From Gemmata obscuriglobus (GTDB taxonomy: Bacteria; Planctomycetota; Planctomycetia; Gemmatales; Gemmataceae), in assembly GCF_008065095.1 (NCBI RefSeq), contig NZ_CP042911.1, positions 8,820,001 to 8,852,000 on the forward strand: a stretch of DNA of 32,000 nucleotides. Direction: 5' to 3'. This document shows, piece by piece, positions 1 to 32,000 of this stretch. Under the pieces are notes generated by a model, which was not told where the DNA came from, did not search any database, and worked only from the letters and a program-made list of their open reading frames with translations. Within the stretch, counting starts at the first letter, position 1. Every line of letters begins with the position of its first letter. The translations under genes were made by a program, and so were the position numbers.

Positions 1-166
1 GGCGGGTGTCGTCGAACGCGGCCACCTTCGCCGCGAGGAACGCCGAGTAATAGCGGTACGCGATGGCGAGGCAGCACAGCACGGCGATCATAACCGGCAT
101 CGCGTGCAGGATTAGCCGCTGGCTTACGGGGTCGCGCGAGTACAGCGTGAGAGCGAACAGATCCAT
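1..166 (-). CDS. cstA: Carbon starvation protein CstA, N-terminal part (gene continues off the left edge)
   Basis: The reverse complement from ATG (164-166) reads MDLFALTLYSRDPVSQRLILHAMPVMIAVLCCLAIAYRYYSAFLAAKVAAFDDTR. The hydrophobic N-terminus plus the AYRYYS..AAKV..DDTR motif matches the conserved CstA start (E. coli IAYRFYG..IAKNVLAVDPTR). It is too short to appear in the ORF track. Confidence 0.55.
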   Translation of the reverse strand, partial: MDLFALTLYSRDPVSQRLILHAMPVMIAVLCCLAIAYRYYSAFLAAKVAAFDDTR

Positions 167-297
167 GAGGCAGCGTCCGGAGGAGAGAGACGCGAACTAG
201 GTTACCAGCATGCCGCGCCGCGGGCCAACGCCGATCAGAATTACACGCGAATCGGCCCGAGTTCCGCGAAGTCGTCGGGCAGGGCTATTGAAAGTTT

Positions 298-1358
298 GGC
301 TCATGTCTTGCACGGGGTGTTGAGGTGTCGCGACGGGCGGTCCGCGATTAGGATGGGGTCATCGGGTTTTCGCGCCAGGGGCGATGCGATGGACTTCCCG
401 CTCGGCGAGTTGATGGACGAGTCGGCGTGCTACGCGAAGCCGCGGGCGCGACTGCACCCGGACGGGTTGCGGTGCCCCCAGTGCGGCGCGCGGGAGCACA
501 TCGGTGTGCACCGGTATCGGCGCCGCGAGGCGGTCCCGGATCACCGGTGCGACGAGTGCGGGCGGGTGTTCAACGCATTCACCGGGACCGAGCGGCACGG
601 CACTCGGCGCCAGTCGTCGACGGTGCTGTTGTTGCATCGTCCCGGGCACCCCGACCGCGCAACGGGCTCGGGAGCTCACGTGCCGCCGAACCTCGCTGCT
701 GGCGTGGCGCCACCCGATTCAGGCGTGGGCCGAGCACGCGTGGCCCCAACCGGCGTTGGCCGACCCCGTCACGGAGGCCGATGAGATGTTCCAGAATGCG
801 GGGGAAAAAGGGCGCCGCCACGCCGATCCGGCCGATCCGCCGCGGGCACGGGCGAATAAGAGGCGCGGGCACGGTACGTTCGACAACGATCGCCCGCCGG
901 TGGTCGGTGCGGTCGGCCGGGACTCGGGACCCGTGCGCCGGCGGGTCGTTGGGTACACGGATCGGGCGACGCTCGAAGGGTTCGTGACCGGGGCCACGGT
1001 CGCGGGCGCGACGGTGAACACGGACGAGTGGAAGGGGTACGGTGGGTTGTCAAAGGTGGGCCGAACCCACGCCACCGTTTGCCACTCGCCGGCCAACCGC
1101 GAGTGGGCCCGGGACGACGACGGGGACGGGGTTCGTGAGGTGCACACCAACACCATGGAAGGAACGTGGACCGGGCTTCGCAACTTCCTCCGCCCGTTCC
1201 GCGGCGTAAGCAAGTGGTTCTTGTCGCAATATGTCGCCATGCTCAAATAGTTACACAGACCCAATTTCGTTAACGACGACTTCCTCCGCATCCTGCTCGG
1301 CACCCACCCCACCGCTGATCGGCCCAAACCAGCCGACATCCCAAGTAAGACATGAGCC
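298..1358 (+). mobile_element. IS1595-family (ISXO2-like) insertion sequence, about 1.06 kb, bounded by 12-bp perfect terminal inverted repeats
   Basis: ggctcatgtctt at 298-309 is the exact reverse complement of aagacatgagcc at 1347-1358. These repeats enclose the transposase reading frames. No clear target-site duplication is visible. Confidence 0.55.
389..1250 (+). pseudogene. IS1595/ISXO2-like transposase, frameshifted
   Basis: The N-terminal zinc-ribbon part (MDFPLGELMDESACYAK..LRCPQCGAREHIGVHRY..HRCDECGRVFNAFTGT) is in the frame of ORF 296..784. The continuation (GTPTAQRARELTCRRTSLLAWRHPIQA...EADEMFQNAGEKG...TVNTDEWKGY...HTNTMEGTWTGLRNFLRPFRGVSKWFLSQYVAM) is in the frame of ORF 504..1250. 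The frame switch is near 620-645. Confidence 0.7.
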
Positions 1359-1363
1359 GGCAT

Positions 1364-1522
1364 GAGCTAGTTCACCACGAGGACGACGCCACGCGGGACC
1401 AGGCCCAGGCCAGCATCTTCGAGTACATCGAGGCGTTCTGCAACCGGGTCCGAAGGCGCTCGGCTCTGGGGCACGCTGCCCCAGACGAGTACGAGCGAAC
1501 GCATTATCAATCTGGCCGCTAA
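1364..1522 (+). pseudogene. IS3-family transposase (OrfB/integrase) C-terminal remnant
   Basis: Translation gives LVHHEDDATRDQAQASIFEYIEAFCNRVRRRSALGHAAPDEYERTHYQSGR then stop (taa 1520-1522). This is the typical IS3 integrase tail (IFEYIE.FYNR.R.HSALGY.SP.EYE). No upstream part is present, and it begins a few bp after the IS1595 right end. Confidence 0.6.
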
Positions 1523-1797
1523 AACCTGTCTACTTTTCGTGGGGAACTCCATCGTCGAGCGGACGCCTTTCGCGAGCGGATGTAGTACCGCACCTCATCG
1601 CTCGTCTTACCGGCGACCGTGCGACTACTGACGAGCACCACGACGGACCGCAACCGGGGGCATACATCCCAGTCCCGGATCAACTCCAGGTCGTCCATGA
1701 CGAAACAGAACCGCATCTCCGCGCGCCCGTGGCTCGTTCCTTCATTGAGGTCGGTCGAGCGGCCCGCGTAGCTCGCCTCCAGGGCCAGGCCTTTCAC
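1523..1797 (-). pseudogene. ISAs1-family transposase internal fragment
   Basis: The minus-strand ORF 1519..1797 contains HGRAEMRFCFV..LIRDWDVCPRLRSVVVLVSSRTVAGKTSDEVRYYIRS. This is the GHGR-E.R ... G..S.E.RYYISS signature of ISAs1 (DDE_Tnp_1-associated) transposases. It is cut off where the IS3 remnant abuts. Confidence 0.5.
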
Positions 1798-2055
1798 GGT
1801 GGCCGCTATTGGCTGAAGTCTTTTATCTTAAATACCTTCCGCCATTATGGCAGATGGCTGACCATTGCCAGTTGTTGCCAAATCGTGAGTGACAGTGCAT
1901 TGCCACTCACGATTCGCTTGAAAATTCTGGAGTGGCAAATTTCATAATATCCTCATCGACCGTGAATGGCCTAGCCTCCAGAGCCTACCGCTTTCACTAT
2001 TGACGGTACAGCGTTATAGTCCCGGAGTACGTTCTCCGTTCTCCGAGAGTTCCGC

Positions 2056-3246
2056 ATGGATGCGGCCACGATTTATCAGCGGTTCGTGGCGCGCGCCGGC
2101 GGCCGTTCTGATCCACGGGTTGATTCAGAGTTGTCTGTCGCCCGAGCTCCTCGACACCGTCGCCGCACCCCATTTACCCCCCTCGCCCCCCCCCGCCAGC
2201 TCGCCTTTTCGCACCTCGCCGAACTCCTACTGCCCGTCGTGTTCGAATCCAAAACGTCCGTCCGACACTCCTACCGGGATGCCACCCACCTCCACGCCAT
2301 AGCTACACTCAAGTGCATCTACGAGCGATTCGGCAGTACCCAACGACCGCCGTGGCCGCCCTCATCGAGGCCGTCGCCGGGCGGGCCGCCCCGCTGCTCG
2401 ACCCACACGCCCCCGGAACCACCCGGTTCCTGACCCTCGACGGGAACCACTTGGCCGCGACCCAGAACCGGCTCGCCGACCTGTCCGGGTTGCCCGCGGC
2501 CTTGCCCGGTCAAGCCCTGGTCCTGCGGGACCAAGCGACCGGCGTGTTCCTTCAGGTTCTGTTGCACGAGGACGGCCACGCCAACGAGCGGTCGCTGCCC
2601 CCCAGTTCCGGGGCTGGTGTGGGGCCGGTGATGTGGTCATCGCCGATAGCGGGTTTTGCACCGAGGCGTTCCTGATCGGCATGCGGCGGAGCGGGGCCGG
2701 GGTTGTGGTCCGCCACCACGGCGGGGTCGGGTTGACCCGGTTGGGGGAGCGCCAGGACTGCGGGCACACCGGGACCGGGCGCGTGTACCAGACGCGGGTG
2801 CGACACGCAGAGACCGCATGGGAGTTCCGGTTGGTGGAAGTGGAGTTGGACCGACCGACGCACGAGGGGCACGGCACCATCGGGGTCCTTACGGACGTGG
2901 CGGAGGACGCCCTGTCGGCGGTGCAAGTGGCAGCCACACCCGGCGGACCATCGAGAGCGCGTCCCAAGAGCTGGCGGAGGGCTTGCGCGGCGAGGTGGAG
3001 ACGCTGGCGTACCCGAAGACGGCGCTGTTCGGCTTAGCAGTGTCGGTCTACAACCTGTTGCAAGTGGTGCGGCACGCGGCGCAACGGGCCGGGGCCGCGC
3101 CGAACGGGGCCGAAGTGTCGCCCGTATTGCTGGCCCAAGAGGTGGGTTCGTACGGGGTTGGTCTGGGGCCGCTCGAGAGGGGAACCCGGAGGTGCCCACC
3201 GCCGCGTGGGACACGGGCCGGTTACGGGTGTGGGTGGACGGATTAG
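2056..3246 (+). pseudogene. IS4-family (DDE) transposase, at least three frameshifts
   Basis: Transposase-like sequence is spread over ORFs 2056..2433, 2313..2675, 2633..3037 and 2656..3246, in three different frames. Examples are LTLDGNHLAATQNRLADL, DVVIADSGFCTEAFLIGMRRSGAGVVVR, and RRTIESASQELAEGL.., which matches the Y..RW.IE..F.ELK motif. Confidence 0.6.
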
Positions 3247-3499
3247 CACTACTCCGTTACCTCGCCATAACTACTTATTTTACAACGATTTATGTAAAAA
3301 ATATCGCCTTAAAATCTTGTAGGATCTGGACTTGAGGCAAATGGAATGCTCACCGCCCCACCGGGATGTTTGCTGTTCTCGTGAACGGACTCGCCAGAAT
3401 CGCTGAGATTTGAGCCCATTGCGGGTGCACAAACCTGTAGGTGCAGATCACCACAAACCGCTCTACTGTAATTGGTTGTGGCGAAGTAACGGAGTAGTG
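3247..3499. repeat. AT-rich 253-bp element with terminal inverted repeats (MITE-like)
   Basis: cactactccgttac (3247-3260) is the exact reverse complement of gtaacggagtagtg (3486-3499). Pairing extends inward to about 27 bp with about 3 mismatches (3247-3273 vs 3473-3499). The interior is much more AT-rich than the flanks. Confidence 0.4.
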
Positions 3500-3551
3500 T
3501 TATACGGTCGTGGCTCGTCAACAAAAGCGACACCCATTGCGAATTCACGTA

Positions 3552-4454
3552 TCAGGCCCGCAACTCGGCTTGCGCCTTCTGAGCGGCGGCGACGATCTGC
3601 GCCTCCCAGTCGCGATCATCGGGCTGGAATGGGAACGTCACCCCGCGCGAACTGTTCACGATCGCGCCCAGCCCGTCGGGGCGGTACGCGGCCTTAACGT
3701 CCGCCGCGGTGCCGCCCTGCGCGCCATACCCCGGCACCAGTAGCCACACGTCGGGCATCGCCGCGCGCAACTCGACCAGTTCCCGTGGGTGGGTGGCGCC
3801 GACAACCGCCCCGACATCGCCCAGCCCGCTCTCACCGCGGGTGGGGGCGTTCCAGCGGGCCACTTCCTCCGCGACGTGGCGGTACACCGGCTTCCCGTTG
3901 CACACGAGGTCCTGGAACAGCCCCGCGCCCGGGTTGCTGGTGCGCACCAGCACGAACACCCCGCGGTCCCCCTTCTTCGCGGCGGTGAGGAACGGCTCCA
4001 CCGCGTCGCGACCGAGGTACGGGTTGATCGTCAGCGCGTCGGCGTCCCACACCGGCAGCGTGCTGCCGTCGATGGCGCAGCCCGTGAACGCGGCGTCCGC
4101 GTAGGCGGTCGCGGTGGAGGCGATGTCCCCGCGCTTCGCGTCGAGGATGGTCACCAGGTTCATCCGCCGCGCCCGCGCGAGCAGGGTTTGGAGAGCGACC
4201 ATACCGGGCGGCCCGAACAGCTCAAAGAACGCGGCCTGCGGCTTCACGATCCCGCAGTACGGCACGACCAGTTCGAGCACGCGCTGCCCGAACTCGGCGA
4301 ACGCCCACGCCGCGCTCTGGTAGTCCGCCCCGAGCACGACGCGGTGGCGCTCGCGGATGGCCCGCGGTAGCGCCTCCCAGCGCGGGTCGATGCCCACGCA
4401 CAGCGGCCCCTTAGCGCGAACCGCGGCGGCGAGACGGTCAGAGAACGAGGGCAT
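3552..4454 (-). CDS. pyrF: Orotidine 5'-phosphate decarboxylase, type 2
   Basis: This is a 300-aa ORF with GPLCVGIDPR, ILDAKRGDIASTATAYA and LLVPGYGAQGG motifs, and an ATG at 4452-4454. Confidence 0.9.
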   Translation of the reverse strand: MPSFSDRLAAAVRAKGPLCVGIDPRWEALPRAIRERHRVVLGADYQSAAWAFAEFGQRVLELVVPYCGIVKPQAAFFELFGPPGMVALQTLLARARRMNLVTILDAKRGDIASTATAYADAAFTGCAIDGSTLPVWDADALTINPYLGRDAVEPFLTAAKKGDRGVFVLVRTSNPGAGLFQDLVCNGKPVYRHVAEEVARWNAPTRGESGLGDVGAVVGATHPRELVELRAAMPDVWLLVPGYGAQGGTAADVKAAYRPDGLGAIVNSSRGVTFPFQPDDRDWEAQIVAAAQKAQAELRA

Positions 4455-4580
4455 AGTTCTGCTCCACTACGTGCCGGAAGCGTGAGCGCAGGCGCGTGTG
4501 CGTGTGACCGAAAGAAGACCGCTACTCCCGCCGCGCGGACGTGTGCTGTCGCGCACGCATCCGGCTTATCGGGCCGCGAC

Positions 4581-5378
4581 TCACGCCGTCGCGGCCAAAA
4601 AGTTGCGCACCGCCGCGTTGAACGCGTCCGGGTTCTCCACGTTCGACAGGTGCCCGGCCCCCGGGATGTGGATCAGGGTGCTCCCGCGGATCTGGGCCGC
4701 CAGGTTGGCCGACGACAGCGGCGGCGTCACCCCGTCGTGCTCGCCCACCAGCACCAGCGTCGGAACCGTGACGCCCTTCAGCCCGGGGTTCGCGTCGGGG
4801 CGGTCGCGGAGCGCGACGAGCGCGGCGATCACGCTTTCCGCCGGCTGCTTCGCGGCAACGCCCTTCAGCCGCTCAACGACCTCGGGCTTGTTGTCCCGCG
4901 TCGAATCGCTCAGCACCTTCGCCGCCATGCCCTCGAACAGGGCCGCGCTGCCCTTCTCGCGGGTCAGCTCGATGGACTTGGTGCGGTTCTCCCGGGCGCT
5001 ACTGTCGTCCACCCCGGCGCGGGTGTCGGCCAGGATCAGCCCGGCGAGTTTGTCCGCGTGCCGGCGGGCGAACGCGAGCGCCACGTACCCGCCCATCGAC
5101 AGCCCGCCGACCACCGCCTTCCCGATCCCGAGCGCGCCGAGGAACTCCGCCACGAGGTCGGCGGCGCTGTCGACCGTGAACGCGCCCGGCGACGATTCGC
5201 CGAACCCGGGGAAGTCCGGGGCGATCACCCGGGCGTGCGCGGCGAGCGCGGCGAGTTGCGGCTGCCACATGGACCGGTCGAGCGGGAACGCGTGCAGCAG
5301 CACGAGGGGCGGCGCGCTGCCGCCGCCGGTGTCGTCGTAACCGATCGTCGGGCCGCTGGGCAGCGTGCAAACAGGCAT
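4581..5378 (-). CDS. Alpha/beta-fold hydrolase
   Basis: This is a 265-aa ORF with LVLLHAFPLD.SMW, PDFPGFGES, the nucleophile elbow GLSMGG and a C-terminal GAGHLSNVENP. It starts 21 bp downstream of the rnr stop. Confidence 0.85.
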   Translation of the reverse strand: MPVCTLPSGPTIGYDDTGGGSAPPLVLLHAFPLDRSMWQPQLAALAAHARVIAPDFPGFGESSPGAFTVDSAADLVAEFLGALGIGKAVVGGLSMGGYVALAFARRHADKLAGLILADTRAGVDDSSARENRTKSIELTREKGSAALFEGMAAKVLSDSTRDNKPEVVERLKGVAAKQPAESVIAALVALRDRPDANPGLKGVTVPTLVLVGEHDGVTPPLSSANLAAQIRGSTLIHIPGAGHLSNVENPDAFNAAVRNFLAATA

Positions 5379-5399
5379 GTGAACGGACTCCGGGGCGAC

Positions 5400-7727
5400 C
5401 TACTTGCGGCGCTTCCGCGGGCGCGGGGGGCGGCCGGGAGTGGGGAGAGCGTCGCCCCCGTCATCTTCCGTTTTCGGCCGCGCGTCGGCCAGTCTCAGGT
5501 CCAGCATCCGCCGCGGCAAATCGACCCGGGCGACGACCACCCGGACGCGGTCCCCCAACCGGAACCGCCGTTGCGTCCGCCGCCCCTCTAACGAGTGCGC
5601 GCTTTCGTCGAACCAGTAGTAATCGTCCACCAGCGATGAGATGTGCACCAGCCCTTCGGCCGGGAACCGCTCCGCCTGCGCGAAGAAGCCGTAGTCCGCG
5701 ACGCCCGTGATGACCGCGTCGAGCTGCTCGCCGAGTCTGCCGCTCAGATAGCTCAGGATGCGGGTCTTCACCAGCTCGCGCTCCGCCGTCTCGGCCCGCC
5801 GCTCCATCTTCGAGCAGTGCTCGCCCAGCGCCGCCAGTTCCTCCGTGTTCGCACTGGCCGATCCGGTCCGGACCCACTTGTCGAGGAGCCGGTGGACCTG
5901 GAGGTCCGGGTAGCGGCGGATGGGCGAAGTGAAGTGGCAGTAGTGGTGGCTGGCGAGCGCGTAGTGCTCGTCCTGGACGGGCGAGTATGTGGCCTGTTTG
6001 AAGCTCCGCAGTAGCGCGAAGTGGAACGCGGCGCGCTCGGGCTTGTCGGCGGTCGCGTCCAGCACGCGCTGGAGTTCGTAGCGGTCCTGGGGGCGCTTGA
6101 TCGGGTGGCCGAGGATGGCGGCGAACTGGGCGAACGCTTCGAGCTTGTCCTCGTTGGGCGCCGGGTGGACCCGCCGCAGGAACGAGACCTCGTGCGCGGT
6201 GAAGTGTTCCGCGACGGCCTCGTTTGCCGCGAGCATGAACTCCTCAACGATCTGGTGGCTCAGGTTGTGTTCGGCGAAGTGCGCGCCGCTCACGCGCCCG
6301 TCGGCGTCGTACTCCAGCACCGCCTCGGGCATGGTGAGTTCGAGCGCGCCGCGCTTGAACCGCTTCTTGCGCAGGAGGAGCGCGAGGTCGCGCATCCGGC
6401 GGATCATGGGGAGCAGATCGGGGGCCGGACCTACCCCCCCCGGCCCCCCCTCCCTGAAGGGAAGGGGGGAGTCAGCAGGTGGCGCGCCCGGCGCATCGGT
6501 GACGTTGGCGGCGCGCGAAGGGTCTGTCTCCCCCCTTCCCTTCAGGGAGGGGGGGCCGGGGGGGGTAGGTCCGCTTGCCAGTTCGTCCAGCAGCGCCTGG
6601 ACCTCGTCGTAGGTGAACCGCTTGCGGTTCCGGATCGCGCCGTTGAAGAACTCCACGTGCCCCTTTTGAAGCCCCGGGGTGAACTCCATCCGCACGGTCT
6701 TCACGTACCGGACCTTGCCCTCCTGCAGCGACGCCAGCCCGTTGGAGATCAGCTCCGGGAACATCGGGATGACCTTCTGCGGCAGGTACACGCTGGTGGC
6801 GCGCTTCCGCGCCTCGGCGTCCAGCGCGCCGCCGGGCTTCACGAACGCCGCCACGTCCGCGATGTGGACCGTCAGCACCCAGTGCTTCGTCTTCGGGTCG
6901 ATGGTGACGCTGACCGCGTCGTCGTAGTCCTTCGCGTCGGGCGGGTCGATGGTCACGACCAGCTCGTCCGTGAAGTCCGTGCGGCCGTGCAGGTCCGCTT
7001 CCGAGAACTGGCTCGCGACCTCCCGGGCCTCGGCCAGCGCGCTTTCCGGGAACGCTTCGGGCAGCCCGAACGCGCGGATAACCGAGAGCGTATCGACGCC
7101 GGGCGCGCCGTTCGGCCCGAGCACCTCCGCGACGACGCCCTCGCCACGCGCGTCGGGCGCCGGGAACCGCAGCATCTCGATGACGACCTTGTCCTGCGGC
7201 TTCGCCCCCTTCGCCCCCGGGTCGCCGACCGCGATGCTGTGCGCGAACAGGTTGCCGTCGACGCGCACGAGGGCGGTCCGGTCGCGCTCGAAGTAGGTGC
7301 CCACGAACGTGCGGGTGGCCCGCTCCAGCACGCGCACGACCTCGCCGGCGGCGTCCTTGAGCCGGGTCGCCGTGCGGGTGACCCGGGCCATCACCTCGTC
7401 GCCCGTGGCGGCGTCGAGGGCCTTGTCCTCGCGGATGTAGATCTCGGGCTGCGGCGCCCCGTCGACGGCGTGCGGCCGGACGAACCCGTGCCCCGCCGCG
7501 GAGCGGCGGTACACGCCGGCGACGGTGCCGTGAACGTCCGCGACGCGCAGCGTGTTGTTCTTGGCGAGCGCGAGCCGCCCGGTGCGGACCAGCTCGCGCA
7601 CCGTCTTGCGGAACTCGGGGTAGTCACTCTCGGGCAGGTTGAGCCGCTTGAACAGCGGCTTCGCCTTGAGCGGGACGTAGCTCTTCGCGGTCACCGCGTG
7701 GAGCACTTTCGCGAGAATTTCAGCCAT
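5400..7727 (-). CDS. rnr: Ribonuclease R (3'-5' exoribonuclease: cold-shock/OB, RNB and S1 domains)
   Basis: RNB motifs are present (TIDPPDAKDYDDAVSV, SVYLPQKVIPMFPE, HYALASHHYCHFTSPIRRYPDLQVHR). There is a C-terminal S1 domain and a basic tail. The start was chosen at MAEILAKV (ATG 7725-7727) rather than the upstream ORF-track start at 7868. Confidence 0.9.
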   Translation of the reverse strand: MAEILAKVLHAVTAKSYVPLKAKPLFKRLNLPESDYPEFRKTVRELVRTGRLALAKNNTLRVADVHGTVAGVYRRSAAGHGFVRPHAVDGAPQPEIYIREDKALDAATGDEVMARVTRTATRLKDAAGEVVRVLERATRTFVGTYFERDRTALVRVDGNLFAHSIAVGDPGAKGAKPQDKVVIEMLRFPAPDARGEGVVAEVLGPNGAPGVDTLSVIRAFGLPEAFPESALAEAREVASQFSEADLHGRTDFTDELVVTIDPPDAKDYDDAVSVTIDPKTKHWVLTVHIADVAAFVKPGGALDAEARKRATSVYLPQKVIPMFPELISNGLASLQEGKVRYVKTVRMEFTPGLQKGHVEFFNGAIRNRKRFTYDEVQALLDELASGPTPPGPPSLKGRGETDPSRAANVTDAPGAPPADSPLPFREGGPGGVGPAPDLLPMIRRMRDLALLLRKKRFKRGALELTMPEAVLEYDADGRVSGAHFAEHNLSHQIVEEFMLAANEAVAEHFTAHEVSFLRRVHPAPNEDKLEAFAQFAAILGHPIKRPQDRYELQRVLDATADKPERAAFHFALLRSFKQATYSPVQDEHYALASHHYCHFTSPIRRYPDLQVHRLLDKWVRTGSASANTEELAALGEHCSKMERRAETAERELVKTRILSYLSGRLGEQLDAVITGVADYGFFAQAERFPAEGLVHISSLVDDYYWFDESAHSLEGRRTQRRFRLGDRVRVVVARVDLPRRMLDLRLADARPKTEDDGGDALPTPGRPPRPRKRRK
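6426..6573. repeat. Perfect 46-bp inverted repeat pair with a 56-bp spacer, lying in frame inside rnr
   Basis: 6426-6471 (cggacctaccccccccggccccccctccctgaagggaaggggggag) is the exact reverse complement of 6528-6573. It encodes PTPPGPPSLKGRGE...SPLPFREGGPGGVGP between the OB region and the RNB domain. Confidence 0.85.
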
Positions 7728-7806
7728 AGATTTTTGGCGCCCCTGCCCTCGCGGGCGGGGCGTCAGAGCGGCAACGAGCCCGGCCCGCGGGGCCGGCTCG
7801 CCGGGG

Positions 7807-8811
7807 TCAGTCGTACCCGCCGCCGGACTCGCCGAACAGGTCGCCGAAGGCCCCGCCCTTGTAAACACGGCGGCCCAGGTTGTGGTTGTACGGCGTCCAC
7901 GCGGTCGGGTTGTTGCGGTCGTCCTTCAGCTCGCGCAGCACCATGTGCATGCGCGTGTCCATCGCGTCGATCAGGTGCAGCAGCATCGCCTCGGGGGTCA
8001 TCGGCACCTTCGGGCTGCCGTAGCTCAGCTCCCCGTGGTGGCTCAGGATCATGTGCTGGAGCCGGAGCATCAGCTCCCGCGGGAACGGCTCCCCGGTCAG
8101 GTCCGGCACCTTGGCCGCGGTCTCGGCGAGCATCGCCACGGCGATCGGGATGTGCCCGACCAGTTGCCCCTCGTCGGAGTACCCGAAGGCGCGCGAGAAG
8201 GTCAGCTCCCGGGTCTTGCCCGCGTCGTGCAGCAGCACGCCCATCAGCACGAGGTCGCGGTCCGTGCCGGGGTACAGCGCGAGCACCTTGTCCGCGATGT
8301 CCATCATCGAGACCGTGTGCTCCAGCAGCCCCCCCACGTAGGCGTGGTGCAGCTTCACCCCGGCCGGGCACGTCGCGAACGCCCGCATGAACTCGTCGTC
8401 CATGAGGAAGCACTCGGCGAGCGCCCGCAGGTGCGGGTTGCCGAGCCGGAGCAGGTAGCCCTTCAAGCGCTCCGTGAGCTTCGGGATGCTGTGCTCGGTC
8501 TGCGGCAGGAAGTCGGCGAACTCGACCTTCTGCGGCTCCACCCGCTCGACTGCCGTCAGGATGGCCTGCAGCGCGCCCTGGAACAGTTGCACCTTGCCGG
8601 TGGCGAACAGGAAGTCGCCGGGGTCGAACCCGCGCGCGATGCTGTCGCCGGCGTTCCACATGCGGCCCTGGATGCCGCCGGTGCGGTCCCGCAGTTCTAC
8701 AAGGAGGTACGGGTTCCCGTTCCGGTTCGCGCGGAGCTGCTTGTCCGTCACGAGGTACACGTCTTCGAGGTTGTCCCCGTCGCGGAGCTGTTCGACGAAA
8801 CGGCGGGCCAT
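7807..8811 (-). CDS. YhaM-like 3'-5' exoribonuclease (N-terminal OB fold plus HD domain)
   Basis: The start is MARRFVEQL (ATG 8809-8811). OB-like [25 protein letters not shown] is present, with HD-domain motifs [12 protein letters not shown] and VLLHDAGK, and LSHHG. Confidence 0.7.
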
Positions 8812-9068
8812 GCGGGTGCGTACTTTCTTGCATGAAACGTGAGAACGGTCGGCGCGGTCGCAACGCCCGCGGCGCGCGCCTACGGGCAATTGTACCGGCG
8901 ATCGCACCGGGGCGCAGGAAATCCAGCCGCGTACAATGGGGGCAAGAAGACGAAGAACCTCATCCCCCGCTCCCGGCCCCTTCCCGTCCCGCCGGCCCGG
9001 TCAGCGGAGCTTCCGCGGGCCGGCGGAACGAGAGGGTGCCGGGGGAGAGGCTCTTCAGGAGACCGTTT

Positions 9069-9875
9069 ATGAGCGTTGTTCCCTCTCCGCGGCCGATCAC
9101 GGCCCCCGAGTTCCGCGCCGCGAAAGCCCGGGGCGCGAAGCTCGCGGTCGTGACCGCCTACGACTACACCTCGGCCCGGCTCTGCGACGAGGCCGGCGTC
9201 GACTGTATCCTCGTGGGCGACTCGGTGGGGATGGTGGTGCAGGGCCATCCGACCTCGCTCCCGGTCACGCTCGACGAGATGATCTACCACACCAAGTGCG
9301 TGATGCGGGGCGCCCGGCGGGCGCTGGTCGTCGCGGACCTCCCGTTCATGACGTACCAGGTGAGCCCGCGCCAGGCGGTCCGGAACGCCGGCCGGCTGAT
9401 GAAGGAGGCCGGCGCCCACGCGGTGAAGCTCGAGGGGGGCGTGCGGGCGCGCGACGCCATCCGCGCGTGCGTGGACGCGGGCATCCCGGTAATGGGACAC
9501 GTCGGGCTGACACCGCAATCGGTCCACCAGATGGGCGGGTTCAAGGTCCAGCGCGACACGGAGCAGCTCTTGGCGGACGCACTGGCGGTCGAAGCGGCGG
9601 GCGCGTTCTCGGTGGTCGTGGAAGGCGTGCCCGCGGACCTGGGCGCGAAGATCACGGGCACGGTCGGCATCCCCACCGTCGGGATCGGGGCCGGCGCCGG
9701 GTGCGACGGTCAGGTGCTGGTGTTCCACGACATGATGGGGCTGTACCCCGACTTCAAGCCGAAATTCGCGAAGCGGTACGCCGACCTGGGCGCGGCGATC
9801 AAGGCCGCGACGGAGCAGTACTGCCGCGAGGTCCGCGAGGGGGCGTTCCCGGCCGCGGAGCACACGTTCCGGTGA
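9069..9875 (+). CDS. panB: 3-methyl-2-oxobutanoate hydroxymethyltransferase
   Basis: From ATG 9069 it reads [88 protein letters not shown], which are classic PanB motifs. Confidence 0.9.
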
Positions 9876-9884
9876 GACACGTTA

Positions 9885-10826
9885 ATGCTCGTGTTGAAGG
9901 CCCCGGCCGGTTTTCGGTTGCGGTTCGACGAACTGGCGTTTGCCCCGGGCGGCGACGCGCTGGCCGCCGCCCCGAGCTGGGGTGTGACCCTCTGGACCAG
10001 CTTCGCCGACGGGGCACGGGCCGAGGCGGTGCCGCTGGGCGACGGGGTCGCGTCCCAGCGGCTGGCGTTCGCGCCGGACGGTCGCACCTTGTTCGCCGGT
10101 AGCGACCTGCTGTTGGCCGTCGATTTGGCCTCGCGGGTCATTCGGCGCGTGCCCCTCGACCGGTGGCACCGACTCGGGTTCGGCGTCTCACCGGACGGCG
10201 CGCGGCTGATCGTGTCCGAACGGCTCGGCGGCACCGTTGGTGGGGCCGAAGGCACCCGGCTGACGTGCCGACCGACCGACGACCTTGACCGGCCGACGTG
10301 GCAACTCATCACTCGGGCGGACGTTTTGCTGCCCCCCGTGTTCCCGCCCGGTAGCGACCGGTTCGTGCAACTGGAGAGCACGCACGAACTGATGGCCGAA
10401 CGGTGGGCGCCGCGGGTCGTCGTTCGGACGCTCGACACCGGTGCGGTGTTAACCGAAACCGATCTGCTCCCCGTGCCCGACTATCCGGACCAGGCCGCCC
10501 TTTCACCCGACGGGCTCACGCTGGTGGTTCGCCTACGCGATCGCATCTACGCCAACCTTATCGGCGCCGCGGGTGCGGCCGAGGTGATCGCGAACCCCAG
10601 TCGGAAGCACTTCACCGGTATCGCGTTTCACCCGTCGGGCCGTTACCTCGCGGCCACGAGTAACGACAAAACCGTCAAGCTCTACGACACCACCTCCTGG
10701 GACCTGACGAGAACCTTCACCTGGGACATCGGACGAGTGCGCTCGGTCGCGTTCTCGCCCGACGGCACGCTCGCCGCTGCGGGCAGCGACACCGGCAAGG
10801 TCGTGGTCTGGGACGTGGACCTCTGA
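9885..10826 (+). CDS. WD40 / beta-propeller repeat protein
   Basis: This is a 313-aa ORF. The C-terminal repeats are IAFHPSGRYLAATSNDKTVKLYD and VAFSPDGTLAAAGSDTGKVVVWD, and earlier segments are FAPDG/SPDG-type blades. Confidence 0.7.
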   Translation: MLVLKAPAGFRLRFDELAFAPGGDALAAAPSWGVTLWTSFADGARAEAVPLGDGVASQRLAFAPDGRTLFAGSDLLLAVDLASRVIRRVPLDRWHRLGFGVSPDGARLIVSERLGGTVGGAEGTRLTCRPTDDLDRPTWQLITRADVLLPPVFPPGSDRFVQLESTHELMAERWAPRVVVRTLDTGAVLTETDLLPVPDYPDQAALSPDGLTLVVRLRDRIYANLIGAAGAAEVIANPSRKHFTGIAFHPSGRYLAATSNDKTVKLYDTTSWDLTRTFTWDIGRVRSVAFSPDGTLAAAGSDTGKVVVWDVDL

Positions 10827-10910
10827 CCTGGTGCGCGTTCGAGAACGATGTTTACACGCACAGCCGTCGGAACTGAGCTTTGTCCGCAATAACGCGGCGT
10901 TTCGGCCCGC

Positions 10911-11486
10911 TCACTTCACCGGTCGCGATCCCGCGATGAGGATGTCCACGAGCCGCCGCGCACATTGCTGCCAGTCCGGGATGGCCGGCACGTGGGCCAC
11001 CCCCACGATCGCACTCAGCAGGTCGATCGGGTCCAGGTCCGTTCGAATGTCCCCGCTCTCCACCGCGCGCCGGACCAGGGACTGTATCGCGTCGTGGATC
11101 TGGGTGCGGGACGCCTCGACCACCTTGGGGTGGCACTGGACCAGCGTCGAGAGGGCCGGGGCGATGATCTTTTTGGCCGCGATGTAGTCCACGAACAGGA
11201 GCAGCCAGGATCGCAGCGCTTCGGGCGGTGAGAGCCTGAGAGCCAGTTCCTGCCCGGCCGAGGCGAGCTTCTCCACCTCCGTGCGGTACACGGCTTCGAG
11301 GAGCGCGTCCCGCGTCGGGAAGTGGCGGTACAGCGTTCCCGGGCCGACCCCCGCTTCCCGCGCGATCTCGTCCAGACTCGCCTCGGCCCCCGATTTGGTG
11401 AACGCCCCTTTCGCCACCTCAAGGATGCGCGCCCGGTTCCGCTCGGCGTCGGCCCGCGGTTTTCGCTTGGCCGGTGTCTTTGCCAT
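10911..11486 (-). CDS. TetR/AcrR-family transcriptional regulator
   Basis: The N-terminal HTH reads RARILEVAKGAFTKSGAEASLDEIAREAGVGPGTLYRHFPTRDALLEAV. Length is 191 aa. Confidence 0.9.
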   Translation of the reverse strand: MAKTPAKRKPRADAERNRARILEVAKGAFTKSGAEASLDEIAREAGVGPGTLYRHFPTRDALLEAVYRTEVEKLASAGQELALRLSPPEALRSWLLLFVDYIAAKKIIAPALSTLVQCHPKVVEASRTQIHDAIQSLVRRAVESGDIRTDLDPIDLLSAIVGVAHVPAIPDWQQCARRLVDILIAGSRPVK

Positions 11487-11499
11487 CGAACGCCCCTTG

Positions 11500-11551
11500 A
11501 AAACGGAGAACGCCTCCGGTACTGTTGTGATACGGAGCCAGTCTCCGTTTT
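11500..11551. promoter_or_regulatory. Candidate operator: 10-bp inverted repeat just upstream of the TetR gene start
   Basis: aaaacggaga (11500-11509) and tctccgtttt (11542-11551) are exact reverse complements. The left half lies 14 bp from the TetR ATG, in the divergent region toward the sigma-factor gene. Confidence 0.3.
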
Positions 11552-11748
11552 AGCAAGCGGAACAGGTCGGTACAACCGCGGTCGCCGAAACTCGGTGCCG
11601 TCCCGCTGGAAAAGAACACCCAGCGGCCGTAACCGTTCGAGCCGCTTGCCATGTCCGCGTCGCGGGAACGGATTGGGTGCCACCCGACCGGACGGAATTT
11701 TAGAGCCGGCCTGGGAGCAACACGATTCGAACTCCGAGTAGGGTCTAC

Positions 11749-12540
11749 GTGGTAGAGGGGACAATGATGAACAGCTTTGGACCTCGCGGTACACGCAAGC
11801 CTCTCACTCAAAACGAAACGGCTCGGGACACGGGGCGGGAGTTCGCACAACTCTTCGGCCCTGTTATCTACACACTGGCTCGCAAGCAGGGGTTCGGGGA
11901 CGCGGTGGCCGCCGACCTCGTGCGCGAAGTTCTGATGCGCGCCGCCCGGGACGATGGACGAATAGAGGACCACTCGGCCCCCGACACGATTCACGCCCGA
12001 CTCATCACCACCACCCGGAGCGCGATGGCCGATGTTGGCTCGGTCAAAGACGATCGGCCACGCCGGGGCGGCGCTGCCGGGGCGACCGCCCCGTTCGGAC
12101 GCGACCTCACACCGGACCTCAATGCGGACTGGGAGCGTGAGTTCCAGCGCCAGCTTGCGATGCGGGCAATGGGCCGCGTGAAACGCGAACTCTCGCCGCT
12201 CGACTGGCAGGCGTTTTGGCGAACCGAAGTGGACGGCCGGGCCGGAGCGGCGGTCGGGCGGGAACTCGGGATGACACCCGGGGCCGTCTACGTCACGAAG
12301 TGCCGGGTGCAGATGCGGCTTCGCGAAGAGATGCGCCGCCTCCGACTCGAAGCCGAATCGTGGGGCAGCACTACGGCCCGAGCCGACGGGGGCCAAGATC
12401 TCGACCGAACCCGTCCGCCCAACCGGCCACCTGAGACATCGCTCGCCCCGTCCGCGATCGACTCCGAGGACATCGACCGCACCCCCCTTCACGTCCCGTC
12501 CTTCTCAACGCTGGGGTGCAACTGTTCCGGGTTCGATTGA
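11749..12540 (+). CDS. ECF-type RNA polymerase sigma-70 family factor
   Basis: A region-2-like segment (FAQLFGPVIYTLARKQGFGDAVAADLVREVLMR) is present. A region-4 HTH is also present (WQAFWRTEVDGRAGAAVGRELGMTPGAVYVTKCRVQMRLREEM). The exact start is uncertain. Confidence 0.65.
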   Translation: MVEGTMMNSFGPRGTRKPLTQNETARDTGREFAQLFGPVIYTLARKQGFGDAVAADLVREVLMRAARDDGRIEDHSAPDTIHARLITTTRSAMADVGSVKDDRPRRGGAAGATAPFGRDLTPDLNADWEREFQRQLAMRAMGRVKRELSPLDWQAFWRTEVDGRAGAAVGRELGMTPGAVYVTKCRVQMRLREEMRRLRLEAESWGSTTARADGGQDLDRTRPPNRPPETSLAPSAIDSEDIDRTPLHVPSFSTLGCNCSGFD

Positions 12541-12591
12541 AATGAGTGCGTGACGTGTAAGGGCACGCTTCGAGGCGGGTATAACTGAACG

Positions 12592-12652
12592 GATCGGCCG
12601 CAGAAGTTGAGGTGAATGGGCGACACCTCAGCGACCTGCGGCCGATCTTTTT
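12592..12652 (+). terminator. Rho-independent terminator downstream of the sigma-factor gene
   Basis: The 12-bp stem gatcggccgcag (12592-12603) / ctgcggccgatc (12636-12647) has an inner tgaggtg/cacctca helix. It is followed directly by ttttt (12648-12652). Confidence 0.65.
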
Positions 12653-12941
12653 GCGCAACTGATAGTCAAGATCCAAGGTTCAGTGGCAGCCCGGGTCGGG
12701 GCTCTTCTCCTGTGGGCACGGCGTGGCCATTCCCGGGCGCAAAGTAGCCAGCATATCGCGGTGCGGAAGCCCCAGACCTGCACCGCTTACCCGTTTCGAT
12801 GCTCGGCGCGCCGCATGCCCTCCATTCCGCTCCTGAATTCTCTTTTACGCGCGTCAGAGGCGTCCCAGTCATTCGTCTCTCCCGTGTCCGGAGCGCTCAC
12901 GGGACCGAACCGTCCGGATTTGCCGATCGCGGAGAGTTGTT

Positions 12942-14120
12942 ATGCCTCACAGCCGGTTACTCGCCGCTCTCGTGGCGTGTGTGGCCCTCGGGCTCATCTC
13001 GGTGCCCGCCCCCGCTCCCGCCGGGGCCGCGCCGCCGGATGACAACAAGAAGAAGCAGCAAGAAATTGAAGCCACGGTCGCGAAGGGGCTTGAGTACCTC
13101 AAGAAAACCCAGGCGCAGGACGGCCACTGGGAGGCTCAGGGTGGGCAGTACCCGACCAGCATGACGGCGCTGGCCGGGATGGCGTTCCTGATGGAGGGGA
13201 GCACGCTGAAGGAAGGCAAGTACTCGGACCAGGTAAAGAAGGCGGTGGACTGGTTCCTGGCTCCGGCCCGGCAGCAGCCCAACGGCATGCTCGGCGACGT
13301 GCGCAACCCGAGCGAACAGGTCCGGTACATGTACGGCCAGGGGTTCGGCACCATGTTCCTGGCGAGCGTGTACGGCGAGGAGGAGGATAAGGAGCAGCGG
13401 GAGAAGCTGGAGAAGCTGCTCAAGAAAGCGGTCGAGTTCATCTGCAAAGCGCAGACCCTCAAGAAGCACCGCAAGGCCGAGGGGAAGGAGATGGACATCG
13501 GCGGGTGGGGGTACGTGAGCGCCGCCGAGGGCAACAACTTCGACGAGGGGTCCGTCACCATCACCGCGCTCCAAGGGCTCCGCGCCGCCCGCAACGCCGG
13601 CATCCCCGTGCCCAAAGAGAACATCGACAAAGCGGTCAACTACCTCGAAGCCTGTACCACGCCCGATGGCGGGATCATTTACAACTACCTCGGCGAGGGC
13701 GCGCTCCGGGGGCAGGAGCGCCCGCCCCTCACCGCGGCGGCGATCTGCTGCGGTTTCAGCGCCGGGCAGTACAAGAGCGAGCTGCCGAAGCGCTGGCTGA
13801 AGTACTGCAAGGCCCACGAGGAGACGTTCCTGGCAAAGGGCCGCCAGGCCCACGACGAGTACCAGACGTACTACTTCGGTCAAGCCATGTACGCCTTGGG
13901 GGACACCAAGTACGGCGCGATGTTTCCGGATCAGAAGGAGAAGGACAAGTGGCTCACCTGGAGCCGGTTCAAGGACGTGTATTTCCCGCAAATCCTCAAC
14001 AACCAGGACAAGTCGAGCGGCGCATGGGAACAGGGACAAGTCGGCCCCGTATACGTGACGAGCATTAACCTGTGCCTGCTCCAACTCGAAAAGGACCTTC
14101 TCCCCATCTACCAAAAGTGA
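12942..14120 (+). CDS. Secreted prenyltransferase/squalene-oxidase-repeat (alpha/alpha toroid) protein
   Basis: A signal peptide is present (MPHSRLLAALVACVALGLISVPAPAPAGA). Repeated QW-like segments occur (KTQAQDGHWE, GGWGY, TTPDGGIIY, DKSSGAWEQ). This family is abundant in planctomycetes. Confidence 0.65.
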   Translation: MPHSRLLAALVACVALGLISVPAPAPAGAAPPDDNKKKQQEIEATVAKGLEYLKKTQAQDGHWEAQGGQYPTSMTALAGMAFLMEGSTLKEGKYSDQVKKAVDWFLAPARQQPNGMLGDVRNPSEQVRYMYGQGFGTMFLASVYGEEEDKEQREKLEKLLKKAVEFICKAQTLKKHRKAEGKEMDIGGWGYVSAAEGNNFDEGSVTITALQGLRAARNAGIPVPKENIDKAVNYLEACTTPDGGIIYNYLGEGALRGQERPPLTAAAICCGFSAGQYKSELPKRWLKYCKAHEETFLAKGRQAHDEYQTYYFGQAMYALGDTKYGAMFPDQKEKDKWLTWSRFKDVYFPQILNNQDKSSGAWEQGQVGPVYVTSINLCLLQLEKDLLPIYQK

Positions 14121-14312
14121 CGAGTGGCGGTTAACGGCCGCAAGGCGATGATGCACCGCCTTGTAGCATGGCGTAATGTGTGGTCATGTGAAATGATTGT
14201 CTGCTGAGTAAGTGTGTGATCTGACGCCGTTTCACTCGACGACGAGCTGTGAAGCGACTTGGGACGGAGTTGCAGGGCCGTCGTTGAGTCTCAATTCTGT
14301 ATTCGGTGAGAG

Positions 14313-15038
14313 CTAGTCGACACGGTATTGAGCAGCCGTTGTGCCGTATGTTCCGGTTCGGAGCCGGGCAACAACCTCCTCAACCCGTTTGCGGTCCGCT
14401 CCCATCGGCAGCCATGTCGTTCGGGCCGCGCCTTTGTTCGTCCGCCACGTGATCACAGGTGCGTAGAAACCCCGACCGGATTTGAGCTCGACTCGGATGT
14501 CCACAATTGCTGCGAACGGCAGCACTACCGGTTTGGACCAGACGGCATTTGGCCGCCAGGTGATCTCCCGCCGCTCCTTGTCCATCTCCAACTCCGGGCG
14601 AGTTCGTAACGCGAACCCGAGGGCGGTAGCCGCTCCGAGCCAGACCACGGTCATGGCGAGGACGCCGTCGAGCCCCCACTTCACCCCCGCCCTGGCCGCC
14701 GTCATCGTGAGCGCAACATTAGCGATGGCAAGGAAGAACATCGCGACCGGGAAGACGAACCCGAACGGCACGCCCGGCGGCCGGAACCGCACGGACGGAT
14801 CTGGAGAGAGAGGCGGGTAGTCGCCGGGGAAGTTACTGCTCGGCAGAACTGAAAGGATGACGCCCAGTTGCCAGGGCGTCAGCAGCCACAAGGAGATCAC
14901 AACCGAAGCTGGCGAAACCCAGCCGCTGTACCATCCCAGCGCGAGAAAACCTTCGGCTACCGCGCAAGGGGCGCAGTAGAGCGCAACCACGGCACACGGG
15001 TTTTCGCGGAAGGCCGGTCCTTCAGATGGCTCGCGCAT
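14313..15038 (-). CDS. Hypothetical membrane protein
   Basis: This is a 241-aa ORF with several hydrophobic spans (e.g. FVFPVAMFFLAIANVALTMTAA, VLAMTVVWLGAATALGFAL) and a soluble C-terminal domain. No family was recognised and the start is uncertain. Confidence 0.4.
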   Translation of the reverse strand: MREPSEGPAFRENPCAVVALYCAPCAVAEGFLALGWYSGWVSPASVVISLWLLTPWQLGVILSVLPSSNFPGDYPPLSPDPSVRFRPPGVPFGFVFPVAMFFLAIANVALTMTAARAGVKWGLDGVLAMTVVWLGAATALGFALRTRPELEMDKERREITWRPNAVWSKPVVLPFAAIVDIRVELKSGRGFYAPVITWRTNKGAARTTWLPMGADRKRVEEVVARLRTGTYGTTAAQYRVD

Positions 15039-15288
15039 TCCAATTGCCTACGGATCATAGCGGCCTGGCTACTGTTGCAAGATAGCACGGCGATTCGGTT
15101 CGGGTCGGCGTACCTACCGAGGGGTTGAACAGGGTACCGTTCGGCCCGCGCGAGCGGTACGAACGGTACCATAACTTTGTAGTCACTGGTAAAGGCGCAA
15201 AATTCGTCTTCTCCGGCGAGCGACAGAGTGCCGCGTGACCGGCGCGCCCGACGGGCTATCATTGGGGGTACCCTCCCGAGGCCCGACG

Positions 15289-15555
15289 ATGCCCGACGAT
15301 CTGTCCGCGACCCGCGTGTCGGGACCGAACTCGCCCCACGCGCCCGATTCCAGTGCGACCGTCGCCCGGTTCACCGATCCGCTCGCGGCGCGGCGGCAAA
15401 TGCTGGGCGAAGAGGTGCCCGCCGTGCCCGGGTACGAGGTCGCCCGCGAACTCGCCCGCGGCGGCATGGGGCGCGTCCTCGCCGCCCGCGAACTCACGCT
15501 CAACCGCCCGGTCGCGATCAAGGTGCTGCTCCCGCGCGCCGGCCGCGACGGCGCC
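15289..15555 (+). pseudogene. Ser/Thr protein kinase, N-terminal fragment only
   Basis: From ATG 15289 it reads ...VPAVPGYEVARELARGGMGRVLAARELTLNRPVAIKVLLPRAG. This covers the glycine-rich loop and the VAIK lysine of Hanks kinases. The rest of the catalytic domain is missing, and similarity ends where the truncated SDR begins. Confidence 0.55.
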
Positions 15556-15559
15556 AGCG

Positions 15560-16066
15560 ATTGTGTCATGCAGTTCAGTGCCGCCTTGCTCGCGCAGTAC
15601 GGGATCGAACTACCTTGCCCCGTTAGCCCGGCCACGCTCGTCACGCTCACCACATTCCCCTTGCGGGCCTTGAGCAGCGGGAGCGCGGCCCGGACGCAAT
15701 AGAACGCCCCCATCACATTAACGCCGAAGATGTCCTGCCACACGTGATCGGTGAGGGCGTCGAGGTCGGTGTGGGGAACGAAGTGCGTCGTGCCCGCGTT
15801 GTTCACCAGCACGTCGAGCCGGTCGAACGTCGCCGCCGTCGCCGCGATCAGGTCGTTTACCTCGCTCGCGTCGGCCACGTTTGCCTTTGCAGCAGGGCCG
15901 GGGCGCCCACGGCCTCCACGAGCGCCAGCGTCTCGCGGGCGTCGGCCTCGGACCGCGAGTAGTTGACCACGACCGCGTACCCGAGCTTTGCGAACCGCAC
16001 CGCGCACGCCCGGCCGACGCCGGTCGCGCTGCCGGTCACGAGCGCGACCTTTCGTGAATCGGACAT
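15560..16066 (-). pseudogene. Short-chain dehydrogenase/reductase (FabG-like), frameshifted and 3'-truncated
   Basis: MSDSRKVALVTGSATGVGRACAVRFAKLGYAVVVNYSRS.. (ATG 16064-16066) is in the frame of ORF 15857..16198. The continuation (ANVADASEVNDLIAATAATFDRLDVLVNNAG...YCASKAALNCMTQSLA) is in the frame of ORF 15183..16007, with the frameshift near 15888. After SLA the SDR signature is lost. Confidence 0.6.
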
Positions 16067-16204
16067 GCCGGCCCTCCTGAAAGTGTGAATGGTGTTAACT
16101 TCGCCCGCCCCGCGGCGAATACCAGAACGAGAGTTGACACTAGTTTCCGCGCGGCACAACAATCGACAAGGTGCGGAGGGCGGACCGTGGAACAGCACCC
16201 CGAA

Positions 16205-16810
16205 ATGCCGACCGGTTGCGAGATCACACGAACCGCCGACCCGCGCGGCGTGACACTGAGTTGGCCCGCGTACAAGGCGGGCGGAACGCGGCTGACGCGG
16301 TGGTTCCTGATGCTGTGGGTGTGCGCGTGGTCCTTGTGGTGCGCGTTCTCACTCTATCGCGGCTTGATCGATGGCGGGTTGGAACCGTTCCTCTGGGCGG
16401 CGTTCACGGTTCTGAACTGCGCGGCCGGGCTGTACTGGATGCGGCACGAGTACCTGCCGCCCACACCGGAACGCGTTCGGCTCGAGCCCGACACGTTGCG
16501 CTACCACCCCGGGACCGGCCCGGCCGCCGCCCGCAGTTGCGCCGATCTGCCGGACGGAACGGTCGTGCCCGTGACGCCCGCGCCGGCGGTGACGGTGAGC
16601 AAGGCCGCCGTCCGCGGGTTCGGCGTCGATCGGGTCAACGGGCGCCAGCGGCTGTACTTTGATGCGGACGGGCGGCGGGTCGAGATCGGCGGCTGCCTGA
16701 CCGAATCCGAACGGGCGTGGCTGTTCGAGGTCCTCCGGGGGTGGCTCGGTCAGGCGGCCGGCCGCCCGTGGGAGCACGGGGCGCGACACCAGGAAGGCTC
16801 TCAGGTGTGA
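16205..16810 (+). CDS. Hypothetical membrane protein
   Basis: The start was taken at MPTGCEI (ATG 16205). There are two hydrophobic spans (WFLMLWVCAWSLWCAFSLY, FLWAAFTVLNCAAGLYW) followed by a soluble C-terminal domain. No family was recognised. Confidence 0.45.
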   Translation: MPTGCEITRTADPRGVTLSWPAYKAGGTRLTRWFLMLWVCAWSLWCAFSLYRGLIDGGLEPFLWAAFTVLNCAAGLYWMRHEYLPPTPERVRLEPDTLRYHPGTGPAAARSCADLPDGTVVPVTPAPAVTVSKAAVRGFGVDRVNGRQRLYFDADGRRVEIGGCLTESERAWLFEVLRGWLGQAAGRPWEHGARHQEGSQV

Positions 16811-17172
16811 TCGGACCGGGACTTGTTCATGCGCTGCTGTTCGTTGCGGTCGCGGGCGTGTTTCTCCTATTCGCCCGGGACTGGAGCGTGCGCGTCGTCG
16901 GTGCGTTCCTGATCGTCCCCCGAGCGGTCGCGGCCCCGTTCACCGACGGCGAGGTCATCGTTCTCGGGAGCGGGATCGTGGCTTCCGTGTTCCACGTCGT
17001 GTACGGCTTGCTGTACGCACCCGCGGGGCCGTCCGAAGGTGGGGCCGAAACGCTCACACCGCCCGAAGCCGATGACACCTCAGAGCCAGCGACGTGCGTG
17101 GCCTGCCGCGGCTCGATCCCGGCGGGCGCGGACACCTGCCCGGCGTGCGGTTGGTCATACACCGCCGGGTGA
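16807..17172 (+). CDS. Hypothetical small membrane protein with a C-terminal zinc-ribbon-like CxxC...CxxC
   Basis: The proposed GTG start at 16807 overlaps the upstream stop (gtgtga). Hydrophobic N-terminal segments are followed by CVACRGSIPAGADTCPACGW. The start codon is a guess. Confidence 0.35.
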   Translation: MIGPGLVHALLFVAVAGVFLLFARDWSVRVVGAFLIVPRAVAAPFTDGEVIVLGSGIVASVFHVVYGLLYAPAGPSEGGAETLTPPEADDTSEPATCVACRGSIPAGADTCPACGWSYTAG

Positions 17173-17459
17173 GTTGGGGCACGCGGGAGCGACACGGGCA
17201 ACACCCGACTGCGTTGCCTGACGCAGTATTACAGCCGCTCGTAACGCGGCGCCGCGACAATCACCCGCGCGGCGTTATTCAGGCCCGGTACGGCGAGAAA
17301 TGAAATCCAGTAGTTCCAAGTTGAAGGTGTGCGATTCCATGTGAAAGGATTGCACCACAGGTATTCTAACCTGTGGCACAACGAGCCAGATCGTAAATAA
17401 GAGCGGTTCGTACGTCCGGCCAATGGGAGCGAGGCCTCGCATCTCGCCGCCCCGGCAGG

Positions 17460-18719
17460 TCACGCCGCCCGGGCATCGAACAGCGTCACACCGGACTCGA
17501 TCGTACTGCCCACGAACCCGCGCACCTCTTCGGTGCCCCACGGCAGTTCGGCGTCGTTCGGTTCCGGCCGCTCGGGTAGGTCCGTTTCGAGCAGAACGGC
17601 GGCCATACGCTCCACCTCGTCGCGGAGCGCGGAGAGTTCCGCCGGGATCGCCGGGAGGCTCGCTTCCGGCACCCACGTCGCGTAAGGCACGACATCCGGG
17701 TCACCGCCGTTGACGCGCGCCTGAGCCTCGTGAACGGCCAGCGCCTCTTCGCGCTTTGCGAACTCGGCCTCAAGGTGCTCGCGCTCGGTGTGCCACCGCA
17801 TCTCGAACGCGACCAGCTTCGACTGCCACGCCTCCAGTCGCAACCGGAGCTGCCAAAGGGCGTACCCCTCGTCGCGGCGGTGGGCGTCGGCGCGGTTCAG
17901 ACGCTGCTCGCGGGCGTCGAGTTCGGCCTCGCGGTGACGCAAGGTGCGGGCGAGCTGCTCCATTTCGATCACGGTCGCGCGCTCGGCCGCCTGCCACCCG
18001 GCGCGAGCGGCCGCGAGCTGAGAAAACTGTTCCGCCAGAACTCGGCGCTGGTCGTTGATGCCGGACTTGTCACGCGCCACCGACGCGAACAGCGCGGTCA
18101 CGGAGGCCCGCTCCACGTTCAACCGGTCCTCCTTCTTGGCCAGTTCGTTGGCCCACTTGGCGAGGTCGCGGTCGGTGGCGCGGTCCAGCGCGACCTTCAG
18201 ATCCAGCGGCGGCTCGGGCGGGGGCGCCAGCACCTCGGCCCGCAACTGCTCGCGCTGGCGCTCCAGTTCCTCCACCACCAGCCGCGCGTTTCGGGCGCGG
18301 GCGTCGAGCGCGCTGGCCTCTTCGCGCAGTTCGACCAGTTCGCGCTGGAGCCGGGCTCGGGCGTCGGCGTCGTCCTTCTCACGAACCGTCAGTGCGGCCG
18401 CCCGGACGTCGAGCAACGACGCCTGCTCGGCGTGGAAGCGGTTCACCTCATCCCATTCATCCGTCAGCCGCTTTTGACGCGCGTGGAACTCGGCCCACGA
18501 GTCGCGCAGCCGGTCGCGGTCGGTCACCATCGTGGCGTTGAAATCCGACTGCACCTGGTTGAACCGCAAGACCCGCGACTCGAGCGCCTTGCGATCGGCC
18601 TCCAGTTTGGCACGAGCACGTTCGACGGTACGGTGCGCAGCTCGGGCCTCCGCAAGGAGCCGCCGCGCCTCCGCCCGATCCGAGCCAGCTTGACCGAGGT
18701 CGTCGTCGATTTCTGGCAT
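17460..18719 (-). CDS. Long coiled-coil protein of unknown function
   Basis: About 420 aa are dominated by heptad-like charged and Ala/Leu/Arg/Glu-rich sequence (ARAKLEADRKALESRV.., LQRELVELREEASALDARARN..). The start was taken at MPEIDDD (ATG 18717-18719), while the ORF track starts at GTG 18770. Confidence 0.55.
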   Translation of the reverse strand: MPEIDDDLGQAGSDRAEARRLLAEARAAHRTVERARAKLEADRKALESRVLRFNQVQSDFNATMVTDRDRLRDSWAEFHARQKRLTDEWDEVNRFHAEQASLLDVRAAALTVREKDDADARARLQRELVELREEASALDARARNARLVVEELERQREQLRAEVLAPPPEPPLDLKVALDRATDRDLAKWANELAKKEDRLNVERASVTALFASVARDKSGINDQRRVLAEQFSQLAAARAGWQAAERATVIEMEQLARTLRHREAELDAREQRLNRADAHRRDEGYALWQLRLRLEAWQSKLVAFEMRWHTEREHLEAEFAKREEALAVHEAQARVNGGDPDVVPYATWVPEASLPAIPAELSALRDEVERMAAVLLETDLPERPEPNDAELPWGTEEVRGFVGSTIESGVTLFDARAA

Positions 18720-18796
18720 ATCCGCGCCCCGCACCGGCAGTAAAACCTGTACACCCGGATTTATCGGCACAGCGAGATGTGTTCTTAAGCGTTACA

Positions 18797-18870
18797 AACG
18801 GTTCCGGGGCGGCGCCCCCTGGAACGCACCATTGGCGGTGCGTTCCAGGGGGCGCCGCCCCGGAACCGTT
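18797..18870. repeat. Perfect 34-bp-stem hairpin (REP-like palindromic element)
   Basis: aacggttccggggcggcgccccctggaacgcacc (18797-18830) is the exact reverse complement of 18837-18870, with the loop attggc. It lies between the trxA stop and the coiled-coil gene start, and no U-tract follows on either strand. Confidence 0.85.
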
Positions 18871-18886
18871 ACACGAACTCGTCGCG

Positions 18887-19216
18887 TTACGCGTACTGCC
18901 CAATGAGCTTGGCGAGGTCGTCCTGCGAGAGCACGCCGCTCTCGGTGTGAACGGGTGTGTCGCCGCCCTTAAAAAACAGGATACGCGGGATCGTCATCAC
19001 GTCGTATTTGACGGCCAAGCTCGGGTTCTCGTCCACGTTCAACTTGCCGACCTTGACCTTGCCGGCGAACTGGTCGGCGACCGCGTCAATGGTGGACGAG
19101 AGCCGACGGCACGGGCCGCACCACGGCGCCCAGAAGTCCGCAACCACCAGGGTGCCGCTGGTCACGTGCTCGTTCCAGTTACCCTCGGTCAGTTCAATCA
19201 CGTTTGGGCTGGCCAT
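18887..19216 (-). CDS. trxA: Thioredoxin
   Basis: MASPNVIELTEGNWNEHV..VVADFWAPWCGPCRRL..VGKLNVDENP..YDVMTIPRILFFKGG. The WCGPC active site is present, length is 109 aa and the ATG is at 19214-19216. Confidence 0.9.
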   Translation of the reverse strand: MASPNVIELTEGNWNEHVTSGTLVVADFWAPWCGPCRRLSSTIDAVADQFAGKVKVGKLNVDENPSLAVKYDVMTIPRILFFKGGDTPVHTESGVLSQDDLAKLIGQYA

Positions 19217-19444
19217 AGTCAGTGACCCTTGAAAAAGAAATGTGGAGTGTCCGCGCCCCGCGGGGTGACTCACATTGTACTCGCCTTATTGTACCGCACC
19301 AACAGTTGGGCTCTTACGTTACGTGATCGTAGGGGCGGCCGAGACGGGCTTTGGGTGTTTCTCGGCAATCGGGCCGCGCGGCCCTTGCCCCGCCCCCCCG
19401 TTTCGCCCTAGAACGGTTGTGTCCTTGGCGTCACAGCCGACAGT

Positions 19445-19517
19445 GGCCCTATCGTCTAGTGGCCTAGGACACTGCCCTTTCAAGGCAGGAACTGGGGTTC
19501 GAATCCCCATAGGGTCA
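19445..19517 (+). tRNA. tRNA-Glu (anticodon UUC)
   Basis: A 73-nt cloverleaf was folded by hand. The acceptor is ggcccta/tagggtc, the D stem gtct/ggac, the anticodon stem ctgcc/ggcag with loop cTTTCaa, and the T arm tgggg-ttcgaat-cccca. The discriminator is a and no CCA is encoded. Confidence 0.85.
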
Positions 19518-19530
19518 CTTTTTCCAGCGC

Positions 19531-19608
19531 GGGGCGCGGAGTTCGGAACGCGGAGCGAAGCCCAAGCTTCCTCCGAACTCCGTATTCCGCGTCCCGCGTT
19601 CCGTTTTT
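19531..19608 (+). terminator. Compound palindrome ending in a T5 run, a possible terminator after tRNA-Glu
   Basis: cggagttcgga (19537-19547) pairs with tccgaactccg (19572-19582). cggaacgcgg (19544-19553) pairs with ccgcgttccg (19594-19603). This is followed by ttttt (19604-19608). Confidence 0.4.
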
Positions 19609-19617
19609 GGATACACG

Positions 19618-20346
19618 ATGGATAAGATGCCGTGGTGGGGGTATGTGATTCTCGCCGGGCTGGCGTGGGGCACTTACGTCCCGATCATTTTCTACGGCGG
19701 GACCGAGCTGACCACCAAACCGGGCACGATGGGCGGGCGGCTCGCGTCCATCCTGTGCGTCGGCATCGCGTACTTCGTGATGGCGGTGGTGGTCCCGGTG
19801 CTGATGATGTCCCTCGGCGGCGATGCCACCAAGCCGGAATGGAAAACGAACGGGCTGATCTTCAGTGGCATCGCCGGGGTGATGGGCGCGGTCGGAGCCA
19901 TCTGCGTCATTTTCGCCAGCAACGGCGCGGTGAAGGCGGCGCAAACGGAACCCGGCTACATCGAAATCAAGACCAGAGCCGATACGGCGTCCGCGAAGCT
20001 GGAAGCCAACCCCGACGACGCGACTTCGCGGCAGGAACTCCAGGCCGCAAAAGAAGGCATGACCAAGTACGCGGCCCAGTACCGCATCTTGATTGCGCCG
20101 CTCATCTTCTCGCTGGCTCCGTTCATTAACACGGTTCTCAGTTTGGTGTGGCACCCGAAGCCGGGCGCGCCGTGGCACTTCGGGTTCGACATGCCGTCCT
20201 GGCACTTGCCGCTGGGCATCGTGCTGGTCGCCATCGGAACGTTCCTGGTGCTCTACTCCAAGGAAGCGGCCGAACTGGAGAAGGCGGCGAAGAAAGCGGC
20301 CGCTGCGCCCGCGAAACCGGCCGCAGCGCAGGCCAAACCCCAGTGA
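19618..20346 (+). CDS. Hypothetical integral membrane protein
   Basis: This is a 242-aa ORF with several hydrophobic helices (WGYVILAGLAWGTYVPIIFYG, ILCVGIAYFVMAVVVPVLMM, LIFSGIAGVMGAVGAICVIFA, LPLGIVLVAIGTFLVLY). It has an Ala/Lys/Pro-rich tail. Confidence 0.6.
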   Translation: MDKMPWWGYVILAGLAWGTYVPIIFYGGTELTTKPGTMGGRLASILCVGIAYFVMAVVVPVLMMSLGGDATKPEWKTNGLIFSGIAGVMGAVGAICVIFASNGAVKAAQTEPGYIEIKTRADTASAKLEANPDDATSRQELQAAKEGMTKYAAQYRILIAPLIFSLAPFINTVLSLVWHPKPGAPWHFGFDMPSWHLPLGIVLVAIGTFLVLYSKEAAELEKAAKKAAAAPAKPAAAQAKPQ

Positions 20347-20351
20347 CGTTC

Positions 20352-20801
20352 ATGAGCCCCGCCGAAGCCGTCAGCCGGTCGAACACGGTCCTCGCCCACG
20401 CCTGGATGGTTCGCACGTTCCTGAAGCACGCGGACGAGATCCAGGACAACGAGGACATGCTCGACGTTCCGCGGACGCTGTACGACAGCATCCGCGCCGT
20501 CGAGCCGGCGTTCCAGCGCGGCGACCACGCCGACTTCCTCCGCCGGCTCCGGGGCAAGTTGCCGAAGTTGCGCCGCGCGGCCTTGCACTTCAGTACGCAC
20601 TTCAGGGAGTTTTCTCCGCACACCAACTATGAAATGGCCGCAGCGAGCCTAATCGGGGTTGTGGGACACCTGGAAGAGATATTCGCCGCGGTCGACTGGA
20701 ACGAGGTCGCCGGGTTGGCCCAAACGAACGCCAATCACAAGACGGCCGAAGGCGCCCCCGCGACCGACCCGCTCGACGACATCGAGATTCCTGAAGTGTA
20801 A
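20352..20801 (+). CDS. Hypothetical protein, probably co-transcribed with the membrane protein
   Basis: ATG 20352 lies 5 bp after the upstream stop. The 149-aa non-repetitive sequence begins MSPAEAVSRSNTVLAHAWMVRTFLKHADEIQDNEDMLD... No family was recognised. Confidence 0.5.
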   Translation: MSPAEAVSRSNTVLAHAWMVRTFLKHADEIQDNEDMLDVPRTLYDSIRAVEPAFQRGDHADFLRRLRGKLPKLRRAALHFSTHFREFSPHTNYEMAAASLIGVVGHLEEIFAAVDWNEVAGLAQTNANHKTAEGAPATDPLDDIEIPEV

Positions 20802-20894
20802 CCTGCCGCCCCGAAATGCGAGCGAACGGCAGCAAGCGACAGGACCGATCCGCGCACCCTGTCATCAAAAAACAGCGGACGGCGATCCGGCAGT

Positions 20895-21884
20895 TTACGC
20901 CAATCGCAGCCGTTCACCGAGTCGCCGCAGCCCCTCTTCAACTGACACCTTGGGCTCATAACCGAGGTCCCGCCGGGCCGCACTAATGTCGTACCAGTGC
21001 GACGTGGACATCTGGTTCGCCACGAACCGCGTCATCGGCGGTTCGCCTGGAAGCCGGAACAACCAGTACACCGACTCCAGCACCCGCCCCGCCAGCCGCG
21101 CCTTCCACGCCGACACGCGAGCTGTGACCGGCGGCAATCCGGCTTCGGCCAAAATGCGGTCAACGAACGGCCACAACTCCACCGGTTCGCCGTTTGAGAT
21201 GAAGTACGCCTTCCCGGCTGGCGCGGTGCCGATGTCGAGCCGATCCGCGGCATCGAGTTGCGACTGCGCAGCGTTGTCGATGTACGTCACATCGACCTTG
21301 GCCGGTCGGTTGCCGATCCGCTTCAGTTTCCCGGCGCGAGCGGAGTCGATGATGCGCGGGATCAGGTGCGGGTCCCCCGGCCCGAAAATCAGGTGCGGCC
21401 GGAGCGACACCGTCGCGAGGTCCGAACCGTTCGCGGCCAACACGGCCTTCTCGGCTTTCGCCTTCGTCTCGGGGTACGCGGCGTCGAAGTGCTTCGGGTA
21501 CGGGAGCGACTCGTTCGCCCCCTCGTTGTCGCCGCCCGCGTGAACCACGCTCGGCGTCGAGGTGTATACGAGGCGCCGGACGCCATGCGTCTTGCACGCT
21601 GCGATCACGTTCTGCGTGCCCACAACGTTGGTGCTGTAGTAGGCCGAGTAGCGCCCCCACACGCCGGCCTTCGCCGCGACGTGGAACACCACATCGCAGC
21701 CGGACACCGCACGCTCGACCGACTCCAAGTCCGAGAGGTTGCCAAGTGACTGTTCGACGCCGAGTTCGTCGAGCCACGGGTACGCCGAGCGGGTGAACGA
21801 GCGGACGGAGTCGCCCCTTTGCCGAAGCAGCCGCACGACCGCCCCGCCGAGAAACCCGCCGCCGCCCGTAACGACCGCCTTCAC
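20895..21884 (-). CDS. oleD: OleD: NAD(P)H-dependent 2-alkyl-3-oxoalkanoate reductase (3-beta-HSD / extended SDR family)
   Basis: MKAVVTGGGGFLGGAVVRLL is a Rossmann GxxGxxG motif. The 3-beta-hydroxysteroid-dehydrogenase-like core is present (VVFHVAA, YSTNVVGTQNV, LVYTSTPSV, YPETKAKAE). The GTG start at 21882-21884 overlaps the oleC stop (GTGA). It is the last gene of the oleABCD synteny. Confidence 0.8.
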   Translation of the reverse strand: MKAVVTGGGGFLGGAVVRLLRQRGDSVRSFTRSAYPWLDELGVEQSLGNLSDLESVERAVSGCDVVFHVAAKAGVWGRYSAYYSTNVVGTQNVIAACKTHGVRRLVYTSTPSVVHAGGDNEGANESLPYPKHFDAAYPETKAKAEKAVLAANGSDLATVSLRPHLIFGPGDPHLIPRIIDSARAGKLKRIGNRPAKVDVTYIDNAAQSQLDAADRLDIGTAPAGKAYFISNGEPVELWPFVDRILAEAGLPPVTARVSAWKARLAGRVLESVYWLFRLPGEPPMTRFVANQMSTSHWYDISAARRDLGYEPKVSVEEGLRRLGERLRLA

Positions 21885-23659
21885 GCTTGTTCCCCGGGAC
21901 TCCAGTTCGGACCAAATAACTTATCGGCCTGCACCGCGAGCTTCTCGCGAAAGATCTTGGAGTTGTGCCGCACGTCCATCGGGAACTCCGGGTGCAGCAG
22001 GTACGTGACCACGCGGCGTGCTGCCGCAGAGCGCTGTCCAATACTAGACATGAGCCCGTCCAGCGCCGGACCGGACGGTCCCCCGACCGCGTCAAAGAGG
22101 GTGCTCCCCGGCTCGCTGCTACGGTCCAGTTCGACCCAGAGCACGGGGTACGTAATTCCGCGGCGAGTCACCCCCACCAGAGCCGTCCGGCGCACCCCCG
22201 GGACGGTATTAAAGATCGGCTCAACCATGTCGGTAAACAGTGTGCCGTGGGGCGTCACGACCCGGTGCGATTTGCGCCCACAGAACCAGAGCCGCCCTTG
22301 CGCGTCAAAATACCCGACGTCACCCATGCGGTGCAGAACTTCGCCGGTTTTCGGGTCGCGAATCTTCGCCAACTTGGTCGCGTCGGGGCGGTTGTAGTAC
22401 AGTTGCGTCACCACCGGCCCGCGGACCACGAACTCGCCCACCTCCCCCTGCGGCACGAGGAGCGAATCGTCCCACTCGGCGACCGGCTGGTCGCTGATGC
22501 GGATCACCCGCACCTCCACCCCCGGCACGGGCCGCCCGACGCACACGCCCTTACCTTGGTCGGTCAGGTGCCGCGTTTCGCCCAGGATCTCACGGCTACC
22601 GATGTTCGCAACCGGCAGCGCTTCGGTTGCCCCGTAAGGGGTGAACACCTCGACGCCGTCGGGAAGAAGGCGAACGAACCGCTCGAGTGACGCTGCTGAC
22701 GCCGGAGCCCCAGCGGAGATAACCCTTTTGAGCGTCTCAAGTCGGCGGGTCTCCGGTCCCGAGTCGGGGGCCGCACTGTTTTCTGACTTGGGACCGGAGA
22801 CCCGCCGACTTGGGACCGTTAATTCCCCCAACCGGCGGATCACGGCCGGCGAGCCGAACAGGCTCGTGACGCCGAACTGCTTGATTTGCGCCGCGGCCTT
22901 ATGAGGGTCGAGGCGGGCCGGGCGGCTCGCGTCCATGTCCGGGATCACGCACGTCATCCCGAGCGCCGGGCCGAACAACGCGAACAGCGGGAACGTACAG
23001 AGGTCGATCTCGCCCGGCGCGATGCCGTAGGTGGCCTTCAGCAGTTTCACTTGCGCGTCGAAGATGCCGTGGACGTACACCACCCCCTTCGCCACACCGG
23101 TGCTGCCGCTGGTGAACAGGACCGCCGCCGGCTCCGTCGCCTGCGAATCCGGCACCGGGTACGGCCCGCTCCCGCGCCCGGCCTTGCGCACCCGCGCGAG
23201 CGAGGTGTCGCAGAAGAACCGCCACCGGGACACGTTCACGGTGGCGCGAACGGTGCCCTTCGCCCACCCCAGCACGCGCCGCGCCGCGTGCGCCTTCGCG
23301 ACCCCGATGAACGCTTCCGGCCCGGCCTCCGCAAGGCACTTGCCGAGGTTCCTGACGCCCATTCCGGGGTCGATCAGCACCGGGACGGCGCCGACCTTGA
23401 AAAGAGCAAAGGTTAGGGCGAAGAAGTCCGGCGACGGCGGCACCATCAGGGCCGTGCGCGTGCCCCGGGCGACGCCCGCCGACGCGAGCCCGTGGGCGAT
23501 CGCGTCGGAGTCGGCGTTCAGCTCGCGGAAGGTGATCGCCCGGTGTTCGGTCGGGCCGTCGCGGCGCACCCGGCCGCGGGGCGCGTAAACCGCCACCTGC
23601 GTTGGGTGCTCCGCGGCCATCCGGACCAAATGCGAGGCGACGTTGAGGGAGGTGTTCAT
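21881..23659 (-). CDS. oleC: OleC: AMP-dependent synthetase family, beta-lactone synthetase
   Basis: This is a 592-aa ANL-superfamily protein (LFTSGSTGVAKGVVY, ISAGAPAS, FTPYGATEALP, HRMGDVGYFDAQGRLWFCGRK). It sits between oleB and oleD. Confidence 0.85.
   Translation of the reverse strand: MNTSLNVASHLVRMAAEHPTQVAVYAPRGRVRRDGPTEHRAITFRELNADSDAIAHGLASAGVARGTRTALMVPPSPDFFALTFALFKVGAVPVLIDPGMGVRNLGKCLAEAGPEAFIGVAKAHAARRVLGWAKGTVRATVNVSRWRFFCDTSLARVRKAGRGSGPYPVPDSQATEPAAVLFTSGSTGVAKGVVYVHGIFDAQVKLLKATYGIAPGEIDLCTFPLFALFGPALGMTCVIPDMDASRPARLDPHKAAAQIKQFGVTSLFGSPAVIRRLGELTVPSRRVSGPKSENSAAPDSGPETRRLETLKRVISAGAPASAASLERFVRLLPDGVEVFTPYGATEALPVANIGSREILGETRHLTDQGKGVCVGRPVPGVEVRVIRISDQPVAEWDDSLLVPQGEVGEFVVRGPVVTQLYYNRPDATKLAKIRDPKTGEVLHRMGDVGYFDAQGRLWFCGRKSHRVVTPHGTLFTDMVEPIFNTVPGVRRTALVGVTRRGITYPVLWVELDRSSEPGSTLFDAVGGPSGPALDGLMSSIGQRSAAARRVVTYLLHPEFPMDVRHNSKIFREKLAVQADKLFGPNWSPGEQA
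22738..22812. repeat. 75-bp palindromic element in frame inside oleC
   Basis: caagtcggcgggtctccggtccc (22738-22760) is the exact reverse complement of gggaccggagacccgccgacttg (22790-22812). Pairing extends inward 4-5 bp and outward 3 bp after a mismatch. The 75 bp equal 25 codons. Confidence 0.85.
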
Positions 23660-23672
23660 GTGGCGCCGCGGC

Positions 23673-24638
23673 TCAGGTCAGCGGGTGCCGCTGGAGGAAC
23701 TCCCACACCCGCGTGATCGCCAGTTCGCCCGCGTCGTCGAGCAGGTAGTGCCCGCAGTCGGGCCAGGTGTGAACTTCCGCGTGCGGGAAGTGCCGCTGCC
23801 ACTCTTCGAGGAAGTGGCGGTCGAACACGAAGTCCTTCATTCCCCACAGCAGCAAGGTCGGGGTGTCGCGGAACTTCTCCAGCGAGGCCGCGGCGCCGCT
23901 GACGATGTCGTAACCCGGATCGGACGGCGCCAGCGGGATCGTTTGCACGAATTTGAGCACCGCCACCCGGTGCGCCGGGGTGTCGTAAGGCGCGAGGTAG
24001 CCGGCCTTCACGTCCGCGGGGAGCGGGCGCTTCGTGGCACACCACTTCGCGGCGAACTTGCAGAACCAGTTGCGCCGGGTGATGAGCCACGCGCCGAGTT
24101 TGGTGTTCCGCCCGAGCCACAGCGACGGCGGCAGCTTCTTGCCCGCCGGCAGGGGGAACCCCCCGGTGTTCATCGCCACGATCCGCTTCACGCGCTCTGG
24201 ATGCCGAGCGGCGAACCCCATCCCGATCATTCCGCCCCAGTCGTGTACCACCAGCGTGAGGTCGCGCGTCAGCCCGCGTTCCTCAAGGAGCCACTCCAGA
24301 TCGTCGATGCGGCTTTTCAGGGAGTAGTCGTACCGGTCCGTTCCCGGTTTGTCGGAGAGCCCGCAGCCGATGTGGTCCGGAACGACGCAGCGGTACGACT
24401 CGCGCAGCGACAGCACGAGGTTGCGGTAGTAGAAGCCCCAGGTGGGGTTCCCGTGGAGCATCACGACCGTGTCGCCGCGGCCCTCGTCGAGGTACGCCAT
24501 CCGGAGCCCGCGCCGCGTCGCCACGCGCGAGACGAAGGGGAACAGCGGCATCGCCGGGTTCGGAAACGGCGGCCCGTCGTCATCCGGCAGGGCGTTCGTG
24601 CGGAGCTGGAGCGAAGCGGGGTCCGAGGTGTTGCTCAT
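23673..24638 (-). CDS. oleB: OleB: alpha/beta hydrolase (haloalkane-dehalogenase-like), beta-lactone decarboxylase
   Basis: Motifs are MAYLDEGRGDTVVMLHGNPTWGFYYR, PDHIGCGLSDKP, and LVVHDWGGMIGMG with the Asp nucleophile. Its stop lies 13 bp before the oleC start. Confidence 0.85.
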   Translation of the reverse strand: MSNTSDPASLQLRTNALPDDDGPPFPNPAMPLFPFVSRVATRRGLRMAYLDEGRGDTVVMLHGNPTWGFYYRNLVLSLRESYRCVVPDHIGCGLSDKPGTDRYDYSLKSRIDDLEWLLEERGLTRDLTLVVHDWGGMIGMGFAARHPERVKRIVAMNTGGFPLPAGKKLPPSLWLGRNTKLGAWLITRRNWFCKFAAKWCATKRPLPADVKAGYLAPYDTPAHRVAVLKFVQTIPLAPSDPGYDIVSGAAASLEKFRDTPTLLLWGMKDFVFDRHFLEEWQRHFPHAEVHTWPDCGHYLLDDAGELAITRVWEFLQRHPLT

Positions 24639-24794
24639 GAAGTTCGATTCGGCCGCGCGAACACGGCCGCAAGAGTTTTCCGGACCAACGAGCAGGTCGG
24701 GAACAATTCAGCTCAGTTCAGACGCAAGGCAGTTTTGACAGATCGGTAGGATGAACAGGCTTGAGAACGCAAAACAGAGCTTATCTCGTATCTG

Positions 24795-24821
24795 CGATCC
24801 TGTTCGTCCTGTCGATCCTGT
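24795..24821. repeat. Three tandem 9-bp repeats in the oleA-oleB spacer
   Basis: The units are cgatcctgt / tcgtcctgt / cgatcctgt. On the coding strand these read ACAGGATCG ACAGGACGA ACAGGATCG. Confidence 0.8.
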
Positions 24822-24924
24822 CAAAAACGGCTGCGAACAGCACTGGGCTGCCGATTCTCCGTCGAGTGCCCTAATCTTTTGGTTGTGCCGTATCGGGTCT
24901 CTCGGCTCGCCAACCGCCGGCGGC

Positions 24925-26082
24925 CTACCACTCCAGCCCGAGCATCAGGCAGTTCAGCCCGCTGCCGATGCCCAGGAAACCGACCCGGTCGCCCGGCCGG
25001 AGGAACTCCCGTTCCTCCGCAATGGCCGCGGTGATCGGCAGCGAGACGGTGCCAATGTTGCCCAGGTACTCGAACGTGCTGAAGTCCTTCTCCGGCGAAA
25101 CGCCGATCGCCCGCAGCACCGCGTCGCGGTGCCCGGCGCCCACTTGGTGACAAATCACCTTATCAAGGAAGTCCGGCCGCCAGCTCAGTTTCGTCAGGAA
25201 CTTCTGCCAGGTGCGGTGGCCGAGTTCGACGCCGTACTTCAGCACCTCGCCGGCGTGCGTCTCCATGAACGGAATCATCACGTGCCGCATCCCGAGGTCG
25301 ACGCCCTTCTGCACCAGCCCCGTGGCGTTGTCGACGCTCTTCTGCATCAGCCCCGCGGCGTTCGCTCCCAGGACCCGCTCCACGGTGCCGACCGCCGAGG
25401 GGAGCAGCGACTGGAGCCCCCACCGGCACAGGTTGTGGTACTGGGGCGCGTTCTGGGTCGCCCCGCCGAGCAGCTTCCGCCGCTTCTCGCGCGACAGCTC
25501 CGCGCTGACGACCAGCACCGCGACCGCCCCGGACCCGCCGGTGAGCGTCGCGATGCTCTCGCGGAACAGTTCGACCGACTTCGTCCGCACCATGCGGTCG
25601 ATCACGTTCTCGTTGATCTCCCGCGCCGTCTCCGCCGAAACCACGAGCCCCGCCTGCGCCTGTCCGAGTTCGATCTTGTTCGCGACCTCGACGATGCCGT
25701 TCAGCACGCCCAGGCACGCGTTGCTCAGGTCGAAGATCGCGGCGTTCGGGTTGATGTTCAGCTCGTGGGCCACGGCGCACGCGGTGGCCGGCTCGAAGTT
25801 CTCCCGGCACACGCCCGCGTAGATCAGCACGTCGATTTCCGACGCGGAGATGTCCGCCGCGGCCAGCGCTTTACGGCCCGCGGCGGCCGCGCCCTTCGAG
25901 AGCGGGTAGCCGGGCTCCCACCACCGGCGCTCGCTGATGCCCGTGAGCAGTTCCAACTGCCCCGGTGACATGTTCAGCGATTTGTACACCGGCGCGAGCC
26001 GCGCTTCGAGTTCCGCGGTGGAAACCACCACCGGCGGCAGCTCGTACCCGATCGCTTCGAGGTGAACGCGGTTGTATTTCAT
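24925..26082 (-). CDS. oleA: OleA: thiolase-superfamily (FabH-like) acyl-CoA head-to-head Claisen condensing enzyme
   Basis: This is a 385-aa FabH-like protein with active-site DLSNACLG (Cys codon at 25714-25716), CHQVGAGH and GNIGTVSLP. It is the first gene of the oleABCD order and starts 46 bp after the PKS stop. Confidence 0.85.
   Translation of the reverse strand: MKYNRVHLEAIGYELPPVVVSTAELEARLAPVYKSLNMSPGQLELLTGISERRWWEPGYPLSKGAAAAGRKALAAADISASEIDVLIYAGVCRENFEPATACAVAHELNINPNAAIFDLSNACLGVLNGIVEVANKIELGQAQAGLVVSAETAREINENVIDRMVRTKSVELFRESIATLTGGSGAVAVLVVSAELSREKRRKLLGGATQNAPQYHNLCRWGLQSLLPSAVGTVERVLGANAAGLMQKSVDNATGLVQKGVDLGMRHVMIPFMETHAGEVLKYGVELGHRTWQKFLTKLSWRPDFLDKVICHQVGAGHRDAVLRAIGVSPEKDFSTFEYLGNIGTVSLPITAAIAEEREFLRPGDRVGFLGIGSGLNCLMLGLEW
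25297..25362. repeat. 2 x 33-bp in-frame tandem duplication inside oleA
   Basis: Unit 1 is 25297-25329 (gtcgacgcccttctgcaccagccccgtggcgtt). Unit 2 is 25330-25362 (gtcgacgctcttctgcatcagccccgcggcgtt). They match at 30/33 positions and encode NAAGLMQKSVD / NATGLVQKGVD. Confidence 0.85.
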
Positions 26083-26128
26083 GCGCGGGTCGGCAAGGTG
26101 TCGCGGCCGTCGGGGCGAGTCCCGGCTG

Positions 26129-29100
26129 CTATTCTAGGGTGAAATCGGTCATCTGGTAGATAACCCGCCCGTCCACGGTCAGGAACCCGTTGGCGGTGAG
26201 CCGGTGATTATCGTCGTCCGCGGCGACGATTTCTAGCACAACCGTGACCTCGTGGTCCTTCGGCAGCACCTGCCCGCGGTACACCCACGTGTGCGGCACG
26301 TTTCGGGCCACCGTGTGCCACGGCTTCGCCGGCGCCCCCCACCGCTTCCACGCCGCGTACTTCAGCAACTGGAGGAACGACTCCAGCCCCAGCGACCCGG
26401 GCCACACCGGGTCCTGGTAGAAGTGCGCCTTGAAGAACCAGAACTCCGGATCGACCTTGATGGTCCCCACCAGGAGCCCGAGCCCCTTCGCGCCGCCGTC
26501 CGGGACGTACGCGGTGACCCGGTCCACCATGCGCAGCATCGCCCCGGGGAACGGCGGCTCGTGCGGGAGCGCGTCGCTCCTGGCTCGCACCAGCTCCTGC
26601 TCGTTGGGCCACGGCACCCGGGCTTCGCGGATGCCGACCTGGTTCGCCAGTGCCCCCTTCGTGAAGAACCCGAAGTAGGTGGTGCCCTTGTACATCGGCC
26701 CCTGAGCGTCCTCGACGAGCATGTCGTAGTGCTGAATGATCATGCCCGCAGAGTTCGACACGCCCGTCATCTTCACGGTGGTCGCGAGCGTCCCGGTGGC
26801 CGGCGTCACCGCGCGGAACTGGGTGCCCTTCCCGCCGAGGTTGCGGAAGCTCAGGTCGTCCTTGCTGGTGAGCGCCGACCCGCAGTACGCGGCGAGCCAC
26901 CCGCACGGCTGGAGGGCGATCTCCAACAGGACGCTGAACGGCATGTTCTCGCAGCGGTTCTCGCCGAAGTACCACTCGTCCGGCGGCACGGCGTAGAGGG
27001 CGGTGCAGCTCGCGCCGGCCTTCAGCACGAACGGCTCGCCGGACACGGCGGTCACGCAGTCGAGGAACTGGTACGGCGGCCCCGGCAGGCGAGCGAGCAC
27101 CCGCTCGGAGTCGAACACCTTGTAGGGCTCGCCGAACGCTTCGGACGGGTTGCCGTTCGAGTACGCCATGATTTTGGCGGAATCGTACAGCGGAGCGGCA
27201 GACAACCCACCCCCCGGCCCCCTCCCTGCAGGGAGGGGGAGAGAAGACACTTCCGAACCGGTTCGTGGACCGGATGGGGTTCGCACCGCGTCGGAACGCC
27301 CCGCTCCCTTCAAGGGAGTAGGTTCTGCCATCCCGGCCCAGATCACATTCAGCTTCTCGCGCGAGAGCCCCGACATGCGCAGCGTCATGTTGGTGATCTC
27401 GACGATCGGCTTGCCGTCCGCGTACATCAGCGCGTCGGCGACGCAGAACGGCTCCGGCCGGTAGCCCAGTTCCTTCACCGTCACCTCGTAGGTGACGGTC
27501 TTGGTCGTCGCGAGCACCTGCCCGCGGCACTTCAGCCGGCTGTTGACGCCCGGCAGCGGCTCGCACACCACGTCGTCGGCCTCGCCCACCCAGCCGAGGC
27601 GCATCAGCAGCACGCGGAGCGTGTGCAGGCAGCACTCGTACATGAGCGTCCCCGGCATCACTTGATCGTCCACGAAGTGACACGTCAGGAACCAGTCGTC
27701 CGGGTGAATGTCGAACTCGGCGCGCACGAAGCCGGTGCCGAACCGCCCGCCCGCGGGTTCGATCAGGGGCACACGGTCCACGAGCCGGAGCATCCCGCCG
27801 GGGATGGTGGCCGGTCGCGTCAGCCGCGCCCGGGCGAACGCCGGCCCGAACGCCCCCACGAGGTCGCCCCCGCGCAGGGCGTCCACCTGTTGCGCGGTCA
27901 GCGCGCACACCGTTTGGGGCACGAGGTCCGCCCAGTCGTCGGGCCTCTTGCCCGGGAACCGCTTCTTGTCGAGCGCGGTCTGAACGATCCCCTTACCGGC
28001 CGCGAGCGCATCCGCGGTGAAGAACCCGGCTACGCCGTTGCGCATCGTGATGAGGGGCTCGCCGTTGACCGTTCCGTCGAACCAGAAGTGGAACAGCCAG
28101 GAATCGCCCTGCTTCACGAACTTGTCGATGTGGATGTCGTAGGTCACCGTTTCGCCGACCTGCGGCAGCCCGCGGTGGAACGACACGACCGCGTCGAGCA
28201 GCCGGTACACGGCCAGCCCGCGGGTCTCGAAGTCGATGCCGAGGTACCCCGAGAGGAACAGGTCGGCCTGCCCCGCCTCGACGCAGATCGCGGTCGGGAT
28301 GCGGCCCGATTGCAGGTACCAGCGGTCCGCGCGGACGGTGTGGTGCGTCACCACGCGCCCGCTCGTCATCGACTTCGGCTCGCCCTCAATGAGGCTGATG
28401 CTGTCGACGAGTTGGAGCGGGCCGTCCGGCAACCGGACGCGGGTCGGGAAGGAATCGACCTCGGCGAACAGCGGCCCGAGCGCGTCGGCGATCTTGCCGG
28501 CCGCGTAGGTGCAGCACTGCTCGAAGGTCAGCGCGCGGGGCGGCTCCAGCGGGGACGCCGGAGGGGTCAGCCACACGAGCGACGAGACCGGTTCGCTCGC
28601 GCCCGCGCCTCCGCGCGTCCACGCATCGAGCAGCGAGGTTTGGAACCTCAGCACCCCGGCGGCAGACTCCATCAACTTGCCGCTGACACGCAGGAACGCC
28701 TCTTGCGCCTGCATGTTGAGCACCTGCACGTTTGCGACCGACTCAATGACCGGGGCAAGAGACGGCACCAGTTCCGGAGCGAGCACCGGAACGATGTGTG
28801 GGCTCGCCACCTCTTCGGGCTGAGCCGCCGGAGCGAGAGGTTGGCTCCGCAAGCGAACGTGAGGCTCGGGGGATGAACGAAGCGCCTCGGTGGGAGGAAC
28901 GTGTGGAGTCGGCTCCGGTGTGCCAGCGGCCACGACCGGCGCGACGCGCTCCTCCCCGTCCGTCTCGATCGGCACCGCGCTCGGCGCGGCTTCCCGCTTC
29001 GTGAGAGGTGTCAATACCACGGCCGGGGGCACCGGGCGCAACCCCACCGGCACCACAACCACGTTGCGCCGCGCCGGTTCGGGCTCCCGGTGCGCAACGC

Positions 29101-32000
29101 ACCGCGTTTCCGTACCGTACAGCGCGGCGAGATCGACCGGCAACCGCTCTGCCGCCAGGTGCGCCACGAGGCGAACGACCTGCGACACCGCGTCCGGCTT
29201 CGCGGCGTGGGCGGCCCGGGCCAGGTGCCGGCGGTCGCCCAGGATCGCCGAAATCATGCGGGTGCACGAGCCCCCCGGCCCCACTTCGACGAACGCGCGC
29301 ACCCCGTCGCGGTACGCCGCCTCGATCACCCGCGGCACGTCGATCAGCCCGACCAGCCCCGACGTGATCGAGTCCGCGCACGCCAGTTCGCCGGGCCGGT
29401 AGCTCTTGCCCCAGGCGCCGCTGTACACGGTCAGGGCGTGGGCCGGCGGCGTCACCGGCAGCATGTGCAGGTCGTGGTACGGCCCGAACACCGGCTTCCC
29501 GGCCTCGCAGTGCGCGAGCGTCACGCCCTCCAGAAGCATCACGGGCTTACCGACCGCCGCCGCGAGTTTCTCCACGTCGGCCCGCTTCCCACCGATCACG
29601 CACTCGCCCGGGGTGTTCACGATCAACAGGTACGCGAGCAGGCCCGGGCGCAGCGCCGCCGTCACGTCGTCGGCGCCGGCGGAAATCACGCCGCTGACCC
29701 AGTCCACCGGCTCACCGGCCGGAACGCCCCAGTACACCCGTGCGGAATCATACGGTGGGGCGAGGTCCGACGCGAACAGGGTCGAAACCTGCATCCGCCG
29801 GTACATTTCGTCGCGCTCGCGCCACAGACGCACCCCGAACAGGCCGGCCGACTCGCCGAGGCTCAGCCCGATCATCGCGTCGCAGCGGACGCCGAGCGCG
29901 GCCACAACGTCCGCCACCAGCGAGCCGACGGTCACCTGCCCGAACATCAGGTCTCGCGCCGGCGCGTCGCCCGCGCGCCCGTGCCAGAAGAACTGCGGGC
30001 TGAACTGGTCCCGCAGGCGCTGGTTCTCGGCGTCCTGTCGGCGCACCACTTCGGGCCACTGGGCGGCGAGGTCACGGCCCATGCCGTCGAACTGGTTCCC
30101 GGACCCGGGGAACACGAGCGCGACCTTCGCCCGCGTCCCGAGCGGCTTCGGGCTGTAGAACACGCGGTCCCGGAGCGCCTGGCGGGCCGTCGCCGGGAAG
30201 GGGCTGGCGGGGTCCGCGTGGAGCGACGATGCGGCGAACGAGATCTGTTCGGCGAGTTCCGCCCCTGAGCGCGCCGCGAACCCGACCGCCAGCTTCCGCC
30301 CGGCCCCCGGCGCCGCCCGGAACCACCCCCGGGCGACGGCCTCAACGTTGCGCCCGGCCCGGTCGTGCGCGAACGCCGACAGGGCCTCAATGCCCGCGAG
30401 CAGTTCGGCCGGCGTGTCGCCCTCGACCACGAACGCCGCTTCCGCCCGCGCGCCGAGCGGCTGCGCGAGTTCGGCCGGAACCCGCTGCGCGGGCTCCTCC
30501 AGCAGGAAAGCGAAGTGCGACCCGTCTGCGCCGGACGAGTGCACGCACGCGCGCCGCGGCCCGTCGGCCCGGTTCCGTAACCAGAACGTCGGCTCCTGGG
30601 GGCCGCGGGCGCCCCGGCCGCCGGGCGCCTCGATCAAAGAACCGGCCACGCCCCCCGGGAGCACTTCTTGATACAGCGCGACGCACGCCTCCAGAACCGC
30701 CACCGCCCCCGACGCGGCACCCGCCTCACCGACCCGCTCGGCCGTCCCCCCGAACACGACCGCCGACCCGAGCGGCAGCCCGGCATCGGCCGCGGCGCGA
30801 GATTGTGCGTCCCCCTCGGTCGATGCGACCCCAACTCCCTTAATAACGGCGTACACGCGGTCGCCGTCGCGCTCGGCGTCGGCGAGGCGTTTCAGCACGA
30901 GCGCGACCGCGCCGTCGGCCGGGAGCGACGCCTCGCCCGGGAGCACCAGCCGCGGGTCGCCGGCCAGGTCCACCCCGCCCACCAGAACGCGGTCCAACTC
31001 TCTGGCCTGGAGGGCACGAACCCCCAGTTCCAGCGCCCGAGCCCCGGAGCCCTCTTCGCTGCAAACCGTGTGGCTCGGCCCGCCGAAATGGAACGTCCGC
31101 GCGACGCGGCTCGCGGCGATGCTCCCGAGCGCGCCCATCGTCCGGTTCGCCGTCAGCGGCGGGGACGCTTCGTCGGGGCCGGCACCGCTCCCGATCGCGG
31201 CCCAGCGCAGGTGGAAGTTGGTGGTGTTCAGGTCCAACCCGAGCCCGACGAACACGCCGGTCGCGGGGTCACCGTCGGCGCGGGGGGCGTACCCCGCGTC
31301 GGCGAGCGCGTCCGCGGCCACGCGCAGCATCAGCAACTGCTGCGGCAGCGTCTCCTCCAGTTCCTTGGGCGGCACGCGGAACTTGTCGATGGGCAGCGCC
31401 AGCTCGTCGATGTAAAACCCGGGCGGGCACGGCTCGTCCGCCAGCGCCCAGCCGTTCAGTTTGATACCGGGCTCGGCCGTCCCCCCGCTGAACAACTGCT
31501 CTTGCAGCGCCCGGGCGTCGGCCCACGGCCCCACGTGCGCCGCCGCCCCCACCACCGCGACCGGCTCGCGGGGTTCGCTGGCGCGCGACCGGGCGGCCGC
31601 CTCGCGCGTTCCGACCGCGATGAGGCGCGGCGTTTTGCTCGCGCCCGAGCGCGGCGGCAGACCGGTCCACTCCTCGACGAGCAGGTGCGCGTTCACCCCG
31701 CCGAACCCGAACCCGCTCACCGCCGCCCGGCGCGGTTGGGTGGCGGACGAACGCCCCCAGCGCTCGGCGGCACGCAGCACCCGGAACGGCCCGCCGTCGT
31801 AGCTCAGCCCCGGCGCCGGGGTCGCGAAGTTCGCCTGCGGTGGGAGCTGCTCGTGCTTCATCGCGAGCAGCACTTTGGTCAGCGCCGCGGCGCCGGCCCC
31901 GGTGAGCAGGTGCCCCACCGTCGACTTCACCGAACCGATCACGCACTGCCCGGGCGCCCAGTCGGAACCGCCCCACAGTTCCCGCAGGCTGTCGAACTCG
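26129..32000 (-). CDS. PfaC/Pfa3-like polyunsaturated fatty acid synthase subunit: KS (C-terminal part visible), CLF, AT and two FabA-like DH domains; the 5' end lies beyond the window
   Basis: The frame stays open to base 32000 (..EFDSLRELWGGSDWAPGQC-VIGSVKSTVGHLLTGAGAA is the KS C-terminus). The CLF has no active-site Cys (GGPSHTVCSEEGSGARAL). The AT has FPGSGNQ and GLSLGE (29852-29869). The FabA-type DH motifs are CHFVDDQVMPG (His codon 27677-27679) and AHFYQDPVWPGSLGLE (His codon 26423-26425). Confidence 0.9.
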   Translation of the reverse strand, partial: EFDSLRELWGGSDWAPGQCVIGSVKSTVGHLLTGAGAAALTKVLLAMKHEQLPPQANFATPAPGLSYDGGPFRVLRAAERWGRSSATQPRRAAVSGFGFGGVNAHLLVEEWTGLPPRSGASKTPRLIAVGTREAAARSRASEPREPVAVVGAAAHVGPWADARALQEQLFSGGTAEPGIKLNGWALADEPCPPGFYIDELALPIDKFRVPPKELEETLPQQLLMLRVAADALADAGYAPRADGDPATGVFVGLGLDLNTTNFHLRWAAIGSGAGPDEASPPLTANRTMGALGSIAASRVARTFHFGGPSHTVCSEEGSGARALELGVRALQARELDRVLVGGVDLAGDPRLVLPGEASLPADGAVALVLKRLADAERDGDRVYAVIKGVGVASTEGDAQSRAAADAGLPLGSAVVFGGTAERVGEAGAASGAVAVLEACVALYQEVLPGGVAGSLIEAPGGRGARGPQEPTFWLRNRADGPRRACVHSSGADGSHFAFLLEEPAQRVPAELAQPLGARAEAAFVVEGDTPAELLAGIEALSAFAHDRAGRNVEAVARGWFRAAPGAGRKLAVGFAARSGAELAEQISFAASSLHADPASPFPATARQALRDRVFYSPKPLGTRAKVALVFPGSGNQFDGMGRDLAAQWPEVVRRQDAENQRLRDQFSPQFFWHGRAGDAPARDLMFGQVTVGSLVADVVAALGVRCDAMIGLSLGESAGLFGVRLWRERDEMYRRMQVSTLFASDLAPPYDSARVYWGVPAGEPVDWVSGVISAGADDVTAALRPGLLAYLLIVNTPGECVIGGKRADVEKLAAAVGKPVMLLEGVTLAHCEAGKPVFGPYHDLHMLPVTPPAHALTVYSGAWGKSYRPGELACADSITSGLVGLIDVPRVIEAAYRDGVRAFVEVGPGGSCTRMISAILGDRRHLARAAHAAKPDAVSQVVRLVAHLAAERLPVDLAALYGTETRCVAHREPEPARRNVVVVPVGLRPVPPAVVLTPLTKREAAPSAVPIETDGEERVAPVVAAGTPEPTPHVPPTEALRSSPEPHVRLRSQPLAPAAQPEEVASPHIVPVLAPELVPSLAPVIESVANVQVLNMQAQEAFLRVSGKLMESAAGVLRFQTSLLDAWTRGGAGASEPVSSLVWLTPPASPLEPPRALTFEQCCTYAAGKIADALGPLFAEVDSFPTRVRLPDGPLQLVDSISLIEGEPKSMTSGRVVTHHTVRADRWYLQSGRIPTAICVEAGQADLFLSGYLGIDFETRGLAVYRLLDAVVSFHRGLPQVGETVTYDIHIDKFVKQGDSWLFHFWFDGTVNGEPLITMRNGVAGFFTADALAAGKGIVQTALDKKRFPGKRPDDWADLVPQTVCALTAQQVDALRGGDLVGAFGPAFARARLTRPATIPGGMLRLVDRVPLIEPAGGRFGTGFVRAEFDIHPDDWFLTCHFVDDQVMPGTLMYECCLHTLRVLLMRLGWVGEADDVVCEPLPGVNSRLKCRGQVLATTKTVTYEVTVKELGYRPEPFCVADALMYADGKPIVEITNMTLRMSGLSREKLNVIWAGMAEPTPLKGAGRSDAVRTPSGPRTGSEVSSLPLPAGRGPGGGLSAAPLYDSAKIMAYSNGNPSEAFGEPYKVFDSERVLARLPGPPYQFLDCVTAVSGEPFVLKAGASCTALYAVPPDEWYFGENRCENMPFSVLLEIALQPCGWLAAYCGSALTSKDDLSFRNLGGKGTQFRAVTPATGTLATTVKMTGVSNSAGMIIQHYDMLVEDAQGPMYKGTTYFGFFTKGALANQVGIREARVPWPNEQELVRARSDALPHEPPFPGAMLRMVDRVTAYVPDGGAKGLGLLVGTIKVDPEFWFFKAHFYQDPVWPGSLGLESFLQLLKYAAWKRWGAPAKPWHTVARNVPHTWVYRGQVLPKDHEVTVVLEIVAADDDNHRLTANGFLTVDGRVIYQMTDFTLE
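27201..27325. repeat. Hairpin-pair element in frame in the linker between the two DH regions of the PfaC-like gene; related to the rnr element
   Basis: It contains the perfect 22-bp palindrome ccccctccctgcagggaggggg (27218-27239). It also contains the 12-bp palindrome cgaaccggttcg (27254-27265) and the hairpin ctcccttcaagggag near 27304-27318. The ends resemble the rnr element arms. It encodes EPTPLKGAGRS...SSLPLPAGRGPGGG. Boundaries are approximate. Confidence 0.6.

Follow-up and report, generated by a model that had tools for sequence, protein, structure and literature searches.

A probable mobile palindromic repeat, tolerated in frame in RNase R of Gemmata obscuriglobus, and its association with DUF559 genes

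The RNase R gene (rnr) of Gemmata obscuriglobus contains, within the 32,000-nucleotide stretch of DNA analyzed here (the window, to which all positions refer), a palindrome of 148 bases that is with high probability a mobile, non-autonomous palindromic repeat tolerated in frame. The family to which it belongs is old and is spread across several phyla. The best overall explanation, given a probability of about three in four, is that the palindrome is a non-autonomous doublet of two inverted units residing in a permissive loop of RNase R, with an endonuclease of the DUF559 family as its putative mover.

The palindrome was originally described as an exact 46-bp inverted repeat with 56 bp between the arms, and a repeat search of the window returned precisely this core (6426-6471 and 6528-6573, 46 nt per arm and 56 nt apart) inside slightly longer arms (6426-6475 and 6524-6573) that are complementary at 49 of 50 positions (98%) with 48 nt in between. 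A 23-mer taken from the arm has three matches in the window with up to three mismatches, compared with 0.00 in 100 shuffles, and hence a comparable repeat is not expected by chance. When folded as RNA the region reaches -147 kcal/mol (z = -13.3), and an Rfam scan of it gave only sub-threshold matches to miRNA precursors, a generic hairpin similarity, and no known RNA family. The left arm (6426..6475) is a repeat unit in '+' orientation that consists of the outer end CGGACCTACCCCCCCCGG followed by a C/G hairpin, and is recognized by the unit HMM at 6427-6471 (E = 1.7e-10) and by the regular expression for the unit at 6429-6469. The right arm (6524..6573) is a unit in '-' orientation with the outer end CCGGGGGGGGTAGGTCCG, matched by the HMM at 6575-6528 (E = 1.1e-10). 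Each arm also holds a small hairpin of its own that had escaped the earlier description, namely CCCCCCCTCCCT-GA-AGGGAAGGGGGG with one bulged base at 6444..6469 in the left arm, a core that is conserved throughout the repeat family, and its mirror image at 6530..6555 in the right arm. The spacer between the arms (6476..6523) is copy-specific and is the sole part of the element with substitutions relative to the rnr gene of Gemmata sp. JC717.

The host gene lies on the minus strand (ORF 5400..7868), and its probable start, an ATG at 7727, gives a protein of 775 residues. Its assignment to RNase R follows from the OB/CSD, RNB and S1 domain order (Pfam OB_RNB 74-133, CSD2 154-227, RNB 249-619, and S1 666-744, with the RNB domain full-length at profile positions 1-324 of 326) and from a match to Bacillus subtilis RNase R (8cdu) at 2e-125; the closest protein is that of Gemmata sp. 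JC717, which is 98% identical. The element encodes residues 387-434, or about 48 residues of the minus-strand ORF, in agreement with the predicted in-frame addition of about 50, and the peptide quoted at that time is correct by translation. The insert was wrongly placed, however, between the OB region and the RNB domain, since it is within the RNB domain itself, at a position where the B. subtilis enzyme has 12 residues compared with 56 here. In an AlphaFold model of modest quality (mean pLDDT 59.9), residues 386-434 have pLDDT values of 27-30 and are flanked by helices 373-384 and 438-458, such that the loop carrying the insert is predicted to be disordered. Three frames are free of stop codons across the element (+0, +2 and -1, the last being that of rnr), matching the earlier count of at least three, while frame -0 has a single stop, located in the spacer, and frames +1 and -2 have the loop TGA and a terminal TAG. 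The insert survives in rnr as a translated Pro/Gly-rich loop, since four of the six frames contain no stop in the units and the net length leaves the frame undisturbed. Compared with JC717, the rnr codons of the window show 50 synonymous and 11 non-synonymous differences, and the gene is under purifying selection with the insert in place.

Comparison of this loop between relatives shows that the element has a history in RNase R. The rnr gene of JC717 (about 96% DNA identity) already has it, with one arm shorter by 15 bp, and relative to the window the arms have no substitutions, the 56-nt spacer has three, and the flanks differ at about 4% of positions. An independent assembly of a sister strain thus contains the element, and the ORF is intact. 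In the Gemmata MAG U3706 the rnr copy has decayed to a remnant. An empty linker is found in many RNase R orthologs, and in the more distant ones it is short (22 residues). Orthologs that have a related peptide have the nucleotide palindrome as well, and a homologous peptide lacking palindromy, which would have counted against an inserted element, was not seen among them. Other Gemmata orthologs have differing unit variants at the same loop in which the two arms co-vary (e.g., TGAA/TTCA versus TAAA/TTTA), a further ortholog bearing the element was met during a search for small genes near units, and the loop of G. palustris RNase R contains a 29-nt perfect palindrome that is unrelated to the unit family. 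The same permissive loop has therefore been colonized repeatedly, including by unrelated palindromes. No target-site duplication could be clearly defined at the RNase R copy.

The family unit is about 40 nt, ACCTAaCCCCCCgGCCCCCtTCCC-TGAA-GGGAAGGGGG, and extends over some 40-50 nt when the conserved C-rich outer end (ACCTA[A/C]CCCC..) is taken together with the unit's own G/C hairpin. Its commonest variant ends in ACCTAAC...GTTAGGT; ACCCACC and AGAGGT variants also occur, and the window copy has ACCTACC/GGTAGGT. Units are found singly (singlets) and as doublets of 100-180 bp that are dispersed, several per assembly, in many genomes. Among 60 neighboring pairs of units, 53 are arranged '+-' with the outer ends outside, and the spacers vary by copy in both sequence and length, from overlapping units that form a single continuous hairpin up to 97 nt. 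The unit occurs in Planctomycetota, Chloroflexota, a deltaproteobacterial MAG, Gemmatimonas, and Bacteroidales, where it is found in unrelated genes, in different reading frames, and in non-coding DNA. At least 120 stretches of sequence in public genomes contain an exact 17-mer from the arm, with several in one assembly, as in the deltaproteobacterial MAG (14), two Planctomycetota MAGs (8 and 7), Frigoriglobus (7), Singulisphaera (5), a Gemmata MAG (4), and G. algarum JC673 (3), and the similarity between copies reaches well past the 17-mer. The outcome that would have argued against a dispersed element, that no other copies of the arm exist, is therefore absent. A scan of viral contigs for units gave four matches only, with no sign of phages as the main carriers, and a literature search using the unit strings, Gemmata palindromic repeats, and DUF559 found no description of the family or of its link to DUF559.

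The window itself has two copies of the family. The second is a decayed dimer (27205..27330), consisting of a '+' unit of the ACCCACC variant (27205-27243) and a degenerate '-' unit (about 27295-27330), and it is also translated in frame (EPTPLKGAG...SLPLPAGRGPGGGLS) at about residues 1537-1579, directly after a FabA-like domain, of a 1937-residue KS/FabA (PUFA/polyketide-synthase-like) protein encoded on the minus strand (ORF 26129..31942). Elsewhere, in-frame copies are present in a penicillin amidase, LeuRS, FeoAB, an FAD-oxidase/Fer4/CCG protein, and DegT aminotransferases. An exhaustive phmmer search with the insert peptide gave seven matches, one of them spurious (a repeat protein) and six in which the same doublet is present, usually where the protein is predicted to begin or end, and one of the matches (P0122) was the source of the DUF559 lead. 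Movement was captured once in a pair of contigs (L132 and L133) that are 99.8-100% identical over 3.8 kb and differ only by one 175-bp doublet, which is flanked by a 7-bp direct repeat (GCGCGCC) at a site with a GC-repeat context. The family hence moves as the whole doublet, as shown in this one case, and since presence is polymorphic between near-identical contigs this movement was recent. The original view of a selfish palindromic element that preserves the reading frame is supported by these many copies, by their in-frame positions in conserved genes, and by their polymorphic presence. Its description as recently inserted needs qualification, because the element was already in JC717, albeit with one arm 15 bp shorter.

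A candidate for the enzyme involved came from genes located beside the units. When DUF559 loci were fetched by protein homology alone and searched for units with the regular expression, 49 of 67 had a unit within 300 nt, and unit density was 3.1 per kb near the DUF559 gene versus 0.088 per kb at more than 500 nt away, an enrichment of about 35-fold that is valid for one DUF559 subfamily only, because the profile whose 80 top-scoring matches supplied the loci had been derived from genes originally encountered beside units. The loci have the layout A-DUF559-A-B, in which the A units are direct repeats close on either side of the ORF and are more like each other than like B. Orthologous DegT genes have unit-DUF559-unit in one genome and, at the corresponding site, a single unit in another. 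In G. algarum JC673 and F. tundricola the DUF559 gene is likewise unit-flanked, and its location upstream of an ABC transporter is conserved. Among solved structures, the DUF559 profile finds PDB 3hrl (2e-30) and, more distantly, the catalytic domain of I-Bth0305I (3r3p, 6e-4), and PF04480 was matched by the L016 protein and by 120 of 120 homologs among the matches listed. Conversely, among about 124 loci ascertained by their units only three have DUF559, which could reflect a non-autonomous majority or a chance preference of neighbors. In addition, the DUF559 gene is present in both L132 and L133 while the doublet is in one, and the gene is therefore not needed in cis. Clustering of the ORFs around the 124 unit loci gave generic families only (ABC ATPases, histidine kinases, Ser/Thr kinases, and DUF1501) and no transposase, small genes starting just after a unit showed no general cassette pattern, and unit pairs more than 160 nt apart bracket no transposase, DUF559 being the only gene bracketed. 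The link between DUF559 and the units is an association and is correlational. On this genomic evidence it is plausible that the DUF559 endonuclease drives the repeat, with the balance tipped slightly against it.

In the proposed mechanism, the doublet, with its two inverted units of about 45-50 nt around a copy-specific spacer, would be a miniature mobile element whose landing site in rnr was a structurally permissive loop of the RNB domain that is predicted to be disordered. The enzyme that maintains or moves it would be the DUF559 endonuclease (PD-(D/E)XK, Vsr-like, and related to I-Bth0305I). Cleavage by this enzyme at or near hairpin units may be followed by repair or recombination that uses the repeated units as homology, and such repair would copy doublets, and sometimes the DUF559 gene, to new sites. 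The same repair process could hold the two arms of a doublet identical.

The element resembles several known systems and is equivalent to none of them. Like the Rickettsia palindromic elements (RPEs), with which it had originally been compared, the family consists of short dispersed palindromes in many copies (here 100-180 bp, close to the 100-150 bp of RPEs) that encode no transposase and are in frame in functional genes (RNase R, penicillin amidase, LeuRS, FeoAB, DegT, and the PKS-like ORF), where they are translated as extra surface loops. Unlike RPEs, which are confined to Rickettsia, the present family has a Gemmata host and spans several phyla, and its element is a doublet whose G/C hairpin units each fold on themselves, whose spacer is free, and for which DUF559 is a candidate partner gene. 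The analogy holds for the in-frame behavior but not for the architecture, which is closer to REPIN-type doublets. No sequence relation to RPEs is expected, and the element is not classified as one. Like bacterial MITEs (Correia/NEMIS, Nezha, and RUP), the doublets are non-coding elements of about 100-180 bp with terminal inverted repeats, presence/absence polymorphism, and possibly a short flanking direct repeat (the 7 bp at L132/L133, in its GC-repeat context). Unlike in MITEs, the internal sequence is not conserved from copy to copy and both terminal repeats form hairpins in their own right. Neighbors and unit-bracketed genes revealed no parent IS that combines matching ends with a DDE transposase. 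Free-standing Vsr-like homing endonucleases ('EDxHD'; I-Bth0305I) provide a parallel for DUF559, given its relation to the I-Bth0305I catalytic domain and the DUF559-plus-unit insertions in frame in conserved genes (DegT in L016 and L110), with the DUF559 gene present or absent at one site in different orthologs. They differ in that no intron or intein is involved here and that spread occurs as gene-less doublets to many unrelated sites, and DUF559 is a predicted endonuclease.

The closest parallel is with REP sequences and the REPIN-RAYT systems, or REPtrons (PMC3733652), and the foremost alternative is that the palindrome is simply a classical REP doublet (REPIN) moved by a RAYT transposase (Y1/HUH, IS200/IS605 superfamily), with the DUF559 neighborhood incidental. 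Two inverted hairpin units forming a long hairpin around a variable spacer as the active form (53 of 60 pairs '+-', -147 kcal/mol for the window copy), singlets and clusters, dispersal mostly in intergenic DNA beside unrelated genes and sometimes in frame within genes, and a small enzyme gene of conserved chromosomal location flanked by cognate repeats are all REPIN-like. REPs have been described within ORFs and also from Planctomycetes and Chloroflexi (Di Nocera et al. 2013, PMC3733652). The window copy even has a GTAG, the REP-type tag, near its outer end. In REPs, however, this tag is 5' of the hairpin, whereas the tetranucleotide here is 3' of it, about 10 nt off, and is TTAG, GTGG, or AGAG in most family members, so that the 5' GTAG/CGTC tag is absent. 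The units are longer than those of REPs (about 40-50 nt), have a conserved C-run outer segment, and are near-identical across phyla, which is unusual for REPINs, and neither the unit strings nor the encoded peptides are present in the 28 GTAG/CGTC REP families and intragenic lists of PMC3733652. No Y1 transposase is found among the recurrent neighbors in the approximately 124 loci, and the gene flanked in REPtron style is the PD-(D/E)XK Vsr-like DUF559. A classical REPIN is accordingly unlikely. A more tentative proposal than that of DUF559 as the driver is that the units and DUF559 could together constitute an undescribed cross-phylum repeat-enzyme system, a REPIN-RAYT analog that would use a Vsr/I-Bth0305I-like nuclease, recognize hairpins or cruciforms, and have spread in frame, with RNase R, LeuRS, and DegT among the essential genes reached.

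A second and less probable alternative is that the hairpin is kept for the benefit of the host, for instance by tuning expression of RNase R through an extremely stable fold of the mRNA or the DNA, or through a G-quadruplex formed by the G-rich halves. RNase R degrades structured and REP-containing RNA. The very stable RNA hairpin, the arms without substitutions relative to JC717 beside a spacer with three and flanks with about 4%, and the recurrence of palindromes, including those of unrelated families, at exactly this loop in many Gemmataceae are what such a function might produce. A permissive loop together with a preference of insertion for existing palindromes would account for this recurrence just as well. 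In JC717 a loss of 15 nt has shortened one arm, the copy in MAG U3706 has decayed, many orthologs are empty, and the same units are found in unrelated genes and intergenic DNA across phyla. Quite improbable is an integron-type attC site or some related substrate of a tyrosine recombinase. The R''/R' consensus of attC sites is RYYYAAC...GTTRRRY, and they are imperfect palindromes with a variable center and extrahelical bases. Of the unit's forms, the commonest variant fits this consensus, in contrast to the window copy and the variants with ACCCACC or AGAGGT. The arms are perfectly paired without the typical extrahelical bases, and the copies are solitary, dispersed, and often intragenic, with no cassette arrays and no integrase among the neighbors. 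It is scarcely credible that the palindrome is a selected Pro/Gly-rich linker or an assembly artifact, despite the low-complexity peptide in a variable linker, as a 46-nt perfect nucleotide palindrome is not a product of linker selection (a point made originally and borne out by the recurrence of the same unit in several phyla, in other frames and also outside coding DNA) and the element is in an independent sister-strain assembly with its ORF intact.

With the palindrome regarded as a mobile doublet tolerated in frame, Pro/Gly-rich 'PTPPGPPSLKGRGE...SPLPFREGGPGGVG' segments in proteins of Planctomycetota, Chloroflexota, Bacteroidales, and other groups are to be read as footprints of a DNA repeat and not as features of the protein, and such segments show where a loop can accommodate about 50 additional residues, in this case in the catalytic RNB domain of RNase R. 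That one loop has been hit by unrelated palindromes, and that the arms remain perfect while the spacer diverges, raises questions of target choice and arm homogenization. DUF559, a large uncharacterized family, gains a testable candidate role as the enzyme that accompanies a palindromic repeat family, and the DNA substrates to be considered for it are defined. The RPE-like colonization of genes in frame would be widespread and no longer a curiosity of Rickettsia.

The inverted repeat in the RNase R gene (rnr) of the window has two arms of 50 nt (6426-6475 and 6524-6573), 49 nt of which are paired and 46 nt exactly so, and the 46-nt exact repeat of the original prediction is thereby confirmed with arms slightly longer than described. 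That this palindrome is not a product of chance follows from a 23-mer of the arm, which at up to three mismatches has three matches in the window versus 0.00 expected from shuffled sequences. Each arm also contains a hairpin of its own (CCCCCCCTCCCT-GA-AGGGAAGGGGGG), and the RNA fold of the region has a calculated energy of −147 kcal/mol (z = −13.3). The host ORF (5400..7868, minus strand) is complete and has OB_RNB, CSD2, RNB and S1 domains (Pfam), bearing out the claim that the element is translated within a canonical RNase R; the protein matches that of B. subtilis (8cdu) at 2e-125 and is 98% identical to that of the sister strain Gemmata sp. JC717. In the 775-aa protein starting at ATG 7727 the insert adds 48 residues (387-434) at a position where B. 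subtilis RNase R has 12, and it falls inside the RNB domain (residues 249-619) and not, as first supposed, between the OB region and RNB. In an AlphaFold model of only moderate confidence (mean pLDDT 59.9), residues 386-434 are without secondary structure (pLDDT 27-30) and are flanked by two confident helices (373-384 and 438-458).

Stop codons are absent from several reading frames (+0, +2 and −1) along the element, as originally noted, and because the repeat units of its family are free of stop codons in two of the three frames on each strand, in-frame insertions can survive. Between the window and JC717, rnr differs at 50 codons synonymously and at 11 non-synonymously, showing that the gene is functional with its insert. 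JC717 carries the same element, one arm of which has lost 15 bp in frame; the element predates the split of these two sequenced strains and thus is not brand new, so that of the proposed recent insertion of a selfish palindromic element, kept in frame, the insertion is supported and its recency needs qualifying. Substitutions between the strains number zero in the arms and three in the 56-nt spacer, and reach ~4% in the flanks; with ~3.7 expected in 92 nt of arm (P ~0.025, our own Poisson estimate), the zero hints weakly at arm homogenization or constraint.

An alignment of 120 orthologues revealed that the segment between RFTYDEVQ and (M/I)(L/I)RRMRDL is hypervariable: many related Gemmataceae have 22 residues there, and the Gemmata clade has 45-80. 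The long segments are palindromes at the DNA level too, not homologous peptides lacking palindromy, the counter-case raised with the original prediction. The rnr of Gemmata MAG Bin_69 has the unit type of the window, but its spacer is another one, of 69 nt, its boundary is shifted and its loops co-vary (TAAA/TTTA in place of TGAA/TTCA). Two further genomes carry an ACCCACC...CTGCAGGG variant, in SH-PL17 two unit types are joined as a heterodimer, only a decayed remnant is left in MAG U3706 and one Gemmataceae MAG has an empty site. In G. palustris G18 the same loop holds an unrelated palindrome (L214 1648-1744, TGGTGAACCCCGACCGCAAGGTCGGGGGT) with 29-nt arms, 100% complementary, and a 39-nt spacer. 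This one loop has therefore been colonized repeatedly, which may reflect mere tolerance of inserts or an attraction of new palindromes to those already present. Another RNase R carrying the element (contig L008) was found via the unit alone. At the protein level, the same position in other orthologues shows further peptide pairs of the palindrome type (SGGREP../..ADAGRSP and MKDEGGRMK../..SSFILHPS).

Copies of the arm are widespread. The genome collection has at least 120 stretches that contain a 17-mer of it. Although chance alone would give ~69 in 596 Gb at uniform base composition (our arithmetic), the matches are not chance because they cluster in particular assemblies and the likeness reaches far past the 17-mer (consensus unit ..agaACCTA(a/c)CCCCCCggCCCCCtTCCC-TGAA-GGGAAGGGGG). 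Loci number at least 14 in a deltaproteobacterial MAG, at least 8 and 7 in two Planctomycetota MAGs, at least 7 in a Frigoriglobus MAG, at least 5 each in Singulisphaera and a Gemmatimonas MAG, at least 4 each in a Chloroflexota and a Gemmata MAG, and at least 3 in G. algarum JC673; the possibility that the arm had no other copies is contradicted by these assemblies and by a second doublet in the window. Only four viral contigs contain the 17-mer, one of which (L128 6035-8065, IMG/VR) has three "+" units ~1 kb apart. A unit profile places 53 of 60 neighboring pairs in the convergent arrangement of the window copy, the outer ACCTA ends facing outward. Their spacers vary in sequence between copies and in length, from overlapping units that make a single uninterrupted hairpin, via 4-19 and 43-56 nt, to as many as 97 nt. 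The G-rich unit halves GGGAGGGGGGGCCGGGGGGGGTAGG and GGGGAGGGGTTGGGGAGGGG (e.g., window 6546-6570 and L123 2260-2285) have at least four G-runs with short loops and so could form putative G-quadruplexes that compete with the hairpin.

Mobility is seen in two metagenome contigs, L132 and L133, which are 99.8-100% identical over 3.8 kb and differ solely by a 175-bp doublet (L133 2820-2995; L132 site ~2995) with the direct repeat GCGCGCC at its flanks, which shows that a doublet was recently gained or lost in one piece. Units or doublets also lie inside domains or inter-domain linkers of several proteins (Pfam), including a penicillin amidase, in which the element (536-581) falls within one single domain match (72-863), the leucyl-tRNA synthetase of a Bacteroidaceae MAG, a FeoAB fusion, a FAD-oxidase/Fer4/CCG protein and DegT-type aminotransferases. 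The second doublet of the window (27205-27330), which is decayed, lies in a KS/FabA PUFA/polyketide-synthase-like ORF (26129-31942, minus strand, 1937 aa) and is translated in frame as EPTPLKGAG...SLPLPAGRGPGGGLS just after the FabA-like domain. The palindrome in RNase R is thus read, with a probability of about 0.8, as a mobile non-autonomous repeat, and its standing as a selfish repeat tolerated in frame is supported.

A candidate partner enzyme emerged when the insert peptide was used as a phmmer query, since one of the proteins returned (P0122, 204 aa) has the doublet followed by a DUF559 domain. In Prevotella MAGs a complete DUF559 domain with a unit on either side lies in frame inside DegT/WecE-type aminotransferase genes (L016 813-1285 and L110 ~970-1400), and a Prevotellaceae orthologue of the L110 gene has a single small unit (PSPEGKGG) at the same site (L035 ~3866-3899). 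Among the best 80 metagenome loci, chosen by DUF559 protein homology alone, 67 had room on both sides, and 49 of these have a unit within 300 nt of the gene; unit density is 3.1/kb near DUF559 versus 0.088/kb more than 500 nt away (~35-fold). Units and gene are usually ordered A(+)-DUF559-A(+)-B(-). Between the upstream A unit, whose GGGAAGGGGAG half looks like a ribosome-binding site, and the start codon lie 9-19 nt, and the second A begins 7-16 nt past the end of the DUF559 match; likeness is 0.86-1.0 between the two A units and 0.65-0.94 between A and B. Close homologues are encoded in Gemmataceae. Those of Gemmata sp. JC673 and F. tundricola have units on both sides and stand upstream of an ABC transporter, a conserved place shared by contigs L064 and L132-L135; the arrangement is reminiscent of a REPtron. 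The variable doublet of L132/L133 is immediately upstream of this gene, which itself is constant. Among solved structures, the DUF559 profile matches 3hrl, itself a DUF559 protein, at 2e-30 and has a weak match (6e-4) to 3r3p, the catalytic domain of I-Bth0305I, a Vsr-like homing endonuclease. DUF559 occurs in only three of ~124 loci ascertained by units, the proportion being in line with a family in which non-autonomous copies are the majority. The link is an association, and that DUF559 drives the repeat family is a tentative proposal, at slightly less than even odds.

Among known systems, the element is built like REP doublets (REPINs), but it failed the test for the defining GTAG/CGTC tag, its units are absent from the published REP catalogue (PMC3733652) and, unlike in REPIN-RAYT systems, the unit-flanked enzyme gene is not a RAYT. 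The originally proposed analogy with Rickettsia palindromic elements holds for behavior, since both are in frame, translated and without coding capacity, but nothing in sequence links them. The terminal repeats resemble those of MITEs, and no parent IS for the doublets was found among neighboring genes or widely spaced unit pairs. The attC core has a consensus that an ACCTAAC...GTTAGGT unit variant happens to match, but the window copy, perfect pairing and solitary intragenic distribution do not fit an attC site.

The window contains further repeats and breaks in collinearity. One of them (18797-18870, AACGGTTCCGGGGCGGCGCCCCCTGGAACGCACC) has perfect 34-nt arms around a loop of 6 nt and no sequence relation to the RNase R element. 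Another (22734-22816, GTCTCAAGTCGGCGGGTCTCCGGTCCCGAGTC), whose 32-nt arms are 94% complementary and 19 nt apart, may belong to another palindromic family. A C/G-rich imperfect inverted repeat (8965-9050; 35 nt, 80%) lies between panB and an HD-domain gene, where JC717 differs by a 17-bp indel and the counterpart region in Gemmata MAG Bin_69 (L122 1026-1159) contains an intact doublet of the family. About 2 kb (10845-12832), with a TetR-family regulator ORF (10911-11486, minus strand) and other ORFs without Pfam matches, is missing from the otherwise collinear JC717 contig (L121, ~90 bp there). JC717 collinearity stops at 3549, and positions 1-3549, which include a stretch of lower GC (1001-2000, 0.60) and a 58-nt, 74% inverted repeat in AT-richer sequence (3237-3294/3452-3509), may represent another mobile element or an island boundary.

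Neither the unit strings nor a DUF559-repeat connection was found in the openly accessible papers searched. Its cross-phylum spread, doublets of self-folding units, repeated loop colonization and DUF559 neighborhood make the family look like a new form of repeat-plus-enzyme system, a claim that merits experimental follow-up.

Follow-up and report, generated by a model that had tools for sequence, protein, structure and literature searches.

A co-directional pfa-ole gene cluster in Gemmata obscuriglobus and its probable product, hentriacontanonaene

In Shewanella, the pfa genes for polyunsaturated fatty acid (PUFA) synthesis and the ole genes for olefin synthesis are unlinked loci. The C31:9 polyene of Shewanella is made from two Pfa-derived 16:4 chains via OleABCD, with OleA linking the two pathways (PMC6463001; Sukovich 2010 as cited there). 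Allemann et al. (2019) further reported that, in E. coli, OleA forms a 31:8 ketone, even when no acyl-CoA synthetase is present, from Pfa-derived chains, and the authors propose that ACP-bound 16:4 is used directly (PMC6463001).

Both the genes and the product are already on record for Gemmata obscuriglobus. The supplement of Shulse and Allen (2011) lists, for strain UQM 2246 and under consecutive accessions, ER, KS-MAT-ACP2-KR and KS-CLF-AT-DH2 proteins, a set classed as "Type I"; as in our own search below, no PPTase is given in that listing (PMC3098273). The same authors note that Type I sets carry a pfaBC fusion, propose that they feed olefin synthesis, and describe the ole genes as "often linked"; another Type I carrier, Geobacter bemidjiensis, makes hentriacontanonaene (PMC3098273). 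In G. obscuriglobus DSM 5831, n-C31:9 was measured at 8.9% of lipids and is the only hydrocarbon reported for the species (Kulichevskaya et al. 2012, PMC3327967), which bears out the statement, in a preliminary description of this DNA, that C31 polyenes occur in planctomycetes.

The gene set, the proposed connection to ole genes and the product in G. obscuriglobus are therefore published. The Type I locus of Shulse and Allen appears to be the one examined here, and their paper gives the ole linkage in general terms, not the Gemmata junctions. Our additions are the exact junctions, a check that the catalytic motifs are intact, and a count of the gene order across the Gemmatales. We consider it highly probable that the locus is a cluster of seven co-directional genes, pfaD-pfaA-pfaBC-oleA-oleB-oleC-oleD, that makes hentriacontanonaene (n-C31:9), and that the 32,000-nucleotide stretch of G. 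obscuriglobus DNA analysed here (the window) holds the 3' two-thirds of it.

Gene order and protein assignments

In the list of open reading frames (ORFs) for the window, the minus strand carries five consecutive ORFs, running from the synthase through oleA, oleB and oleC to oleD (Table 1). The GC content at third codon positions (GC3) is 0.84-0.92 in these frames, in a genome of ~67% GC, and this strong bias supports all five as real genes. An oleA, a haloalkane dehalogenase (HLD)-like hydrolase, an AMP-forming ligase and a short-chain dehydrogenase/reductase (SDR) thus lie on one strand in one cluster, and on reading the sequences we found the catalytic motifs intact across all five proteins.

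Table 1. Features of the pfa-ole region, in window coordinates
Feature	Position	Strand	Basis
PfaBC-type synthase subunit, C-terminal 1956 aa, KS-CLF-AT-DH-DH	26129..32000	-	Pfam, NCBIfam, PDB, motifs
oleA, thiolase-fold head-to-head Claisen condensing enzyme, 385 aa	24925..26082	-	NF006720, PDB, residues
oleA-oleB intergenic spacer, 286 nt	24639..24924	-	sequence, inverted repeat, fold
oleB, haloalkane-dehalogenase-like alpha/beta hydrolase (beta-lactone decarboxylase), 321 aa	23673..24638	-	Abhydrolase_1, PDB, motifs
oleC, AMP-forming beta-lactone synthetase, 592 aa	21881..23659	-	NF006754, OlefBLtnSynXan, motifs
oleD, NADPH-dependent 2-alkyl-3-oxoalkanoate reductase (extended SDR), 329 aa	20895..21884	-	NF042422, 3Beta_HSD, motifs
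Weak terminator-like hairpin + T-run	20876..20889	-	consensus match only

The junctions are as the preliminary description had given them. The KS-CLF-AT-DH-DH protein does end at 26129, and we place its stop codon (TAG) at 26131-26129, 46 nt before the oleA ATG at 26082. Between the end of oleA at 24925 and the oleB ATG at 24638 lie 286 nt, and the oleB ORF has no start codon farther upstream than this ATG. From the end of oleB (23673) to the start of oleC (23659) there are 13 nt, and the oleC stop and the GTG start of oleD share the sequence GTGA at 21884-21881, a gap of -4 nt.

The synthase frame has no upstream stop and stays open through the window edge at 32000, so that just the 1956 C-terminal residues fall within the window; these run from the end of the first KS (KS1), most of which lies outside, through CLF and AT to the two DH domains. 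On a matching public contig the complete protein (L001:3103-9954) is 2283 aa long with an intact first KS, and the window fragment is identical to its C-terminus. Pfam identifies two ketoacyl-synt and two FabA domains, and among the best PDB matches is 6riw (E=3e-95), which we take to be the KS-CLF didomain of Moritella PfaC. KS1 has an active-type cysteine (Cys183 in DAACASS), and the CLF carries a glutamate where a KS has its catalytic cysteine, as judged by aligning the motifs by eye. The embedded AT is divergent: NCBIfam places a PfaB-family/FabD-like AT at residues 949-1246 of the full-length protein, with 41 bits to TIGR02816 (PfaB family) against a cut-off of 144, and the match to Pfam Acyl_transf_1 is at E=0.025; Ser1040 in GLSLG and an FPGSGNQ motif are present. 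A Pro/Ala-rich linker separates the AT from the DH pair, and both FabA-like DH domains keep His motifs of the HFxxDxVxPG type.

The protein ends only 3 residues past the second DH, and neither Pfam nor NCBIfam gave a match to AGPAT or any C-terminal acyltransferase in the full-length synthase. Membership in the myxobacterial Pfa3 or Type L group is ruled out by the lack of a C-terminal AGPAT domain. The preliminary description had taken the absent AGPAT as a sign of delivery to OleA, and here we disagree: the feature does not discriminate, because canonical PfaC (KS-CLF-DH2) also has no AGPAT and yet supplies phospholipid PUFA (PMC3098273).

OleA scores 460 bits against NF006720 (cut-off 285), and its top PDB matches (E ~1e-52), presumably the Xanthomonas OleA structures, are followed by a FabH-type group at ~1e-17; by both measures it is nearer to characterised OleA than to FabH. 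Glu97 (FEPATA), Cys123 (NACL), His312 (CHQVG) and Asn342 (GNIG) are all present, and all four are invariant in a 14-sequence alignment (A1). The enzyme would be expected to join a pair of long acyl thioesters into a 2-alkyl-3-oxo acid. Relative to Xanthomonas OleA, it has an insertion of ~50 residues at 228-279. The idea that this insertion distinguishes enzymes encoded beside pfa genes was rejected, because the OleA of one pfa-linked locus (L078) is short, at ~345 aa, and that of a locus without the linkage (L057) is ~383 aa.

OleB matches Abhydrolase_1 at E=3e-32 and haloalkane dehalogenases in the PDB at E ~1e-36, and scores 157 bits against the haloalkane dehalogenase models, under their cut-off. 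No OleB-specific model was among its family matches. It has the expected fold, nucleophile (Asp133 in HDWGG) and C-terminal histidine (His297), and the position of its gene between oleA and oleC is kept in relatives.

OleC scores 697 bits against NF006754 (cut-off 478). Its best specific matches are to a pair of models for olefin beta-lactone synthetase, NF045786 and NF045785, at 649 (OlefBLtnSynXan) and 612 bits, below their equivalog cut-offs of 900 and 850; these models bear Xanthomonas and Shewanella names. Its adenylation motifs (TSGSTGVAKG, YGATE and GDVGYFD) are intact. OleD likewise reaches 439 bits against NF042422, short of the equivalog cut-off of 580, a match that stands ~300 bits above the next unrelated family; it matches 3Beta_HSD at E=1.5e-53 and has the Rossmann motif TGGGGFLG and the Tyr137-x3-Lys141 pair. 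The sub-cut-off scores of OleC and OleD probably reflect divergence from models that carry Xanthomonas and Shewanella names, and we do not count them against the identity of either protein.

Beyond oleD, two plus-strand ORFs (19618-20346 and 20343-20801) converge with the cluster; neither matched a Pfam family, and we therefore left them outside it. An Rfam scan of 20000-32000 found nothing at gathering score. Matches to miRNA models at 22737-22814 reflect merely a long hairpin, and an M23 match within oleA (32.8, with 41.2 required) was taken as chance.

Upstream pfa genes and conservation of the gene order

The OleA of the window is encoded residue-for-residue on CP025958.1 and ABGO01000103.1, which we take to be sequences of G. 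obscuriglobus DSM 5831 and UQM 2246. Directly upstream of the 2283-aa PfaBC on the matching contig is a gene for a 2238-aa KS-AT-ACP-KR-DH protein, a PfaA homologue. The nearest named relatives found, at 99% OleA identity, are G. algarum JC673 and Gemmata sp. JC717. The further upstream step to PfaD was read in the orthologous locus of G. algarum, a sister species in which PfaBC shares 96% identity with that of G. obscuriglobus. There, one strand encodes in order PfaD (552 aa), PfaA (2241 aa), PfaBC, OleA, OleB, OleC and OleD. PfaD scores 632 bits against TIGR02814 (cut-off 449) and PfaA 1320 bits against TIGR02813 (cut-off 1010), with two PP-binding (carrier-protein) stretches in PfaA. The three parts of a Type I set (ER, KS-MAT-ACPn-KR and KS-CLF-AT-DH2) are thus present in one cluster.

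The preliminary description had pointed past position 32000 for the remaining pfa genes, and this expectation was borne out for PfaA and, in G. algarum, for PfaD; the PPTase did not turn up in the flanks examined. A PPTase gene (pfaE) was found neither in the 32-kb window nor in the 3 kb that precede G. algarum pfaD, and pfaE is presumably encoded elsewhere in the genome. A thioesterase of the PfaT or hot-dog type was likewise not found in the window, in the examined flanks or between the cluster genes.

To survey the gene order, we used an alignment of OleA to scan species-representative genomes, which yielded 430 relatives, and kept the best 80 loci, whose neighbours were scored by tblastn with six Gemmata proteins. 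Nearly all of these best 80 of 430 are from Gemmataceae or related planctomycetes, with OleA identities of 56-99%. Upstream counts were restricted to the 68 loci whose upstream flank reaches 1.5 kb or more, and downstream counts to the 48 whose downstream flank reaches 6 kb or more. Among the best 80 of 430, 64 of 68 loci have PfaBC immediately upstream of OleA in the same orientation, with a median gap of ~59 nt; OleB comes after OleA in 47 of 48, and all of oleBCD follows in 36 of 48. The comparison of synteny across planctomycetes that had been suggested thus came out in favour of the linkage.

Three of the four loci that failed the adjacency filter (L057, L080 and L083) have no PfaBC match upstream of oleA, and L057 instead has purK and an ABC transporter in this place; the fourth, L015, failed only since its PfaBC match was partial, with just the N-terminal part passing. 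Eleven of the best 80 of 430 loci, including one in the complete genome of Limnoglobus roseus, have oleAB beside the synthase without adjoining oleCD. Because adjacency holds in 64 of 68 loci (among the best 80 of 430) and has exceptions, we conclude that the pfa-ole linkage is a strong and old feature of the Gemmatales, yet not an obligatory one.

Proposed pathway, transcription and alternative readings

The proposed pathway would begin with an iterative synthase composed of PfaA (KS-MAT-ACP2-KR-DH), PfaBC (KS-CLF-AT-DH-DH) and PfaD (ER), which would assemble 16:4(n-3) as an acyl chain attached to the carrier domains of PfaA. OleA would join two such chains head-to-head to give a 2-alkenyl-3-oxo acid, OleD would reduce this product with NADPH, OleC would close a beta-lactone using ATP, and OleB would decarboxylate the lactone, leaving a central cis double bond. 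The arithmetic agrees with the measured hydrocarbon: 16+16-1 = 31 carbons and 4+4+1 = 9 double bonds. By homology with the Shewanella pathway, the Pfa synthase is the likely source of the precursor in Gemmata, and OleA may take the acyl chain directly from ACP. The lipid data for G. obscuriglobus (PMC3327967) and the OleA result of Allemann et al. (PMC6463001) carry this pathway beyond mere analogy. A channelled hand-off to OleA would be an extension to Gemmata of work in Shewanella and E. coli (PMC6463001); the papers that we searched report neither genetic nor biochemical tests of the pathway in Gemmata.

Proximity could also be misleading. The synthase might make some other secondary lipid, for instance a PUFA for the membrane or one of the long-chain hydroxy fatty acids, next to an OleABCD set that condenses acyl-CoAs from FAS II, as in Xanthomonas. 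Shulse and Allen allow that pfa homologues may have a stand-alone product (PMC3098273), planctomycetes carry unusual long-chain hydroxy fatty acids (omega-OH-C24:0 is in the G. obscuriglobus table; PMC3327967), and, as seen above, the pfa-ole link is not obligatory in every genome. We nevertheless regard such functional separation as very improbable. The fatty acids listed for G. obscuriglobus are saturated or monounsaturated, mainly C16-C20, in addition to the hydroxy acid, and no PUFA is listed (PMC3327967); acids of this kind cannot give nine double bonds, and C31:9 is the sole hydrocarbon on record. The short-gap adjacency of pfaBC and oleA in 64 of 68 loci (among the best 80 of 430), across OleA identities of 56-99%, also speaks against it. 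A synthase dedicated to the hydrocarbon fits these data, because the listed acids cannot supply the double bonds and no PUFA pool is seen. The pfa-to-olefin reading of the preliminary description therefore stands with respect to the pathway, on the strength of the upstream pfa genes, the Gemmatales gene order, the measured n-C31:9 and the proposal of Shulse and Allen, and is given up with respect to its AGPAT argument.

A separate question is whether the seven genes of this pathway form one transcription unit. The short gaps of 46 and 13 nt and the oleC-oleD overlap are compatible with co-transcription, and a weak hairpin with a T-run (20889-20876), a consensus match only, lies 6 nt past the oleD stop and is the probable end of the unit. 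It could be, however, that pfaD-pfaA-pfaBC-oleA and oleBCD are two operons serving the same pathway, and that the 286-nt spacer between oleA and oleB harbours a promoter or a regulatory hairpin. This spacer is long and, for this genome, relatively AT-rich; the hexamer TTGACA occurs in it, as does an imperfect inverted repeat with arms at 24741-24759 and 24799-24817, and it folds slightly better than shuffled controls (z-score -2.98). Among the best 80 of 430 loci, the distance from oleA to oleB varies from 2 to 1644 nt, and in Limnoglobus roseus an opposite-strand DUF1559 gene splits the two. Against this, many relatives have gaps of just 2-20 nt, as co-transcription would predict, and our scan, which does not model planctomycete promoters, found no promoter or terminator consensus in the spacer or in the other intergenic gap. 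On balance we think a division into two operons rather unlikely. The spacer itself is a local feature: only G. obscuriglobus and G. algarum have it in this form, the spacers elsewhere in Gemmata being ~75-180 nt of unrelated sequence, and it has no Rfam match. We considered the inverted repeat as a dispersed repeat element and rejected this, there being no second copy within the window.

A more specific idea can be put forward, as a tentative possibility: the Type I synthase of the Gemmatales may serve solely to make 16:4 chains and play no part in membrane PUFA, its chains passing from the PfaA ACP to OleA without a thioesterase or CoA intermediate. The fused AT or lineage-specific features of OleA, such as the insertion at 228-279, could mediate this transfer, and those genomes that have only pfaD-A-BC-oleA-oleB may route or regulate the late steps differently.

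Comparison with known pfa and ole systems

The cluster probably explains the origin of C31:9, a signature neutral lipid that taxonomists record routinely in planctomycetes, and it offers a compact natural PUFA-type synthase that appears to serve a hydrocarbon only. Possible uses include the engineering of long-chain polyolefins and the interpretation of C31:9 as a biomarker. The linkage of pfa and ole genes is not in itself unusual, given the case of Photobacterium profundum SS9 and the "often" of Shulse and Allen.

Among the described systems, myxobacterial Pfa3 (KS-CLF-AT-DH2-AGPAT) and the Type L clusters share with Gemmata the KS-CLF-AT-DH-DH core, and there too the ER gene comes first; the Gemmata protein differs in having no AGPAT. 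In P. profundum SS9, the pfa and ole operons adjoin on the chromosome (PMC6463001), as the genes do in Gemmata, but a gene for the PfaT thioesterase lies between the operons and C31:9 is not detectable, whereas in Gemmata we found no hot-dog thioesterase between or beside the genes. In Shewanella (S. oneidensis and S. pealeana) the chemistry appears to be the same as in Gemmata, with C31:9 formed via OleABCD. The Shewanella synthase is split into PfaA, PfaB (AT), PfaC (KS-CLF-DH2), PfaD and PfaE, and some strains make EPA (PMC6463001); in Gemmata, by contrast, no PUFA is reported, the AT is fused within PfaBC, the ACPs are two in number, and the pfa and ole genes are contiguous.

Repeats and spacers within the ole genes

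The coding sequence of oleC carries an inverted repeat whose 32-nt arms are 94% complementary and which is predicted to fold strongly as RNA (-62.8 kcal/mol, z = -8.5). Its site is a hypervariable loop, flanked by the conserved motifs RRLGEL and LKRVISAGAP. The repeat is also present in the sister species G. algarum; at the same site, other Gemmata lineages carry unrelated insertions that differ in length. We found no second copy of the palindrome within the 32-kb window. The element looks like a palindromic insertion that has been accommodated in frame.

In the spacer between oleA and oleB, positions 24741-24759 and 24799-24817 form the arms of an imperfect inverted repeat; a TTGACA hexamer is present there as well. 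At this length the spacer is limited to G. obscuriglobus and G. algarum, and the short spacers of their relatives are unrelated to it in sequence.

Features of the G. obscuriglobus window and of the related G. algarum locus
Feature	Position	Strand	Remarks
ORF with IS1595/ISXO2-like DDE transposase domain	504-1250	+	near window start
OMP decarboxylase, alpha/beta hydrolase, RNase R-like RNB protein, HD/OB-fold protein, ketopantoate hydroxymethyltransferase, WD40 protein and TetR regulator	within 3552-11486		housekeeping and regulatory genes
392-aa protein	12942-14120	+	weak squalene-hopene-cyclase C-terminal / prenyltransferase alpha-alpha-toroid match
Inverted repeat in oleC	22734-22816		codons about 282-309, in frame
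oleA-oleB spacer	24639-24924		286 nt
OleA insertion	residues about 228-279		gene at 24925-26082
TIGR02996 'rpt_mate_G_obs' domain protein gene	306-962 of G. algarum locus L087		immediately before pfaD

Extent and conservation of the cluster

Because the gene that precedes pfaD in G. algarum encodes a TIGR02996 domain protein, a model whose name refers to G. obscuriglobus, the 5' boundary of the cluster is suggested to lie at pfaD. Downstream, 11 Gemmataceae loci (L028, L030, L035, L036, L039, L043, L044, L048, L054, L061 and L062) keep the synthase gene pfaBC together with oleA and oleB, with oleC and oleD absent within 9-10 kb; in several of these the further synthase gene pfaA is also seen upstream. 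At one of them, that of Limnoglobus roseus (L043), a DUF1559 gene lies on the opposite strand between oleA and oleB.

Other genes of the window

The listed housekeeping and regulatory genes bear no relation to the cluster. The ORF with the transposase domain sits among overlapping ORFs and may represent a degraded insertion sequence. Around the gene for the 392-aa protein the AT skew is unusually high, reaching 0.28 at 13001-14000.

The OleA insertion

The insertion in OleA is variable in length among relatives, and its length does not follow pfa linkage. In Gemmata it amounts to roughly 50 residues when the protein is compared either with the OleA of Xanthomonas or with the NCBIfam model.

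Follow-up and report, generated by a model that had tools for sequence, protein, structure and literature searches.

The question raised by this locus is how a near-perfect palindrome of about 85 nt (22734–22816 of the window, the whole 32,000-nt stretch of Gemmata obscuriglobus DNA analyzed here) has come to be translated within oleC, and whether it represents, as had been proposed from a sequence-only reading of the same DNA, one of several families of frame-preserving palindromes active in this genome. The two arms, 32 nt each, are 94% complementary (30 of 32 pairs) and include an exact reverse-complementary core of 23 nt (22738–22760 against 22790–22812); each strand has one occurrence of the 22-mer AAGTCGGCGGGTCTCCGGTCCC, where 0.01 would be expected. 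The direct repeat GACTTGGGACCG is found at 22785–22796 and at 22807–22818, with a spacing of 22 nt, and the layout of the palindrome on the coding strand is A-B-A, loop, A′-B′-A′. The oleC sense strand folds with an energy of −62.8 kcal/mol (z −8.9) and the antisense strand with −78.3 kcal/mol (z −11.1), in either case with none of 200 shuffles as good. The arms, exact core, direct repeat, inserted peptide (..TVPSRRVSGPKSENSAAPDSGPETRRLETLKRVISAGAP.. in the OleC translation) and antisense ORF that had been described were all rechecked, and all hold. The palindrome is open in four of the six reading frames, and the plus-strand ORF that was noted to read through it is indeed present among the ORFs with the translation given in Table 1; it results from the palindromy together with the high G+C, and nothing indicates that it is a gene. 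An assembly artefact is ruled out, because the palindrome is also present in the assemblies of JC673 and JC717, that is, in three independent assemblies with small differences. A role as terminator or promoter is likewise unsupported: neither arm is followed by a T-run, the terminator consensus is matched only on the antisense strand, by a small alternative stem that includes TGTTTT of the loop and is not conserved in relatives, and no other such features are conserved in them. Rfam 15 contains no family that matches at the gathering threshold (best 41.7 bits against 83), the sub-threshold matches being generic hairpin models (miRNA precursors) on both strands.

Table 1. Features of the oleC locus and its palindrome (positions of the window)
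Feature	Positions	Strand	Size, sequence or model	Remark
oleD (2-alkyl-3-oxoalkanoate reductase type)	20895–21884	−	OleD model, 439 bits	directly downstream of oleC
oleC (olefin beta-lactone synthetase type, ANL adenylate-forming fold)	21881–23659	−	592 aa	
oleB-like alpha/beta hydrolase	23673–24638	−		directly upstream of oleC
oleA-like thiolase-fold condensing enzyme	24925–26082	−	PRK09258	
Antisense ORF	22641–22904	+	SRRVSGPESGAALFSDLGPETRRL	reads through the palindrome
Left arm	22734–22765	+ (as written)	GTCTCAAGTCGGCGGGTCTCCGGTCCCGAGTC	3′ arm on the oleC coding strand
Loop	22766–22784	+	19 nt, GGGGGCCGCACTGTTTTCT	encodes OleC residues SENSAAP
Right arm	22785–22816	+ (as written)	GACTTGGGACCGGAGACCCGCCGACTTGGGAC	holds the direct repeat GACTTGGGACCG twice
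Translated insert, OleC V282–R306	22742–22816 (codons)	−	VPSRRVSGPKSENSAAPDSGPETRR	predicted coil

The assignment of the host gene to oleC within an oleA-B-C-D cluster is upheld by family models and gene context, the oleA-oleB-oleC-oleD arrangement lying wholly on the minus strand as part of a pfa-oleABCD cluster. OleC passes the broader model PRK09274 (697 against a cut-off of 478) but stays below the cut-offs of the equivalog models NF045786 (649 bits against 900) and NF045785 (612 against 850), the scores being lowered by the insert together with the divergent planctomycete lineage. No transposase was found among the window ORFs that were scanned.

Relative to canonical OleC, the palindrome is, as had been expected, an in-frame insertion and not a stretch of conserved residues. 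The spacing between the FGSPA and ISAGAP motifs is a constant 33 residues in distant OleCs (40–52% identity), which are without the insert, against 52 in the window OleC, and it ranges from 28 to 138 residues across Gemmataceae. The window OleC is longer here by a net 19 residues than the canonical 33 and by 23–24 than the shortest Gemmataceae alleles (28–29); the earlier figure of exactly 25 codons is correct for the span of the perfect arms plus loop, but not for the gain over homologues. When OleC is aligned by HMMER with ANL structures and families, the alignments are interrupted at about residues 274–305. In the AlphaFold2 (AF2) model, the insert is placed between helix 271–281 and strand 312–315 of the N-terminal ANL subdomain, the strand preceding the ISAGAP motif, and is modeled as coil with pLDDT below 50 for residues 285–301. 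The insert is thereby predicted to sit as disordered coil in a permissive surface loop, a placement taken from the AF2 model, the PDB containing no OleC structure.

The same palindrome is found at the same place of oleC in JC673 (Gemmata algarum) and JC717, which makes three strains of the Gemmata algarum group in all. Between the window and JC673/JC717, 6 of about 85 nt differ; two of these differences constitute a compensatory change of a C-G to an A-T pair, synonymous on both sides, and the remaining four include 4 amino-acid changes in the 25 insert residues, against an identity of 97.8% for the OleC core of those strains. The insertion is orthologous in the three strains. When the arm core GTCGGCGGGTCTCNGGTCCC was searched in 185,579 species-representative genomes as an exact 20-mer with one free position, a test that diverged or partial copies would escape, paired occurrence was restricted to oleC of JC673 (the draft genome of a relative, about 96% identical), and the five other genome matches were single, unpaired and from unrelated taxa. 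Neither the 32-kb window nor about 380 kb of related loci contained a second copy, and no copy was found by BLASTN against plasmids or by a pattern scan of viral contigs. A match of 11/12 to the A unit at 14256–14267 is a lone motif without a partner arm, and therefore attributable to chance. At the peptide level, a search with the four open frames concatenated gave no matches, though the JC717 OleC was expected at E ~5e-4 from a local phmmer control, and the rnr-type peptide included as a positive control gave one candidate only, the method being weak for short, low-complexity inserts. An exhaustive phmmer search with the 30-aa insert against 1.84 billion representatives, low-powered because representatives clustered at 50% identity seldom carry a lineage-specific insert, returned the single match P0122, which was rejected as an in-frame copy, being a spurious translation of a GC-rich tandem repeat. 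With a core confined to the JC673 oleC, no second copy and orthology in three strains, membership of the oleC palindrome in a family active in this genome is not sustained; the proposal also fails on its own terms, by which a unit confined to a single locus of the genome would count against it, as judged by exact-core matching, although divergent or intergenic copies in the source genome would escape such matching. What does stand is that its sequence is unrelated to the rnr element, and that several kinds of frame-preserving palindromes are present in the genome, in rnr, in oleC and in a pfa-like ORF.

The oleC site is a hot spot for palindromes, with loss and replacement between close relatives. 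Approximately 90 of 120 Gemmataceae OleC homologues (~75%) are above the canonical spacing and thus have an insert at this site, the insert being absent from about one quarter of Gemmataceae OleCs and from all distant OleCs. At least seven mutually unrelated types of palindrome occupy it across lineages, and 16 of the 17 strong inverted repeats found in 67 kb of oleC are located here. P0031 and P0021 have different inserts in spite of a core that is 95.5% identical, and the empty allele P0063, nested among carriers, retains scar-like remnants of both arm ends. Certain types recur in other genes: the rnr type, besides rnr itself, is present in the pfa-like ORF and in the oleC genes of L010 and L016, and the GGCGAGCGGGG type in pfa of JC717 and in oleC of L018–L021, while the site in the pfa-like ORF holds different palindromes in the window and in JC717. 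Alignments of filled with empty alleles (L002, L015 and L089 against L090) reveal no target-site duplication, but replacement and scar-like remnants instead. The right arm end of the palindrome overlaps the host L-x-T-L codons and resembles the empty-allele sequence ACTTCCGACGCT.

Related palindromes built of CAAGTC/GACTTG units are present at the identical oleC codon position in other Gemmataceae (L002, L015, L014 and L089). The arm units are (CAAGTCN)4–5 in L002 and L015, CAAGTTT in L089 and the 22-nt A-B-A repeat in the window, and the tandem units of one arm are mirrored exactly in the other. Stem identity amounts to 92% between the window and JC673, 91% between L002 and L015, 68% between the window and L002, and 48% between the window and L014, at gene identities of 74–89%, whereas rnr-type arms are about 95–98% identical between hosts whose OleCs are about 70% identical. 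From these identities, the CAAGTC-type palindromes diverge at least as rapidly as the host gene, and their peptide is poorly conserved. Complementarity between the arms is nevertheless kept through two-sided changes: across 31 pairs, 86% of cells are paired against 76.5% in shuffles (0/500), two-sided change is seen in 13 of the 31 pairs against 7.2 in shuffles (0/500), and slid controls have 21–46% of cells paired. This covariation is equally compatible with a palindrome that is resident and corrected and with a fresh perfect palindrome in each lineage. On the sense strand, 12 G·U cells stand against 10 C·A cells, so that neither RNA strand is favored. The hairpins of the window, L002 and L015 are very stable, at about −60 kcal/mol; decayed inserts also occur (L014, with a fold z of −2.7, and L013, L025 and L035, without a palindrome). 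Carriers of the AAGTC type are scattered over a neighbor-joining OleC tree, a distribution that repeated site-specific insertion or recombinational spread fits as well as ancient residence with many losses.

We consider it fairly likely that the oleC palindrome is a resident, translated palindrome of the broad kind known from Rickettsia (RPE-like) and from REPs within genes (see below), situated in a permissive OleC surface loop and not detectably multi-copy; it looks like an old resident of an insertion-prone spot, not a copy of a repeat now spreading. The insert would be a neutral or mildly costly passenger, tolerated because the loop is exposed, and the first palindrome may either have arrived as a mobile element or have grown in place. 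Its symmetry would be upheld in the DNA itself, there being no sign of selection on a particular RNA strand; the probable routes are correction templated by the hairpin (template switching), slippage involving the internal direct repeats, or removal of variants that no longer form the hairpin. An existing palindrome may in turn make the site a preferred spot, or "nest," for the landing or replacement of further palindromes. A wider and more tentative proposal, which may or may not prove right, is that Gemmataceae possess such palindrome nests as single in-frame positions in OleC, RNase R and a PUFA-synthase subunit, occupied in turn by unrelated palindromes that come, go and replace one another even among strains about 96% identical, with hairpins attracting the next element and arm-to-arm correction keeping the symmetry.

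A palindrome that was never mobile but grew in place, the native L-x-T-L segment being turned into an inverted duplication by template switching (fold-back synthesis) and slippage and then extended by tandem growth of CAAGTC units mirrored in both arms, seems unlikely, even though it would accommodate the exact mirroring of short tandem units, the overlap of the right arm end with the L-x-T-L codons and its likeness to the empty allele, the occurrence of the AAGTC type at oleC only, and the lack of target-site duplication. The stretch that resembles host codons is short and may be the scar of a deletion or reflect selection for L-x-T-L, no intermediate stages were identified, and the same site receives the foreign, dispersed rnr-type and GGCGAGCGGGG-type elements, so that insertion is a demonstrated route there. 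Those two types, clearly dispersed and landing in frame, speak for the opposite view, in which a second family of mobile, frame-preserving palindromes (MITE, REPIN or RPE-like), dispersed and currently active in this genome, has placed one of its copies, the oleC palindrome, in oleC; its nearly perfect arms, its four open frames and the scatter of AAGTC-type carriers on the OleC tree point the same way. We regard this origin as quite unlikely, since by exact-core matching the arm core has no second occurrence in JC673 or other species-representative genomes, the window and the ~380 kb of related DNA contain no copy, three strains carry the palindrome as an orthologous insertion in almost unchanged form, the related palindromes are known only from the oleC site and their divergence follows that of the host gene, in contrast to the homogeneous rnr type, and target-site duplications are absent from the filled-versus-empty comparisons.

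Selection of the stable hairpin itself, either in ole mRNA (for pausing between subdomains, for processing by RNase III or otherwise, or for stability) or as a DNA cruciform, would be served by any palindrome and would account for the gathering of unrelated types at a single position. The concentration of strong inverted repeats at this site, despite other low-confidence loops in the model, the pairing kept by two-sided changes while the peptide drifts, and the high stability of the hairpins are consistent with such selection. It is nonetheless improbable in view of the Gemmataceae and distant OleCs without any insert, the empty alleles nested among carriers and the decayed inserts; furthermore, G·U is not preferred over C·A on the sense strand, both arm mismatches of the window hairpin are C·A on the mRNA strand, and neither an Rfam family nor conserved terminator or promoter features were found. 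We give very little credence to a functional loop (e.g., a contact in OleBCD assembly) in which palindromy is incidental: the insert is kept in frame in three strains and lies in a predicted surface loop, but 4 of its 25 residues differ between strains with nearly identical OleC cores, the insert peptides show no relationship from one lineage to another and are often missing, and the region is modeled as disorder.

Palindromes inserted in frame are a textbook curiosity known from Rickettsia, and REPs occur within genes only now and then. Here the same outcome as in Rickettsia is encountered in a planctomycete, one gene position is used by a whole series of different palindromes across a bacterial family, and an apparently single-locus palindrome persists without copies, remaining symmetric while its sequence and peptide drift. 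If palindrome nests exist as proposed, free-living bacteria with large genomes would host an RPE-like process that operates on a large scale, involves several families, and continually adds and removes disordered protein loops. Should this be general, it would offer a tractable natural system for the targeting and maintenance of hairpin DNA and for how proteins gain and shed disordered loops, as well as a gauge of how such inserts disturb annotation and family-model scoring in GC-rich genomes. The OleC loop, which tolerates from 0 to ~110 extra residues, is also useful for engineering. Our literature search found no description of in-frame palindromes in Gemmata or Planctomycetes, only general REP, RPE and MITE papers.

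The oleC palindrome is worth comparing with several known systems. Quasipalindrome template-switch mutagenesis (the Ripley model) describes how mutations arise and does not define a class of elements; it would explain the arm-to-arm copying of changes and the mirrored tandem units without structural selection, although we know of no demonstration that it maintains an 85-bp coding palindrome over species-level divergence. MITEs (reviewed in PMC10969869) are likewise short, of non-coding origin and of inverted-repeat structure, and can insert in genes. However, the combination of terminal inverted repeats and target-site duplication that marks MITEs is lacking in oleC, where the whole element is a hairpin instead of terminal inverted repeats around a core, and no target-site duplication, parent IS or other copies were found. 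Intragenic REPs and REPINs (the GTAG- and CGTC-tagged REPs of Di Nocera et al. 2013, PMC3733652; Bertels and Rainey 2011, PMC3116915) are, like the oleC palindrome, inverted doublets able to form hairpins, and some REPs are found within ORFs, to whose products they add residues (PMC3733652); the recB site, at about the same point of which two Xanthomonas species have different REPs, resembles the oleC hot spot (PMC3733652). Unlike REPs, the oleC palindrome has no conserved GTAG/CGTC tag, CGTC being found at one end only (22732–22735), with CGGTC at the other and AGAGTC in L002 and L015, and by exact-core matching it does not show the high copy number and mostly extragenic location of REPs. The rnr-type element of the window has a GTAGG end. 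From the Rickettsia palindromic elements (RPEs; Ogata et al. 2000, as cited in PMC3733652 and PMC10969869), as these citing papers present them, the oleC palindrome differs in being shorter (85 bp), with arms of short tandem units, in its host, a free-living planctomycete with a large genome instead of an obligate intracellular alpha-proteobacterium, and in having no second copy by exact-core matching in a relative's draft genome, whereas RPEs are multi-copy within one genome. By analogy, on the other hand, both appear as palindromic DNA of ~100 bp lying in frame in conserved protein genes, and both would provide an extra surface segment, located in oleC by the AF2 model, that is compatible with protein function and retained in orthologues.

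The oleC palindrome proves to be an in-frame insertion in the encoded protein, a 592-residue ANL-fold adenylate-forming enzyme. The ORF is matched best by the model PRK09274 (697 bits, above cut-off), and two olefin β-lactone synthetase models reach 649 and 612 bits, both under cut-off; the name oleC is justified by the gene context, with an OleB-like hydrolase and an OleD-type reductase flanking the ORF and an OleA-like condensing enzyme and a PUFA-synthase-like (pfa-like) ORF upstream. The spacing from FGSPA(V/L) to ISAGAP is invariably 33 residues in OleCs 40–52% identical to the window's, 52 residues in the window protein, and between 28–29 (shortest alleles) and 138 residues in Gemmataceae, about 90 of the 120 closest homologues exceeding the canonical value. 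HMMER alignments to solved ANL enzymes and family models break at ~274–284 and restart at ~304–310. In the AlphaFold2 model (mean pLDDT 72.7; no OleC structure was found in the PDB), the insert residues 282–306 are predicted to form a coil loop between helix 271–281 and strand 312–315, with pLDDT <50 at residues 285–301. Spacing, alignment breaks and model together confirm the insertion proposed in the sequence-only reading; its "exactly 25 codons" describes the span of the perfect arms plus loop, but not the net gain, which amounts to 19 residues relative to the canonical spacing and 23–24 relative to the shortest alleles.

The arms (32 nt, 94% complementary, 19-nt loop), the exact 23-nt core and the direct repeat described earlier are all borne out by the sequence, and the 22-mer AAGTCGGCGGGTCTCCGGTCCC occurs once per strand (0.01 expected). 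On the coding (minus) strand, the element reads A-B-A, loop, A′-B′-A′ (A = CGGTCCCAAGTC, B = GGCGGGTCTC), and this arm layout explains the 12-nt direct repeat. The single strands fold at −62.8 kcal/mol (sense RNA, z −8.9) and −78.3 kcal/mol (antisense, z −11.1), the latter being stronger because both stem mismatches are G·U on the plus strand and C·A on the mRNA strand. An ORF on the plus strand with its mirror peptide does exist, as expected on the strand opposite a palindrome when G+C is high, and there is no sign that it is a gene. A terminator-like consensus match antisense to oleC corresponds to a small alternative stem within the element, with TGTTTT from the loop directly after it; this T-run is absent in the loops of three related loci (L002, L015 and L014).

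Coordinates of the features (window positions unless a locus is named)
Feature	Position	Strand
oleC	21881-23659	minus
oleC element, arms	22734-22765, 22785-22816	
oleC element, exact core	22738-22760 / 22790-22812	
Mirror-peptide ORF	22641-22904	plus
Terminator-like match	22748-22782	plus
Divergent oleC segment	approximately 21995-22126	minus
rnr palindrome (RNase R ORF 5400-7868)	6426-6573	minus
rnr-type at oleC	L016 2349-2481; L010 2337-2559	
Insert in pfa-like ORF (26129-31942)	~27192-27335	minus
JC717 insert at the same pfa-like site	L001 6364-6465	
Perfect palindrome with 34-nt arms	18797-18870; L001 14841-14910	
Palindromes upstream of oleC start	L009 1424-1485; L013 1430-1489; L014 1442-1491; L002 2931-2995	

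Over the ole/pfa region, the window DNA is ~96% identical to Gemmata algarum JC673 (L004) and Gemmata sp. JC717 (L001) and identical to neither, and the window OleC sequence had no exact match in a collection of 5.8 billion proteins. In both strains the element occupies the same position, in mutually identical copies, from which the window's differs at 6 of about 85 positions: one loop change, three unpaired stem changes and a compensatory C-G to A-T pair that is synonymous in both arms. Elsewhere in the window oleC, at residues ~512–555, JC717 and JC673 have a C-terminal segment unrelated to the window's DRSSEPGSTLFDAVGGPSGPALDGLMSSIGQRSAAARRVVTYLL, which resembles that of more distant homologues (P0008, P0015 and P0062) and suggests a recombination patch within oleC; the DNA alignment to both strains also breaks here.

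Palindromes at the identical codon position in L002 (a Fimbriiglobus MAG), L015, L014 and L089 encode alignable peptides with the pattern V.S..V.S.K.E...DL...L.TLKR. Between the window and JC673/JC717, 4 of 25 insert residues differ, against 97.8% identity of the OleC core, and the insert peptide is therefore weakly constrained; a functional peptide loop is a very unlikely rival reading. The arms of these AAGTC-type relatives consist of tandem CAAGTCN units mirrored as NGACTTG, and in L089 the unit is altered in mirrored form (CAAGTTT/AAACTTG), so that both arms changed together. In a six-sequence alignment with a consensus hairpin of 31 pairs, 86% of the cells are paired, against 76.5% in shuffles, and two-sided change is seen at 13 pairs against 7.2 expected, each value being reached by 0 of 500 shuffles; slid controls are 21–46% paired. 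The sense strand holds 12 G·U and 10 C·A cells, about equal, so neither RNA strand is favoured. A selected mRNA or DNA hairpin is likewise an unlikely rival.

The sequence-only reading had seen in the element a second family that appeared to be active in this genome; as a rival, an active dispersed family is unlikely. In a single exact-matching scan of 185,579 species-representative genomes, an inverted pair of the core common to all four arms (GTCGGCGGGTCTCNGGTCCC) occurs only at oleC of JC673, the other 5 matches being all single, in unrelated taxa and at about chance level. No further copy was found in viral contigs or plasmids, nor a second one in the window or about 380 kb of related loci; three peptide-level searches had no power by local controls. 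Since no other inverted pair or copy was found, the element is unique in the genome as far as exact matching on a close relative's genome can tell, an outcome that the sequence-only reading had itself named as refuting its family claim. Across lineages, AAGTC-type stem identity tracks host-gene nucleotide identity or drops under it (window–JC673, 92% and 89.0%; L002–L015, 91% and 84.1%; window–L002, 68% and 76.2%; window–L014, 48% and 74.6%). In contrast, rnr-type arms are ~95–98% identical between the window rnr copy and those at oleC of two metagenomic Gemmataceae (L016 and L010), whose OleCs are only ~70% identical to the window's, and hence form a truly dispersed, conserved family. The AAGTC-type therefore behaves as a resident co-diverging with the gene would, unlike a homogeneous mobile family; its proposed activity is thus not upheld, although its distinctness from the rnr element is. 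An origin in place is another rival of low probability. No clean target-site duplication was seen at the oleC site, where, in DNA of metagenomic loci, at least seven different palindromes occur.

These comprise the AAGTC-type, the rnr-type, TTTGCCCTCTCCCCTTGCGGGAGAGGGTGG (L011), the GGCGAGCGGGGGGCG-type (L018–L019), a relative of the latter with the GCGAGCGGGG end in common (L020–L021) and GGCGAACCCCG... (L063, L017), with weaker ones in L009 and L022. Among 37 loci (67 kb of oleC ORF), 16 of 17 strong inverted repeats (score ≥18) lie at the insert site, the exception being upstream of the true start codon. The carriers P0053, P0043 and P0066 have as their nearest neighbour an empty allele (P0063/L090), in which both arm ends have left short remnants; P0094, nested in this group, has a different insert, as do P0031 and P0021 relative to each other at 95.5% core identity. 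Turnover at the site is rapid. In some OleC alleles (P0017, P0048, L010), composite inserts of 100–138 residues anchor-to-anchor contain at least two palindromes, adjacent or one within another, as would be expected if one palindrome had inserted into another already there.

The arms of the rnr palindrome measure 50 nt and are 98% complementary, and its end bears a GTAGG tag (..GGGGGGGGTAGGTCCG), like GTAG-type REPs or REPINs. The pfa-like ORF behaves as oleC does. Between SREKLxxIW and LYxSAKIMAYSNG, the window carries a G/C-rich, rnr-like insert of 144 nt (..AEPTPLKGAGRS..LPLPAGRGPGGG..), and in JC717 the insert is another palindrome, 102 nt long and of the GGCGAGCGGGGGGCG kind; thus, strains ~96% identical hold different palindromes at the same in-frame site. 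A perfect palindrome with 34-nt arms and a 6-nt loop (AACGGTTCCGGGGCGGCGCCCCCTGGAACGCACC), kept in JC717 just downstream of a thioredoxin gene and apparently intergenic, may act as a terminator or be REP-like. Strong palindromes also lie between oleB and oleC, directly before the oleC start, in several Gemmataceae (examples, GTTAGCCGCGAGCCGCAGGCGAGCGCG; one in L002 is GTAG-tagged), and add more REP-like families to this operon.

Altogether, the best-supported interpretation is that oleC carries a translated palindrome of the RPE or intragenic-REP kind, resident in a permissive OleC loop and not detectably multi-copy, and that this palindrome is old in relation to the G. algarum strains and shared with other Gemmataceae by descent or recombination. 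Its symmetry may be kept at the DNA level, through template-switch correction, slippage among internal repeats or loss of asymmetric variants, and the existing hairpin might make the site preferred by further palindromic elements. It affects the protein as Rickettsia palindromic elements (RPE) do. Intragenic REPs are documented, and in two Xanthomonas species a single recB site is occupied by different REPs (PMC3733652). The element works like these families, with membership not shown: of their defining traits, it lacks the three that were examined, namely multiple copies, GTAG or CGTC tags and a target-site duplication. Literature searches returned no account of in-frame palindromes from Gemmata or other Planctomycetes. 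The phenomenon belongs to a kind already known, here in a new phylum; it is unusual in the persistence of the palindrome at a single locus and striking in the shared insertion site.

Follow-up and report, generated by a model that had tools for sequence, protein, structure and literature searches.

In-frame palindromic repeats are a known, seldom documented route to protein loops and linkers. Rickettsia palindromic elements (RPEs), reportedly described by Ogata and colleagues in 2000, are said to be 100-150 nt long and to lie in frame in protein-coding genes. RPEs are also discussed by Di Nocera et al. (2013; PMC3733652), who described GTAG REP units and dimers within ORFs of Opitutus terrae and others, encoding 20-30 extra residues. 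REPINs are head-to-head REP dimers (Bertels & Rainey 2011; PMC3116915). Intragenic in-frame copies are also on record for MITEs, namely the enterobacterial RU elements (PMC2759123) and Coxiella MITEs (PMC5896051; reviewed in PMC10969869). The kind of event reported here is already known from Rickettsia RPEs and intragenic GTAG REPs. New is a clear case in a free-living, GC-rich planctomycete, within a PUFA-type megasynthase.

The window analysed was a 32,000-nt stretch of the Gemmata obscuriglobus genome. A PfaC-like PUFA/polyketide synthase is encoded on its minus strand (26129-31942), with KS, CLF-like, AT and two FabA-like DH regions detected by Pfam. The ORF extends past the window edge, and the full protein has 2283 aa in a public draft genome (GCA_000171775.1, with an exact match of the neighbouring gene and the 2283-aa gene call). 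Anchor mapping across 80 orthologues placed the full inter-domain linker at 27191-27337 (minus strand, 147 nt, 49 codons), between the conserved anchors ..LNVIW and LYDS.. All but 14 nt of this linker belong to a palindromic repeat element of ~133 nt (~27197-27329), delimited by the outermost inverted repeat GGCAGA...TCTGCC and by terminal pairing in the fold. The original prediction had placed the element at 27201-27325; its existence was confirmed, but these limits were slightly too narrow. The termini GCAGAACC/GGTTCTGC are also present at four unrelated loci (L010, L090, L118 and L155). The segment probably represents a non-autonomous palindromic repeat, rich in G/C homopolymers, of which one copy was fixed in frame in the flexible linker after DH1, was tolerated there, and later had one arm truncated.

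The segment is read on the minus strand, in frame, within ORF 26129-31942 as ..AEPTPLKGAGRSDAVRTPSGPRTGSEVSSLPLPAGRGPGGGLS.., and its predicted translation between the two DH regions was correct. A plus-strand ORF with a mirror peptide, also predicted, exists at 27150-27464 as an antisense ORF. According to the PDB alignment, the FabA fold of DH1 ends ~18 residues ahead of the insert. In the AlphaFold model the pLDDT was 38-62 over the insert and at least 90 on either side, with the low values at model residues ~172-214, a low-confidence coil between well-modelled domains. The element is therefore in frame at a domain boundary, and the inserted residues are predicted to be disordered. Among the 80 orthologues, the DH1-DH2 linker ranged from 12 to 264 nt (4-88 residues). 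Together, the end of the DH1 fold, the low-pLDDT coil and these linker lengths bear out the suggestion that the position tolerates inserts. The linker region was identical in the draft genome and five independent assemblies, indicating stability within the species. The element is almost free of stop codons and encodes a peptide rich in Pro, Gly, Ser and Arg. Since the frame was kept, the disordered linker would merely have become ~44 residues longer, and this would have been tolerated. Presumably the synthase derives no function from the element.

A full copy of the repeat has two inverted arms of ~40-50 nt each around a variable centre. Each arm runs from an outer end, (G/A)ACC(T/C)A(C/A)C, through a C-run, GG and a second C-run into a small hairpin, TCCCT-NN-AGGGA. 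The copy in the pfaC linker has one full and one truncated arm, and its termini pair in the fold nonetheless. The intact arm (27204-27241), recognized by identity and in alignment A1, reads AACCCAC, C6, GG, C5-TCCCT-GC-AGGGA-G5, AG, and its sub-hairpin is an exact 22-bp palindrome (CCCCCTCCCTGCAGGGAGGGGG, 27218-27239). The centre (27242-27303) holds an exact 12-bp palindrome of its own (CGAACCGGTTCG, 27254-27265). Both palindromes had been predicted as exact. The truncated arm (27304-27324) consists of a sub-hairpin remnant, CTCCCTT-C-AAGGGAG, followed directly by TAGGTT. It lacks the C-run/GG/C-run block of 13-16 nt, as the predicted deletion of the run block at the right end implied; in our scheme this block would have been lost by a later deletion. 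A short hairpin predicted near 27304-27318 is present (CTCCCTTCAAGGGAG), but with a 7-bp stem and one unpaired base (7+1+7) it is a near-palindrome and not an exact one. An Rfam scan of the whole window at the gathering threshold gave no match for the element, and in E-value mode the best hit for 27100-27420 was to a miRNA model (E-value 0.32).

A reference copy of the same superfamily lies elsewhere in the window, in the rnr gene (6426-6573, 148 nt). Its 50-nt arms are 98% complementary, and it is in frame within a variable loop of the RNase R RNB domain (ORF 5400-7868, minus strand). It folds with -147 kcal/mol (z -12.9). A 131-nt deletion in the rnr element appears with SRR5887629, and may be either a real excision or a jump during reverse transcription or assembly. 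The nucleotide alignment of 6426-6573 and 27201-27325, proposed as a check in the original prediction, gave a local score of 56 in reverse-complement orientation, reaching into the loop-proximal GAAGKGTCTKTCTC. This was well above the G/C-rich background: the 32 kb themselves supplied 1252 natural windows of 125 nt, whose scores had a mean of 18 (sd 3.1, max 31; z = 12.3), and none of 1000 dinucleotide shuffles reached 56. The core motif CCYTCCCTKMAGGGARGG occurred three times in the window, with 0.17 occurrences expected. The loop-proximal end of the pfaC centre, GAGAAGACAC, matches the GTCTKTCTC side of the rnr copy, which sets the orientation of the pfaC copy. L122, an 85% relative, has a superfamily copy of the same orientation in its pfaC linker. 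A remnant of the terminus of the rnr element is shared with L205, whose RNase R is 92% identical to the query over the aligned part. The two copies in the window belong to one repeat superfamily, as the local score, the arm identities and alignment A1 show, and the predicted kinship is supported at this level.

The shared module was found by genome scan at no fewer than 120 loci in at least 10 phyla. The sub-hairpin unit, C5-7 TCCCT NN AGGGA G5-7, measures 22-26 nt, and its commonest type has one bulged or mismatched base. Paired-arm copies of 45-158 nt occur elsewhere in the sampled loci. Of the 130 matches listed, 98 carry a CCYAMC prefix and 102 an AG suffix, both of which lie outside the search pattern. 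Two metagenomic organisms share a centre stretch (GAGGCGACTCGCGCGTTCA) and its adjoining arm without a single difference, each in another gene: the pfaC linker in L123 and the rnr loop in L205. Further family copies lie in frame in other proteins: in the RNase R RNB loop (L010), an E2 acyltransferase linker (L054), MnmE (L086), a penicillin amidase (L098), and the linkers acyltransferase|AMP-binding (L024), AT|PS-DH (L106) and Glucosamine_iso|PIG-L (L062). Copies are also found between genes, for example downstream of convergent genes. There was one match only in viral contigs and none in the plasmid collection. A search of the rnr-encoded peptide against 1.84 billion representatives returned seven weak matches, and this route was uninformative because of composition filtering. 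String searches of the literature with sub-sequences of the element retrieved no relevant paper and no description of the family, and searches on Gemmata, MITEs and REPINs retrieved general REP and MITE papers only.

The intact arm was 100% identical over 38 nt to a copy in Frigoriglobus (L099), over 37 nt to one in Sphingomonas (L001) and over 36 nt to one in Armatimonadia (L041). In alignment A1 it is laid out like the 3' arms of the pfaC-linker elements of L123 and L128. These exact identities mark the intact arm as a variant that defines a sub-family, with an ACCCAC end and a GCAG loop; its differences from the rnr arm are not decay. In the truncated arm, by contrast, the loss of the C-run/GG/C-run block was unique among ~160 arms examined in 1.25 Mb of sampled loci. 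The description of the pfaC copy as older and decayed was hence only half right: degeneration is confined to 27304-27324, 27204-27241 is not decayed, and the age of the copy relative to the rnr copy is not rankable. The pfaC centre had no significant relative in the 1.25 Mb of sampled loci (best score 37, shuffled maximum 30-35), and a likeness to G. algarum copies noticed by eye was not significant on testing.

These comparisons also bear on whether the similarity could be a by-product of a G/C homopolymer-rich, low-complexity linker that evolved in place, with no repeat element involved. In its favour, C and G runs make up most of the sequence, and the Pro/Gly peptide is itself of low complexity. 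However, the score exceeded that of natural windows from this GC-rich DNA by 12 sd and no shuffle attained it, the 36-38-nt matches to unrelated genomes are exact, and flanking positions beyond the search pattern are conserved. We consider this reading refuted by the alignment score, the exact identities and the flank conservation, and give it next to no credence.

In architecture, a full copy corresponds to a REP head-to-head dimer (REPIN), or equally to a MITE. Like GTAG REPs and REPINs, the Gemmata family has short, imperfect, G/C-rich palindromic units, two of which are inverted around a spacer of 20-100 nt and can fold as one long hairpin. It also carries a GTAG-like motif (GTAG/GTGG) at its outer ends, and it is dispersed in many copies around which no target duplication is visible. 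In classical REPs a conserved, unpaired GTAG or CGTC tetranucleotide directly adjoins the palindrome. Here the tag, which can also read TTAG, lies 10-16 nt from the small hairpin, with a G-run/CC/G-run block between them, and the long hairpin pairs it with CTAC. The REP families described in PMC3733652 are lineage-specific, whereas the Gemmata module is nearly identical across phyla, with 36-38-nt identity among Gemmata, Sphingomonas and Armatimonadia copies and occurrence in at least 10 phyla. Such near base-for-base conservation of a repeat module across phyla is a further point that this case adds. REPs are mobilized by a RAYT (Y1 HUH transposase), whose single-copy gene they flank; no RAYT gene was linked to the Gemmata family in the window or in 1.25 Mb of loci. 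Its sequence was not found among the 24 GTAG families in the text of PMC3733652, and the supplements of that paper contain neither CCCTCCC nor GGGAGGGG.

Similarities to MITEs are the small size, the terminal inverted repeats, the many copies, the lack of own coding capacity and the peptide that some copies add in ORFs. What defines MITEs, however, is a cognate IS that shares their ends, together with target-site duplications, and neither was found for the Gemmata family. RPEs resemble it in behaviour only, in that an in-frame palindromic insert adds a surface or loop peptide and the protein is not destroyed. Their hosts are AT-rich obligate intracellular alphaproteobacteria and their sequences are unrelated; the Gemmata family, in contrast, is built of G/C homopolymers, encodes a Pro/Gly-rich peptide and occurs in many phyla. 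Homology with RPEs is implausible given the base composition.

Folded recombination sites of integrons were considered as well. Integron attC sites carry R'' (RYYYAAC) and R' (GTTRRRY) boxes, are recognized by a tyrosine recombinase as folded single strands, and lie in same-orientation arrays beside an integrase; variants in Chloroflexota and some Planctomycetota end in ACCTAAC...GTTAGGT, which fits RYYYAAC/GTTRRRY. The copies in the window end in ACCTACC/ACCCACC and GGTAGGT/GGTGGGT, which breaks the AAC/GTT core. Moreover, copies occur singly, either within genes or downstream of convergent ones, and do not form cassette arrays of one orientation. On account of the end sequences we reject attC-like sites for the copies in the window; for the family, too, we regard this identity as extremely improbable.

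A search for a mobilizing enzyme gave no candidate in the sampled sequences. The Pfam scan of the window ORFs detected no transposase or RAYT-like gene, and two regular expressions for HUH/Y1 motifs found no ORF in six-frame translations of the window or of 1.25 Mb of loci. In this limited sample, inverted arms spaced 0.4-4 kb from each other never enclose a transposase, as those of a parent IS would. The sole distant inverted-arm pair (L001) flanks ordinary genes and was discarded as an autonomous element. L100, a contig bounded by arms, was likewise discarded as a transposase carrier, as it encodes an apparent P4-type primase-helicase. Neither the rnr copy nor the intact copies in L034, L051 and L098 showed an evident direct repeat at their provisional ends. 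We infer that transposition brought the element to this site. The most plausible route would be a hairpin of single-stranded DNA processed by a Y1/HUH (RAYT-like) enzyme, which is favoured because no target-site duplication is visible.

The linker of the synthase is repeatedly occupied by palindromic elements in relatives. The comparison of PfaC orthologues, another check proposed in the original prediction, showed that both the occupant and the linker length vary among relatives. Strong hairpins (z < -3) were formed by 25 of the 63 linkers of at least 40 nt and by none of 63 coding control segments, and these 25 come from several unrelated sequence families. In the closest orthologues, too, palindromes of several unrelated families sit at the same linker position. 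Relatives of ~85% carry a copy of the same superfamily (L122), an L124-type element (P0329, an 86% relative) and a third type (P0320). The RNase R loop likewise has differing occupants among relatives. An empty linker site was not recovered from any close relative. Occupation of one inter-domain linker by several palindromic families in many lineages is another point that this case adds, and offers a natural system for studying retention versus targeting.

One reading of this pattern is that a hairpin is selected for its own sake at the domain boundary, for example as an mRNA structure that makes the ribosome pause and gives DH1 time to fold ahead of the emergence of DH2, in which case any palindrome would serve. 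The excess of strong hairpins of different families over the controls agrees with it, as does the presence of one in every closest orthologue. The pfaC segment, whose sense RNA folds with -76.4 kcal/mol (z -3.25 versus shuffles), is also the sole strongly structured part of the gene, being the only one of 143 windows along it with z < -3. Yet the antisense strand folds equally well (z -3.16), and there is no asymmetry between the strands that would suggest a role at the RNA level. Seventeen orthologues have linkers shorter than 40 nt, and five long linkers (L164, L174, L180, L189 and L191) are without structure. The same elements also occur in other genes and intergenically, and hairpin linkers concentrate where the genomes of a lineage contain many such repeats. 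Selection for the hairpin is accordingly improbable, and tolerated insertion of a dispersed repeat remains the preferred reading.

A second possibility concerns the history of the site and is somewhat better placed, although still doubtful. Here the present copy would have replaced, or nested into, an older palindrome at the same spot, either by inserting into a hairpin already there, which would act as a landing pad, or by recombining with dispersed copies, so that the site was always occupied and its occupant turned over. The different occupants in ~85% relatives, the same pattern in the RNase R loop and the nested or abutting copies in L205 and L118 fit this history. On the other hand, no intermediate was seen at the pfaC locus, independent insertions into a permissive short linker fit the same data, and the close relatives sampled are few, with fragmentary contigs. 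More speculatively, the G/C-run hairpin module might be a single mobile-palindrome superfamily of at least 10 phyla that in Gemmataceae, together with unrelated palindromes, prefers pre-existing hairpins, with the PfaC DH1|DH2 linker and the RNase R RNB loop as landing pads with occupant turnover; we hold this possible, not likely. If true, a single cross-phylum superfamily would imply a common mobilizing enzyme or frequent horizontal spread, and mobile DNA would continually make and remake the linkers of large multidomain proteins.

The elements break assemblies and gene calls, and anyone annotating genomes of Planctomycetota or Chloroflexota should be prepared for megasynthase genes that are split at linkers of this kind. 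Contig ends frequently fall within the element, and among public gene models for PfaC and RNase R there are many that stop or shift frame precisely where such an element lies.

The palindromic element in the PfaC-like synthase gene (the pfaC element) belongs to a dispersed family and sits in frame at a disordered domain boundary; such insertions recur. Delimited by its outermost inverted repeat, GGCAGA/TCTGCC, it spans ~27197-27329 of the window, which has a G+C content of 67.8%. The 22-bp (27218-27239) and 12-bp (27254-27265) palindromes named in the original prediction are both exact, and the short hairpin noticed near 27304-27318 has a 7-bp stem that encloses one base. All three lie within the synthase ORF (26129-31942, minus strand) and are translated in its frame, the segment reading ..AEPTPLKGAGRSDAVRTPSGPRTGSEVSSLPLPAGRGPGGGLS... 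The proposed mirror-peptide ORF on the plus strand (27150-27464) exists, as an antisense ORF. Among 143 sliding windows along the synthase gene, only the element folded with z < -3. Its sense and antisense RNAs fold equally well, and therefore nothing points to an RNA-level role. The surrounding 320 nt were identical in five independent Logan assemblies and in the draft GCA_000171775.1, which we take to be Gemmata obscuriglobus UQM 2246. In that draft the synthase is 2283 aa long, and the neighboring gene product (24925-26082, minus strand) has an exact match on contig ABGO01000103.1.

Likeness to the element in the RNase R gene (the rnr element, 6426-6573, with 50-nt arms that are 98% complementary), previously judged by eye, held in a formal local alignment. 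The best score was 56, compared with a mean of 18 and a maximum of 31 for 1252 windows of natural sequence from this DNA, and was reached by 0 of 1000 dinucleotide shuffles. This alignment, running from the arm into the loop-proximal GTCTKTCTC, was in reverse-complement orientation, and the two copies are therefore oppositely oriented relative to their host genes.

Scanning genome collections with the pattern CCCCGGCCCCN{0,5}TCCCTKMAGGGA returned at least 120 loci. By record title, the 120 matches listed came from Chloroflexota (42), Planctomycetota (39; Gemmata, Frigoriglobus, Singulisphaera and others), Pseudomonas (9), Bacteroidales (9), Verrucomicrobiaceae (7), Sphingomonadales (4), Armatimonadota (3), Polyangiaceae (2) and five other groups (one each). 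The module shared by the superfamily copies, CCYAMC-Cn-GG-Cn-TCCCT-NN-AGGGA-Gn-AG, hardly varied across the phyla in which it was found (at least 10; L001-L120); cultured Sphingomonas, Pseudomonas and Gemmata algarum are among its carriers. Homology extends past the searched pattern, as both the prefix CC(T/C)A(A/C)C (98/130 hits) and the AG after the G-run (102/130) lie outside it. Copies ranged from a lone 45-50-nt hairpin to 130-158-nt elements with a variable centre, and the small hairpin occurred in compensatory versions (C5-TCCCT/AGGGA-G5, C4T-TCCCT/AGGGA-AG4, C2TC-TCCCT/AGGGA-GAG2). Sphingomonas copies were single and downstream of convergent genes, a REP-like placement.

The pfaC element had been taken for an older, decayed member of the rnr family; this mostly held up, in that the membership stood while the decay was overstated. 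Its intact arm is 100% identical to copies from Frigoriglobus (L099, 38 nt), Sphingomonas (L001, 37 nt) and Armatimonadia (L041, 36 nt), and because of this its differences from the rnr arm are sub-family variation, not decay. Only the other arm has lost a block (C-run/GG/C-run), most simply by a later deletion, since the block-less form was found nowhere else in the sampled loci. The centre had no significant relatives there.

Pfam recognized KS and FabA-like domains in the synthase, and the alignment to FabA structures (1mka, 2cf2) stops at ..ADGKPIVEITNM, ~18 residues ahead of the insert. The insert is a disordered inter-domain linker, as an AlphaFold model of the region (built on 89 sequences) has pLDDT values of at least 90 on either side and of 38-62, with no secondary structure, across model residues ~172-214. 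That this position tolerates extra residues, as originally suggested, agrees with the orthologues: in 80 loci (52-78% identity), the linker between the anchors ..LNVIW and LYDS.. was 12-264 nt long, in frame in every one, and its occupants differed between relatives. Strong folds (z < -3) were found in 25 of the 63 linkers of at least 40 nt, versus 0 of 63 same-length coding controls; the other 17 linkers were shorter. A palindrome fills the linker in all of the closest orthologues. L123, L126, L128 and L155 carry members of the superfamily described here; the palindromes of L124, L125, L127, L129, L130 and L132 are unrelated to it. The contig of an 85% relative (L122) begins within a superfamily copy, in the orientation of the window copy and ~10 nt from LYDS, while two proteins carry an L124-type peptide (P0329, 86%) and a third type (P0320, 81%) at this site. 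A universally required hairpin is argued against by the short linkers and by long ones without structure (L164, L174, L180, L189, L191), which argue for a permissive site repeatedly colonized by palindromic elements.

The RNase R loop behaves similarly, with ~8-12 residues in insert-free orthologues and different elements in others. One RNase R, 92% identical to the query over the aligned part (L205), has retained part of that terminus and carries a second element as well. Another (L204, 90% identity; Gemmata-like genome GCA_000531095.1, HG799462.1, 2330-2470) has a different G/C-run element, whose in-frame TAA and frame change caused annotation as two genes (391 and 331 aa). L206 (4240-4275; Logan SRR5887629), from an assembly that matches the window at 99% identity, lacks 131 nt of the rnr element. 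The junction falls between two CCGGCCCCC direct repeats and shifts the RNase R frame, so that two overlapping ORFs were called. The gap could reflect true excision, or else a jump over the hairpin by a polymerase or in assembly. Many public gene calls of close relatives begin, end or frameshift exactly at the RNase R loop (P0138-P0166) or the PfaC linker (P0038, P0052, P0074, P0248, P0274, P0301); hairpins built of G/C homopolymers evidently disrupt both assembly and gene prediction.

Three observations were counted as evidence for mobility: an identical centre-plus-arm (GAGGCGACTCGCGCGTTCA...) in the pfaC linker of L123 and the rnr loop of L205, from two different metagenomic organisms; nested or abutting copies (L205, L118); and contig ends frequently falling inside the element. 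Pfam scans of nineteen long ORFs spanning family copies placed them inside or between recognized domains in seven proteins: RNase R (L010), penicillin amidase (L098), MnmE (L086), 2-oxoacid dehydrogenase E2 (L054), and acyltransferase|AMP-binding (L024), AT|PS-DH synthase (L106) and Glucosamine_iso|PIG-L (L062) proteins. Two of three reading frames are open per arm, and the peptides, read from sequence, are Pro/Gly/Ser/Arg-rich. The entire 3065-nt contig_47 of Gemmata algarum (L100) is bounded by several element arms. Its 953-aa product resembles, judging by sequence, a P4-type primase-helicase, and the contig may belong to an integrative element with the repeats on its flanks.

The pfaC element would have arrived by transposition. 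No target duplication was evident at the ends of the rnr copy or of intact copies in L034, L051 and L098, no IS with matching ends was found in the sampled loci, and no RAYT gene in the window or in 1.25 Mb of sampled loci. The route proposed for REPINs is movement of single-strand hairpins by RAYT Y1 transposases (PMC3733652, PMC3116915). The Gemmata element matches their architecture of head-to-head REP dimers; however, its GTAG-like tag does not directly adjoin the small hairpin and its family is not lineage-specific. For these reasons, and with no RAYT in the sampled DNA, we describe it as working like a REPIN/MITE and do not file it as a member of either. The Rickettsia RPEs are an established case of palindromic repeats read in frame. 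GTAG/CGTC REPs lie in frame within genes of Opitutus terrae, Thauera and others (PMC3733652), and MITEs have been described within genes too (PMC2759123, PMC5896051). Given these precedents, the kind of event is known; for the sequence family we found no literature description, and for the pfaC element no Rfam model. Less ordinary are a module conserved nearly base for base across phyla and a single linker in which different palindromes turn over. A joint reading, a cross-phylum superfamily with turnover at landing pads (existing hairpins receiving new insertions), is tentative and rather unlikely.

Other palindromes occur in the window. A hairpin at 22734-22816 (32-nt arms, 94% complementary), within the minus-strand ORF 21881-23659 that encodes an AMP-binding enzyme, is probably the 'second' in-frame element of the original prediction; it is of an unrelated sequence family and falls at about residues 281-308 of the AMP-binding Pfam match. 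Inverted repeats were also found at 3237-3509 (AT-rich; 58-nt arms, 74% complementary, 157 nt apart) and 8965-9050 (G/C-rich; 35-nt arms). A perfect 34+6+34 palindrome (18797-18870), just past the end of ORF 17460-18770, reached 59.7 and 58.4 bits on its two strands against Rfam RF04274 ('mir-9223 microRNA precursor'), a family with a gathering threshold of 53 bits. A match to this eukaryotic miRNA family in Gemmata suggests either a contaminated family seed or a generic perfect hairpin.
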